DNA of 64,000 bases from Callorhinchus milii (Eukaryota): NCBI RefSeq assembly GCF_018977255.1, contig NW_024704742.1, forward strand, positions 40,798,001-40,862,000, written 5' to 3'. The notes under the pieces are model-generated. The model ran no database searches. It saw only the letters and a program-made list of their open reading frames with translations, and was not told the origin of the DNA. The position numbers and the translations under genes were made by a program. Below are positions 1-64,000 of this stretch, one piece after another. Each line of letters begins with the position of its first letter. The first letter of the stretch is position 1.

Positions 1-361
1 CAGCCTGTGACCGTTCGCACACCAGGCTGCACAAAAATATCACCCCAAATCCGAGTTCTGCTCGCCAGTGAAAGCACTGTCTGGCAAACTTCCCACTGCT
101 TGTCCAACTGGGACCATTCTACCCATTAGGACTTTGGCTTGCAGGGTTAACAGGATCTAAGTGGAAGAATCCCTGGCCCCAGTATTCAGTCTGCCCTTCT
201 AAGTGCTTCCGATGAGCCAGACTGGCTGGTTTGTCATTGGCACTGCCCCTCAGTTCAATGGTCCTACCTGGCTCAAGAACTGGACTACTGTAACCACCAC
301 ACAGGATTGACTCGATTCCAACAATGTATCGCCATCTTGGAGTCAGTTCAGTTCCAAAGAG

Positions 362-793
362 ACTCCACTGGCTCCCTATCCTTCAGAGGGTCCAGTTCAA
401 GATCCTGGTCCTCACCTACAAAGCCCTCCATGGCCTCGTCCCACCCTATCTCTGCGACCTCCTAACCCCCTACCAACCCGCCTGTTCCCTCCGCTCAGCC
501 GGCTCCTGCCTGCTCCAAGTCCCCCGACCCACCCGTGGCGGGAAATCTTTCAACCACTCTGCCCCCAACCTCTGGAATTCCATCCCCCAATCACTCTGCC
601 TCGCCCCCTCCTTAGCTACTTTCAAGTCCAGCCTCAAAATCCTCCTCTTCGACCATGCCATTGGTCACCCCCTCTTCCCCTCCCCTCCCCCTTCCTGACC
701 CCAGCTCGGGTCTGAAATGCTGCACACCTTCCAGCGCCTTAGGACATCCTCCCGACATGAAGGGCGCTTTACAAATGTAATCTTGTTGTTGTT
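362..793 (+). mobile_element. L2-clade LINE 3' fragment
   Basis: LHWLPI..RVQFKILVLTYKALHGL.PPYL.DLL..Y.P..SLRS...APNLWNSIP is the L2 ORF2 C-terminus; stem-loop 3' end and (TTG)n tail. Confidence 0.9.
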
Positions 794-1395
794 TACATCC
801 CCCTTCAAGGAGGATAGTCACTAGTGGGTCATTTGACATCAGACAAACAACCACAGTTGCGAGTCCTCATGAGGTGGATAGGGGGTACCAGAAACACCTT
901 GCAAGCTTCCCAGTAAGTAGTACAACTTAGCATGAAATGCTTCTCTTTTCTAATAGAAAAGAATGACACAGAATCTTTAATGTCTTTGCGTAAGAGGGAG
1001 ACAGAACCTCAGTTTAGCATCTCATCTGGAAGATGAAACCGCCAATGCAGGATCCCACCCAATACTGCACCGGTATCAGTCACAATATGATAAAAAGAAT
1101 TAGCAGCAGATTCATCCTCAAGACGCCATCAAGCATTTTCAAACTGTTGTTTCAAAGTAACAATGATGGTGCTTGGCTGTTGCCTTCTCTTGGGACACTG
1201 CCTGGACACAGCATACAGATAAAAATATTGTTCTCAAAATGTAACAAAAAACAAGATAATTCCTTTGTGCAAACCTCTATGACAGCACTAATAAAATGGA
1301 CAAACTACAAACAAATATGGAGTACACCAGTTCACATGGAACTTTAGCACAAATTAATTTATACTAATGCAAATATTCTAAAGTTAAAAACTCAC

Positions 1396-1467
1396 CAATT
1401 TTTCTGCCTTTTCATCCAATTGATTTGCATACGTCAAAAGATCCACTTTTGTTGTTGTTTTGCGTAA
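1396..1467 (-). CDS. PROM1: Prominin-1 coding exon 17 (72 nt); gene continues beyond the window start
   Basis: LRKTTTKVDLLTYANQLDEKAEKL; ctttcag|TTA...TTG|gtgagt; no stop codon or TM5 found in the window. Confidence 0.92.
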
Positions 1468-2123
1468 CTGAAAGAAACAATGATTTGAATGCCTTACAAT
1501 TGCAAATTATCATGTAATATGAAGTGGGAAGAGTGAGACTAATTATAGCACTCCTATATCTATCCTACAAAAATGTTTTGCCCAAGTTCCATACTGGAGC
1601 AACATGCCTGAAAGCTCAGGGCAGACAAAGTGTGAAAAGAACACAAGTGGAGGACAAGAAAGTGGGGGTGGAAGAGATTGGAAAAGTAGTATGAGGCAAG
1701 AGAATGAAGGCAAGTAGGGACAAGAGAACGAAGGAAAATGTACTGGGGGACAGAGAGCATATGGGGCAAGGATGGGGGTGATGAAAGCGTGGAACTTGGT
1801 AAGGGAAGAGAGATCAGGCTTGGTTGCCCTCTACTGTTACAGTTAAGCAAATACTCACTGCAAAGTATCACACATAAACAATGAAAACATAAAGGAGAAT
1901 GCCCATGGAATGAAATACATTCAAGAACAAAGCCAAAATGGCAGCCACAAAGTCACTTCCTGTGTTCTGCACTTGCGCTATGCGCAGATAATTTCTGCAC
2001 ATGTACAAGGATTGATAAGCATGAACTTAATGAAGTACTTTACACACTGTTTGTGAAGTTAGGTTACTTTGAAGCTGGCATTTTTATTGGATTGAATCCT
2101 TTTATTTGTAATACATGAGCTTC

Positions 2124-2315
2124 AATAATCCCTCCAAAACAAAACAATAATAAATTGGTCATTTTCAATCCACGACTGTTTGTGGGACACTGCTGTGCGC
2201 TTCGTTTCACCCACAAATATACAGTCAATTCTCTTTACAGCATATTCTGTGAAGCGCTTTGAGACGTCTAGAAGACGTGAAAAGCGTGATATCAAATGCA
2301 AGGATTATTATTATT
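2124..2315 (+). mobile_element. 5'-truncated copy of the same SINE
   Basis: Begins at AATAATCCCTCCAAAAC and runs to the (ATT)n tail; lacks the tRNA head. Confidence 0.88.
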
Positions 2316-2602
2316 AAACATGAAACCAATTTAATCCCAGCAGTGAAAAATCAAGTGGATGCTCAAAGCTCAAAAGGCATTCACATACATTAAAATAAGG
2401 TACGTCTGAAGGTCATGACTTTTTTTTAAAAAACTAATTTGCATAAAGTAGATTCACAGATCACATGAAATTAAGTGGGGTTGCAAATAGAAAATTAGGA
2501 TTTTGATTACACATTATATACCACTCACATTCAAAACAAATGACAGATCTATTTAATGTAGACCTGACATGTTATTTTCTTAAAAAAAGGATGAAATATT
2601 AC

Positions 2603-2749
2603 CTCTGCAATATAGGCATCAAACTCAATGCCATCAATGCCAGATTTTTCAAATTTCTGAAGGCTCTTTTTCACTTCCGGGTCAAGAAGTACTATACTAC
2701 TTAAATCCACATTAATGTTTTTCAAATTGGCTTGTAGCTCAGATGTGTA
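2603..2749 (-). CDS. PROM1: Prominin-1 coding exon 16 (147 nt)
   Basis: YTSELQANLKNINVDLSSIVLLDPEVKKSLQKFEKSGIDGIEFDAYIAE; tttttcag|TAC...GAG|gtaata. Confidence 0.93.
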
Positions 2750-3606
2750 CTGAAAAAGAAAATCACCACAAGAAATATTACATTTATTATGTCAATAAAT
2801 CAAGTACAGTGATAGTCAACATACACATTCTAAAGTTTGTACAATTAAAAGCAAACATCAAAAGTTATTAAAACATACAAACTTTGGAAATTTAACTGCA
2901 TACTTCTTCCCAGATCAAGTAATTCAACAGAGACAGGGAAGCAAACCAGTCACCTTCTGTTCTTTAATATTCTTTTGGTCAACCAGGTATCTGACACATG
3001 CAGAAAACCAGTACCATTCTTAAGAGTTTTCCAAACTTGACAAAATTCCACATATGCATGCCATCTCCATTTGGAAATTTCCAGGCATCTGGAATGGAAT
3101 GCACACTTTCCCTGAAGGGATGCAACCTGCTTACCTAATTCTGGGGAGGATTAGGCACATGTTAGCAAGAGCCAGGGCTTAGGTGTGTATTAGCATACTG
3201 CTGCAGCTTAATCAACTAAAACTGCATAGCTTGCCGCTAAAAGCACTGTTTGCCAAGATTTTCGCTGCTCATCCACTCGAACTCATTACTGTTAAGGCTT
3301 TAGCTAATGGGAGCCGAACTGATGGGAAGGAACCCTATCTCAGTGATCAGTCCCCTCTGCATGACTTGACGAAGACCCAAGGTGGCTGGTTTGTCAGCAG
3401 TAGTGCCTTGGAGTACTGTGGACCCACCTGGCTCAGGAACCGGGCTACCAAAACCATCATAGATGGTGGACTGGATTCCAACATTCTGTTGCCATGCACA
3501 TCATTTGCTCCATATGACATACCACCCACGTAGGGCAGTATTGATGTCTTAACCCATGAGCTGTTAAAATTAAATCAAAATAGATAGTGACAGCAATTTT
3601 ACTTAC

Positions 3607-3691
3607 CATGCTGACATTCATTTGATCCTCAATGCTGAATAAATTCTCCAGCTGTAAAGCGGAATAAATTCCTACTTTTCTGTGGCATTTG
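3607..3691 (-). CDS. PROM1: Prominin-1 coding exon 15 (85 nt)
   Basis: KCHRKVGIYSALQLENLFSIEDQMNVSM; tccag|C...ATG|gtaagt. Confidence 0.93.
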
Positions 3692-5778
3692 CTGGATAAA
3701 ACAAAATTCTGGTTCAGCATTCACAAACTGTATTTGCTTTAAGGCATACACAAAGGATTCTCAAGTGCATAATACTTTCGGGGCTTGAAAAAGATTAAGC
3801 AGTTCTGGAATGAAAGCCGTCAATACTGTCTCTGACTATGGAGAGAAACATTTACTACACATGCAGGTTTGGCCTCGTTGATTTATTACTCTATTCAACA
3901 GGTGGGTCTCTTATGGAAGCTAAGTGCCGATAATCAGAGAGGAGATAATGCTCTTTTTCACTGCACAAGCTATACCAATCCTTCATTAAGTACAAAGCAG
4001 TTTTGCCTGAAGAGTTCTGCCCACCTTCAGCATAATGCTGATGGTTGGATAGATGATATTCGAACCAAAAAGTCCTATGCAATATTCTACATCATCAATT
4101 TTGTCTTATGACGTTAAGTGATTTGCTTTACACAAAACATTTTAAAGTTGGAAAAGAGCCCTCCAACAGCCACTCTGTCAAAAAAAAGTAAAGTAACTAT
4201 TCAATTGAAAGCTTTTCACGGTTACTGCTATATTAAGTGAGAGAAATTATTTAATTCCATCCCTCTACAGCACAATGATGGTCTCTAACTGAAACAGCCA
4301 AACACAGTTACATTTATAGGAAATATTACATTATGGAGTTACTAAGGATGCTTACGTTCAGTAGAACAAAATTTTCATAATTCTGGGCTAGATTCAGACC
4401 TTGGTGGCAGAACAGAAAACATGCTTTCCATTGGACAACTTGGGACTATGCTACAGTTCTCCCAAGACTAGCAATAGCATTACCATAGGTTTCAACTCGA
4501 GTATTGCCAAAATTGCAACCTCCATAGCTCAAGGCAGTAGTTAATTTCCTTAATTAAAAGCAGCAAATTGATGGCAATAATAAATCAGCCCTTTGGCCAT
4601 TTACCACCAATTTATTAATACGAGAGTGAGGAGGGTAAATCTTGCACTTGGAATCTTAGTCTTGCATCCAGCAGTTAACTGCTAATTTACCACTTAATAC
4701 CATGTGTAAATATTCCTCCACAATACTTCATCAAAACTACAGCAGTGCTTCTTCAAAGGAATGAAGTAAATATAAATGAATTTATTCAGTGGCGAATAAT
4801 ATTGAATTCAGTCCTATTACATGAGACTGCATGGATCTAGATTGCAAAAATAGCATGCACCTCAGTACTTTTATATTTTTCCACTTGTACCACTGCCACT
4901 ACTAATGGAAATTTATAGAAAATATATTTTGCAAAGATAAAAAAATTATAAAAACATTTGAATCACATAGTTACAACCAAATTGCTTTGGGAACTCAGAT
5001 ATGTCATTTAAAGCATCACAGGCTGCTGCACTGAGCCATATGAACAAGCTCACACAGGTTTAATCTCTCATCTATGATGAGTCAGCAAATCTCTCATGAG
5101 GTAGTAGAGGGGGTACAATAAGTGTCTTTGGTATCCCAAACTAGGACAGGCGGAGAAAAATAATCAATGAGGATTCCTACTCCAGATCACCTTCCCAGAA
5201 TACAGCAGGCATGTCAGAAGGCAAGGATGCTCAGTTCCAACTTCCCATATGTTGAAAATGCTCATAACTATTAGTTCAGCCACAGCCTCATGCAATATCT
5301 TGTGGCTTGAAATCCTGATGGGTGCCACACACCCTTTTGAGCTTGACAAAATAATAAAGTCCCAGAATTATAAAAGTATTCCATCTAAGATAAAGGAGGG
5401 TGGAGGAGGGATTCCTTGGGGCTGACTCGGCTCCAACGAGGGTCACCTCCAAAGTCAGGCAGGTCTCGTGCAATTCAAGACATTGTTCAGTATGGAAGAG
5501 TGGGTTTGGTTTTCATAGGTCCTCAAGCCAAGGCTAGTAAGCAGGTGAGTCCTGGCCAGTCAAGTACAATGCTGCAATAACAGATCATCAAAAATCGCTG
5601 TCCAGATTTACACATGAAAAATGTTTGAACAATCTCTGAGAACCCACCAGCGTCAATTAACTTTTTACTATTTTCAAAAAAAAACACAGGTTATTGGACA
5701 ATGGATTGCTGTATCAAAACCCATGGTTGAAGCACAATCAACAACAGATTTTATTAATAACAAATCCTTACGTTTGAG

Positions 5779-6082
5779 ATGGTGCCTTTCATAGAACGAG
5801 GACATCTCAAGTACTTCACAAAATATACTGTGAAGAGTAGTGACTGTGCATTTGTAGGCAAACGCAGCAGCCAATTTATGCACAGAATAGTCCCACAAAC
5901 AGCCATGAAATCAATAACCAATAGTTTATTTATTTCGGGGCATGTTGGCCAAGACACTGGGAAGAAAACTGTTCTCTTTTTGAGTAGTGAAATGGGCTCT
6001 TTAACATCCACCTGAACAGGTAGACGTGACATTGTTGGGTTAATGTTGGGTTAACATCTAATCTGAAGCACAGCACTCCAAT
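5779..6082 (-). mobile_element. Old Deu-domain SINE (AmnSINE/SacSINE-like) remnant
   Basis: GCAGCCAATTT.TGCACAG...TCCCACAAACAG...GTTGGCCAAGACACTGGG...TTTAACATCCACCTGAACAGG matches the Deu-domain layout as I recall it. Confidence 0.65.
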
Positions 6083-6382
6083 AGAATATCAGACAACAAC
6101 TTGCATTTACGTAGCATCCTTCGCACGGGGTAGCGTCTTGGAGCAGTTAAACTAAATACAATTAACATTTATATAACACCTTTCACTTCATAAGGATGTC
6201 TCAAAGCGCTTGAAAATGCTGGCTGATCACCCGAGCTAGGGGTGGGAGCCTAGGGGGAAGGGAAAATCTAGAAAGAAAGAATGGCCAAAAAGGTAAATTC
6301 TGAGACAGACCTTGAAAGGGGATAGAGAGAGAAAATAGGAAGGTCTCCAGCAACAAATTAACACAAAGTGCTTGTATCTTAC

Positions 6383-6486
6383 GTGTATACACTCTGGAAA
6401 GTGATGTTTATATTGGAATCAGAAAACAGAGATCCTGAAATGAAGTATTTCCATTCAGAGTTCAATAAATAGGGTGTATCCAGAAC
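6383..6486 (-). CDS. PROM1: Prominin-1 coding exon 14 (104 nt)
   Basis: VLDTPYLLNSEWKYFISGSLFSDSNINITFQSVYT; VLDTPYLLN..W motif. Confidence 0.96.
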
Positions 6487-6612
6487 CTGAAATATAAAGA
6501 GAACCATCCAAATTAACAATGAAGCATTATACTCCAGGAACAAAATAAATACCACGCTTCTGCTCAGTTATCAGTAATTTTATAGTTTGACAAAGAAAAC
6601 TTATAACTTCAC

Positions 6613-6736
6613 CTTAAATAACTCGTTATCTTTTAAAGCTTGACAAGCAAGTTTTTCCACATTTCCTCCAACAATGAATGTGACCACAACGACCACCATC
6701 AAAAGCCAGGAAAAGATAAAACTGATCCCTACTCCA
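6613..6736 (-). CDS. PROM1: Prominin-1 coding exon 13 (124 nt): TM4
   Basis: GVGISFIFSWLLMVVVVVTFIVGGNVEKLACQALKDNELFK; tttcag|T...AAG|gtgaag. Confidence 0.96.
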
Positions 6737-6985
6737 CTGAAAGAAATCGTAAATTCAATTAATTCAATAGAATTAAATAAAGGTGTTCTTTAAAAAGAGA
6801 AACACAAACAGTTCTCTATTAAACACGTTTACAATCTAATCAACGATAACTTGCATTTATATGGTACCCTTCATGCAGAGTAATGTCTCGGAGCACTTAA
6901 CAGTGGGGGAGTTTGATGCGAGCTAGGCATTACTCAGAGCAAAAGTACTTCAAATGTTTTAATTCGATTATTCAGATTCTCTTAC

Positions 6986-7138
6986 GCCATGAGAAGACTG
7001 CCTCCTGTGTTCGATATGCAGCCTCGCGTGGTTGGAGAAGCATGTTTGTCAAGGCCACAGGAGCCAAATAGTAAACCAAGATAGTTGAAAGCAAGGATCA
7101 ACGACACCGAACAACAGACTGCAACACCACCAAGCCAC
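6986..7138 (-). CDS. PROM1: Prominin-1 coding exon 12 (153 nt): TM3 and intracellular loop
   Basis: [62 protein letters not shown] motif. Confidence 0.97.
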
Positions 7139-7216
7139 CTAGAAATACATGCAAGGCCTGAAAACTCTTCCATTCTGAACAATTTGAGACTCATTCACCA
7201 CGTTAAAAGAACTTAC

Positions 7217-7225
7217 AAATGCAAC
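7217..7225 (-). CDS. PROM1: Weak candidate 9-nt microexon between coding exons 11 and 12
   Basis: gtataactttag|GTTGCATTT|gtaagttc; in frame (adds LHL before WLGG); leaves a 78-nt downstream intron. Confidence 0.3.
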
Positions 7226-7914
7226 CTAAAGTTATACAAGTTGCAGGACTTCATTTTAATAAGAAAACACTCTCGCAAAGTTATTTTATCTGGCATCGCA
7301 ACAACGTCCAAAGTTCTATCAAAACAATCCAAAGTTGTATTTTCAAGACAGGTATAGTTACCAATATAAATATTTTACAATTTAAAAAATATATAAATCT
7401 TAAGTGAACAACTTTCCTGATGACTTAATTAGTTTATTGATGGGAAGAAATTGCACTGGAGTGAGATTTACTCCATTTATATAGTATTTTACAGTGTGCA
7501 GGATTTGGCAAATTGTTGAACTGGGTTATCATTGAAATCAGTTTTCTGTAATTCTTAAATGCAATAGAGGAAATCTAGACTTGAGTGGAATTTTTCCCCA
7601 TTAGTAGGAAAACTATAATTGGCCTCATTGCTTTTCAAACGACTCCTTTTGGGCATCGACATCAGAGCCAAGCTAAAGGGAGCTCAAATGTGATGCTATC
7701 TGCGACATTCAATATCGAGGCACACACATTATATTATTTCATGGGTGAGATAGCACATCCAAGCACGGAAAAAAGATGTCATCCACCATGAGAAGAAGAT
7801 GGGGAGGTGAAAACATTGATCAGGGAGAAAAATGCTCTCACCAATGGAAGATGAAAGAAATGATCAGATGACAAAAAGAGGGTCACTTCAGTTACTAAGA
7901 CAAAAGAAAAATAC

Positions 7915-8074
7915 CTGTAAAAGTCATATTGCTCCACCAATGGATAATACTGCTGAAAGTAACTCTGAAAATCTTCGAGGTACTCAGTTAAACTATGAAG
8001 TAAATTCTGAATAGGCAAGTCATTGGAAATGCCTGCAAGAACATCGCCAATACGGTTCAGTACATCATGTACAT
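7915..8074 (-). CDS. PROM1: Prominin-1 coding exon 11 (160 nt)
   Basis: DVHDVLNRIGDVLAGISNDLPIQNLLHSLTEYLEDFQSYFQQYYPLVEQYDFYR; tttcag|AT...AG|gtattt. Confidence 0.95.
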
Positions 8075-8628
8075 CTGAAACAAAGCATGAACACCATGAA
8101 CACCTCAAGTCCACAATGATGTACAGATTAGTTGATTCCATCATTGTTAGCGCTGAAGAATGAAATTGATGAGGAGGATGACAATGTAGGATTTAGCATG
8201 CACATTCTTACTGCCATATACTTAACAAGCCAATTCAAAAATGTGTATGAATCAAACTGAAGCTACATTTATCAGTGCCACAAGACAACATTAGAGCTTA
8301 TGTAATGCATCCATAGAGTTTGAGATGAGTCTGAAATTTACACAGAGTAATGTTTGCAATTTTTCTACAGCCAGAGTTTCCTGTTCTGCTTACAAATCAA
8401 AATGAATAGAAGCTAACATGTTTGAAACTAGCAGTTGATCAATATAACACGGTTATCTATTTCATAAATGTTCTGGGGAGCCAAAAACCCTTTTATATCA
8501 GAGAGAATTTATATGAGAGATTACTATGCGATCAGAAAACTCTGACTTGGTACGTTACATGAAAACACATGGAGACACACAGCACGACACAGATTTTACA
8601 TACTGTGCGTTTTTTTTGCTAAACTTAC

Positions 8629-8637
8629 GAGGGAGAG
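8629..8637 (-). CDS. PROM1: Candidate 9-nt facultative microexon between coding exons 10 and 11
   Basis: ctttttctaattttgcag|CTCTCCCTC|gtaagttt; frame-preserving, changes K-D-V to K-A-L-P-H-V. Confidence 0.6.
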
Positions 8638-8854
8638 CTGCAAAATTAGAAAAAGATGCCACGAACAAAATAAAAAACAGTAAAAAAGAGTTTAGTACAA
8701 GACCACTGAAACCTATATTTAGACAATTCTTTTTTGCACTTCCTTATTTTCTGAAACTATACTAATTTAGTTAGCAGTGAACTGCTCCACTTAAATTAGT
8801 TGGACAAGTCATAATTCATATATAATCAAAGCAGAAATGTTCCTACAGCTGTAC

Positions 8855-8918
8855 CTTTTCGAATAGATTTGGTTTCATTCTGTACCATTTCTTCAGTTTT
8901 ATCCAATGCTGCATATCC
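8855..8918 (-). CDS. PROM1: Prominin-1 coding exon 10 (64 nt)
   Basis: GYAALDKTEEMVQNETKSIRK; ttttag|GGA...AAA G|gtacag. Confidence 0.92.
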
Positions 8919-9154
8919 CTAAAACAAGAATTACAAAATTATTAAAAGCTAAACAGTCCAAAACAAATACATTATTAATTTGTTCTCAACAGTATTATAT
9001 TTATTGTCGGGTCAGTATTTTGGAAGGATGAGATCAAATGAGATGAAGGGCCTTCTTGATCCACATCTCTAATGATCTATTTTCATGCAAAACGGGCCTG
9101 TAATTCTGCTTCAAATTATCGTAATAAATCTAAAGACAGAAATAGAGTTAATTA

Positions 9155-9503
9155 TAGTGCAGCCCTGCTATAACACGTTCAGTATAGCGCCAAATTGCTA
9201 ATAGTATGATTGCACAAAAGTTCACTGCTCACAGAGGCAGCCGGTTCCAATTGTTTCCCCCGCACTGGCAAGCTATCCATGCTAAAATAGCTGATGTTTG
9301 GTCTAATAGGTCACCGCCAATATCACTTCTTGCTTCGTACATGTGCAGAAGCAGGAAGTGGCATTGCTGTTACCCACTGACCTGGAAGGTGACCTTTTTT
9401 CTTTTAGTCCAGGAGTCTGTAGGCACCAGCTACTAATGTCCCTCACTATAATGCCGGGTAGTATTTTATTGATCCAAAACTTGCATTATAGAGAGGTTGA
9501 TTA
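9155..9503. mobile_element. Decayed Tigger/pogo-like MITE
   Basis: Imperfect ends TAGTGCAGCCCTGCTATAACACG / TGCATTATAGAGAGGTTGATTA with internal CTATAA repeats. Confidence 0.4.
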
Positions 9504-9620
9504 GAGCCACATTCTTTTGTAACAGTGCCCAATGTTAGACACAATGTGTACATCAAATCTAGCTGCTTTCTGAAGGCACTGATTGAAGTGTTTGGGGCTT
9601 TTTAAAGCGATAACTCTTAC

Positions 9621-9695
9621 CTTTCGCACCAAGTCAGAGAAATTTGTTTTCTGCACATCTTTCACTTTGGCGAGTTGAGATTCTACACCTTGTAA
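9621..9695 (-). CDS. PROM1: Prominin-1 coding exon 9 (75 nt)
   Basis: LQGVESQLAKVKDVQKTNFSDLVRK; ttcag|TTA...AAG|gtaaga; phase 0 to 0. Confidence 0.93.
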
Positions 9696-10136
9696 CTGAA
9701 GCATTAAAAATAAATTTAGTTGGTTGAAAAAGACAACTCATTAGGCATAACAAAATTACAAAATATTTTTTAAAAATCACTATCCACATTGGGTTTAAAA
9801 TGTAAAGCACCATAGATACCTGAAATGGTATAAAATGCATGCAGTTCACAAGGTGACATTTGTAACACCAAGAATGTTACCAACTATTTTTGATCAGTGT
9901 ATATATTTAAATGTTTACACACCAAGAAAAGGAGCAAGCTTCTGACTGACACGTCTGACTGTTATCAAGGAGGCATTAAGGGACAGCCCGTAACGAGAAG
10001 CAACTAGGTGATGCTGCCTCCACAATTCTGTAGGAATCACCCCATTTATACCATGGGTAAGATTCCACCTCAGTATGGTCGACAGATAATTGCATGCTCA
10101 GAGAGCATCACTGTTGAAGGGATTTGCCAACTTCTG

Positions 10137-10208
10137 CATTGCTCCTTGTGGAGATTGGAATGTGCCAGTGTCAGGTGTGACGTATTCCAATCTCCACAAG
10201 GAGCAATG
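10137..10208. repeat. Perfect 25-bp inverted repeat with 22-nt spacer
   Basis: CATTGCTCCTTGTGGAGATTGGAAT (10137-10161) / ATTCCAATCTCCACAAGGAGCAATG (10184-10208). Confidence 0.95.
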
Positions 10209-10495
10209 GACAATCAGAAAACTATCAGACAAGGCCATCCAGCAAGGTGCCATGGCCTTAATGGGCTTTCGGCACTCAGCACAATGCAGTGTGAGATCCC
10301 ACAATTCAGGGTTTAGATCCCCACTGTAGAGTATCTTTGTCCAGACAAGGTCACTTAATTTGACAAGTTGGTCCTTGGGAGCAAGACATCACTTGCTATT
10401 CAAATTAACAACCAAGCCAAGCTGTAAATTGAATCTGACAAAGCAATTGGAAGGAGGGGAAAAGAAGCAACATATTTAAATAAAGCATCTCTTAC

Positions 10496-10713
10496 CTTAC
10501 TGAAATCTGCATTTATACTAAGACTTGGGAGTGTATTCCTGATGGAGTCACAGATCTGAGTACTTCCTGGTGTCCTGCATGTTGGATCATTCAGTGTGTC
10601 ACCGAGGCTGGTTTGCAAATCAGTCAAGGAAGTACTTAATTTATCGGTTCCATCTTTTAAGACATCACGGGAGAGACTCACATTCTCTAAGGCTTCCTGG
10701 GTTTCCTTGATAG
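10496..10713 (-). CDS. PROM1: Prominin-1 coding exon 8 (218 nt)
   Basis: TIKETQEALENVSLSRDVLKDG...LNDPTC...ICDSIRNTLPSLSINADFSK; tgcag|CT...AAG|gtaaga. Confidence 0.96.
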
Positions 10714-11464
10714 CTGCAGAGGCATACACTTAGTGAGAAATATCCAAGCAATACCACATTTCCTTTACTTTCAACATTACTTGGCTGGACAAAACCCACC
10801 ATATTTCAGCTATAGGTACATTCTGAAGAGAAAATAGATCAGTTTCTACTCATTGAAATATTGAAAGCAGAAAAGTGCATTCTCGTTTCTGAAGTCTCTA
10901 AAACCCCAAATACATCCAAGTTTCTCAAAAGAATGAAAAAATGGACAAATTCATTGACAATTATTGGAATCTTATGGGAAATTGGATGAGTAGATTGGAT
11001 GAATTGATAGTTAAAGTCTGCCTAAAATTGTTATGATGAGCTTTCGTATAGTTATCAAGATCTGCTGCTTATTCTCAAGATCCACAGGTAACGTAAAACA
11101 AATATCAAATTGAGAACTTCATTAATCTAGTTCAAAGTGGCATCCTGAAAACAGTAGCACCACCATTCCAAGAAAGTACCACTGAATTATAATGACCTCA
11201 TATTTCTATTTTAAAAATCATTTTGTTTAAATGGAAATCACAGATTGCTTCAAAAATCTGGTTATCAAGCATCATTGCAGTTCATTCCTTACTGGTGATT
11301 GTGCCAGTTATTCCAAAGTTTAATTATTTTTGTGTTGTATATATTATGTGTTTTTTTTAAAAAAGTTTTCAAAATTCCATTGTTTCAATACCCAAGATTT
11401 ACTTTTCTAGGTCAGAAGCTGCACAAATCACCTGTAAAAATCAGGCCTGTGAAGTGAATTGAAA

Positions 11465-11494
11465 TGCAGCACTATTCTGCCACTAGATGGAACT
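11465..11494 (+). promoter_or_regulatory. Candidate CTCF site
   Basis: Core GCCACTAGATGGAAC (consensus CCACYAGRKGGCRC) preceded by a TGCAG upstream motif at typical spacing. Confidence 0.45.
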
Positions 11495-11540
11495 CAATAT
11501 GCATAGTTCATTGAACATGCAATGGAAGATGGATTCTGCA

Positions 11541-11619
11541 ATATTATAATAGGACCAACTTAGTTGGTCTAGCTTCTAAAATAGAAGCTAGACCAACTAA
11601 GTTGGTCCTATTATAATAT
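11541..11619. repeat. Perfect 38-bp-arm palindrome with 3-nt loop
   Basis: ATATTATAATAGGACCAACTTAGTTGGTCTAGCTTCTA-AAA-TAGAAGCTAGACCAACTAAGTTGGTCCTATTATAATAT. Confidence 0.95.
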
Positions 11620-12647
11620 ATAATATATTCTAAATATATTATATAATATATATATTCTAAATATATTATATAATATATTCTAAAATAGAAGCTAGATATT
11701 GTGGCATTGGTTGGCGCTAGACCTGTGCCCACAAAAAAAAATTTCTCTTAATATAACAATACTTGTATTTGATCATGTCATTGAGACTTCTCAAAGCAAT
11801 TCACAGAATATACTGTAAAATTGACTGTATATTTTGTGGACAAAACACAGAAGCTAATTTCACACAGCAGTATCATTTTCCTATTAGACTCAGAGCTAAC
11901 ACTGTTCCACTTTGGCCTCATTCCCTTCGTTAATTTCTCATTTTTATACTTGAGGGTGCATTTTTGGGGCTGCAACAGAAATTCAGTCTTCAAAGGACTG
12001 ATGAGATGTTTGAACTCAAATTAAGAGATTAAATCACACATCTTTTTATTTGTAAGGAATGTTAGTCTTTCCCCCACATAAGGAGCCACTTTCATTGGTG
12101 GATTTTATGCAGACAAATAATTTCCAAGAGGAATATTTAACAATATAACTAGCTGAGGAGTAAAAATCACCACAATACAACAATGTATGGATTGGAACTG
12201 ACAAAACAAAAACAGGCAACAAACAACCAAAATTTACAAATATACTAAATGTTCTAAAGGCTTCACGACTCTTGTTACCCATCAATGTTACCTTTGATAG
12301 CCCTTTCCACTGTGACTTCAAAGCAAAGCAAGAAAAAGTAAAGCAAAGAAAGCAGATAACTTTGGAAAAATAGCAATAAGATAGACAACAGCAAATCTAT
12401 TTTTATCCTTAATAAACCCTCAAATGTCAAGGGTACAAGTTTTTGTAATCAAGTACATAGACCACTCTAATTTACTATAATTTAGTCTTGTGATTAAATA
12501 TGGTACTTCAAACCAAAACATACATGTTCTCTACAAATTAGAAATGAAAATAATACAGATTATTGCATTTATGACCATCTTATTGTAAGTATTCTTCTGC
12601 TGAGTCATAATTTCTTCCAAGAGTAGAGGCTTTAAACACTAAAAAGT

Positions 12648-12950
12648 GGAGTCCTGTAGCTCAGTGGTTAGAGCACTTGCCTTGCAAGTGAGAGACCTGG
12701 TTTCAGTTCCCGGTAGGGCGAAACCTTGGGCAAGCTTCCTTACTCCTGATAATAATCCCACAAGAAAAAAAAACAATTTAGTCATTTCAATCCACGACTG
12801 TTTGTGGGACGCTGCTGTGCGCAATTGGCTGCCGTGTTTCACTCACAAATATACAGTCAATTCACTTTACAGTGTATTCTGTGAAGCGCTTTGAGACGTC
12901 TAGAAGATGTGAAAAGCGCTATATCAAATGCAAGGATTATTATTATTATT
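12648..12950 (+). mobile_element. Full-length tRNA-Ala-derived SINE (Deu-SINE-related, ATT tail)
   Basis: A box TAGCTCAGTGG, B-box-like GGTTTCAGTTCC, body TTTGTGGGAC.CTGCTGTGCGCAATTGGCTGCC, L2-like 3' end, (ATT)n tail; highly similar to three other copies. Confidence 0.92.
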
Positions 12951-14170
12951 AAAAAGATGTTTTTGTTTAATTGTAATTCCCTGCCTGACAAAAGGTGTTG
13001 GTGTGAGATTGCACATTTCTATCCCCTGATCTACAAATTGTATCAAAACTGTAGTGCCCTTCTTCTTGAAGCTGTTTCATCACCAGACATTATTTTGCCT
13101 TAAAAATCTTTCTCCCTTCTATCAAAAACTATGTTGAAAACAATAAATGTATAACTTAATATGCCCTCCATAGGAATGTTCACTGAAGAAATAAGCAAGA
13201 AATGGTATCGCAATAAAATAGTAGCACAAAATATATTCAAAGGATATTCTTTAAATGAAGCAACAACAATTTGCACCTAATATAGCACCTTTCTTGGAAG
13301 GAGAATGTCTCAAAGCTTTACAAAGACACAGTGGGAACCCGAGGTAGGCGTACGAGAGTGTCAAAGGTGCAGTCAAAAACATGGGTCTTTAGGCAGGTTA
13401 TAAAAGCAGAGGGAGCAAGAGAGAGGATAGAGAGATGTAGGAAAGGAGTGGGGCAAATCTCACCCACCAAATATGGAGGAGAGTGGGCGAAGACATGAAG
13501 CAGGCAAGAGTTTGTATTTCAGAGCAAGTTGGTCGTAGGAATAGGGTGTTCGGAGATCACAAGAGAGACAACACTATTTACTGAAATACGTAACAATGGT
13601 GCCACTTCCTGCATACTGCTTATGTAACAATTTCCCATGCAAAAAACGGCCAACTTCCTGGTAGTCAAGTTGTTGAATCATTTCCCAAGAGTCAATGCAT
13701 AAGCGCTTCTTGCACACATCATGCATGTGCAATATGCAGCAAATTACATTGGTGTTGATCTGAAGACTCAGAAGTCGACCATGTTTAAGAGTGCTGGAGG
13801 CCAGCTGATCTGTGCGTTGAAACCAACAAGTCACTCATCTTATAAGCGAACCGCCCTTTTAGTAGAGTTCCACTCTAATTCATTGTTAATTTTTAAGGTG
13901 GAATGCTAAGGGGTAATTAAATGGAACATTTCTCAATTGATTGCATTTTCAGTTTACAATAAAAGAAGCTTTAAAATTTGGTGCAGTAATGTGACTGCAG
14001 TCCTCAAAGGGTTACGGTGCTTTCAATTCAACCAATTTAACCAGAGAAGGGCACAATAATTAATCCAGAACAGGCGGAGCAAAACAAAAACAAACCTCCC
14101 CTTTGAAGACTGAGTGAACAGAAATTATACTTGACCGCCATACTCAGACAAACAAACATACATTACTCAC

Positions 14171-14260
14171 TTCCAGACATGTGTAAGACTCCATCCAGTG
14201 CAGGGTAAATATCCTTTGCCAAACGTTTCTTAATCATATTGCTGAGTACAGGCCCAATAT
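14171..14260 (-). CDS. PROM1: Prominin-1 coding exon 7 (90 nt)
   Basis: NIGPVLSNMIKKRLAKDIYPALDGVLHMSG; tgcag|AT...GGA A|gtgagt; phase 1 to 1. Confidence 0.93.
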
Positions 14261-17215
14261 CTGCACAATAAAAAAAGTTGGGTAGTACTATGGCGTGATA
14301 AGCAATAAGAACCAACTTGGTTTTGCTGGAACAATGAATGTGAATGAAAAAAGTCAGATATTATTGATATATTCATTGTTCCATGTTTATTCCAGACATT
14401 CAGACAGTTTTTTCAGCATTTAACATTCTCATTCCTAATTTCTATTAGGAAATCAGACAACTGTTGAGAAATATTCATGTGCAGTTCATGATCTTGGCTG
14501 AATCATAAACTGCAGCCATTTGGTAAAGGACCAGAGGATCTTGAAGTGAGTTACTTACTTACTGGGGGGTGGGGGGCAAGAATAGAAGACTGAGCAAAAA
14601 AGCTGTAACAGCTGATAAAATTTGGGGAAAGAACCGCTGACTGACATGAAAACATAGGTTGGGCCATGATTAAATAATTCATATGAAGATATACTTCTCC
14701 AGGAATTAATTCAGCACCCTCTCAGCAGAGAATTTTTTTCTCTTCAAAAGAATATTTACATGAATGATACTATATCTTCCGCTTCATTGCTGCCTCTAAA
14801 GAAAGCATATTGTTTTGAAAAAGGAAAAAAAAAGCCTTAAAGCTAACTTATTTCTTTAATGGTAATATCCCTAACTCCTATTTGATGTAAATGCTTAATA
14901 AAACAAAATACATTAAAACTACTATTAAACCATGGTGAAGGAATCCTCTTTGCATTTGATGACCTGAACCTCAGTTTCTCTACTTTCTCTTCAAAATATG
15001 CCTCAGTCAAATTGATGCATGGTGTAAGCCGATTGAGGTGGTTCAGACACTGATGCAAATGAACAAGGACAGTACTCCCACGAGGGCTCTGGGGGAATAG
15101 GAAGAGATAAGCATCAAAGTTTGTGGAAGCGTATAGTAGGCATCTGTCAATGGTATGAACCACCTGGGAAAAGGCATAGCCCAAGGCAACGAACATGACA
15201 GTCCAGATCACTGAGTGCTTATCTTCTGCCACTGATGGCACAGGCAGTCTAGAGCAGTGTTGTTCAATAGAAATTAGACAAGTCACAAGCGTTGCTAATG
15301 CAACATGGTTTTAGCCACATGGACTCATTTTAGGCAAAATACACTCACACAATACAGTAAATGTACTTCATATGTATGTTTACGTGTATATTTACTTAAA
15401 CATTTACAATTCAGTATGAAACTTTGCGGTCTTTCCTTTTTTACCAAATTGATGGGCTGCTTTTCCTTTTACCTGTAACCAGGGAGAAAACGCCAGAGTT
15501 CAGCAACAATACATTACTATATGGAGAGAGGAGATGTCAACCAATCGGAATAACCACTCCAAGCCAGCAGAAGAAAGCAAGCCCAGACAATAACAAGCAA
15601 CTCCAACAGGGCACGTAATGGCAAAGGGCAAGCAGCATCCAACCTAGTTTGGGATGGAGAGCAGGGACAAATCTTCTCTTTAGTTTTCTTTCTTGAGAAC
15701 CCGTCAGATCTGGTATTTTCACCCATGTTACACACCATTTTAGTAGCTAACCCATAAGCAGTAAACAATGAAGAAAAGCACACAAAACTCTCAAAAAAAC
15801 AACCACATGCACTGATTTCCGTCTTACCATTTTACAAAAAAAAGCACAACAAGTATTAAAGTAGAATACTAAATTATCTATTAATGTTGAAAGGAAGAAA
15901 ACTACCCTAAAATTGAATATTAGTATTAAAATCACATGATCAATGACAGTGTCTATTACTCATTTTTTATTTACTAATCAAAAATGCAATTTAGCTACAT
16001 CTGGATTCTCAATTCGCACATGTGGCTAATGTATTGGTCAATGCTGGTCTAGAGTAAAGGAAGCAACCTAATTCTGAAATATACCAATGAAACAGAGTAG
16101 CCTTGGCTCTGGTAATAAGCCTGCAGGGGGCCTTTATACCCTTAAGTAATCCAAATAAATGTCTCAAAGGCTTACTTGAAGAAAATAGGTCACCCCTTTC
16201 ACTGCTGCAAGAGGATTTGGTGGCATCGTAATAACAGATTTGAAACAGACTATGGATATGGACTACGTAAAGCTGAATAAGTGCCTATATTATCTACTTC
16301 GCTTATTTAAAAAGGGATTTTTAACTGCAATATTCTTTTTTGCAAAACAATAGCTTCCCTCTCCCATTTCAGAATTTGCATGCAGAATATTGCCCTATAG
16401 CTCAAAGTTGGGAAGTGGAAAAAAATGGAATCCGTTTCAGAGGCGCATCAAAATAGCATTCAACATGATATCATACACATGTCAAATAATGTGACGATAA
16501 GTAAAGGATCCAAATCCTAATCGACAGTATCTTATCAAAATCAGTAGGCACACTTGCATAACAAAACAAATAAAAACATAAGACCATAAGAGTTTGCTAG
16601 ACAAAAGAAGACCAAGGTCCATCTAGTTCACCTTCCACCATCCTGGCAGTCGCTTGACATCTCATGTCCCAATGTAAACATAATGTAAATATTGAAACAT
16701 AAAAAGGGTTCACCTAAGAATTTGTACTTTGGTGCTTGAGTAACATAGAATAAGTTCTTTTTTAAATATGAGCTGCAAATTTCACTCATGCCAAACTTAT
16801 TTTAATAACCTAATTTTTAAACTGTGAAGATTAGATAGATCGAGTTTCAATAAAATGATTACATAAGTGGAGTATTAATTTTGTGAGTTCTCACTTCATA
16901 TCGTACTGCTGGAATTTAGGTCTACAAGGATGGTAATTTTTTTTTATCTAAAGTGAACCAAAACCATTTGTGGAAAATGATTGAAGTGATTGAAGTATTC
17001 GGTTCAGCATTTTATGTTGACGTTTTTCAATGTGTAATTATACCAAAACAATCCTGTGTTGAAAGAAACAACTACATATTGAGCAGGGCACACCAATTAC
17101 AGCCAGAAAAACTATAAAGCATGGAGGAGTATCACAGCACATGTTAATTTTTATTCTAACTGAGAAATTTATAATTCATATCAAGGGCAGCTAAAATTAA
17201 AATTTGTTTACTTAC

Positions 17216-17279
17216 TGTTAACATCTGCTAAAGCCTTGTTTTTGGTGGTGTTGTATTGTTTTATGACGTAATCAATTTG
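17216..17279 (-). CDS. PROM1: Prominin-1 coding exon 6 (64 nt)
   Basis: QIDYVIKQYNTTKNKALADVN; ttcag|CAA...AAC A|gtaagt; 110-nt intron from exon 5. Confidence 0.95.
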
Positions 17280-17389
17280 CTGAAATAGAAACAAAAATCA
17301 ATGCACTGGTTTGCTATCTTGTGAAGTGAAACATTTCAAAACATACCTCTTAAAATGTCACTGTATATTTAGCCAAAACACCTCCTTAC

Positions 17390-17510
17390 ACTTGGTGTAG
17401 CATTGATGAAAGTATGTAGGTCTTTAAAGTTGCTGTTGACCAATTTCCTGACTCCTTTAAGCTGGTCAGTTAGATTTTGGTTGGCTGCATATGTGCAGAG
17501 TGCTCCTGCC
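17390..17510 (-). CDS. PROM1: Prominin-1 coding exon 5 (121 nt)
   Basis: AGALCTYAANQNLTDQLKGVRKLVNSNFKDLHTFINATPS; acag|G...AGT|gtaagg; phase 2 to 0. Confidence 0.95.
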
Positions 17511-17809
17511 CTGTTATAATTAAAACAAAAATGTTACTTTGTTGCTTTTCCTTAAACACAAGCAGCCTCTAAGAGATTTCCAATCAAACCTTACCCACCA
17601 AACCGTTCATAAGACCTATTCAGTTGGAGAAAGGGATAGGTTTGATTTTATTAAACCATCACAGATGAAGAAAGATCTTGCATCTTTATTATGCTTAACT
17701 TAAATACTCAACAGTCTTGTGTATTGATTGTTCCTATCCAAAGTCCTGGAACATGTAGCTGCCATTCCTCAGTGGTCTTCCCAGTTCCACTACCCAAATA
17801 TCCAGCCTC

Positions 17810-18140
17810 CCTCAAACTCACCTGCACCAAGATCCACACACCCCTAACCTTAATCCTCACCAGGCTCAACGTCTCTGTCTCCCAACAGATCGACTTCAAG
17901 GTCCTCCTCCTTACCTATAAATCCCTTCAAGCACCATCCAATCTCTTTGATCATCTCCTTCTTACCTCCTCTGCTTGGCTAACTTGGGCCAACACCATTG
18001 GTGGCCAAGCCTTCAGTCACTCACCTCTCATCTCTAGAACTCACTTCCTCTATCCCTCCAGCTTATCCACTTGGTCTTTAAATTCCACCTTAAAACCTAC
18101 CTCTTCAACCAGGGCTATGGTCACCTCCCACTCCCCCCTT
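17810..18140 (+). mobile_element. Decayed L2 LINE fragment
   Basis: IDFKVLLLTYKSL...IGGQAFSH motifs in ORF 17691..18218. Confidence 0.7.
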
Positions 18141-18762
18141 TCTCAATGTTTCTATAGGCAAATGCACCCACCATTTTGTGTTACAACCGGGCCTCAAAAA
18201 CAGTCACAAAGTAAATAACCAATTAATTAGAAAGATTGCTGGCTGGGACTGGGTGAAACTACTTTTTAGAATAACATCATGGGATCTTTAATATTCACCT
18301 GAACAGGATAACAGGATTTCAGTTTTAACATCTCACCCAAAAGACAGAACCTCCAAAAATGCAGTGTTTTCCCCAAACTGCGCTGAAGTTGCCAGCCAAG
18401 ACGGGCGATAAAACATTTAAAGTTCAATAAGATCACAACAAAGATTCAACATCAAGACTACAAAGAAAAGCTTCTGCATTAATGATAGTTAGATTGCAAC
18501 CAAGTCCTTTTCATTTCGCACCTCAAATTATGAGTTATTTGAGTTTATCACAAATTGTTGTCATGCAAACAGTTCAGTAGTAAATGGAAGTAATAAAATA
18601 AGAGCACAGTATTGCCAAATTTCAAAACTACAACTCCCATGAAGCAGACTGATCACATGCACATCATATCTGAAAACTGCACGTCTCCAGACCATACACA
18701 CTTGTAACTGCCAGCGGCTCATCCATAGGTGACATGTGTTACTATAACTATGAGACCTCAAT

Positions 18763-19341
18763 ACAACAACAACAAATTTACATTTGTAAAGTGCCCTTCA
18801 CATTGGGAAGATGTCCCAAGGTGCTGGACAGACAGTGTTTCAGATCCGAGCTGGGGGTCTGGGAGAGTGGAGGGCAGGGGGCGAAGCAGGGAAGTCAAAA
18901 GCATGGTTCGAAGAGGTGAGTCTTGAGATGGGTCTTGAAGGAGGCAAGGAAGGGGGAGAAGTGGAGGGACTGTGGGATGGAGTTTCAGAGGGTGGGGACA
19001 GAGTGGCAGAAGGTGCACCCGCCAAGTGGGACGAGTGAGGCGGGGAACGTGAAGCAGGTTGGAGCCCGCTGAGCGGAGGGAGCGAGCAAGATGGTAGGAG
19101 GTTAGGAGGTCGCAGAGGTAGGGGGGAGCAAGACCATGGAGGGCTTTGAAGGTGAGGACCAGGATCTTGAACTGTATCCTCTGTATAATGGGAAGCCAGT
19201 GGAGTCGGGCGACGATGGGATGATAGGGTCAAGGAGCCTGGTGCGGGAGGGGACGCAAGCTGCAGAGTTCTGGATGATCTGCAGCCTATGGAGGGAGGAG
19301 TTGGAAAGGCCAACAAGCAATGAGTTTGCAGTCAAGCCTTG
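18763..19341 (-). mobile_element. L2 LINE 3' fragment
   Basis: NSLLVGLSNSSLHRLQIIQNSAA...; 3' tail reads (CAA)n on the plus strand. Confidence 0.9.
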
Positions 19342-20506
19342 ATAACTACTTTGCCCTGTGTATGCAATACATATATTATATATATATATTCTGACACTGT
19401 GTCAATCTAATAGAGCCTTAGATTTCTTGTATTACTTCAATTAAATGTTTTTCGGAAGGGTTTCACATGCAATTAGGATTAAATCACATATTCCACGTAT
19501 TAGCGACATGGAAATACATTAATCCAGAAATTAAAGCAATTTAGGCACATGCTCATCAAAGCTCATCACATGCCCTTTATGACTTGGTGAGCAGAGCTGG
19601 ATGCAGTATTTAAGCTGCAGTCTCACCAGAGCACTGTACAGCTTGAGTTTAATATTGTGCTTAGTAGTGATTAATATTGTTGCATACCCTATTGAGCTTT
19701 TTTTCCTCTGGTTCCGCAGTCCTGCCTAGTTAGGCGTGATCTGCTAATTTAACTACTTTGCGCTGTGCATGCAAATACAGATACTTTATCTATTCTTGGA
19801 AATATGAGACCTCTCAGCATTGATCCTCTGAGAAACCACTCAATAGGAGAATGCCATCTGGGAATCTAAACTCAATTGATTTAGCAATTTCGCCCAGCAT
19901 CCTGCTTGCCTTGTTTATTGCTCCTCACACTGTTTTGACATAGTGAGAGATTGCCAAATTAGTTCGAGTTCAAATCCCTTTCATACTCAAATGAAGCAAA
20001 GTGTTTGCTAAACATCATGGTGTCAGTATCAAAGCATGACATACAACAAACAAAAATACACGATTTCTCTACCTCATTTCCTAGAAATTACTCCAGACCA
20101 GCATTGCTGGAAATGTGGGAGCTGCTCTAAGCTGCAGTTGGTATGTAAATGGCTCCATTGCAAATAAATGGATCCCTGAGAAAAGAGCTCAAAATAACTT
20201 GGAACCTTTTCTCCCAACTGTTAAAATAGCTCAGTGGGTAAGGACTACTGAAATTACTTTTACTGATTTTCACCGATAAATATGTGGGAATGTTGGGGAA
20301 AAATGTCAATAGTGTGGTGCACTATGGTGTAAGCATCCCGATCCCCACTTTGCTATGCAACGCTGCTGACTCTGGAAATATAATGAGCATACTGAGAATG
20401 TGTTTTCAATGCACGTACAATTCGGTATGGTACAGTTAAGCTGGTTACGGCAATGGGTGTGCAATGCTAGGAATCTGGGAATGCGTGGCAGATCCATTAT
20501 GCAAAT

Positions 20507-20695
20507 CCCCCTACCTCTGCGACCTCCTAACCCCCTACCAACCCGTCCGTTCTCTCTGCTCAGCCGGCTCTGGCCTGCTCCAAGTCCCCCGATCCACCCA
20601 CCCCACCATCTCGGGCCTGAAATGCTGTACTCTGTTCAGCGCCTTGGGACGTCCTCCCGACGTGAAAGGCGCTATACAAATCTTGTTGCTGTTGT
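20507..20695 (+). mobile_element. L2 LINE 3' fragment, internally deleted
   Basis: PYLCDLLTPYQPVRSLCSAGSGLLQVPRST followed directly by the L2 3' stem-loop and tail. Confidence 0.85.
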
Positions 20696-20799
20696 CTTTA
20701 ATGTGTTAACAAAAGCAGAGACGCTACAATTATCCTCATCATTTATAGAAACTCATAGTTTAATAATCCTTCCATTTGACTTAGTATTGTATCATGTTA

Positions 20800-21135
20800 T
20801 CAGGATGTTTCAAAGCAATTCACAATATTTTACTGCAAATTATAGTGAGCAGACAATTTGCTCACAGCAATATCCCACAAACAGGCATGACATGAATGAC
20901 CAATTTTATTTCGGATATTGTTGATCAGGAGACTTGGAGAAACTCCCTACTTTTTTCAAATAGTGCCATGGGGATCCTGAACTGGTAGACAGGACCTCGG
21001 TTGGACATTGAATCCAAAGGACAGCACCTCCAACAATGCAGCATATCCCCAGCCTGGACTGAGTCAAAGTCCCAATGTGAGGTTTGAACCCATAATTTTA
21101 TGACTCAGAAGCAAGCGTACTACCAACTTAGCCAG
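20800..21135 (-). mobile_element. Old Deu-domain SINE with decayed tRNA head
   Basis: TCCCACAAACAG...AAATAGTGCCATGGG...CCAAAGGACAGCACCTCCAACAATGCAGCA...TTTGAACCC...TGACTCAGA. Related remnants near 18180-18390 and 62730-63015. Confidence 0.62.
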
Positions 21136-24100
21136 GCAGACCAATGTTTTTAGCTTTTAAGCATATTTCAAACCTTGGGTCTAATTCAATATGCAGAAGT
21201 TGTATCCAAATAGCCAAGATAAAGTGCAAAACATCTAACCAGATTGATTTAAAGCATGATTTCAATCGCTTTGTGGAGCAAGTTAGATGAGGTGCAAGAA
21301 GGGTGGAAAAAAAATAAACTTGCATCATTAATAGTCAGGTTCCAGAACCAGAAATTAGCTGTTAATTTGTTTTGGAGGTTTCTTGATTTATTTACAATGT
21401 ACCAGATGCAACTTCTACTACATAAATATCAATAAATAAATGAACTTCTTTTTTTGGGGCAAGGGGAATCTAGGCAAACTACACAGTATATTTAACACTA
21501 TGAAACACCCATAGAGTTTTGCTATCCATCACAATTAAGTAACCATAAATTTACCAGTTTACAGACATTCCAGGTTAACTTTTTTTAAAAAAAGCAGTGG
21601 AAGTTACAACAGAGACCTTAGTAAGATAAAGAATTGCCCAGAAAAGTTTAAAAGTTTTAGGTAACTGTGCACGTTTTCTCCTTCACTTCCCCTACAGCTT
21701 CAACAACTCATTAACTTTGCAGCAACCAGACATTTGTGTCTCAACACATTAGCCAGTAGTAGCATTCCTGATGTAACAAACCACAGCAGTGTCACTGCAC
21801 GGCTGTTTTCCCTCTTTCCCATTTCTGAATGTTGGGGCAAAGTGCTACACGTCAGCAGAGGAAAACCCCTCAGAAAAATCCTAAAACAGATGTAGGACTG
21901 AGCAGATCATTGTCCTGCAGACTGCAAGCACAGTACTATATTGATCACTGAATCTGTCCTTTCCCTTCAGGTATAGACATGAGTATACATGTATCCTGAC
22001 TGAAATGGACAGCTTTGGATGGCAGATAATCTGTAATTAATACATTCAAATTGCTTGATCATAGGACTTGAAGGAGTTGAGTGGCAACCATTTTACAGAC
22101 CCATTCAAGTAATCATTTCTCTGCCAACATGGTTCTGAAACATGCTGAAGCTATACCATCATCAACTTAGCAACGCACATAAACACACACTGGAGTGAAA
22201 TGGTGGGAAAATATCTCCTCTTTCCCCCTTCCCCATGCAGCCCAGAACTTTATACCAGTATTTCCCCTCCCCAAACATTCCACTGGTGTGAAACTGTTGT
22301 CAGTATCCTAACAGCCTGGAGGTTACCGTGGCAATAAAGATGCTCGCCACAGCAAAAGCCTCTTTCTTGCTTTCTCTTTGACAGTCATTCATGCAGTCCC
22401 TCTCCTCACTTGAGAGCTGACCCTGTCGTGTTTGCACTGTAAAGAGGGCAAATTCTCAGCAGGCCAGCAGCACAATGAGAAATGAATCTCGGACACTGCA
22501 CAGTGTAAACCTCACGCCTAACAGTATTGAAATCCCATGCATCTAAGTACATATTGTTTCAAGCAAGCATGAAGTGGAAAAATAAGCTTTCAAAATGAAA
22601 TGAACTGGAAAAATACGCCTTCACTTTCTAGCGAAAGTGGAAAAACTCACAGTAAATGCTCAAAGATCATGTTCCTAGGGCTCCATGCACAACAGTTGCT
22701 CTGCTATCTTGAACCATATAACGCAGAACTAATCTCAATTAAAAGCAGACAATTCATATGCCTATTTTTTCCAGGAAAGGTTAACTATCTTTGGAATGGT
22801 TAACCAACAGTTTATGCTATAGTTACATTTATCTTGATTTCCAAACACACTGTTCATTCTCAGTGCCCTGCTCAATAGGCAGATTTTCAGCATCAAAAGT
22901 GAATTCTGAGTATTTTTCATTCTCCTTCTAGGTGGAAAGGAAATTGATAGCTGGACATATTAGACGGACACAGTGACCATATTATTATGTTCATTGAGTG
23001 TCCAATGACAAGACTGAAATTAGGCAACTCATAACCATGTCCAAAGTCTTAAAAAGACTTCTTTGTTCACGTATTGTACAGCAAGGAAACCCTGTATCCA
23101 CAGACTCCGGAGGTCATTTGCGTTATCACAACAGAACAAAGGATCTTTGAAGACAAGAGAGGAGAAAAACAAAACAAGGCTCCTTTCAGAAAAATAATTC
23201 CCATGCATCTTTAAGCTATCACTCCAGCGCGCTAACTTTACTTAATACAGTACCAAAACAATACTTGCAGCTTTTGTTCTAAATTCACTACTGAGTTTTA
23301 TGCCAAGTTATTCTTTTCTATGCCTTCCAGATAAATTATTTGATACAATTTGCATGCACAAAATACAACTTGTTTTCCTTTCCCCTCTCCCTCAATGGAC
23401 ACTGCTTCATGTACTCTAATACACCCATTTATACTGCTGAAAGAACTGCAAGGGATTTATACTGCAATCTGAAAAGTTCAAGATTTCCTTCATACCAAAC
23501 TCTGGTATACAGTCAGTAATACATTCACCAACACATAACGATTCCTCAGATTGTTTTATGATGGAAAACTGACAGATGAGAAGCACAGATTCCAAAGTGA
23601 GTTGTATTTATACTGCAAATGCAGCTGACAAACACTTTTCTTCCAAAACCATCTTTCAGGAACAGATCCATGCTGATATTTTAGTTTTGCTTTAATGACT
23701 GCTAAATGTCCTGCTATAAAGGGGGCACAATTCAGTAATCCTAAAAGCATTTTTTTGGCAACATGGAAAATATCTAAGATTATCAATTACAATAACCGTC
23801 TGTGATCGTTTGCTGCAGATGTGGCATGTTGTGGATTATTATTATTATTTGTGCCATTCCTGTAAAAATTCTACAAATAGAACTTTAGAAGCTGTCGCTT
23901 TTCATTACAGAATGTTTGGCGCCACTGATGAAAGTTCATCTCTGCCATCAACCATAAGTAAACTAGGGATTAAAAAGAGACCATCACCATTATTTACGCA
24001 TTCCGAGATGCTACCTCGTATGAAGGGAGCAAATTAAATGCAAGTTTTGTTGTTAAAAACTGCTTTGGAATTAAGCAACGTGAGCGTTATTGCAATTTTT

Positions 24101-25906
24101 AAATTAAATTTCTATTTAATTTAAACCAGTCTAAAAACTTTTGGTCGTCAAAATAAAATGCATGTTATTGCAAGAATTTTGGTTATATCCACAATTCTGG
24201 CTGCTACCAAAGCAAATGTCAAGAGTATTGAAATTCAGCAAAAGATGCAATGATGGTTGGCCTGAATGTTATCCCTAATTTGTGGTTCACTACTTGCTGA
24301 AAGTTTAAGAAGCACTCGCCTCCACCTTAGAGACAAAGATGAAACCCAGATTCTCAATCTTTCATGCACACATCAACAAATACATCATTTTTTTAATTAA
24401 AAAAAGCTGTAAAATATATTTTCCAATCAGTTTAATAATTTAAGTTCCTTTAATAATTTAAATGCTGAAGACAAAGTAAAGAAAATTAAAATTTACAGAA
24501 ATTTACACTTGAGTATAGCTCTTTCCTTTTTGGGGGCAACTGGGAGTCTGACACAGTTTGGCTCAGTGTCACTCTCACCTCTGAGTCAGAAAGTTGTGGG
24601 TTCAAATCCCACATTGGGACTTGAACTGGAATGTGCACTCTCTCCCTTGTCTAATTCCGAAAACTACTGGATGGAGGTTGGCAAGATCCAAGGCTTGGAG
24701 TCCCCAGAGTGTGCACTGGGGGTAATGGCCATATCGTTAAAGATGCCTGTACCATTGTTTTTAATGATTCCTGAAGGGTCTTCTATAAACATTCTACAAA
24801 GTCTACTGAACTGCAAATATATACAGATTTGGAATCCTGGAGCCAGGAATTTGCACTGTAGGAATGAGGTCAGTCAAACCTCATGGACAAATGTGACAAA
24901 AAAATCATTAAATACATAAAATTAAAAATTTGGTAATAATATTTTTTACAACTGCACATGTAGTAAATAAGGTGAAGCGGCATTTCAAACTATAAACTAG
25001 ACTATCTGCTCATGGCTTTTTTAAAGCGAAAGAACAATTTCATGAAACAACAAAAAAAGGACAGTGCAGAGATGTTATGGAAATTATTTTCTGTTCTAAG
25101 AAATAAAAGTAGTTCCTACTTTTCCATCTTTCATAAAATACTGGTGTATTTATAAAAAAAATTCAGGTCCCTTGTCTAGTTACACACAAATCTAGGCACA
25201 GTTAGCTTGAGCAGAGTTTGGCTTTTTAACCCCAGGTTTTTAATTATAGCACAGCTCAGTTGTCATTGATCAGTAACTACAACAAGTCATCATTAAATAA
25301 AGCAACAATTACTTCAGTGAAATCAGACCCAGCTGTTAGAGGCCCCCTGGGTACTCTTACTACCCACAGCTTAGAAAGGTTTCAAATTTACCAGAACATG
25401 CCTGTGGGGAAGGTCAGTCACACACAACTAAACATTTTATTACAGTCAGCATTCAATCAATATGAATAGCATCGACCTTTCTGAATGGAAGACTCATTTC
25501 AGGCCAACACATTTCAGACATAGCAAATGTGCTCTGAAGATCCGTTAAGCATCCCTGTTGCTATGCGTCTTAAGTTATTCTCAAAAATGATCTGCTCAGT
25601 CAACCTACACATTTATTCCTCTATGTTGACCAAAGGAAAAGTATGCATGCCACATAAGATTTATTGCAGTAGAGTTTTCGTAGTCCACCTTTTTTAAATT
25701 TAGTTATAGTTTTGTTTTACCTTTCTACACTACAAAGCACTTTCTCACTTACATGAAACAAAATAAAACAAAAAATTTACTATTTTATAGCACGTAACTT
25801 CGTACAGGTGTCTCAGGTTGCTTCACAGGTACATTAGACCCTGTTTTAATATGATAGTTGGATCCATGAAATCCCAAACAGCACTACAATGGGACATGAT
25901 TGCCAG

Positions 25907-26437
25907 CAATACAATTTACAATGATATTGTGCTTTCACATCAGGAGGATGTCTCACTGCTGGCTGGACAACTGAGCAGAGTGCCGGTGGGTGGGGAGTAG
26001 AAAAATGACCGAAAGCATGGTCAAGAGATAAGTCATGAGACAGGTTTTGATCGTGGGGAGGGAGGGAAGGAACAAGTTGGAGGGACTCCAGGAGAGTTCC
26101 AGAGATCAATGGCAGAATGACTGAAAATTCGCCTGCTAACAATGGGGTGGATAAGTTGAGCGACACAAAACAGGTCAGTGTTCACTGAGCAAAGGGAAAG
26201 GCTCTTTAGGTAGGATTGTAGAAGTTTGCAGAGGTGGGGCAGGCCATGGAGGGATTTAAAGGTGAGAAAGAGAATCCTGAATTCAATCTCTTGGGGATGT
26301 GGAGCCAAGTTAGGATGGGGTGATGGCATTACAAAGACCGGTGAGAAGAAGGCACAGGCTGCAGAATTCTGGATTGTCTGCATCTTGTGCGGAGAAAAGT
26401 TCGGGAGTCCCACAAGCACGGAGTTGATGTGGTCAAG
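25907..26437 (-). mobile_element. Decayed L2 LINE 3' fragment
   Basis: LVGLP...IQNSAA...IEFRILFLTFKSLHGL...LWNS. Confidence 0.8.
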
Positions 26438-26663
26438 TAAGCGTTCCAGTCAGTGCATCTGCGCCCCGAAAGATACTAGATCCATTACCACTTCAAATCA
26501 CTAGCCATCAGGTTGGAAAGTGGGAGGCAGAAGGTGATGTTTGCCACACTGCCTCTATTTGCAGCACTGCACTGTTTAATGGGCAGAAAGTGATATACGT
26601 AGAAACTGTATAAACTAAAAAATCAGTCATTTTGTATTTCAATTGGAAACAAGGTGAACTTAC

Positions 26664-26869
26664 GTTATAATTATGGTAACGAAAAACAGGGTTGTTCCAA
26701 AGCAGCTTCTCCTACAATCTGCATTTTTCTTCTGTCGCTGGTGCATCTCCCCTCCACAGTTGTCACAGCAACGACACAGGCAGAAACATAGGCCCAAAAG
26801 AGGCATTAGTAGAACAAACACCACACCCAGAATTGTGCATATGATGAAACCGATCTCATAGTAGATGAT
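26664..26869 (-). CDS. PROM1: Prominin-1 coding exon 4 (206 nt): TM1, Cys-rich loop, start of TM2
   Basis: IIYYEIGFIICTILGVVFVLLMPLLGLCFCLCRCCDNCGGEMHQRQKKNADCRRSCFGTTLFFVTII; prominin hallmark CRCC..CGGEMHQ; ag/gt boundaries. Confidence 0.97.
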
Positions 26870-27747
26870 CTGTTTTGAAGAGAAAACGTTCAGCAGATTT
26901 TGGTCATAACACTGCCGGCATTCCCACATTATGTTATCCACTTCATTCAACAAATCGTAAACTATTGTTGTAATAGCCTGAGGTCAGGAGCACTGTACAT
27001 CAAAGGAAAGAGGTCTACTTCAAAACATACACACACACACAATCATAAATGAAACAGCTCTGTACCATTTGTCAAATAAACTGGAAAGAATGGGATGTTA
27101 ACACCTGGGCAGTTAGAACTGACTGTCTTATTAGGGACATGGAACAAACAGTTCTGCTTTTTACTGTATTGTGTGCCAATGAGCAATTTATTTTGGTTAC
27201 AGGGCAGGATTGTTGCAGTGGTTTCCAGAACGTTCTTGCAGAAAGAAAAACAGTGTCTAGACAATGCATAATTGAAGAATCCTTTCTGCTGCACCGTTGC
27301 GTGGGAAGAAAGTAAGCTATCCTCCACAACCCCTTAGTACAGGCAGCTTGCAAACATGGGTAAACACTAAGTGAAGATGAAGAATTTTCCAGAAAAAAGA
27401 AAATGATGTTGAAGAGAACCAGAAAATAGCTTTCAAGAAATAGAAACAATAATGGTCCACTCTAATTAACTTTCAGTCACACTCCTTCCAAAACTGTTTG
27501 CTAAATAAACCCAAAGATTTCTATTCACAAAGCATTTAGAACCGATAAAGCCACATATTCTCGTACCTCTTTTCACCTGACATTTTCTCCACATTCATTA
27601 AAAATCATATCCTACTAACATTACAGCAACATACAATAACAAAAGTAATTATTTATACATGAATATAAATTAAAAGATTTTAAATTAATTTTCAATCCAG
27701 GGTAGGAAGGTCCTCTAGGGAATCAGCAACTCAAAGTGTGCGTTTAC

Positions 27748-27774
27748 CTGTAGAGTCAGGACAACATTTTGTGG
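27748..27774 (-). CDS. PROM1: Prominin-1 coding exon 3, 27-nt facultative microexon (PQNVVLTLQ)
   Basis: ccacag|CCA CAA AAT GTT GTC CTG ACT CTA CAG|gtaaac; same size, position and similar peptide to the alternatively spliced human PROM1 9-aa exon (PETVILGLK). Confidence 0.88.
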
Positions 27775-28149
27775 CTGTGGAGTCAAAGTTGATGTGTAAT
27801 GATGCATGGAATGAAGCATGCAGAACAAAAACAAGCAAGAAATGAGCAAACATGTCAACAGCACACGTGAATTTGTAAAAACACTTTTCCCACCAGTTAC
27901 AAAACAATTGTAAACATGGATTAAGAACTTTTCAGTTCAATCTCCTCAGTACACATCAGATTTGAACTTTGAAGATCACAAACTCAGTCAAGACTTTGGG
28001 GGGAGGAAGAAGGAAGACAGTAAAATTCCACTGGTTGGTAAGGTTATCACTGGTGTTATGCGCTTTTAATGGCACATCCGTGGTATCATGAGTCTGGAAT
28101 ATTTTGAAAAAGGTAAGCACTGATCAGTTTAACATTGAAATCTGTTCAG

Positions 28150-28409
28150 TCCCCCGAGTCCTCCGCTCCACCCTCGGCGGCCTTGCTTTCAGCCACTGTG
28201 CCCTGAGGCTCTGGAACTTCCTCACTCCCTCCATCTCGTTCCCTCCCTTCCCTTTTTCAGGTCTCTGCTGAAGACCTTTCTTTTCAACCGCGCCTTTGGT
28301 CACCTTACCCCCCCTCCCCTTGGCTCGACCCTGGGATCCGTTACTGTGAAGCGCTCTGAGATTCCGTCCGGCGTGGAGGGCGCTATATAAATCCAAGTTG
28401 TTGTTGTAG
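28150..28409 (+). mobile_element. L2 LINE 3' fragment (second 3'-end subtype)
   Basis: CTCCGCTCCACCCTCGGCGGCC.TGCTTTCAGCCAC...GGCGTGGAGGGCGCTATATAAATCCAAG(TTG)n. Confidence 0.8.
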
Positions 28410-28522
28410 TTAAATGTTGCCGGTCTTTACTAACTTACAACCTTCACAAAATAAACTTCAAGGAATATTTTGAAAGACTACAGGGAAGGGTCATAAAATG
28501 GAGTTGGAAGGTTTCACTTATT

Positions 28523-28930
28523 TACAACAACAACAACAAAATTACATTTATAGAGCGCCTTTCACATCGGGAGGACTAATCAAAGCACTGAACAGTCAGG
28601 TGTCGCGGCCTGAGCATTGGGGAGGGGTGGTGTAGGGGTGAGGGGAGGCAGAGAGGTGGGAGGGAGACCAAAGGCACGATCAAAGAGGAGGGTCTTGAGA
28701 CCAGCCTTGAAGGAGGCAAGGGAGGAAGCGAGGCAAAGGGACCGTGGGATGGAGTTCCAGAGTGTGGGGGCAGAGAGGCTGAAAGCCCGGCCACCGATGG
28801 TAGAGCGGGTCGGGCGGGAGACATGGAGCAGGCCGGAGCCCGCTGAACGGAGGGAGCGGTCAGGTTGATAGGGAGTCAGCTGGTCAGAAAGGTAGGAGGG
28901 GGCAAGGCCATTGATGGCCTTAAAGGTGAT
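28523..28930 (-). mobile_element. L2 LINE 3' fragment
   Basis: TFKAINGLAPSYLSDQLTPYQPDRSLRSAGSGLLHVSRPTRSTIGGRAFSLSAPTLWNSIP. Confidence 0.9.
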
Positions 28931-29220
28931 ACCTTGAACATACTTCAAACTATTGAGTTTTCCTATCCGTGTTAAAAAAAAAGCAAAGTAATTGGGAATA
29001 GCTTCCGTCTCAATTCCATTCCTACTCACTTTCAGAACGCAGAGGTATGATGATAGCAAATGTATGCAAGATACCAAATTCAACAATTCCTGTCTTCATA
29101 CTAGACCAAAAAGGTTGTTTTTTAAAAGGATTAATGTTGCAATAATTATATGAGTACAATATTTCAAATTTCTAATATGGTCAGGCATTGTAGCTCACCG
29201 GACATGTCAACAACACTTAC

Positions 29221-29279
29221 CCTTTGATATTGTTGTAGTACAGCTCCAAAGTTCTGCTTTATTAGCTCAGTCGCAATAT
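29221..29279 (-). CDS. PROM1: Prominin-1 coding exon 2 (59 nt)
   Basis: ccattctag|AT ATT GCG...CAA AGG|gtaagt; DIATELIKQNFGAVLQQYQR; phase 1 to 0 joins exons 1 and 3/4. Confidence 0.9.
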
Positions 29280-30814
29280 CTAGAATGGAAAAAGGAAAGG
29301 TTCACATTTACGAAAATAGAGGATTCACTGTAGTTTATATCAAAGCTCAGTCATACCAGTTTCTGATTGCAATACTTAAGCAGCTACTCATCGCACCAGG
29401 TTGTGTGAGACAAGTGCACATACTGTACTTGGATTTCCCTCAGGTTTTTCCTGATTGAAAATAATTGCTTGGACAGCAAATAAAATATCAGGACCTTTTT
29501 TCTAAAAAAGCGATGTACATTCCCAAGCATTTAGAACAAAAACAAAATTGTGTAACTCATATGATTGCAAAGGAGATCACAACCAGAGCCATGAGGAAAA
29601 AGTGAAAGAGGAAAAGGGGAAAATAAAGACACCAATATTGCTAGAAAAATACTTTCCAAGAGACACCTAAATTTAAACAAGCTAATGTGGTGAAATATAA
29701 GGTTCAATCTAACAACAGAAGAGAATACAGTGGAAACATACAGAAAGGTCAACCTATAAATGTGGGTAATTATTATTAAAGCACTAACGTGGTCAACATT
29801 TCTCAGTCTGTTTGCTAACCTTATTAGTAAGTTTCCACCTCATAATAAAAAATAGCAAAATGAAAGACAGGATGAACACAATAATTTTCTCCACGTCTCA
29901 GAGACCCAGAAGTGGTTTAATTATGCTGCTACTTGGAAAAAAAGGGAAAATCGGAAGCCTGTTAAGCCTTTACCAGCTCCAACAAGTCTCTTATTGGTTA
30001 CTCCTAAATGATTCAGTGACTGAATTCTGATCAATATTCAATCTCACGTCACATCTGGCAAGGGCATCAACATCCAATGGTTTGGTTACAGATCTCAAAC
30101 AAGCAAAGATCTAAGCACATCATCTCTGCCAGTTTAACCAGACAAATCATTGTGGAAATTCCATTGAATCTCTTATATCTAATCAAACAATAAAAGCATA
30201 ATCAAAACTGGGGAAAAGAAATCTCAATGCAATAACCTAATTTTACGTCAGCAATCAGCATCTCATAAAAACTCACTTGCATTTTGAGGGTCCTTTTTTC
30301 CTCCTTTGAATTATTCTCTTATAAACATGTTGGTTATTATGTTGATCAGGTTATGTTTCAATTTATGGAGGAGGGAAACAATCCAATACCATTCAATATG
30401 ATGTGAGAATAATACAAAGGTTCAAATCAACAACTTTTCTTTCAAATTAGTAAATAACATCTCCAGGTAGTATAAATAACAATAATAATAATTACATTTG
30501 ATATAACACCTTACCTTACCGTGGCAACAAAACATCTCAAAGCACTTCACCGGATTTACTGTAGTGACTGTAACCTAGGCAAATTATCTTATGCAGTACT
30601 AGAATGCAGTATTTTACCATCCAGCCATCAAACACAAGTCACAACCATTGCTCTTATGCCATCACTGATGGATACACTTATCCGTACAGAACTGTTCTAA
30701 GGTGTTTATTTATCGAACTGTTTCAGTTATAAGGCTGCAGTGTGAACAAAATTCACAATTTAAAGACACATGCATGCCACTATCACTTTCTGCTTTGTGT
30801 AACCGCTCAGCCAG

Positions 30815-31130
30815 CTGTGCAAAGGGTTCAGGTAGAGGAGTGGAGAGGTAGGGAGGTGCTGGGGCATGAAGTGATTGGTAGGAGAGTTTGAGGATCTTGA
30901 AATAGATCCGTTCTGGGACAGGAAGCCAATGGAGCATGACTAGGACATGGGGTGATGGGTGCCGATTTGGTACAGGAGAGATTATGGGCGGAGGAATTCT
31001 GAATCAGTTGGACTTTGTGAATTGTGGAAGTTGAGTCAGGAGGAGACGAAAGGGTAGATAAGAGTTTCAGTCGCGTTGGGTTTGAAGTATGGTCAGAGTG
31101 GAGGAAAATGGCCAGGGATCAGATTTTGGG
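30815..31130 (-). mobile_element. Decayed L2 LINE fragment
   Basis: LHWLPVPERIYFKILKLSYQSLHAPAPPYLS. Confidence 0.7.
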
Positions 31131-32621
31131 TAGGAAAGACTAAGACAACAAGAACAAAATTATATTTGTAAAGCACCTTTCACGTCGGGAGGACAAGAGT
31201 GAAGCATGACTGTAAAGTAATAACTGGTACTACAGCTGCATATAAAATGGAGTGCATAACAGTATGGTGAAGGAGGATCATCTTAGTAAAACGTTTTCAT
31301 TGAAAATATTAAGATACAAAATTGTGCTCATTGTCTGTAAATGAGTCAACCTCGCTCCTTGGATCAAGTGCAGCACAGTGGGAATGTTTAATTGCCATTT
31401 TTTAAACAGTTGATCAGAATAGGAACGCTTGAACATTTTGGAATATAATTCCAATGGACCAGGTGGGAGCTTCATTCAATAGTTATTTAAGAGAGAAGTG
31501 GAGCAAAGGAGGAGGAGGTAAAGCTCATTTAACTGCAGGCAAGATATTTTATTTCCATAACCCATGGCCTTCCTCTTTTCCTTCTCTATTACACAATCCC
31601 CCACCACACACAGCGTTTCAGATCTCTGTTCTCAGCTGGACGAGGCTCAAGACAACATCAACTAATGAGCCTCACAGGGAAAACTACTGACCCACATAGC
31701 CTTTCATCCCGAATACTAGCTTGGTAATGTTTAAACTAGAAAACATCAGTATCTGCCAACTACACATCAAGTATTCAAGATTCCTAACTTGAACACGCCT
31801 GATCTGCATTCAATCCCAATTTATATTCTTGCCATGCAGCTAGTTGCATACTGATGGGGAGTTTAATTGTACAGTAGAATGAAAGTCTCTCTGCTAAGCC
31901 TTCAGACTCATAGGCCAAGAGATCAGAGACATTCCAATAACTCAAATATACATACATTTTTTGTATTCAAAGTATTTCACCTTTTGAGTATGCAATACAT
32001 ACAACATGGGATAGTTTCAAAATACGCCTTGAACTTTGTTTCCTCTCTGCATCTCCACCCCCTCCCTCAAAGCAGGCATCCATCCCTGATTAAGACAGAT
32101 ACTTCTGAGCAAGGTTTGTCTTGGGCTTTTCCTGAACCAGCACACAAGAAATGCACAGAGACACTTTCTCTGTTCTCTGTACACTTTTTTAAATAAAAAC
32201 ATTTATGACCATCTGATTTGAGGCTATAAAAGGAAATTTCAGAACAGACACCACAAAATATTTTGTTACCCAGAGAGTAATTAAAAATGTATGAATTACT
32301 AGGAAGGAAGACTAATTTTAAAAAAGTTTGATTCTGTTATTGGAGGATGGTAGGATGGGGATTCTGGAAGGATAAAATCTAAATGGGCCAAAAGAGCCTT
32401 CTTCACCTCAACCTCTCTTGTGACAACCAGCATTATCAACTCAAAGGGCTACTATTTTGTCAACCAAATTGCTCGTTACACGAAGGCTTATTGAATCCTG
32501 CAAACACCATAAAACTAAATAACCCTAAGAGAAACATAACAAATTTCCATTTTAAGTTTTTAAATATTCAGCAGTTTTCTTATTCTTCAACTTTTTTTAA
32601 AATTAAATGTGAAAATAATTT

Positions 32622-32751
32622 GACTGCCGCGTTTCACACACAAAATACACAGTCAATCCACTTTAATCCACAGTAGATCCTGTGAAGCATGTTCAGACAT
32701 CTCAATAACGTGATAAGGCGCTATACCAAATGCAAGGATTATTATTATTAT
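32622..32751 (+). mobile_element. SINE 3' fragment
   Basis: CTGCCGCGTTTCAC...GGCGCTATACCAAATGCAAGG(ATT)n. Similar decayed 3' fragments at about 33575-33712(-), 41341-41455(-), 47069-47175(-) and 55820-55892(+). Confidence 0.75.
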
Positions 32752-35454
32752 GTGCAAACAATAATTCCTTGGGTCAACATAAAAAAGCGTGAAAAACCAA
32801 GAGTATGTGATCAGGTCGTAGAGTGCCTCCTGCAACAATTCAGTGGCAGAAGTGGGTTCAATCTTCCAACTTCCTATTTGGTGACTTCACAATCTCAATA
32901 TGAAATCTCATATCTCACAACGTGGCAGAGAGCAAGCAAGCAAAAAAATCAGAGGATGGAAAGCATCAGGGGCTGTCAATCTGTACTGCTTCAATAACTT
33001 TCCGTCAGCTGGTTAGAGAGTAACATTGGTAAAGACCAGGGAAAAGTCGGTCAGCTTGCCTCGCAGCCATCTGTCTGACTCTTACATTCAGATTATTTTC
33101 AGTTATTTGAATTCTTATAATTATTCCCATTTAGTATTCTGTATCCTCTTCCCTGACGCCCCACCCCCAATAATGGTTTTATATTCCCTGACTGTTCCAG
33201 GAACCAAGTAATCTGCTTTGAGAGCTGCTGTGAAAATCTTGAACTATCACTTTTCTCTTGTTTTAATCACATTCCCTTTTACACATTTCCTTTGATCCTT
33301 CAACAATTTCAACAGCAAAAGATAGCATGTGAAGTATTGAGACCAAGGATCAAACAACACTTTTTGGGGATGTTAACAAGCCTCAATTTTACAAATATCC
33401 TGAATGTAATCATTTTATCAGTTTCTATAGATGTCACTTAACACACAGAATTGCATTCATTCCCATACAAAAGGTCTGGTCACATTAAGAGAAAAGATAA
33501 CGCATTAAAAGTGGAGACTTGCAGCAAATATAATTTTACCTCTGAAAACAGACAAGAGTCCTGTACTGTGGATAATAAATAATAATCCTTGCAATTTGAT
33601 AAGAGTCTTAGCACGTCTTTGAGACATCTCAAAGCACTTCATAGAATATGCTGCAAAGTGAATTGACTGTATATTTTGTGGGCAAAACGTGGCAGCCAAT
33701 TGCGCACAGCAGATCTACAGGCTGAGGTACCCAGATTAGTTGGAAACATATCCAGGCTCCCGCACCCCATCTTAGTTTTTGAAACAATGCTTAATTTCCA
33801 AGTCAGCGAGTGCACATTACATTGATCTGTATTTAATTTTTGGCTAAACCCTGAAAAGAATTCAAAACATTGCACCAATAGCTACCAATTACAGCTTACT
33901 AATTTAGGTAGCCAGCAGTTTGTTTTTATATACATACATATATAAAAAACACATTCCATCATCACTGAAATTAGCTGCAATCATTTAGGACTTGTTTTTA
34001 TTAAAACGATAGAACAATAAGCAGCTGAAAAAAAATCCCAAATAAAAATGAAAACAAGACCAATTACATCTCCTGACAAGAAAAACATCAACATGTAAAA
34101 GTAATGTCATGTACTCTGGGCACAAGGGAATGGTACAAGTTAAATAGAAGGACCCAGGGGTGATTGCACGATCAAATATTTTTTAATCAGAGCAATTTTT
34201 TAAAAAAAATCTAGTACTTAGCGTGCACCACCAAAACACTGCACTGCAGAGAAACAATGACAGATAATTGTTTTGTGGCTAGTTCATATCAGTGAATACA
34301 AGCAACTGATGCTACTGATACGAGAAATGAACACCACAGATTTTTTTTAAATGAAATCTCTTTTTCTGAATAGCAATTATCTGACTGCAAGTAATAGAAC
34401 AGTACACTTTTTGGAACAGAGTTTATTTTAAATCATGTTGGTTATTTTGACCATGAGATTCAGATTACAAAAGATTTTCAGCCCATCTGATATCATTGTT
34501 GCAGAATATCCATCCTACTTCCTTCTCGTTACAGCATTAAGTAGTTTCAGAAATGAGTTCCATGTGATCCTTCCTTGTAACCCACTCTAGCTGTTGATTG
34601 CCCTTCTGTAATGAAATATCTTGATGCCTGTCCCAAATTGTAGTTTCTAGCTTATGTTTCAAATTATTTATTAACTTGTACCAAGACATTACTTGACAAT
34701 TCTGCTACATTAATATCAACGTTACAGATTTACAATTTTCTCCCAAGATCAAAACTTATTAAAAACGGGAATTATTTGGTGTCAAAAGGAACAAAATCCA
34801 ATTTCCTAGCGGGAAAAATCAATTCTCCGTTAGGTTCTTTTGTAAACAGAATTAAACCATATTGTGCAATAATTCATTTTATTGAATTTCTATTGTGTTG
34901 TTTTCCCCTTGCTCTTTTCCCCACAATACTAAATACAACCAAAGTACTTCAATGTGGGGATACACACATTCTTAAAATAGCATAAAAAAATAAAGTGAGC
35001 AATAATAAATTGGAAAATTGGGATAGTGCTCAATGTAAATTATACCCTAGAAATAAGTTTATTAAGACCACAAGTTGCAGCTTCACCTACCCGAGAGGAC
35101 AAATTAAACATCTTATCTGAATCTGTAACCTGATGAAGGATTGGGAGAAAGGCAAAATGAGAACATTCAAACTGCCATATTTATGTTGCCACTAACGAAA
35201 CCCCTCCACTTCTGGTAGTACAGTGATGTGAGGTGGGAAGCCCAATTTATACTTTATGATTCACATTCCTGGGAATGCAGAATTGAAAAAGAATGTTGCA
35301 CAATTTTTTTCAGCACTTAAAAACAGTGTTCAGATGCCTGCAATTCTGTAGGCTAAATGGCGAAACAGTTAAATTCCAGTTTACCAAAATTGCTGCACCA
35401 GTTCAGTAGCATTCGAACATTCTGGTAGAGGCATACATTCTCCTGCAGATCTGA

Positions 35455-36113
35455 TCCCCTAAACCTCCCAAACCTCTCCTTCAGACTCACCGAATCAGTG
35501 CGCAATTTAGGTGTCCGGTTTGACCCCTAGCTGTCCTTTCTTCCCCACATCCGGTCTCTGACCAGGAGCGCCTTCCTCCACCTCTGCCACATTTCCCGCC
35601 TCCGACCATACCTTACCCCAAATGCAGCTGAAACCCTCATGCATGTGTTTGTCACTTTTCGCCTGGATTACTCAAACCTACGCCTCGCCAGTCTCCCCAG
35701 CTCCACTATTCAAAAAATCCTGCTCAATCAGAACTCTGCCGCCCGCATACTGACCCGGACCAAACTCCGTACCCACATCTCACCAGTTCTGGCCGGGCTC
35801 CACTGGCTCCCCATCACCAAACCGATCGACTTCAAGATCCTCAAACCTGTGTTGAAACCCTTCACTCCCTGGCACTACCTCTCCGACCTCCTCACTCCCC
35901 AATCCACCATCCTGCAGCTCTGCTCGACTGGCACAGGTCACCTGCTTGTCCCTCATGCCCTCCGCTCCATCATTGGAGGTCGCCCACTCAGCCTCTATGC
36001 CCTGAATCTCTGGAACACACTCCCTCAATTCGTCCACCTTGCCCCCTCTCTCTCCTTTTTCAAGTCCTGCCTGAAAACCTACTAGGGCATTATATAAGTG
36101 CAAGTTGTTGTTG
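35455..36113 (+). mobile_element. L2 LINE 3' fragment
   Basis: HVFVTFRLDYSN...NQNSAARILTRTK...HISPVLAGLHWLPI; (TTG)n tail. Confidence 0.9.
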
Positions 36114-38571
36114 ACAACCAAGAACAGCATGGCAAATGAGGATCTCTCTGACTTTTTAATTCGTGAAATTAGCAAGATTTGCAGCCATGTAATAGGGTAG
36201 AGCTTCCCGAGGTCGGAGCACAGTCATTCAACTTGACCAGTAACGAACAAATGACTGAATCTGAGCATGCACTGTCCCCTTTAGAAGTCATGTTCACTGT
36301 CTACATCTCCCTCGACACTGCTTCATAACAACATATCAGCTTGCGCAGTAGTCCTGAACAATACTACATACTTTGAAAAACCTGCAAAGAGGCCACAGAG
36401 CCAATACATGATTATTAAAATTGTAACCACAATAATAAGCTTTAAATGCACCAATCCAGTCAGTTAAGGATTTTACTCAATAACATGGCAATGTTTGTGC
36501 GACAAAAAACATTCATGGAATTTGGCAAGTATTTTAACTAAATACATCTTATATTTTCCCCTCAAACTCCGTTGCTTGCTAATTATTTTATTGATAGGGA
36601 AGTGCCTGGCATTTATATCAACAACCTTGAACACATCAGAGCATGGGGAACGCAGGTTCAATGTCATTTTACCACGATAATTGTTATACTATGTGGGTGA
36701 AAATCATATCACTTAGGGTCATTTAAAAAAAATGGACAAGGATCCTAAACTGAGAAAATTTAAAACTTGGCACACCCAAAACACGAAAATGTATTAGCCT
36801 CTAATTTAGACATACCAAAATACTGAAGATTACACCATTGTAACCCTACATTACTGGTTTAGTCTTTCAATACAGTCCTCAAGAGCAGTGAAAAGAGTTT
36901 AACTGTTACGTATCTTGCAATGTGCGATTACAAATGAAAACATGGTTTGCTGCAGCATATAACTTTTAGCATTACTTCTCTCAGCTTCCACACCCATCTT
37001 GCGTGCAAGCCCTGGACTATCCAACGCCATGGGACTTCCTTCTGTCGTGAAAGTTGCCACACAAAAATACAAATTTGTTGCTGTTTTTGTTGAAAGCATT
37101 GGATATTTTCATGAAGCAAAGATAATTTCTAATTTCCCCATTCATCATAGCAACTGCCCTGGGCAGTATGGTTTAGTTATGAAAATTAGCTGGAATGTTA
37201 GTCCATTATCCCAGAACTTCCCCGTCAACAAAACCAGAATTTTCTTTGCACTCTGTTCTAATCATAACTTCCTGAGATGTAAATATGTTCAGTAATTTTT
37301 TAAAAAATCTTGAAAGATTAAAATTTGTTGCACTTTTTATATATATATGTGAGAATTAGATGATTGCAGTATTTTGCTTTTTGGACAATTTATTTATAAT
37401 CATGTCATACTCTTTTTTAGCAAAAGCAATACCAAGAATACCATATACATAGCAGCAAAACTCAAACATAAACAAATATCAGCAGTATAAAAGTAAAACA
37501 ACATTAGTGTAAGTTTTGACAGTTGTTTCTCTCAACCAAATTCTGAAAATTCGGTGAAAATGATTGTGCACCCGCACAGCGCAGTTCTGCCACAAACATT
37601 CACTCATCCGTCAAGAGAGATATCTGTATTTATCTTTGATGAAAACGATTGCAGAAAATGTCGATTCACAATACTGGAAAGAGGTTCACTGCGGTTGTTT
37701 TTAAATCAGATGAGTATTACTTCAGACGGACTATTTCAATTGAATATGCGAAAACCCTGAGAGAAGAAAATTTTACTGCATACATATAATGCGTTTAAAT
37801 ACCTATGTACGTCTCTGTAAGCATACTGTCAACAGGATTTATCTGACACATGCTTTCTCTTGTAGCTAAGGTGGCTGTGAGTCATACCAAGACCCTTCAT
37901 GAGCCACAATGGTTCAATAACACAGCTCTAGGACATAGTTAGTGCAGATTAATTGCTGCTTTTTCTATCTAACCCTCAAACACATTGTGTGAAATGCTTC
38001 AAGACATCTAGAGACAAGCCATGATAACAAATGCAAGTATTTATTTAATGTAGGTGAATATGACAGCTATCCATCAACAACTGTTAATGTCACTGTAACA
38101 TTTTTATATAAATAAAAGAACCCTGCCTATGGTCATTTACAAAAGCCTTTGAAGATTTGCTCAGTTAAGTTTCGCTCAAATGCCCTTGGAATTCAAAGAA
38201 TGTTAGTTTCTTTTTGGAACTTTTACCTATAAATTATTCACTTCACCCAGGACATGAAATGCATTAGAGGGATTCTACGGCCTAACAAATAGCACATGGT
38301 CTATTGGACACTGGAGACTCAGATGACTGAGCAGGTTTTTCTCATTCCCTGCATTTCTCACACAATCCATTTGCAGTGCAGTTCTTGGCAAGTTCCCAAA
38401 ACAGCTTTCTTCCCCGGTAATTGGTATCTGGCTCTGCTAATGCAAAGATGGAAGATTCATCGCAGATACGGTACTTTTTAAAACATTTAGCAAGTAAAAA
38501 CAGACATGGATTTAAAATGCCATGGAATTATTGAGAAGCAGTAGTTATAACAAATAAATTAGAATTTGTCA

Positions 38572-38842
38572 GGCTGGCTGGCCTGTCATCAGCAGTGCCC
38601 TGGAGTATTTGAGACCTGCCTGGCTCAGAAACCAGACTACCGAGACCACCACTGAAGACTGACCCAGGTTCTGCCATTTCATTGCGAAGCATATAACCTT
38701 GGGAGCCAGGTCAGCTTACCTCCGCCATCACCTCCCCAAGGAGGATAGTCACTAATTAGTTGGTCATTTGACAACCAACAAGTTCAGGTTTAAACCGTCA
38801 CTAGGTGGATAGCAGGCACCAGGAAATCCTAGCATGAAATGC
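38572..38842 (+). repeat. Unclassified old interspersed repeat
   Basis: Shares GGCTGG..TGTCA...CCTGGCTCA.GAAC..G.CTAC...ACCA with about 218-320 and 3380-3490, and AAGGAGGATAGTCACTA...GGTCATTTGACA...AGGTGGATAG...TAGCATGAAATGC with about 796-940. Confidence 0.7.
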
Positions 38843-39823
38843 ACCAGAGATTCACCATGATCCTCCTGCGCAAAGCTTGGACACACATGCCTACCCATTG
38901 AGCAAGGTGTTCTTGTATCAGTCGATGGTATAATATTACAAGGCTGTCCTCCAGTCACTTACCAATAGTGTGAAGGGAAAGGGAAAACCTATGTTAAACT
39001 GTGTTACTTATTGCTCCTAGGGACTTAAGGTAGGATCTAATAGAAATCTTCAAACCTCTAAAGGGTTCTGAGAGAATAGATGGTGAAAAACTATTGGTAC
39101 TATTTGACAAATTTTGTAATAAGGTCATAAGATCAGGATCGTCATTAGAAGAGTTGCAACAAAGATTGGAACAAATATTTTCACACATTGGGTTTACCAC
39201 AAGTGGTTATTGAGGCCATAACAAAAACAACTCTCATTGTTTTCCAGAAAGTGTGTAGCATTGTTTGGAAATATACTACAATACTGCATCGTAGTTACCT
39301 AGTAATATAATAAAACATTCTGCATTGTACTAACTTTGTTACAATGACAATGGGCTGCCCAATTTTTAAGTGAATGCTGTCTTGTTACACCACTCACAAA
39401 TCAATCAGAAATCAAGATGTTTAGTTTTTATATTGTCAGAATGCACATCATGTACTTTAGTCTCATGAGATCTATTCTTCAGTTACAAATATTTCCACTT
39501 ATTTATAGCTGCTATTTGTATGATACTTTTGCCAAAACAGTATATGGCTATGAAAAATATGCATTTTCTGAAAGATAAACTTACCTAAACAATTTGTCAA
39601 CACAGTTTGATATTTATGTCAATATCTATACAAGTGCAGTACAATTCCCTTTTCAAATATGTATCATAAAATTGCTCAAAAGTTTATGCTTCCATTCAGC
39701 CATGGAACTGATCATGTTTTGTTTGTATATGTAGTTCTGGTTCAGCAGTGAATCATGTCATCTGCTACAATTAAACTAAATCCACTCACATCTGTTATAA
39801 AGGGCTTCAGAACCACTGAATGG

Positions 39824-40139
39824 AATAATAATAATTCTTGCATTTGATATAGTGCTTTTCACATCTTATCGACGTCTCAAAGCGCTTCACAAAATAGACT
39901 GTAAAGTGAATTGACCGTATATTTGTGGGCGATACGCGGAAGCCAATTGCGCACAGCAATGTCCCACAAACAGTCGTGGATTGAAAATGGCGAATTTATT
40001 ATTGTTTTGTTTTTTGGAGGGATTATTATTAGGCGTGTGGAGTAAGGAAACTTGCCCAAGGTTTCGCCCTCTGCCTGGAATTGAACCCAGGTGTCTCGCT
40101 TGCAAGGCGAGTGCTCTAACCACTGAGCTACAGGACTCC
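39824..40139 (-). mobile_element. Full-length tRNA-Ala-derived SINE, same family
   Basis: Reverse complement of the 56838 copy; intact A and B boxes; possible short target-site duplication AATGGAA. Confidence 0.93.
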
Positions 40140-40378
40140 ATAATGGAAGCCAGTCATGAAAAATAATAGGATTGGTAACATAAGGAAAGAGAAATGAATA
40201 GTTATGTTTACAACCTATTTTGCTTGAGTAATTCATAAAGAACAATAACCCCCATCATCATCCTCCCTTCCTCCCTAAGTTCATTAATTTTCATTACAGT
40301 ATATACAATGAATTTTGCATCAGTCAAATTCTGAAATCATTTTGCTAAGGCACACAGCTGTGAAGCGAGGCAGGTAAC

Positions 40379-41215
40379 CAGGGCCAATAGAAAAAGGCGG
40401 AATCTGCTACAAACACCACCCCCGTTACAAACCTGCTATAAATGTAGTTTCTGGTCCTGGCTGTTTACCTGACGTCAACGTGAACAGGGTGGCTCTGGAC
40501 GCTTCACTCGGAGGCCTCTTTTTTGTGATAATCTATGTGTGAGAGTGTGTGTGTATGATTGTTTATAATATATATATATATCTTTCTTTTGCATTTGTGC
40601 GGCTCTGTGGTTGTGTGTCTGTGCCTCTCTCTCTGTGAATGTCTGTGTGAGTAATTATCTCTCCTCTGTGTGTTTGTGGGTGTGCCTGTGGGTGTCTCTC
40701 TATGTGAGTGTCTATCTCTCTCTGAGAATGCGTGTCTCTGTGTCTGATTGTGTGTCTCTCTGTGTGTCTCTGAGTGTGTGACGCTCTGTCTGTGAGTGTG
40801 TGTCTAGCTCTGTGTCTGTGAATGTATGTGTCTCTATGTCTGTGAGTGTGTGTGTCTCTCTGTGTCTCTGAGTGTGCGTGTGTATGTTTCTCTCTCTCTG
40901 TGTCTACCTGAGGTGCTGGGCCCTGAGAGCTCCTGTAGCCTCGCTGGTGTCCACCACCCAAAAAAAAGGCCAGCCAGTTTTTGTTGAAGCAATTGATATT
41001 TGTTTTTCAACAATCACATATATGTTATTTCTTCATGTTTAGCTTTTATCAATAAAGTGAAAATATTTAGGTTGGCAGTAAAATGTACCTTAAAGCACCA
41101 ATCAACTCTCCGCAATTTACTGCAAAATTCATCAAAAGGCGTCCTGTGATTTCCCTCAAAATTCCCCAAAATCTGCGCAATTTTGGGCAAATATTTCCAC
41201 ACTTTTCTATTGGCC
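40379..41215. mobile_element. Non-autonomous DNA transposon, hAT-like
   Basis: Terminal inverted repeats GGCCAATAGAAAA / TTTTCTATTGGCC; left end starts CAGGG; flanked by CAGGTAAC (40371-40378) and CAGGTAAT (41216-41223), a 7/8 target-site duplication. Confidence 0.7.
40537..40905. repeat. Compound cryptic (TG)/(TC) microsatellite
   Basis: About 370 bp of mixed TGTG and TCTC units inside the hAT-like element. Confidence 0.9.
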
Positions 41216-44200
41216 CAGGTAATAGCTACATAAAAGGTGTGTAGTACCGTAAATAAATTTGCTTTAGAGATTCATGCTCAATTTGCCCCATATATTATTT
41301 GGCATGAATATGTTCTACTACTACACAAACGCCTGGCTCCAATAATATAATAATCCTTGCATTTGATATAGCACTTTATCACGTCTTCAAGACATCTCAA
41401 AAGTGCTTCACAGAATATACCGTAGAGTGAATTGACTGTATATTTTGTGGGTGAAATACTCAGTAGAAGATAAAAGGCTTTGGTGACTGTAAATCGAGTC
41501 TTCGATAAATAAATTTTAAAAATAGGTTCCATTCACAGCATTTACGGACTTGTTTCTTCAGAAACCTGTTTGAAAATCAAAGATGGTGGAAACATGTTTT
41601 CTTCAAATTCATCGTGGGACAAAGACTTGCTTTGAAACAAGCTGTTGGAATTTTGAGAAAGTTTGTCATTGGTTTGCAGCTGGTGTTTCTAACAGCACAC
41701 TGAACCGACCGGTATGTGTGACCAAAAAGGTTTAAAGAATCTGAGATTTTTTGGGTTACATAGGAGAGAATGGAGCAGCTAATCGCAACCAATCTGGAGG
41801 AAAGGGATATACTAATCAACGTGCATCAATACACGTTAACAAGCCAATTCCGACATCAAAGCCACTAAATATTGATCCGACCAACCCATTTTGGGGAACT
41901 GTACTAACCTGTCATAAGCATTACATTGATGAAAAGCATAACTTTGATATGCACTTTCTTTACTAATCTTTTATTCAATTCTATTATTTAAAAGGAAATT
42001 TGTGTCGGCCCTTGCTTCACCGAAGGGTCATGAATTTATTTAATCCTTACACTATCTGAAACCTCTCACTTGCCAATGTCCATGTTCTGAAACTGATACA
42101 GTGTGTTGGACTGCACTTTTTCTGGGACCTTTCTGGTTTAAAAAAAAACTCCTCATTTCATATGTTCGTCTCTTTGTCCTCTTTTTCCAACACTTTCAAG
42201 TTCCTTTGACAGATTTACATGGGGTAGATTTGGTCTGATCAACACCAGACTTTTTTTTGAAGAAACAACCCAGTTGGACAGTGGGTCTCTCTACATATAC
42301 ACTGCATATACTATATATAGAATGCCTTGTATACCTAGACTTCAAAAAAATGTTATCACACAATATATGCACCATTGATCGATGTAAAAGCACTATGTTC
42401 TCTAATGCAAGATTTATGCAGTGCAGTTGAGGCTACAGAAACAGAGTTATTCATCATTTGATCCTCATCAGGGATAAATATTCTGCATTTAAGAGTCAAC
42501 AGATGTCAAGGTAACACTCAATAGGATATCTACCAGTACGCAAATAAGTTCCTAACACTGCTCTGCTTTTAGCACAATCAAGATTTACACATCAAGTCAT
42601 CTGCAAAGCTCTCATTTGCATAAAGCGTATTACACACATTGTTAATGTAAATTGGAAGATGACTGATGCAATGTTTCATTAAGTTTCTTCTCCAATAACC
42701 TCTCACTGTAAGTTCTTGTAAACTGAGGTGAACACACACACATGCTAATTCTTTTAAGATTGATGTAGTAGATTGGAAGGTGCAGTAATGCAGTTATTCC
42801 AAATGTAGTCCTGCTACATAATTATTTTGGGCAATCCCATGCTCGTTAAGTCATCTGCTTTACATTCAAGCCAAATTTACACAGTAGTCATTACTCTAAA
42901 CATCAACCTCATTTTCTATCCCAAATGAATCTGCACTTAGTTAGATATATTAAATTCCCTCTTTATTAGCATTTTGCAAAAAACAAATGTGTTAACCTTG
43001 TGAAAGCCCAGCAGAGGAACTACTGGAACATTTCACTTCCAATATCAACTAACATTCATTGAAATTCCCCTTAGAAGCGAAAGATGAAGTGGATGGGAAG
43101 AAAAACAAATTACTTCTTGATTTCCATAATGCTTCAAAAAAGAAAAAAACGTTCCTGGTGCTTCCCGCCGGTTCTCTCATCTCTTGGCTACTTCCAAGAA
43201 AAGAGAAAGTTTCTCCCGGTGTTTTGGCCAACAATCCCCCAGATTAAAAAATTGATCATTCCCTTCAATGTTATAGGTGAGAAAGTTTGATGTGATAAGG
43301 CGCTATATCAGATTCGCAAATTGTTAACCACTTCATTCAACATCTTTCACTTTGTTTGTTCATACTTTATGAATATTGAAAAAATATTTTCTGTTCATCT
43401 GTCTCTCTCTCTCCTCTCTCATAAGCAATGACCTTCAAACCAGACAATTCTCTGGTTAAACTGAAAGCACATCCACAATTTTTCCCAACCATAGCAAAAA
43501 CTGAATCCTTGAATGGTTGATCAACAGATCATTTATAACTGTGTCAAGCAACTACAATGTGTTGTTAGTTTTGACTCTGAATGTCTGACTCAACATGCTG
43601 TGCAAGTTTGAATGTAGAAGTGTTTGCCCACAAAAGGATCTCAAGCATTGCACAACAGATGTACACAATTGTGATCCGAAGTTAAACGCATTATGTTTAC
43701 TTCACACTGATGAGTGAAGCCCACTTCTGACAGATTACATCACTCAGTTTAGGAGCCTTGTTCAGTTTGCAATATGCTACAGTCCTTCGGAGATTAACTC
43801 AATTTGGTAGGATAAAGAGATGAATGAGCTTCTCTACAGCTTCTGTAGAAGCTATCTACAGCTTCTTCAACAAGGCAAGGTACAAGCAAGAAGTAAATGC
43901 TTGGCCTAATTTGTTCTGGAACATTAAAACCTGCATCTATGCCATCTGATGAGTGCTAAATTAGAGATTCCACAGTGATTTTGACCAATACATTAGAATT
44001 AGATGAGGCCTAATTTTGGTTAACACAAAAAAATTTTGGGGGTTCACTTAAAAGAAATAGGAATTAGACATTCCTTTAAGATTAAAAACAGTATTTTACC
44101 AACATAAGTCTACTAAATTAATACCATGCGACAAGTCAGCAGGGATAAAGCCCCTGTTGATACTTTTGAGCTCAACGTTTAGGCTGCCACGTTCACCTGC

Positions 44201-47200
44201 AAAATATAATCACTACATTTGGGTAATTTCTGTGAAGCACATTTGAGACATCCTCCTGACAGGAAAGGTACTTTATATCAAATGCAAAGATTATTAATCT
44301 TACATTTTTAAGATAAAAAAAATTATGTTCAAGGTTAAGGCTAGATGGAATTGCAGGCACATTGCCTCATTCAAAACATTGAACAGGTAAATGAGTTAAT
44401 GTTTCTTGGCATTTCTGCTCCTTATGCTCCCAATGTGTAAGTTGTCCCCAAAAGCAGTTGTAATGTTGTAAAAAAATGTTTAATTCCAGAGTACTTTGTG
44501 AAACAGCACACCTGTGGGGGTTAGTCCATCATCCAATTCCTTTAATTGTTAAGATAAAATGTTCTGCTTTAGCATTATAAAATGCTAAACGATTCATGCA
44601 ACATCAAAACATCAAAAGGGCATTGACATATTTAGCATTTAGAGACGATATTCAATACATAAGCATTTAAAAGCTTGCAATCTAAAATTACAACTGCAGA
44701 GAACAATTTACTGCAAGCGGATTGCACAGAATTAATCAAAATATATAAATGTGTTTCTCAGGGATGATCTGAACGGTTAGAATCTGGTACCTAGAATTAG
44801 TAGCAGTGAAGATATTGGACAATATGTGAGTTGTACTACACTTTTGGAGCTAGAACTGCTCTGAGTTGTGTTGAAATTCCACTTTCAAATCAGCATAAAC
44901 TATCTCTGCACACTTCCAAGAGTGGTAAAAAAAAACTGACCACCATGAATTGCAATGCAAGTAGGCTTTTTAAAATTAATTTCACTTCAATGATTGAAAA
45001 TATTAGAATATTCTGAGGAAAACAAAGATGCAACCTCAACTACAAAAAGGTAGAATTAGTGTAACGGCACAAATACATATTATGTTTCTGTGGTCTATAA
45101 AACTATATTTCTAGGTATCAGAAACAAATGGAAGATATAAGCGAAAGAGTCAGGTGGCTTGGGGGAAACAAAAACACAAAACTCCATCCCAACAATGCTA
45201 GTAAATGTGATTCCCATTTGGTGGACAAACTCTGAAGGGAATCCTCCGCTCGACATTGTGTCATGTCTCCCCAAGCTGATGGATGAAAGCAATGCTTACA
45301 TCCTCCTTCAATAAGATCATTGAATAACAAAAAATAATCATCCTTATCGTTATCATTGTGCCTTTCACGTCAGGATGGCTCAAGGCACCACGCAGGATAT
45401 ACTGAAAAGTGTATCCTACATTATAACAAACCCAGAACAGTCCATTCGCTCCTCAATGATAAATCAGTAACACAATACAACATTTAGTGCGAACATAAAA
45501 TGACTACGTGATATGAGCTAATGTTATGCCAAACTAACTCTTAGCTGCACAGATTGCAACATTTCTCAAAACACATCATTCTTGTATCAACTAATGTTGC
45601 CACCCACATTGCTATCTGATGTTAAATTGGGGCAATACTCAATATGAAATGGTCTTGTCAAACATACTAAGACCTATATCTATTTGCAACTGTCAGGGCC
45701 GGATTTAAAACCAGGTCCAAGAAGCAAAAGGACAGGTGCCCATCATCACATCATGTGTCAATACAACGTGTCCAGGTAATATGACATTAGCTTTCAAACT
45801 TTTCCTGCTTTAATGCAAGTTGCATATCCCAATACTTCAACACGAGGCTGGGGTGTGGTGGGGAGGGGGGTGGGGGTGGGAGGGAATACTGATTGACACC
45901 TAGAAGATCTCCCACCAGCAGAGTCAGAACATGTGCAGCCAGGAATCCAGTTCTTCATATTTCCATCCTCCTCCTTCAGAGCAAATTCAACATCTGTAAC
46001 CTTTTCAGTGGGTTGCGATAAAATCTGTTACTAACTTGCTTGGACAAGGCAGTTTGACATTTACTTTAGTGGAGGGAAGGTATATGGCACTACTTCTTAA
46101 GCCCTATGTTAGCAATTAAATCATGTTCCGTCCACTTGCTTGCTTTGCCAAGTTTGCTGAGTAAGTGCTATCAATTGTTGAGAAAAAAGGCCATGCCATG
46201 ATTTTTTTGTGTGTGCTCATCTTTATGACACTACTCCAGAGCTGCCTGTTCAGTTTACACTGGGACTCCTATTGTACCAGTCAGCACTTCAGGTTTTAAC
46301 TGTCAATAAGGAAAAACATGTCAATACAGAAGGAAGATTAAAGGTCTACGTGAATTACTGACATCTCTTCCCACCAGACAGACTGCAAAGGAAGATAACT
46401 GTGTCTCTTTTTAATCCCTTCCATTTTATAGTACATTGCACCAGAAAGACATTACATATATATTATATATATGTGTGTGTGTGTATATACACACACACAA
46501 GTGTGCGTCAAAGGAACTATATAAATGCAATTTGTTGTTGCTGCTGTTGTTTATTCTCCCAAGAAATTTCATCTTTCATAAACGGAAATTGCACATCTGA
46601 AGGGTAGCGCCCCAGAGAGCTTAACATAGAACCAAACTAGTTATGCTCATATAAAATGTAGGCTTCAGAGACGGAAGAGGTGCAAGACACAAATATCTAA
46701 CTATTCCAGCTTAAATATCTAAGTAACACATTGCAATTTTAAGGAAACAAAACAGTAAGCCTCAGGCTTTCCAACTCAAACTAGTTGATGACTGAATAGA
46801 ATTTATTTGAAAAGTCCAACAGGACTTTGTGAGATACTAGTTTTTTGTCTGTTAAATTTTTGGGGGGGTGGGGAGAGGAAGAAAGAAATCAATGGCCATC
46901 AAGTAGCTCCAAAACTGTTACTAAAAACAAGTTGAGGGCAATATTTAAGTTTTTCGTAACCAATTGAAATATAAAGGGAAACACATAACCATACTAGGCA
47001 AGATTAAGGAAACCTCATGAGACAGGAGAGTCTCATAAGTATTCTTTCAGCTGTGGTTTATGAATTATATAATAATAATAATCCTTGCATTTGACATAGC
47101 ACATTATCATGTCTTCAAGACGTCTCAAAGTGCTTCATAGAATATACTGTAAAGTGTAGTGACTGTATGTTTTGTGGTGTGAATTGAAGCAGTGACTTTG

Positions 47201-48282
47201 AAAACTGTCAAAGATCAGGCTCAAAAATTAACGATTCCATGACCTGCATCGGGAATTGAGACCACTAATCTCAAATTTCTAAACAGAGAAAGCTTCCAAA
47301 AAGTATATTCATATTTCTCCTTCATGCGAGACTCCAAAGTAGGCTCTCAAAATTTACAGAGCTCCCCTCCTCACAATTCCTACGGTCAAAAGTGAAAAGT
47401 ACTTAATTCCAATCTTTCGATTCTGTTCCATTTATTGAGATCAATGCCAGCACAATTTCATTTTCAGAGTCCTACAGAACCCCAAAATGATGCAACATTG
47501 ACCATAGCTCTGAGCCAAAACATTATTAAAAATAATACTTTTGGTGCCCTTGGTGTCATAGGACATTGATGTAGTATAGTGAAATTGGTGAACTATTTTA
47601 AGCAGGTTTTCAACTGTCATATGTGCCTCACCATTACGTAAATGAGATCAGCCCAAGTTGTATTGCTCTTAGTGCAGCTTCTCCATAAACCACCAAGAAG
47701 ACAAGTTTGACACATTAGCATTTTCAAGTCTTTTCGGAAGAGAATGCTTCATAACTTCAGGAACTGAAAAAGCAGCAAGTGCTTGTAGGAAGTATGAATC
47801 AATCAACTAAATGTCAGTTTGAACTTCTCAGTAATTTCTCTACCTGTACTCTACAGAAAAAACCTCATGAGAAAAGGCCTAAGAATATTTCTCCTTTTCT
47901 CCAAGTATGGTAGAAATAGAAACTCATGGGTTCAACCTTTGCAGTTTTTCCACAGACTTTAATTCCCAATTGTTTGCGACAGGAAATTAAAGGTAAAGGG
48001 AATTAAAATATAATTCAGGACAAATTTATAAGTAAGTTATAATGTTTAGATTTTTAGAATCCAACAAGACAATAACAATGTACATTTATATAACGCCTTT
48101 CACACCAGGAGAATTTCTCAAAGCGCTCAGCTGACCGGGAACCTGAGCTGGGGAGGGGGTGAGGAACCTCAGCAAACTGAATCTAAAATCTTTTGAGATG
48201 AAAATCCACTTGTAACAGACTGACTTAACCAAATTTGTTTCCATCAATATTTGATTAATTTTCCATCAACATATTGAGTACT

Positions 48283-49457
48283 GCCCACAGTACAGACAGC
48301 GTTCGTGAAATTCACAAACAATGTCCTCTCTACTTGTGACCAGGGCTCCTTCTGCCTTGTCGTCCTCCTGGACCTCTTCCGCCGCGTTTGAAACAGTCGA
48401 TCAAGCCATCCTCCTCCACCGCCTCTCCGCCATCATCCACGTCAGTGGGACCGCACTCACTTGGTTTGAGTGCTGAGCGCCAGCACTACATTTCCGCAAA
48501 TGTTTTTTCTTCTCGCCCTCACCGGGTCACCGGTGGGGTACTCCAAGGCTCCATCCGTGGCTTCCTTCTATTCCTCATCTATATGCTCCCTCTCAGTGAT
48601 GTCATCCGCAGACACAGGATTAACTTCCACATGTATGCGGATGATACGCTACATCTCCTCCTCCAGCTGGGGGTCGACCTCCAGTCCTCTGATGTTCTGT
48701 CAGCTTGTCTACCTACCCGGTCTGTCCTTAAAACTCTCTGAACCCGTGCGCAACTTAGGCGTCAGGTTCGATCCCTAATTATCTTTCCGCCCCACATCCG
48801 GTCCTACGCCAGGACCGCTTCCTCCACCTCCGTCTTATTACCCTTCTCCGACAATACAAACTCCACAAGCTGCTGAAACCCTTGTCCATGCCTTTGTCAC
48901 CTCTCAGCTGAACTACTCAAACGCCCTCCTCGCCGGTCTCCCCTCCTCCACTATTCACAAAATTCAACTCAGTCAAAACTCTGCCACCCGCATTCTCATC
49001 CGCACTAATCTCCACACCCCAATTACCCCAGTCCTTGCCAAATTCTGTTGGCTCCCTGTCACTGAGTGGATCGACTTCAAGATCCTCACTCTAGTGTTTA
49101 AATCCCTCCATGCCTTTGTATTCCCCTATTTCTCCAATCTCCTCTCTCCTCACAGCACTACCCGCTGCCTCCGCTCTAATAGCTCTGGCCTTCACCTTGT
49201 CCCTCGAATCCTCCGCTCCACCGTCAGCGGCCGTGCCTTCAGTCACTAAGCCCCGAAGCTATGGAACTCCCTCCCTCAATCCATTCGCCTTGCCCCCTCT
49301 TTCCCCATTTTTAGCTTGGGTCTGAGGACCTCCCTTTTAGACTGTGCCTGCAGTCACCTTCCCCCTCTCCCTGGCTCGGTATCAGGGTCCACTATTGTTA
49401 AACGTTCTGGGACACCCTCTGGCATGGAGGGTGCTATATAAATGCAAGTTGTTGTTG
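48283..49457 (+). mobile_element. L2 LINE fragment with decayed reverse transcriptase domain
   Basis: GVLQGS.RG.LLFLIYMLPL.DVIRRH.INFHMYADDT (YADD motif) with frameshifts; ends GGTGCTATATAAATGCAAG(TTG)n. Confidence 0.92.
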
Positions 49458-49573
49458 TAAGTACAGAAATGTCACACTGATATCATGTGTCAGTGAGCAG
49501 CCCAAGGTTCAATCATGCAACAAAAATGTTTGCTCAGGAAATAAATCACTTCATAGGCTCCTCGGTGTTTGTA

Positions 49574-49681
49574 CAAGGTGACTAAAAAGTCGTGATAACT
49601 ACCCTATCATCTAAAAAAAATCATAATTTCTTTAAGATTTATTAGAAATTGTAATGGCATCACAACTTTTTGGTCACCCTG
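49574..49681. mobile_element. 108-bp Tc1/mariner-type MITE
   Basis: TA|CAAGGTGACTAAAAAGTCGTGAT ... ATCACAACTTTTTGGTCACCCTG|TA; 20/23 TIR match with TA on both sides. Confidence 0.78.
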
Positions 49682-51499
49682 TATAGCCTACAGAAACTAA
49701 TTCACACTTCAGATGAGTGCACAAGTTAAAGTCCATGTTTAGAACTTTATAATACAGTATATGCTTTAATATTTGCAACAATAAATTCTGTAATAAAATT
49801 AAAATATTTAACCTGGACACCAGCGTTACACCAACCCCCCAGGCTTTGAATGCCTTGCTTCCCATAGCTTCAAAATGTTGGATTTTTTGATAAGCATGTT
49901 AATATGCTATTATCTTGCTTTGCCAGTTATATATATATACATACACTTATATATGCATAATATATATCCTTACATAATATGTATCCACATATATTTATAT
50001 ACACACACACAATATATATATTTCTTATATTTCCTCTCTTCCCCCTGATATTCTGATTTTGACCAACCCGGTTATTTTGATCTATACCTCTCCCCTGTCA
50101 TTGTTCCTCTTCCCCAACAATCTTCTGACCTGATCATATTTGGTACAGAAAATGGTTTGAATCTCAAAATTCTAGCTTTTTGAAACCAAACACACGACAA
50201 CAGCAATTACAGAAAAGTTCAAACACTTTCTTTTAAGGAAGGCTTCACCAAAACAATCCATCCGAGAGTGCCCAACTGCAGTCTTTGTGAAGCCTCACAA
50301 TCAACTGAACTGAGTTTTTTCCCCCGTCCAAGATTTTCATTGGAATTATTTTCCCTCACATATCTATGGCATGCTTAATCTATCTAAATTTGGGCTCAGC
50401 TGCAGAAGGCAAACCATAAAGCTGAAGATTTGCTGTGCACATCAGGCTAACAAATGAATCCTAGATTAACATCAGCTTACTGAGGCCAACACCTGGTCTC
50501 CACAGCAACAAAAGCAGAAAGCGCTATAAATAAGCTTCTCCCGGCAACCAGCAGAGAAAAATACTAATTCTTCCTTCCATGCTTTCAATGAGCTCCCAAT
50601 GGAACAGGTATCGAAGTACACTTCATAAAAAACACAAAAAATGCAGTGCAAAACTTGGCTCAATCAACCCACACTTGCTGGAACATTTCCTGCAAACTGT
50701 TCCTTATTATAAATTAACAAGGATTTTGAAGCAACAATGGACATGTAATTTGACAATACAAGCTTTTAGTCTATTCCAGAACTCCCACAATATCAACATT
50801 TTGGTAACTAATTCAACCTCTGTACACGATTATTCCACAGAAGAGAAAAATGTCATTAGCAGCAGAAACTGGAGGAAAAAACAGTTGGAGCTCAATGCTG
50901 TTTAAAATTAATAAAATTAAACAACATGTCAACCAACCAAAAAAATCAGTAGAAGCAAAGTTGAATGCTCCACATACGAGAAACAACTAATTCAGGATTC
51001 TTGTGACTGATGTCAGCCTAGTGCACACATTGTGTTGTTTGACTAATAAAGTGGAGGCTATACTGGGCTCCAAAGAGATGTACTAAAACCATAAACCACT
51101 ATTTGTGTCCACAATTTCTCATACTGCAAACCGTCAGTTTCATGCATGTAACACGCAGTTCAATTGAAGTGGACAATGGAGCAAAACTTGATCTTATCCT
51201 TATACATGTACACTTTCCATATAAAACAGAGCCCCACTGTTCCCCATCGCCACACCCGCTGAGTTACACACTACCTCATAAAATACCACCTCCACAATTA
51301 AGATCTGCTAGCTCAGCACAGACTAGAGATTCAACCGGGACCTTTCTTTTTCTCCAAGACCATCATGAAAGATGGAGCATATCCATGTGTCAGCCTGGCA
51401 CAGTGTCTCTCTCCTCTGAAAACTAACAATCCTAATGCCTAAAACTAAGACCTAAAAGCTAACAGTCTTTTAACAGCTAAATTAACAGCTAAGTTATCT

Positions 51500-52095
51500 G
51501 GTTGTTAATACAAAACCTTGGTTGGACCACATTGTTGAATTTATACAAAACCATGGTTAGACAACATTTGGAGTATTGTGTCCAATTCTTGTCTCCACAC
51601 TAAAACAAGGACATAACAGCAATGGAAATATTTCAATGTAGGTTTGGAAGTATGATTCCAGGGCTGGAAAATTACTGCCATCAGGATAGACTGGATAGGT
51701 TAGGTGTTTTTTTTTGCATTTAAGGGGGAGGAACCTAATAGAAGTGTTTAAAATTATACAAGGGTTCGATAAGGTTAACATAAATAGCTGTTTCCCCCGG
51801 TTGGGGAGTCCATAAGCAAGGCACACATGTATAAGATAGCAACTAGAGATCCATAAGAGAATTTAGGAGGAACTACTTCATGCAAAATGCAGTGAGATTG
51901 TGGAATCTGAAGCAGTAGTTGAATCAGATAGTGTAGATGCATTCAAGCAGAAGCTATACCTTCATATGAGGGAGAGGGGAATAGACAGGTATGGGAGAGA
52001 GTAAAGAATAGTTGAAGACTTTTGCAGAGTATAAACATTGGTATGGACGGATTGGGCCAAGTGGGCTTTTTCTGGGCTGTACATTCTTTGTAACC
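51500..52095 (+). mobile_element. Decayed CR1 LINE 3' fragment
   Basis: YKT.VR.HLEYCVQF.SP and LIEVFKIIQGFD remnants; tail-to-tail with the CR1 at 52381. Confidence 0.78.
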
Positions 52096-52380
52096 TTTGA
52101 AAGGCAAATGTATGCATCTTACAAGTCCAATATACTATACATCAATTCTGCAAAGAGATACTATTTTCTGAACAACCTTAAGTCAAAGATTTAAAATATA
52201 AATTTTCATTCACAACATTGTCATTTTTCACGTCTATTTACAAATACACATCGAAATTCATGACCTCAGGATTAATTTGCTATTCCCTATTCCATCCTAC
52301 AATAAGATAGTTCCATTCCATACCATAAAAGAAAGTTTATTCTTTTGTGAGCAAGATCTATGACAACTACATTTTACACA

Positions 52381-53572
52381 AGAACATAAGAATTAGGAGC
52401 AGGAGTAGGCCATTCGGCCCCTCGAGCCTGTGCCCCGCCATTCGATAAGATCATGGCTGATCTTCAGACCTAACTCTAATTACCTGCCCTATTCCCATAT
52501 CCCCTAATCCCGTTGTTTTTTAAAAATCTATCAGTCTCAGCCTTGAATATGTTCAAGGACTGAGCATCTACAGCCTTCTGGGGTCGTGAATTCCATAAAT
52601 TCACTACCCTCTGAGTGAAGAAATGTTTCCTCAACTCTGTTCTAAAAGGCTGACCCTTAATTTTAAGACTGTGACCTCTGGTTATAGAATCTCCTACCAG
52701 GGGAAACAGACCCTCAGTGGCTGCTTTATCAGCCCTTTAAGAATCTTATATGTTTCAATAAGATCTCCCCTAATTCTTCTGTACTCTAGAGAATACAGCC
52801 CTAGTTTATTCAGCCTATCCTCATAGGTCAGTCCCCTCATCCCAGGAACTAACCGAGTGAATCTACGCTGCACCCCCTCTAGGGCAAGTATGTCCTTTTT
52901 TAAATAAGGACACCAAAACTGCACACAATACTCCAGGTGCGGTCTCACCAAAGCCCTATACAGTTGCAGTAAGACTTCCCTACTCTTGTACTTTAAACCT
53001 TTTGCAATGAACGCTAACATGCCGTTCGCCTTCTTAGTTGCTTGCTGTACCTGCAAACTAACTTTTTGAGACTGGTGTACAAGGACACCCAAATCCCTCT
53101 GAACACTAACACTATCTAATCTCTCCCCCTCTAGAAAATAATCTGTTTTTCTATTTTTTCTACCTAGGTGAATAACTTCACACTTCCCCACATTAAATTC
53201 CATCTGCCACCTACTCGCCCACTCCCCTAGCTTATCTATATCCCATTGCAATCGTTTTGCATCATCCTCAGAGCTTATTCTCCCACCTAGTTTAGTGTCA
53301 TCCGCGAACTTCGATACATTACATTCAATGTCCTCGTTTAGATCATTGAAGTAAATTGTAAATAGCTGAGGCCCAAGCACTTATCCTTGTGGCACTCCAC
53401 TAGTCACATCCTGCCAATTCGAGAATGATACGTTTATCCCTACTCTCTGTTTTCTACCCGTTAGTCACTCTTCAATCCATGCTAATATGTTCTCATTAAT
53501 CCCATGGACCTTAACCTTGTGCAATAGCCTTTTGTGTGGCACTTTGTCAAATGCCTTTTTAAAATCTAAATA
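52381..53572 (-). mobile_element. CR1-clade LINE, 5'-truncated (RT domain and 3' UTR)
   Basis: YLDFKKAFDKVPH...GVPQG*VLGPQLF...KFADDTKLGG...LYRALVRPHLEYCVQFW; two in-frame stops upstream of the tracked ORF; 3' end CTCCTAATTCTTATGTTCT. Confidence 0.95.
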
Positions 53573-55069
53573 TCTAGCCCTGAGGAAGGTTATCCAGGTG
53601 AAGTTTGTGCAACCTTTTGACAAGTGGAAATCATATATTCCAAGCTGACTCTGAACAACAGTGTTGTAGATGGGGTAATTTTCATCTCACTTGCTTCTAA
53701 TACTGGGATCTTCATTAACCTTTGGTTAAGAGCTATAAATCAATGACAGAAGTTCAAGCGCCACTCACACACACTCATCTTAAGGGAACTCTGGTAGATT
53801 AAAATTGAACCAGCTTTGTGTACATCAGAGAGAAAGCTTCAGACACAAACTTCCAGCAGCAAGCATCTTCACAGGCTGTCGTACCACTCTGCACCTTTTT
53901 GGTGCTTCAGAGAAATCAAATGTAATCCGAGACTAGAAACTGAAACATTACTACTGAATCATCCAGTCTCCATGCCTCAAATACAATGTCAAATAGAAAG
54001 AATGCTGAGAGTGATGAAAACCCATAGAGCCAGAGGCTGAAGGTGCTCTTGGGATAGCTTAGCCAACAGAAATGACCTCTCACATGGAATAAGGTTCAGA
54101 TTGGCTTTTTTAGACTACTTGTTTAAATTTGTAATGTTAATTTCAGATATACAAAATGTAATTTTGTTGTTTATTGTTGTCAGGATAGGTAACAGATGAA
54201 ATCAACAAAGCAATAGCAGGTCTGAGGGCTACAAGTGGGTCAGTTGGTTACAGGAGTTTTAACATTGAAAAAAGAAGGTAGTCAACTCAAGCAAACTACA
54301 TGGCCTATTATGTAACAAAAAATGTTGGTAGCCATAGAAGCATTGTATTTATCAACAATTCTATCAAATTAAAAAAAATTCAGTCAAGTAAAACTTGGAG
54401 GAAATTATTCACAAGAAATGGATTGTCTTTGTTCTGATCAGGAAGCATTACTATGTTCTGAAGTAATTTATCTCATCTTCTTTATACTGTTTAAGTGCTT
54501 ATTGGGACACCTCCAGATCGATAGGTTCACCCTGATCTCGGGATATGGTTTGGTCAGCCAGATATCTGATACATGTGGAACTCCATCATCAAGCTCAAGA
54601 TTATCCAACCAAGGTTGAGAATCCCACACATGTATGCCAACTGCAGATAGAAATGTTTGTGTTTACCTAATTTCAGAGAGTATTAGGGACAAGTGAGCAA
54701 GAGCCAGAGTGTGCGTTGGGGTCCTGTTGGAATTTAACCAGCTAAGACCCCATTGACTGATCTTAGTTAGAAATTTGCATCTCACGTGGCTTTAGTTGCC
54801 AAACTCGTGAGTAAAAAAAATGTATTGTTCGTGGTCAATCCATTTACAGATAATCCAGCAGCAGTGAAAACATCCAAGTTCATGGATGGGAATGGAGAAG
54901 GAAGAATTTCAGCCTATCCCTTCCAATGAGAAAGCATTGAGGTCTAGGCTAATGAAAAAGTGTATTTTCAATTTATTTTCTATTGCCTAGCAGACACCTG
55001 TCTCAGGGAAAAAAAAGACATAATTTGTTTGCACCTTCCTCCATTCTTATGGTTCTCCAATACTCGCCC

Positions 55070-55232
55070 AAAACAACAAATTACATTTGTATAGTGGCTT
55101 TCACATCGGGATGATGTCCAGGGCCCTGGACAGTCAAGGGTTTGCAACCGAGCTGGGATTGGAATCAAAAGGGGGAGGACAAGGGGGTTGGGGGATGGCC
55201 AAAGGCAGCACAGTCAAAGAGGAAGGTCTTGT
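55070..55232 (-). mobile_element. L2 LINE 3' tail fragment
   Basis: CAACAAATTACATTTGTATAGTGGCTTTCACATCGGGATGATGTCC. Similar tails at about 48065-48170 and 31146-31195. Confidence 0.7.
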
Positions 55233-56837
55233 GACAAGTCAAAAATAGATTGGTACAATTTAATGGATTGCATCTCCAAACAAAAAAGTGTTTTCTGACA
55301 GAATTCAGGCTATGGATAAAAATGATCTATTCTCACAGCTTGCAGGGTACATCAATGCGGCTGTCTTAGTTGTATTTGAAATGAAAAATAGATACATTAT
55401 GCATTATATATATACACCCACATACATTTTTTATATATAAAATATACATACAGATAAAACTTTTTAAAATTAATAGGTTCCTGTTCTGGTCTAAAAACAT
55501 AAAACTTTGTTTACTATGAGATTCCACAAATCATTAATTTAGTCTGAAAAAAATACAAAGCATCAAGTGCTTATTTGCTTCCAAATATATTGTATTCCTC
55601 TCAGGCATTGCACTGCCTATCCAAATTGGTACCATCATACATAGTGTGGGTGGAGGGCAGGTGGGTCAGGCAGAGAGAAAGTATTATGCTACATAGTTGA
55701 CAGTGAGGCAACACTTTCTACCAATTATTATTTTTTGAAAATACCTAGCCACAAAATAAAATCCATAGAAACAAGCCACCATGTTTTCAAATCAAATTTA
55801 CAGGCAAAAGGACAGTATATTCTGGGAAATGCTTTGAGATGTCTTGAAGACGTAATAAGGCGCTATATCAAATGCAAGGATTGTTATTATTAGGCCAAAG
55901 TCTGCACTGGCTCTCAGAGCAAGGCATTCATTGAATCCCATTGAACCTAAACATCTTTCCTGATGTGAGGTGCCCAAAACTGAACGCAGTACTCCAGTTG
56001 CAGCCTAATCAATAATTTGTACAAACTCACCCCCAATCCTTTGCTTATGCGTCCTTTTACACCAAAAATCTTTTCTTTTTCTCCCAGGCCTTTACATTTG
56101 CTGTCACTTTCAAGTCACTTATGTAACTGTACTCCCAAGACAGTCCCATGTTAAACAGTCGTCTACTTTATCATTTTAAGTAAAAATAAGCCTTAACAAC
56201 TAACTCAGAAATTTGTATAAGGACACAAATTGTTTTTGCATAGATTTCAAACTAAACCGTTTGCAAATTCAAAGTAAAACCAGAACACTTAACTGCTCTA
56301 TTATGGTTTCAGACCAGAACAGAGGTTTATTATGCTCTTGGGGACTTTAGTAAGGATGGAATTAAAGAATACAAATATTCTGCTCCATGTTACACACTGT
56401 GAATGGTACATTTGAGAAGAAGCTTTGCTCAAAAATTCACTTCACTATTTCAAAAACCATTATGCTATTCCTATTTTCTTCCTGAAGTCGTTTGAGAGTA
56501 TAAATTCCAACAAAATAAGCCAAGGTTTTGTGCATTTGGCTCAGCCTTCAATTCCTCCCTATTTAAATTATTTTTTTGTTTAACTTTGGAAATAGTGCCA
56601 GATGTTACCGCTGCAGGAGCAAACCAATATAGCAGGAGCCCAGGGAGGACAAGCTCAGACTTTCTATGTACACAGGATTGCCTGACAGAGAAAATACACT
56701 GGTCACTGCCAAAACACTCTGCAAATGCGTCAGTGAAAAAGACATCTTCATTTGAGACACTTAATGTTCATAGATGTTAGGTTTTGTATCATCATTCACT
56801 TTACTTCCAGGCCTTGGAGAGGGTGCAAAGGAGATAT

Positions 56838-57153
56838 GGAGTCCTGTAGCTCAGTGGTTAGAGCACTCGTCTTGCAAGCGAGACACCTGGGTTCAATTCC
56901 AGGCAGAGGGCGAAACCTTGGGCAAGTTTCCTTACTCCACACACCTAATAATAATCCCTCCAAAACAAAACAATAATAAATTGGTCATTTTCAATCCACG
57001 ACTGTTTGTGGGACACTGCTGTGCGCAATTGGCTGCTGCGTTTTGCCCACAAATATACAGTCAATTCACTTTACGGCATATTCTGTGAAGCGCTTTGAGA
57101 CGTTTAGAAGACGTGAAAAGCGCTATATCAAATGCAAGGATTATTATTATTAT
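56838..57153 (+). mobile_element. Full-length tRNA-Ala-derived SINE, same family
   Basis: GGAGTCCTGTAGCTCAGTGGTTAGAGCAC...GGTTCAATTCC...ATCAAATGCAAGG(ATT)n. Confidence 0.93.
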
Positions 57154-57155
57154 AT

Positions 57156-57623
57156 ACCAGAATGGTACCAGGGATGAAGGACTTTGTTATGTGGAGAGAC
57201 AAGAGTGGCTGGGATTGTTTGTTCTCCTTACAGCATAGAAGGTTAAGGGGAGATTTAATAGAGGTGTTCAAAATTATGAGGGGTTTTGATTGACCAAACA
57301 GGGAGAAACTGGTGGGTGGGTCAGTAATCAGAGGACACAGATTTAAGATAATTGGCAAAAGAACCAGAGGGGAAACAAGGAAAATTTGTTTTACCCAGAG
57401 AGCTCTTACAATCTGAATGTACTACCTGAAAGGGTGGTGGAAGCCAGTTCGATAGTAGTTTTCAAAAGGGAATTGGATAGGTGCTTGAAAAGGATAATTT
57501 TGCAGGGTTATCGGGTTGGAGCAGGGGAGTGGGCCAAGTTGGATAGCTCTTTGAAATAGCAGGCACAGGCACAATGCGCCGAATGGCCTCCTCTGTGCAG
57601 TACGATTGTAGGATTCTATGATT
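57156..57623 (+). mobile_element. CR1 LINE 3' fragment abutting a SINE tail
   Basis: RLRGDLIEVFKIMRGFD...RGHRFKIIGKR...; 3' end GAATGGCCTCCTCTGTGC...ATTCTATGATT. Confidence 0.85.
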
Positions 57624-58571
57624 AAAGGCCTTGAAAGTTAAGACCCAAGCTTGCTAGATATCTGGAGCAAATTTAAAGCTTTATTAAAGTCTTAAATCAC
57701 TTTTGTTTCAGTTGCTCATAGAAGTTGAGCATGCTGTTACTCGCTGATAAAAAGGCTTGGCGTAATCTATTTTTCACGGAGACCTATTTCTCATAACAAA
57801 TGCCATATTTCATTGACATGGTTTGTCGGGGAGGGGGTGAGGTGGGGGGTAAGAGCAGAGAGAAAGAGGTTGGGGGTGTGAAAGATGAAAACTGTTTAAA
57901 GGTTTTGTTTGAACCTTGCGCTTTAAATCACTTCTCAGAACCTTAGTTGAGAATCACACCCACTGAAATGTTCATTATAACCATAGCAACATATGGTACA
58001 AGAGCTTATAGGATTTACTAATGAGATCAGGTGACTCAGACACCCCACCCGATCCTTGGATTTAGCAGCCAGTTACACAAACAACCACAGCATCTTTATC
58101 TGCACTCCTGCTAATAATACAGGTGGATATACGGGTGAACTGTACCAGAAGGAATAAAATTAACACAGAATTTCATCGAAGGTAGCAGATTCTGTATTAA
58201 TACTTAAAGTACTGTACTTTCATTGGCCTTTTGCTGACGATTTAAAAGAAAATGATTTAATGACATTCCATAAAACAATGAACAGTAAACTCAACACATT
58301 TCTGGATAGATAACATAAATTGGCTCTGAAATACCTACAAGTTACTCTTTGTTAATTTGGGATTACTGAAAAACTCTTAACAGTTAATTCAATAAACAAT
58401 AGCATGCAGAGTCCAACATTTAAGGCAATTCAAAACTTTTCACCATTGTATTTTGTTGTCATGGTACGACAGAAGGGATTTATCCTCAATATTGTATAGC
58501 TGAAATAATGAACACTTGGAAGATTTCCAGATTAGAATATGTGCTATACAAAAAAAATCGAAAGTACTTAC

Positions 58572-58794
58572 CATGAGGAAAAGGATTTGGCTGTACTACT
58601 GCTAGGAAAGCACGCGCCATCTGAAATAGGATTCCTATAGGTCCAGGATCATAAAATATATTAGTTTCATATTCTCCAGCAAATACATCCCCAAGATTCA
58701 GTTCCGTTGGTTCAATGATGTAGTTCCGTGACTGGCTTTTACCTCCAGTTCTACTACAAAGCATCAGCAAAAGCATTCCCACTGCTCGAACCAT
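58572..58794 (-). CDS. PROM1: Prominin-1 coding exon 1 (223 nt): signal peptide and N-terminal ectodomain
   Basis: ATG at 58794; MVRAVGMLLLMLC...YDPGPIGILFQMARAFLAVVQPNPFPH matches the prominin-1 N-terminus (GPIGILF...VVQP..FP). Donor G|gtaagt, phase 1. A candidate acceptor ttttctctttcag at 58854 suggests the exon starts at 58853 after an upstream non-coding exon. Confidence 0.95.
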
Positions 58795-59667
58795 GACTGC
58801 AAAAGTACAATCACCAGATCAAAATCCTAAACAGATTTCCTCTTTAGAGCTAACTGAAAGAGAAAAGTGTTATTCATCCACGGCAGGAAAACAAAATATT
58901 CTGGATGAATTTCCGCCTCTTCACTTCTGTGTTTGCATCATTTCATACAACTTCCATATCAATATTCTGAAGCGAAATATGTGGAGGTCTCTCAGTCCTT
59001 CAACCAGTCTTCAGAAATGCACTCTGATTCCAAACGGCAGCGAATTGCTATTCACGCTCTCTGCAGAGCTGCTTTAGCACACCATCTCTGGCAATAACAG
59101 AAAATGACAACTGAAGAGGTGGTTCAAGATTCAGCTGTCTCAGCTCGTCCAACTAATGCTCAGCAGAAAGCTTCATCCGTAGAGAAAGCCTAGGTCAACA
59201 CACCCACAGGCAAGTGTCAGCTGGTAAAATGCCTGGAAGACATCAATCTGTAACAGAAAATCCAACAATTTAGACTGACATTTAGGATTGCATGTAAATG
59301 CATATATTCTAGCATATAATGGGAAATACTGTGGGGACTTTTCAATAAAGAAAATAATTCATTAACATTAAAATTTTTCCCACAATTAATAAATGTGGCA
59401 GGCACCAGCACAAAACACAGTGTCAGCTCTACACATACAACATAAATTTACATAGCACGTTTCACATCAGGAGTACTAACTGGGTTCCTGAGCTTGGAGT
59501 GGGAGCCAAAAGGAGGTAGGAGGGGAAATATGACATAAAGAGCAGTTATCTCCGGTTATAAAGTTGCCTGAAATACCTAATGATATTTTTAGCAATATAA
59601 TGGTCCGAATAGTCAAAACAACTCTATTTGTTCAAGAGTTTTGTTGTTAAACTGAATATTATTGCTT

Positions 59668-59927
59668 TAATAATAATCCTTGAATATGATACAGCACCTT
59701 ATCATATCTTCAAAGTGCTTCACAACAACAACATTACATTTGTAAAGCACCTTTCACGTCGGGAGGACGTCCCAAGGTGCTGAAATACACTCTGTAAAGT
59801 AAATTGATTGTATGTTTTGTAGGCGACACCCGGTAGCCAATTGAGCAGTGTCCGACAAACAGTGTCACACACATGGATTGAGTGACCAAATTACTATCAT
59901 TTTAATTTTTTTTGAAGGGATTATTAC
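59668..59927 (-). mobile_element. Decayed SINE with a nested ~60-bp L2 3' tail
   Basis: SINE tail and body interrupted at about 59723-59781 by ACAACAACATTACATTTGTAAAGCACCTTTCACGTCGGGAGGACGTCCCAAGGTGCTG. Confidence 0.75.
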
Positions 59928-60272
59928 CTTTACAATACCGTTCCTAATATAAAATTAAAGAAATCCTGTATCTAACTTTTTCATGTATATTATAAAAAAA
60001 TCTAATTTTCTTCAATCATTGTATTTATAAGCAATGTTTTACATAACATATACAAGAAGCTGAACACAATAAAGGTTTTTCACAACTTTTACTTCTGTTT
60101 CAAAATTTCTGTTGCAGTACAACACAGGAAACCAATCTAGCTCGAAATAGTTTGGCAAACCAACTTCAGGAACAGATCAGCCCAAAATAAAAACCCACCT
60201 TATATTTAGTCATTAGGACAGGAGTAAAGCTTGCCCAAAGCTCTTAAAATACTAATACATTTACCTTCTCAC

Positions 60273-60313
60273 AATAGGATTTATTTTGTTCCAGGATCAT
60301 AAAATACATTAGT
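60273..60313 (-). pseudogene. Decayed partial duplicate of PROM1 coding exon 1
   Basis: 35/41 ungapped identity to 58625-58665; translates TNVFYDPGTK*IL versus TNIFYDPGPIGIL. Confidence 0.6.
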
Positions 60314-62339
60314 CATTCAATCAGAAAACTACAGTTTTGTCCATGATTTGCAATCTTGTCTAGTCGTGTGAATACACCACACAGAGTGCAAGGACCTCTC
60401 CAGAGTGAGAAAGGAAAAGAATCACCTCAAAGAACTCTCAGAACATTTCAGTCAATTCTACAACAACTTATCTTGCCAAATTCTGGACGGTCTGAAATGC
60501 TGCATAACATTAGCAAATTTAGCCCCAGGTAGAATTTCTCCCCATTGCTTTTTCAAAAATAGTGGAGAAAGAAAGTGGCGCTCTAGCACATAAGGTTTCC
60601 CGATTATATTCCAAATGTAAAGGCCCGTATTGTAGCTGTGGTAATGGATTCAATAAGTTTCCCATGAAGAAAATGATATTTTCATCAAATCCAGCAGATA
60701 CATGATCTGGGCTGTTCTTGCACACCGCCCTGGGCCTGGGAGAATTGCAGCATAAACAGAAGCCCTCAGAACAGCCCATGGAATTTCACTTGTGCCCGTA
60801 AAGAAAACAAATGCTTTTGTTAGTGAGAAAGAAAATCAGTTTGTTTGCACATTGAAATGGATTAGTTGCCACCAGATCTCAAAGCTAACATTGGTGAATT
60901 TTGACATTGCTAATCAGATTCTGTTTTAACCTTAAAAACAAGTGTGCTTCCTTATAATTGGAGAAATAAAGCACCTTACACATAAATGTTTGAAATCATT
61001 TTTAGTTCAAAATGAAGTGACTTTTATGTAGGCAAACAAGCTAATTTGTGCCAGTAGCATCCCACAAAAAAAATAAGATGAGCAGCCATTTAATTTGAAT
61101 GTTTCGGGTGAATTTGGTTGAGGAGAGAACAGGGCAATCAAAGGAAATGTTCCACTTTTCTTTGTACAGAAGCAGCAGCAGGTGAATCCCTGGACTTGAA
61201 TCACAAGACAAATGGGAGTAAATCAATGACCCACTTGAAAAATAAATTGAATTTGCATCACAGGAAAAACCCATCTTTAATAGGTTGTCAAATCATTTGC
61301 ATTATTTGATTGATTTAGTGTAGTGTCATGGGACACTCAACTTTTCCCACTTCAATGAGTAACTGATTTCAGCCTATCTGCATGGGGAGATGCCAATTGA
61401 GAATGCAGCACCTTCCCACAAGATGTTGGGATTTTAAGACAGGCTCATCTCAGATGCCTTATGCGATTGAACTTCAGAGGAGCAGATGTACAGATCTGAA
61501 GAAGGTCATCTGCCCATCTTCGCAGTTGCAGATACTGGATGACTGGATTGTGGCAAGGTATAAAGGAATTTGTACGATGAAAAAGAAAAGTACCATTCTG
61601 GAAACATGCCTACACATATGCAACCCCTTTTATAAAAATCCTCTATATATCCATTTGCTTCGGGCAGTGTGGAAGAACAGAAAATAGAATCCATTAGCAA
61701 AGCACTTTATTCCATTTACTTCATAACACTGGGGAATGAAATTGACGATAATTCACTGAACAAATAGAAATCACTGTAATGAGCGCCACAATAAAACATC
61801 AACATTTGTGTAAGACGGGCTGGAGGCTGATGCTACCATTGAAATATCGCCATCATTCACAAGAGAACAAGATTGAACATATTGTTCAGAGTTTCTATCA
61901 ATAGAGGAACACACTTATACTGCCGCAGACAGATAATGATCCCTGAGCACATTTAATCAGTAAAGACGGTAATAGACTCATTACTGGTAGCAAGAATCAC
62001 TTCTGCAAGTTAAAAACACTGCTACTTCGCAGTGAATCAGGACACAGACCATAATCTGACAAACAGCGTTGGACAGCTTTTTTCAAATGTGAAATAATCA
62101 AAGCTGAAAAACAGCTACATACAATGAAAATGATCTTTTACGGGTTTTCAGTTGTCTGTACAAATAAAGACGAAACGTCTGTCTGTCTGCCAAGAACGCA
62201 ATAACCAGTTGACATAGAGACATGATTTATCACTCATCAGAAAGGTCGTTCAAGAGGGAGTGTCATGGGCATATTTTTTCAGGGAATCTCCTATTGTTGA
62301 TGAACTATGACTTAAACAAGCTCATCACACATGTATGGA

Positions 62340-62428
62340 CTCCCAACCAGGAGTACTCCTCCCAACCAGAAGTCCTCCTCCCAACCAGGAGTCCTCCTCC
62401 CAACCAGGAGTCCTCCTCCCAACCAGGA
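62340..62428. repeat. 19-bp minisatellite, about 4.7 copies
   Basis: Unit CTCCCAACCAGGAGTCCTC with two single-base variants. Confidence 0.92.
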
Positions 62429-63436
62429 CCCAACAAACAATGCATGCTTTCAAAGTATTCTGTGTGAGATGTTTTCTTTAGAAGCTAGCATTATCCTGTT
62501 AAACCATACAGTTAACCAACTTCAAACTTCAAGCTTTCTCCGGTCCCAACATACGCTTACTTCAACTTGTGAGGAGCTCATATCTCAGATGGAAGTGCTT
62601 CCGCATTCCCACACTGAATGGCAACAAAGTTGCTCAGGACACTACAGTGTTTTACAGAAAAGTACAGGTTCAATCTCCTATGCCACTGAATGTGATAATA
62701 ATCTGAACTTCTACGGGGGAAGAACTTGCTTCCTTATAGTACCTATCTCAAAGTACTTTAAAAGGAATAACTGTGATGGCTATTGACTTACTGTAGGTAA
62801 ATGTGGCAGCATTTGCACCATTAAGGTACCATAAATTGTCATGAGATTAATGATTAATCAATTTTCAGCTATAGTACAGAAAAAGTCTATTTTCAAATAA
62901 TGTCAGACTCATAGATCTGAACAGGCAGGTGGGAGCTGATAAACAGCATTGTGTTCTCAATGTGGAACTTGAATCTATTACCTTCTGCCTAGATGCGAGA
63001 GTGTTGCCAATTGTACAACAGGATCAGATTTGTCACCAGTTCAATATTTTACCATATCTACAAAAATAGTCAAAAGAAAATCAATGAGTAGGCAGAACTT
63101 CATAACTAACTTTTCTGTTTTATTATTCAATATCCATAATTCAATAAGAATTTTTAATACAATACTCTACCTACCAAAATATTTTGTCTTTTCAGGCTAT
63201 TTGCAATTCCACCATATCAATTATTTAAATAAATACCTACATGAGATAGAACACCACCTTGCATTTATATTGTGTCCTTCACGCAGGAAGGACACTATAC
63301 AAAGTCAAACAGAAGTATTTGGTTGCTAAGACAAGTTAAATATTCCAAATACATTAAATCACGTGAAATTTTTGATTTGTATATGCAAAAGCAATCGTAT
63401 TTACTGCTAAATCTCATACAGATTAACAGACTACAT

Positions 63437-63749
63437 GGAGTCTTGTAGCTCAGTGGGTAGAACACTCGCCTTGCAAGCGAGATACCTGGGTTCAATTCCA
63501 GGCAGAGCGAAACCTTGGGCAAGTTTTCTTACTCCACACGCCTAATAATAATCCCTCCAAAACAAAAAACAATAATAAATTGGTCATTTTCAATCCACGA
63601 CTGTTTGTGGGACACTGTTGTGCGCAATTGGCTGCCCGGGTTTAACCCACAAATATACAGTCAATTCGCTTTACAGTATATTCTGTGAAGTGCTTTGAGA
63701 CGGCGAGAAGACGTGAAAGGCGCTATATCAAATGCAAGGATTATTATTA
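63437..63749 (+). mobile_element. Full-length tRNA-Ala-derived SINE, same family
   Basis: Same head, body and tail as the 56838 copy. Confidence 0.93.
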
Positions 63750-64000
63750 CGTATGGTGTATGCAAAATGCACCTATTCTTCATTCTTCCAATCATATTCC
63801 CCGCCCTCTCACATTAGCTTATTTAAAAAAATTAAAGTGGGTTAGTTCTGCACAGGAAAATATTTAAAGCAAATGACTTCAATCAGATATTAAAGTATAA
63901 CATTGTCTAACAAAATTGATCTGGAAATGGGGACATTTTCTTTACTTTAAAAGGATAGATTTCCTACTTTTGTTTCAAACTAAACAATTAAATTAGATAC

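Follow-up and report, generated by a model that had tools for sequence, protein, structure and literature searches.

The DNA analysed here, a window of 64,000 nt from the elephant shark, Callorhinchus milii, carries a gene whose sequence identifies it as prominin-1 (CD133). An exon model built without the microexon described below agrees with P0002, a C. milii prominin-1, at 654 of 655 residues over coding exons 1–17, and the translation of exon 11 is a 100% match to proteins named Callorhinchus milii prominin-1. Exons 4–11 have the same lengths as the dog PROM1 exons, and the C. milii database isoforms carry a PROM1-type exon 3 and C-terminal exons. We count exons from the one that holds the ATG and include the 27-nt exon 3, which places the microexon in intron 10 (Table 1).

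Table 1. Features of the elephant shark prominin-1 gene, in window coordinates.
Feature	Position	Strand	Evidence
Prominin-1 (CD133), coding exons 1–17; remainder beyond the low end of the window	1396..58794	minus	exon model against P0002
Exon 3, facultative, 27 nt, P-Q-N-V-V-L-T-L-Q; counterpart of human retina microexon	27774-27748	minus	
Candidate 24-nt microexon, intron 7, phase 1, I-T-V-E-R-A-I-K (F7'/8a-like), unannotated	12315-12292	minus	matching isoform inserts
Exon 10, 64 nt, upstream flank, ends in phase 1; N-E-T sequon (N366 of P0002)	8918-8855	minus	contigs, exon model
Acceptor region: 66-nt AG-free U-rich tract and acceptor ttttgcag	8638..8705	minus	sequence
9-nt cassette microexon	8629..8637	minus	sequence, translation, contig of run X1
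Donor of the microexon, GTAAGT	8623..8628	minus	sequence
Exon 11, 160 nt, downstream flank	8074-7915	minus	contigs, exon model, protein match

Minor irregularities were seen elsewhere in the gene. Residue 307 (window 10556–10558) is Q in the window and E in P0002, and the window differs from a transcript contig of run X1 at position 9663 in exon 9; both are small polymorphisms. The UniRef models P0001, P0003–P0006 and P0013 read through splice sites around exons 8–12 into intron and look like prediction errors. At 60313–60273 on the minus strand, 1.5 kb ahead of the start codon, lies a 41-nt segment that is 85% identical to part of coding exon 1 (within-window E 6e-8) and looks like a decayed partial duplication.

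The microexon and its splice sites

Read on the minus strand, window positions 8637–8629 are CTCTCCCTC, with a U-rich tract ahead, a 5' flank that ends in ctaattttgcag and the 3' flank gtaagtttag. A preliminary description of this DNA had proposed a microexon here from an acceptor and a donor 9 nt apart in PROM1 intron 10, and the sequence, the exon model and an exact match in an X1 contig bear this out. The sub-introns on either side are 217 nt and 554 nt long. Translation confirms the symmetric phase (1-1) and the peptide change proposed earlier: the frame is kept and free of stops, and inclusion converts K-D-V into K-A-L-P-H-V, so that D is replaced by A-L-P-H with a net gain of three residues. 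Only two of the 17 AG-free zones in the gene are longer than the 66 nt that precede the microexon. A putative branch point, TACTAAAC, identified by motif match, lies ∼58 nt upstream of the microexon.

The acceptor had been called strong and the donor consensus. The acceptor indeed ranks fourth of the 17 in the gene; the donor does read GTAAGT, but its score of 8.2 is mid-range for a gene in which donors span 4.9–12.2. These scores come from matrices trained on the gene's other splice sites, which are crude and miss both exon 3 and the 24-nt candidate of intron 7. When the microexon's own score was taken as the threshold, the microexon was the only AG..GT pair, 3–30 nt apart, to reach it in 57,175 nt of sense strand, and none did so on the antisense strand. 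Among 3000 simulated versions of intron 10 (dinucleotide model), seven contained any pair as strong and two a pair that also kept the frame. The scan and the simulations show merely that the splice pair of the microexon stands out. The second-best pair of the scan, a 21-nt AG..GT at 33560–33540 of the minus strand in intron 1, is without other support.

Inclusion and skipping in transcripts

Transcript contigs over window positions 6900–9760 were obtained from four (X1, X3, X4 and X5) of the 13 runs listed, the RNA status of each run resting on an automatic guess and on the spliced joints seen in its contigs. In a contig of run X1 (1822 nt, depth 309.9), position 8855 is joined to 8074 via nine letters identical to 8629–8637. 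Contigs of X3 (depth 56) and X4 (depth 25.5) instead splice exon 10 straight to exon 11 and skip the microexon, which rules out a constitutive exon. In the same contigs the introns next to these exons are spliced out at CT..AC (GT-AG) ends. The X1 contig that includes the microexon has three introns removed, and its depth of 310 compares with 4–5 for intronic pieces of that run. Included and skipped mRNA forms therefore both exist, in different runs; inclusion was seen in one contig of one run, and contigs give the presence of a form and not its level, and lose rare forms. The preliminary description had looked to inclusion transcripts to settle the status of the exon, and X1 supplies one, alongside the skipping forms of X3 and X4.

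Run X5 yielded no contig that bridges the junction of exons 10 and 11, and one of its contigs begins within 2 nt of the start of exon 11. In intron 9, positions 9011–9042 are matched by a short piece of an X1 contig (depth 66) that otherwise has nothing to do with the gene. No second copy of this piece is present within the window, and it is probably a fragment of a dispersed repeat.

Database proteins

The expectation that gene prediction would miss the microexon held, in that none of the 16 C. milii database proteins contains it. We examined 241 prominin-1 proteins and dropped two short fragments. The set is biased, as it draws on the best 120 of 1609 matches to a query without the insert and represents two clusters in part. 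Of the 239 aligned, a single one has an insert at the junction: crane isoform P0227, in which A-V-P-Y replaces the same D. Among the matches listed, the insert was thus found in 0/16 chimaera, 0/111 shark and ray, 1/109 bird-cluster and 0/3 mammalian proteins. It was likewise absent from all 30 candidates among short shark fragments. Of 150 representatives listed at 50% clustering, the best 34 were aligned, and none shows a three-residue insert at the junction column. Absence from the representatives of other prominins says little, because annotation so often misses the exon. Absence from elasmobranch proteins also says little, because a chick cDNA has the exon yet bird annotations almost never do; the microexon might nevertheless have been lost in elasmobranchs.

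Relationship to mini-exon A10'/11a

Short facultative exons of non-mammalian prominin-1, which the preliminary description had mentioned, do exist: the accessible parts of the literature contain mini-exon A10' (PMC3047580) and Xenopus exon 11a (PMC3108902), and also a dog counterpart (PMC5049760). As given in the accessible text of Jaszai et al. (2011; PMC3047580), A10' is a facultative mini-exon between prominin-1 exons 10 and 11, described from bony vertebrates only. Its peptide is ALPY in axolotl, AIPH in ESTs of X. tropicalis, where the exon is either in or out, ALPR and SLPG in tilapia and trout, and ALP in zebrafish prom1b, stickleback and medaka; the exon is also present in chick variant s17, and the authors report finding none in human or mouse (PMC3047580). 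In the dog, S1 Table of PMC5049760, as far as it was accessible, gives a 9-nt exon 11a (ALP) between exons of 64 and 160 nt, flanked by tgcag and gtaag. In X. laevis, according to the accessible portion of PMC3108902, exon 11a is alternative and occurs in four of seven full-length cDNA variants.

The elephant shark microexon lies in the same intron as A10' and encodes an ALP-like peptide, whereas A10' is known from bony vertebrates and the present host is a holocephalan. The axolotl A10' has been described as a four-residue insert; the elephant shark exon adds a net three residues, the junction D being replaced. The resemblance to dog exon 11a extends to the 64/9/160-nt layout, the tgcag and gtaag flanks and the equal lengths of exons 4–9, although the dog exon is 'predicted to be facultative' whereas that of the elephant shark is seen both ways in contigs. 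Exon 11a of X. laevis is alternative and sits at the same place, but is listed as 12 bp as opposed to 9 here; the discrepancy may be genuine, or the figure may stand for four codons. Intron flanks were compared across species over the 5 nt given for the dog, and these match. The peptide type common to vertebrates is a small residue, a hydrophobic one and proline, then H or Y (ALPH, ALPY, AIPH, AVPY). The ALP-like insertions that the preliminary description had wished to see in orthologues are there, as ALPY, AIPH and ALP in the accessible text of PMC3047580 and as AVPY in the crane. Because intron, phase, length, flanks and peptide are shared, the elephant shark microexon is very likely orthologous to A10'/11a. 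The origin of the exon, formerly placed in the ancestor of bony vertebrates, would then probably lie in the ancestor of jawed vertebrates.

Could the exon be an artefact, in which chance splice-like motifs coincide with an assembly error in one contig? Inclusion was found in a single run whose RNA status was guessed, and this is the case for it. Against it, the nine inserted letters are exactly the predicted exon, the contig that holds them is properly spliced at three introns and is some 310 deep where intronic pieces reach 4–5, and motif pairs this strong arose in just 7 of 3000 simulations; we regard an artefact as extremely improbable. It is only slightly less improbable that a real exon had an independent origin in this intron, its likeness to A10' being no more than resemblance. 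Nine bases carry little phylogenetic signal and, among the matches listed, the insert is in none of the 111 elasmobranch proteins, as independent origin might predict; but the intron, the phase, the length and both flanks are the same, and the peptide is near-identical (ALPH compared with ALPY, AIPH and AVPY). We are accordingly highly confident of the combined reading, a real, alternatively spliced 9-nt exon of elephant shark prominin-1 that is orthologous to A10'/11a and descends from the jawed-vertebrate ancestor.

Control of inclusion

Ordinary exon definition does not work on an exon as short as 9 nt, which without help is left out of the mRNA. We propose that the prominin-1 microexon would be skipped by default for this reason, and that a cell-type-restricted factor would help U2AF and U1 to load on the distal branch point, the long U tract and the GTAAGT donor, leading to inclusion. 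SRRM3/4 would be the most likely helper, an assignment to which we give slightly less than an even chance. In the accessible text of bioRxiv 2024.09.17.613571, SRRM3/4 microexons have a distal branch point and a long AG-free tract, with UGC in 74–79% and not strictly needed. The elephant shark exon shares with them a length of ≤27 nt, the keeping of frame, the long AG-free tract and the distal branch-point-like motif. It differs from the typical SRRM3/4 microexon in having no separate upstream UGC: none was found between −50 and −6, and the sole UGC overlaps the acceptor itself.

Musashi seems a less likely helper than SRRM3/4. Downstream UAG motifs are a Musashi signature in the accessible part of PMC4991804, and we found no enrichment downstream of the microexon, with three UAG in 198 nt against 2.4 expected (0–5 at the gene's other exons). 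Control by Musashi is therefore unsupported by motif counts.

The gene has one further short exon and one candidate. The 24-nt candidate of intron 7 has two UGC motifs just before its acceptor. Five sharks and one ray (including Stegostoma, Chiloscyllium, Heterodontus and Hemitrygon) have annotated isoforms with inserts that match it, whereas the C. milii proteins fetched lack it; it resembles zebrafish F7' (PMC3047580) and frog 8a (PMC3108902), as these are described in the accessible text. Exon 3 has a weak acceptor score, an AG-free zone of 107 nt and three upstream UGC, and is present in some UniRef models and absent from the RefSeq-type isoforms fetched.

Predicted effect on the protein

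The junction corresponds to D374 of P0002, between the second and third hydrophobic segments; on this topology the insert is in the first large extracellular loop, as had been proposed. A search of the PDB by sequence match returned no solved prominin structure. Folding models were made for the crane isoform pair, not for the elephant shark protein; its two members differ by the insert and by one distant residue. Without the insert, residues 368–400 are modelled as one continuous helix, with pLDDT of 93 and 91 over 371–390. With it, the helix is interrupted where the insert begins, at residue 382, and pLDDT is 80 and 76, a fall that is partly expected since the insert occurs in just one of 82 aligned sequences.

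In the elephant shark sequence, hydrophobic residues near the junction are spaced three to four apart. The inserted leucine fits this pattern, at four residues from the isoleucine ahead of it and three from the valine that follows, and the buried face should therefore remain in register. The N-E-T sequon for N-glycosylation, eight residues before the insert, is conserved: sharks and rays share it, as do birds in the form N-Q-T. The models suggest that inclusion is likely to add about one helical turn and a proline to an amphipathic helix, 33 residues long, in the first large extracellular loop, and that the helical bundle would stay folded but kink locally at the proline. Such a change would tune the shape of the ectodomain, and may thereby alter self-association, partner binding or preference for curvature at curved membranes.

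Discussion

The exon itself has been known from publications since 2011, and the novelty lies in the taxon and the age. We found no published report tying a prominin exon to Callorhinchus or to cartilaginous fish in the full-text literature, where subscription papers were mostly outside reach, and exon databases such as VastDB may catalogue it. The increment is modest, given that the exon was already published and that deep conservation of vertebrate microexons is expected.

A real and orthologous exon might still be a strictly photoreceptor-specific switch of the RetMIC or Musashi type, like other short exons of PROM1; the preliminary description implied something close to this in setting retina against kidney. 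PROM1 does host retina-enriched microexons of 27, 18 and 24 nt, a GUUUAG motif lies just past the donor, and exon 11a is in three of five frog retina cDNA variants in the accessible part of PMC3108902. The remaining two of those five skip it, however, and variant s7, which our parsing of the table assigns to the kidney block, carries it (PMC3108902). PROM1 is a host gene of the SRRM3-dependent RetMICs, but the rows given for it by Ciampi et al. (2022; PMC9303857, accessible part of supplement file 2) are of 27, 18, 18, 24 and 24 nt, and the same file holds no 9-nt PROM1 row for human, mouse, chicken or zebrafish; nor did the accessible text of PMC11445533 and PMC10967083 contain anything on the microexon. 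With these mixed frog cDNAs, the missing row and a downstream UAG count close to expectation, a retina versus kidney switch is unsupported, and we think strict photoreceptor specificity unlikely. It is less likely still that the exon, though conserved, is a nearly neutral passenger, which some cells include without effect and which human and mouse lost at no cost. Its reported absence from those two species and a third codon that varies with little effect would suit such a passenger; a length, phase, flanks and A/S-hydrophobic-P peptide kept from chimaera to bird and dog would not, and neither would its position on the main contig path in X1.

Adding the microexon corrects the elephant shark annotation. 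Three codons conserved for so long argue for a function, and we found none assayed in the accessible parts of published work. We suggest tentatively, and with well below an even chance of being right, that A10' has acted as a functional switch of the ectodomain from the earliest jawed vertebrates onwards. It would belong, with exon 3 (27 nt) and F7' (24 nt), to an ancestral set of microexons, all represented in the chimaera gene, that reshapes the extracellular helical bundle by cell type; its control would be unlike that of PROM1's retina-specific microexons, and it would have been lost in human and mouse. If this is true, mammalian CD133 would retain only part of the isoform repertoire of the ancestor.
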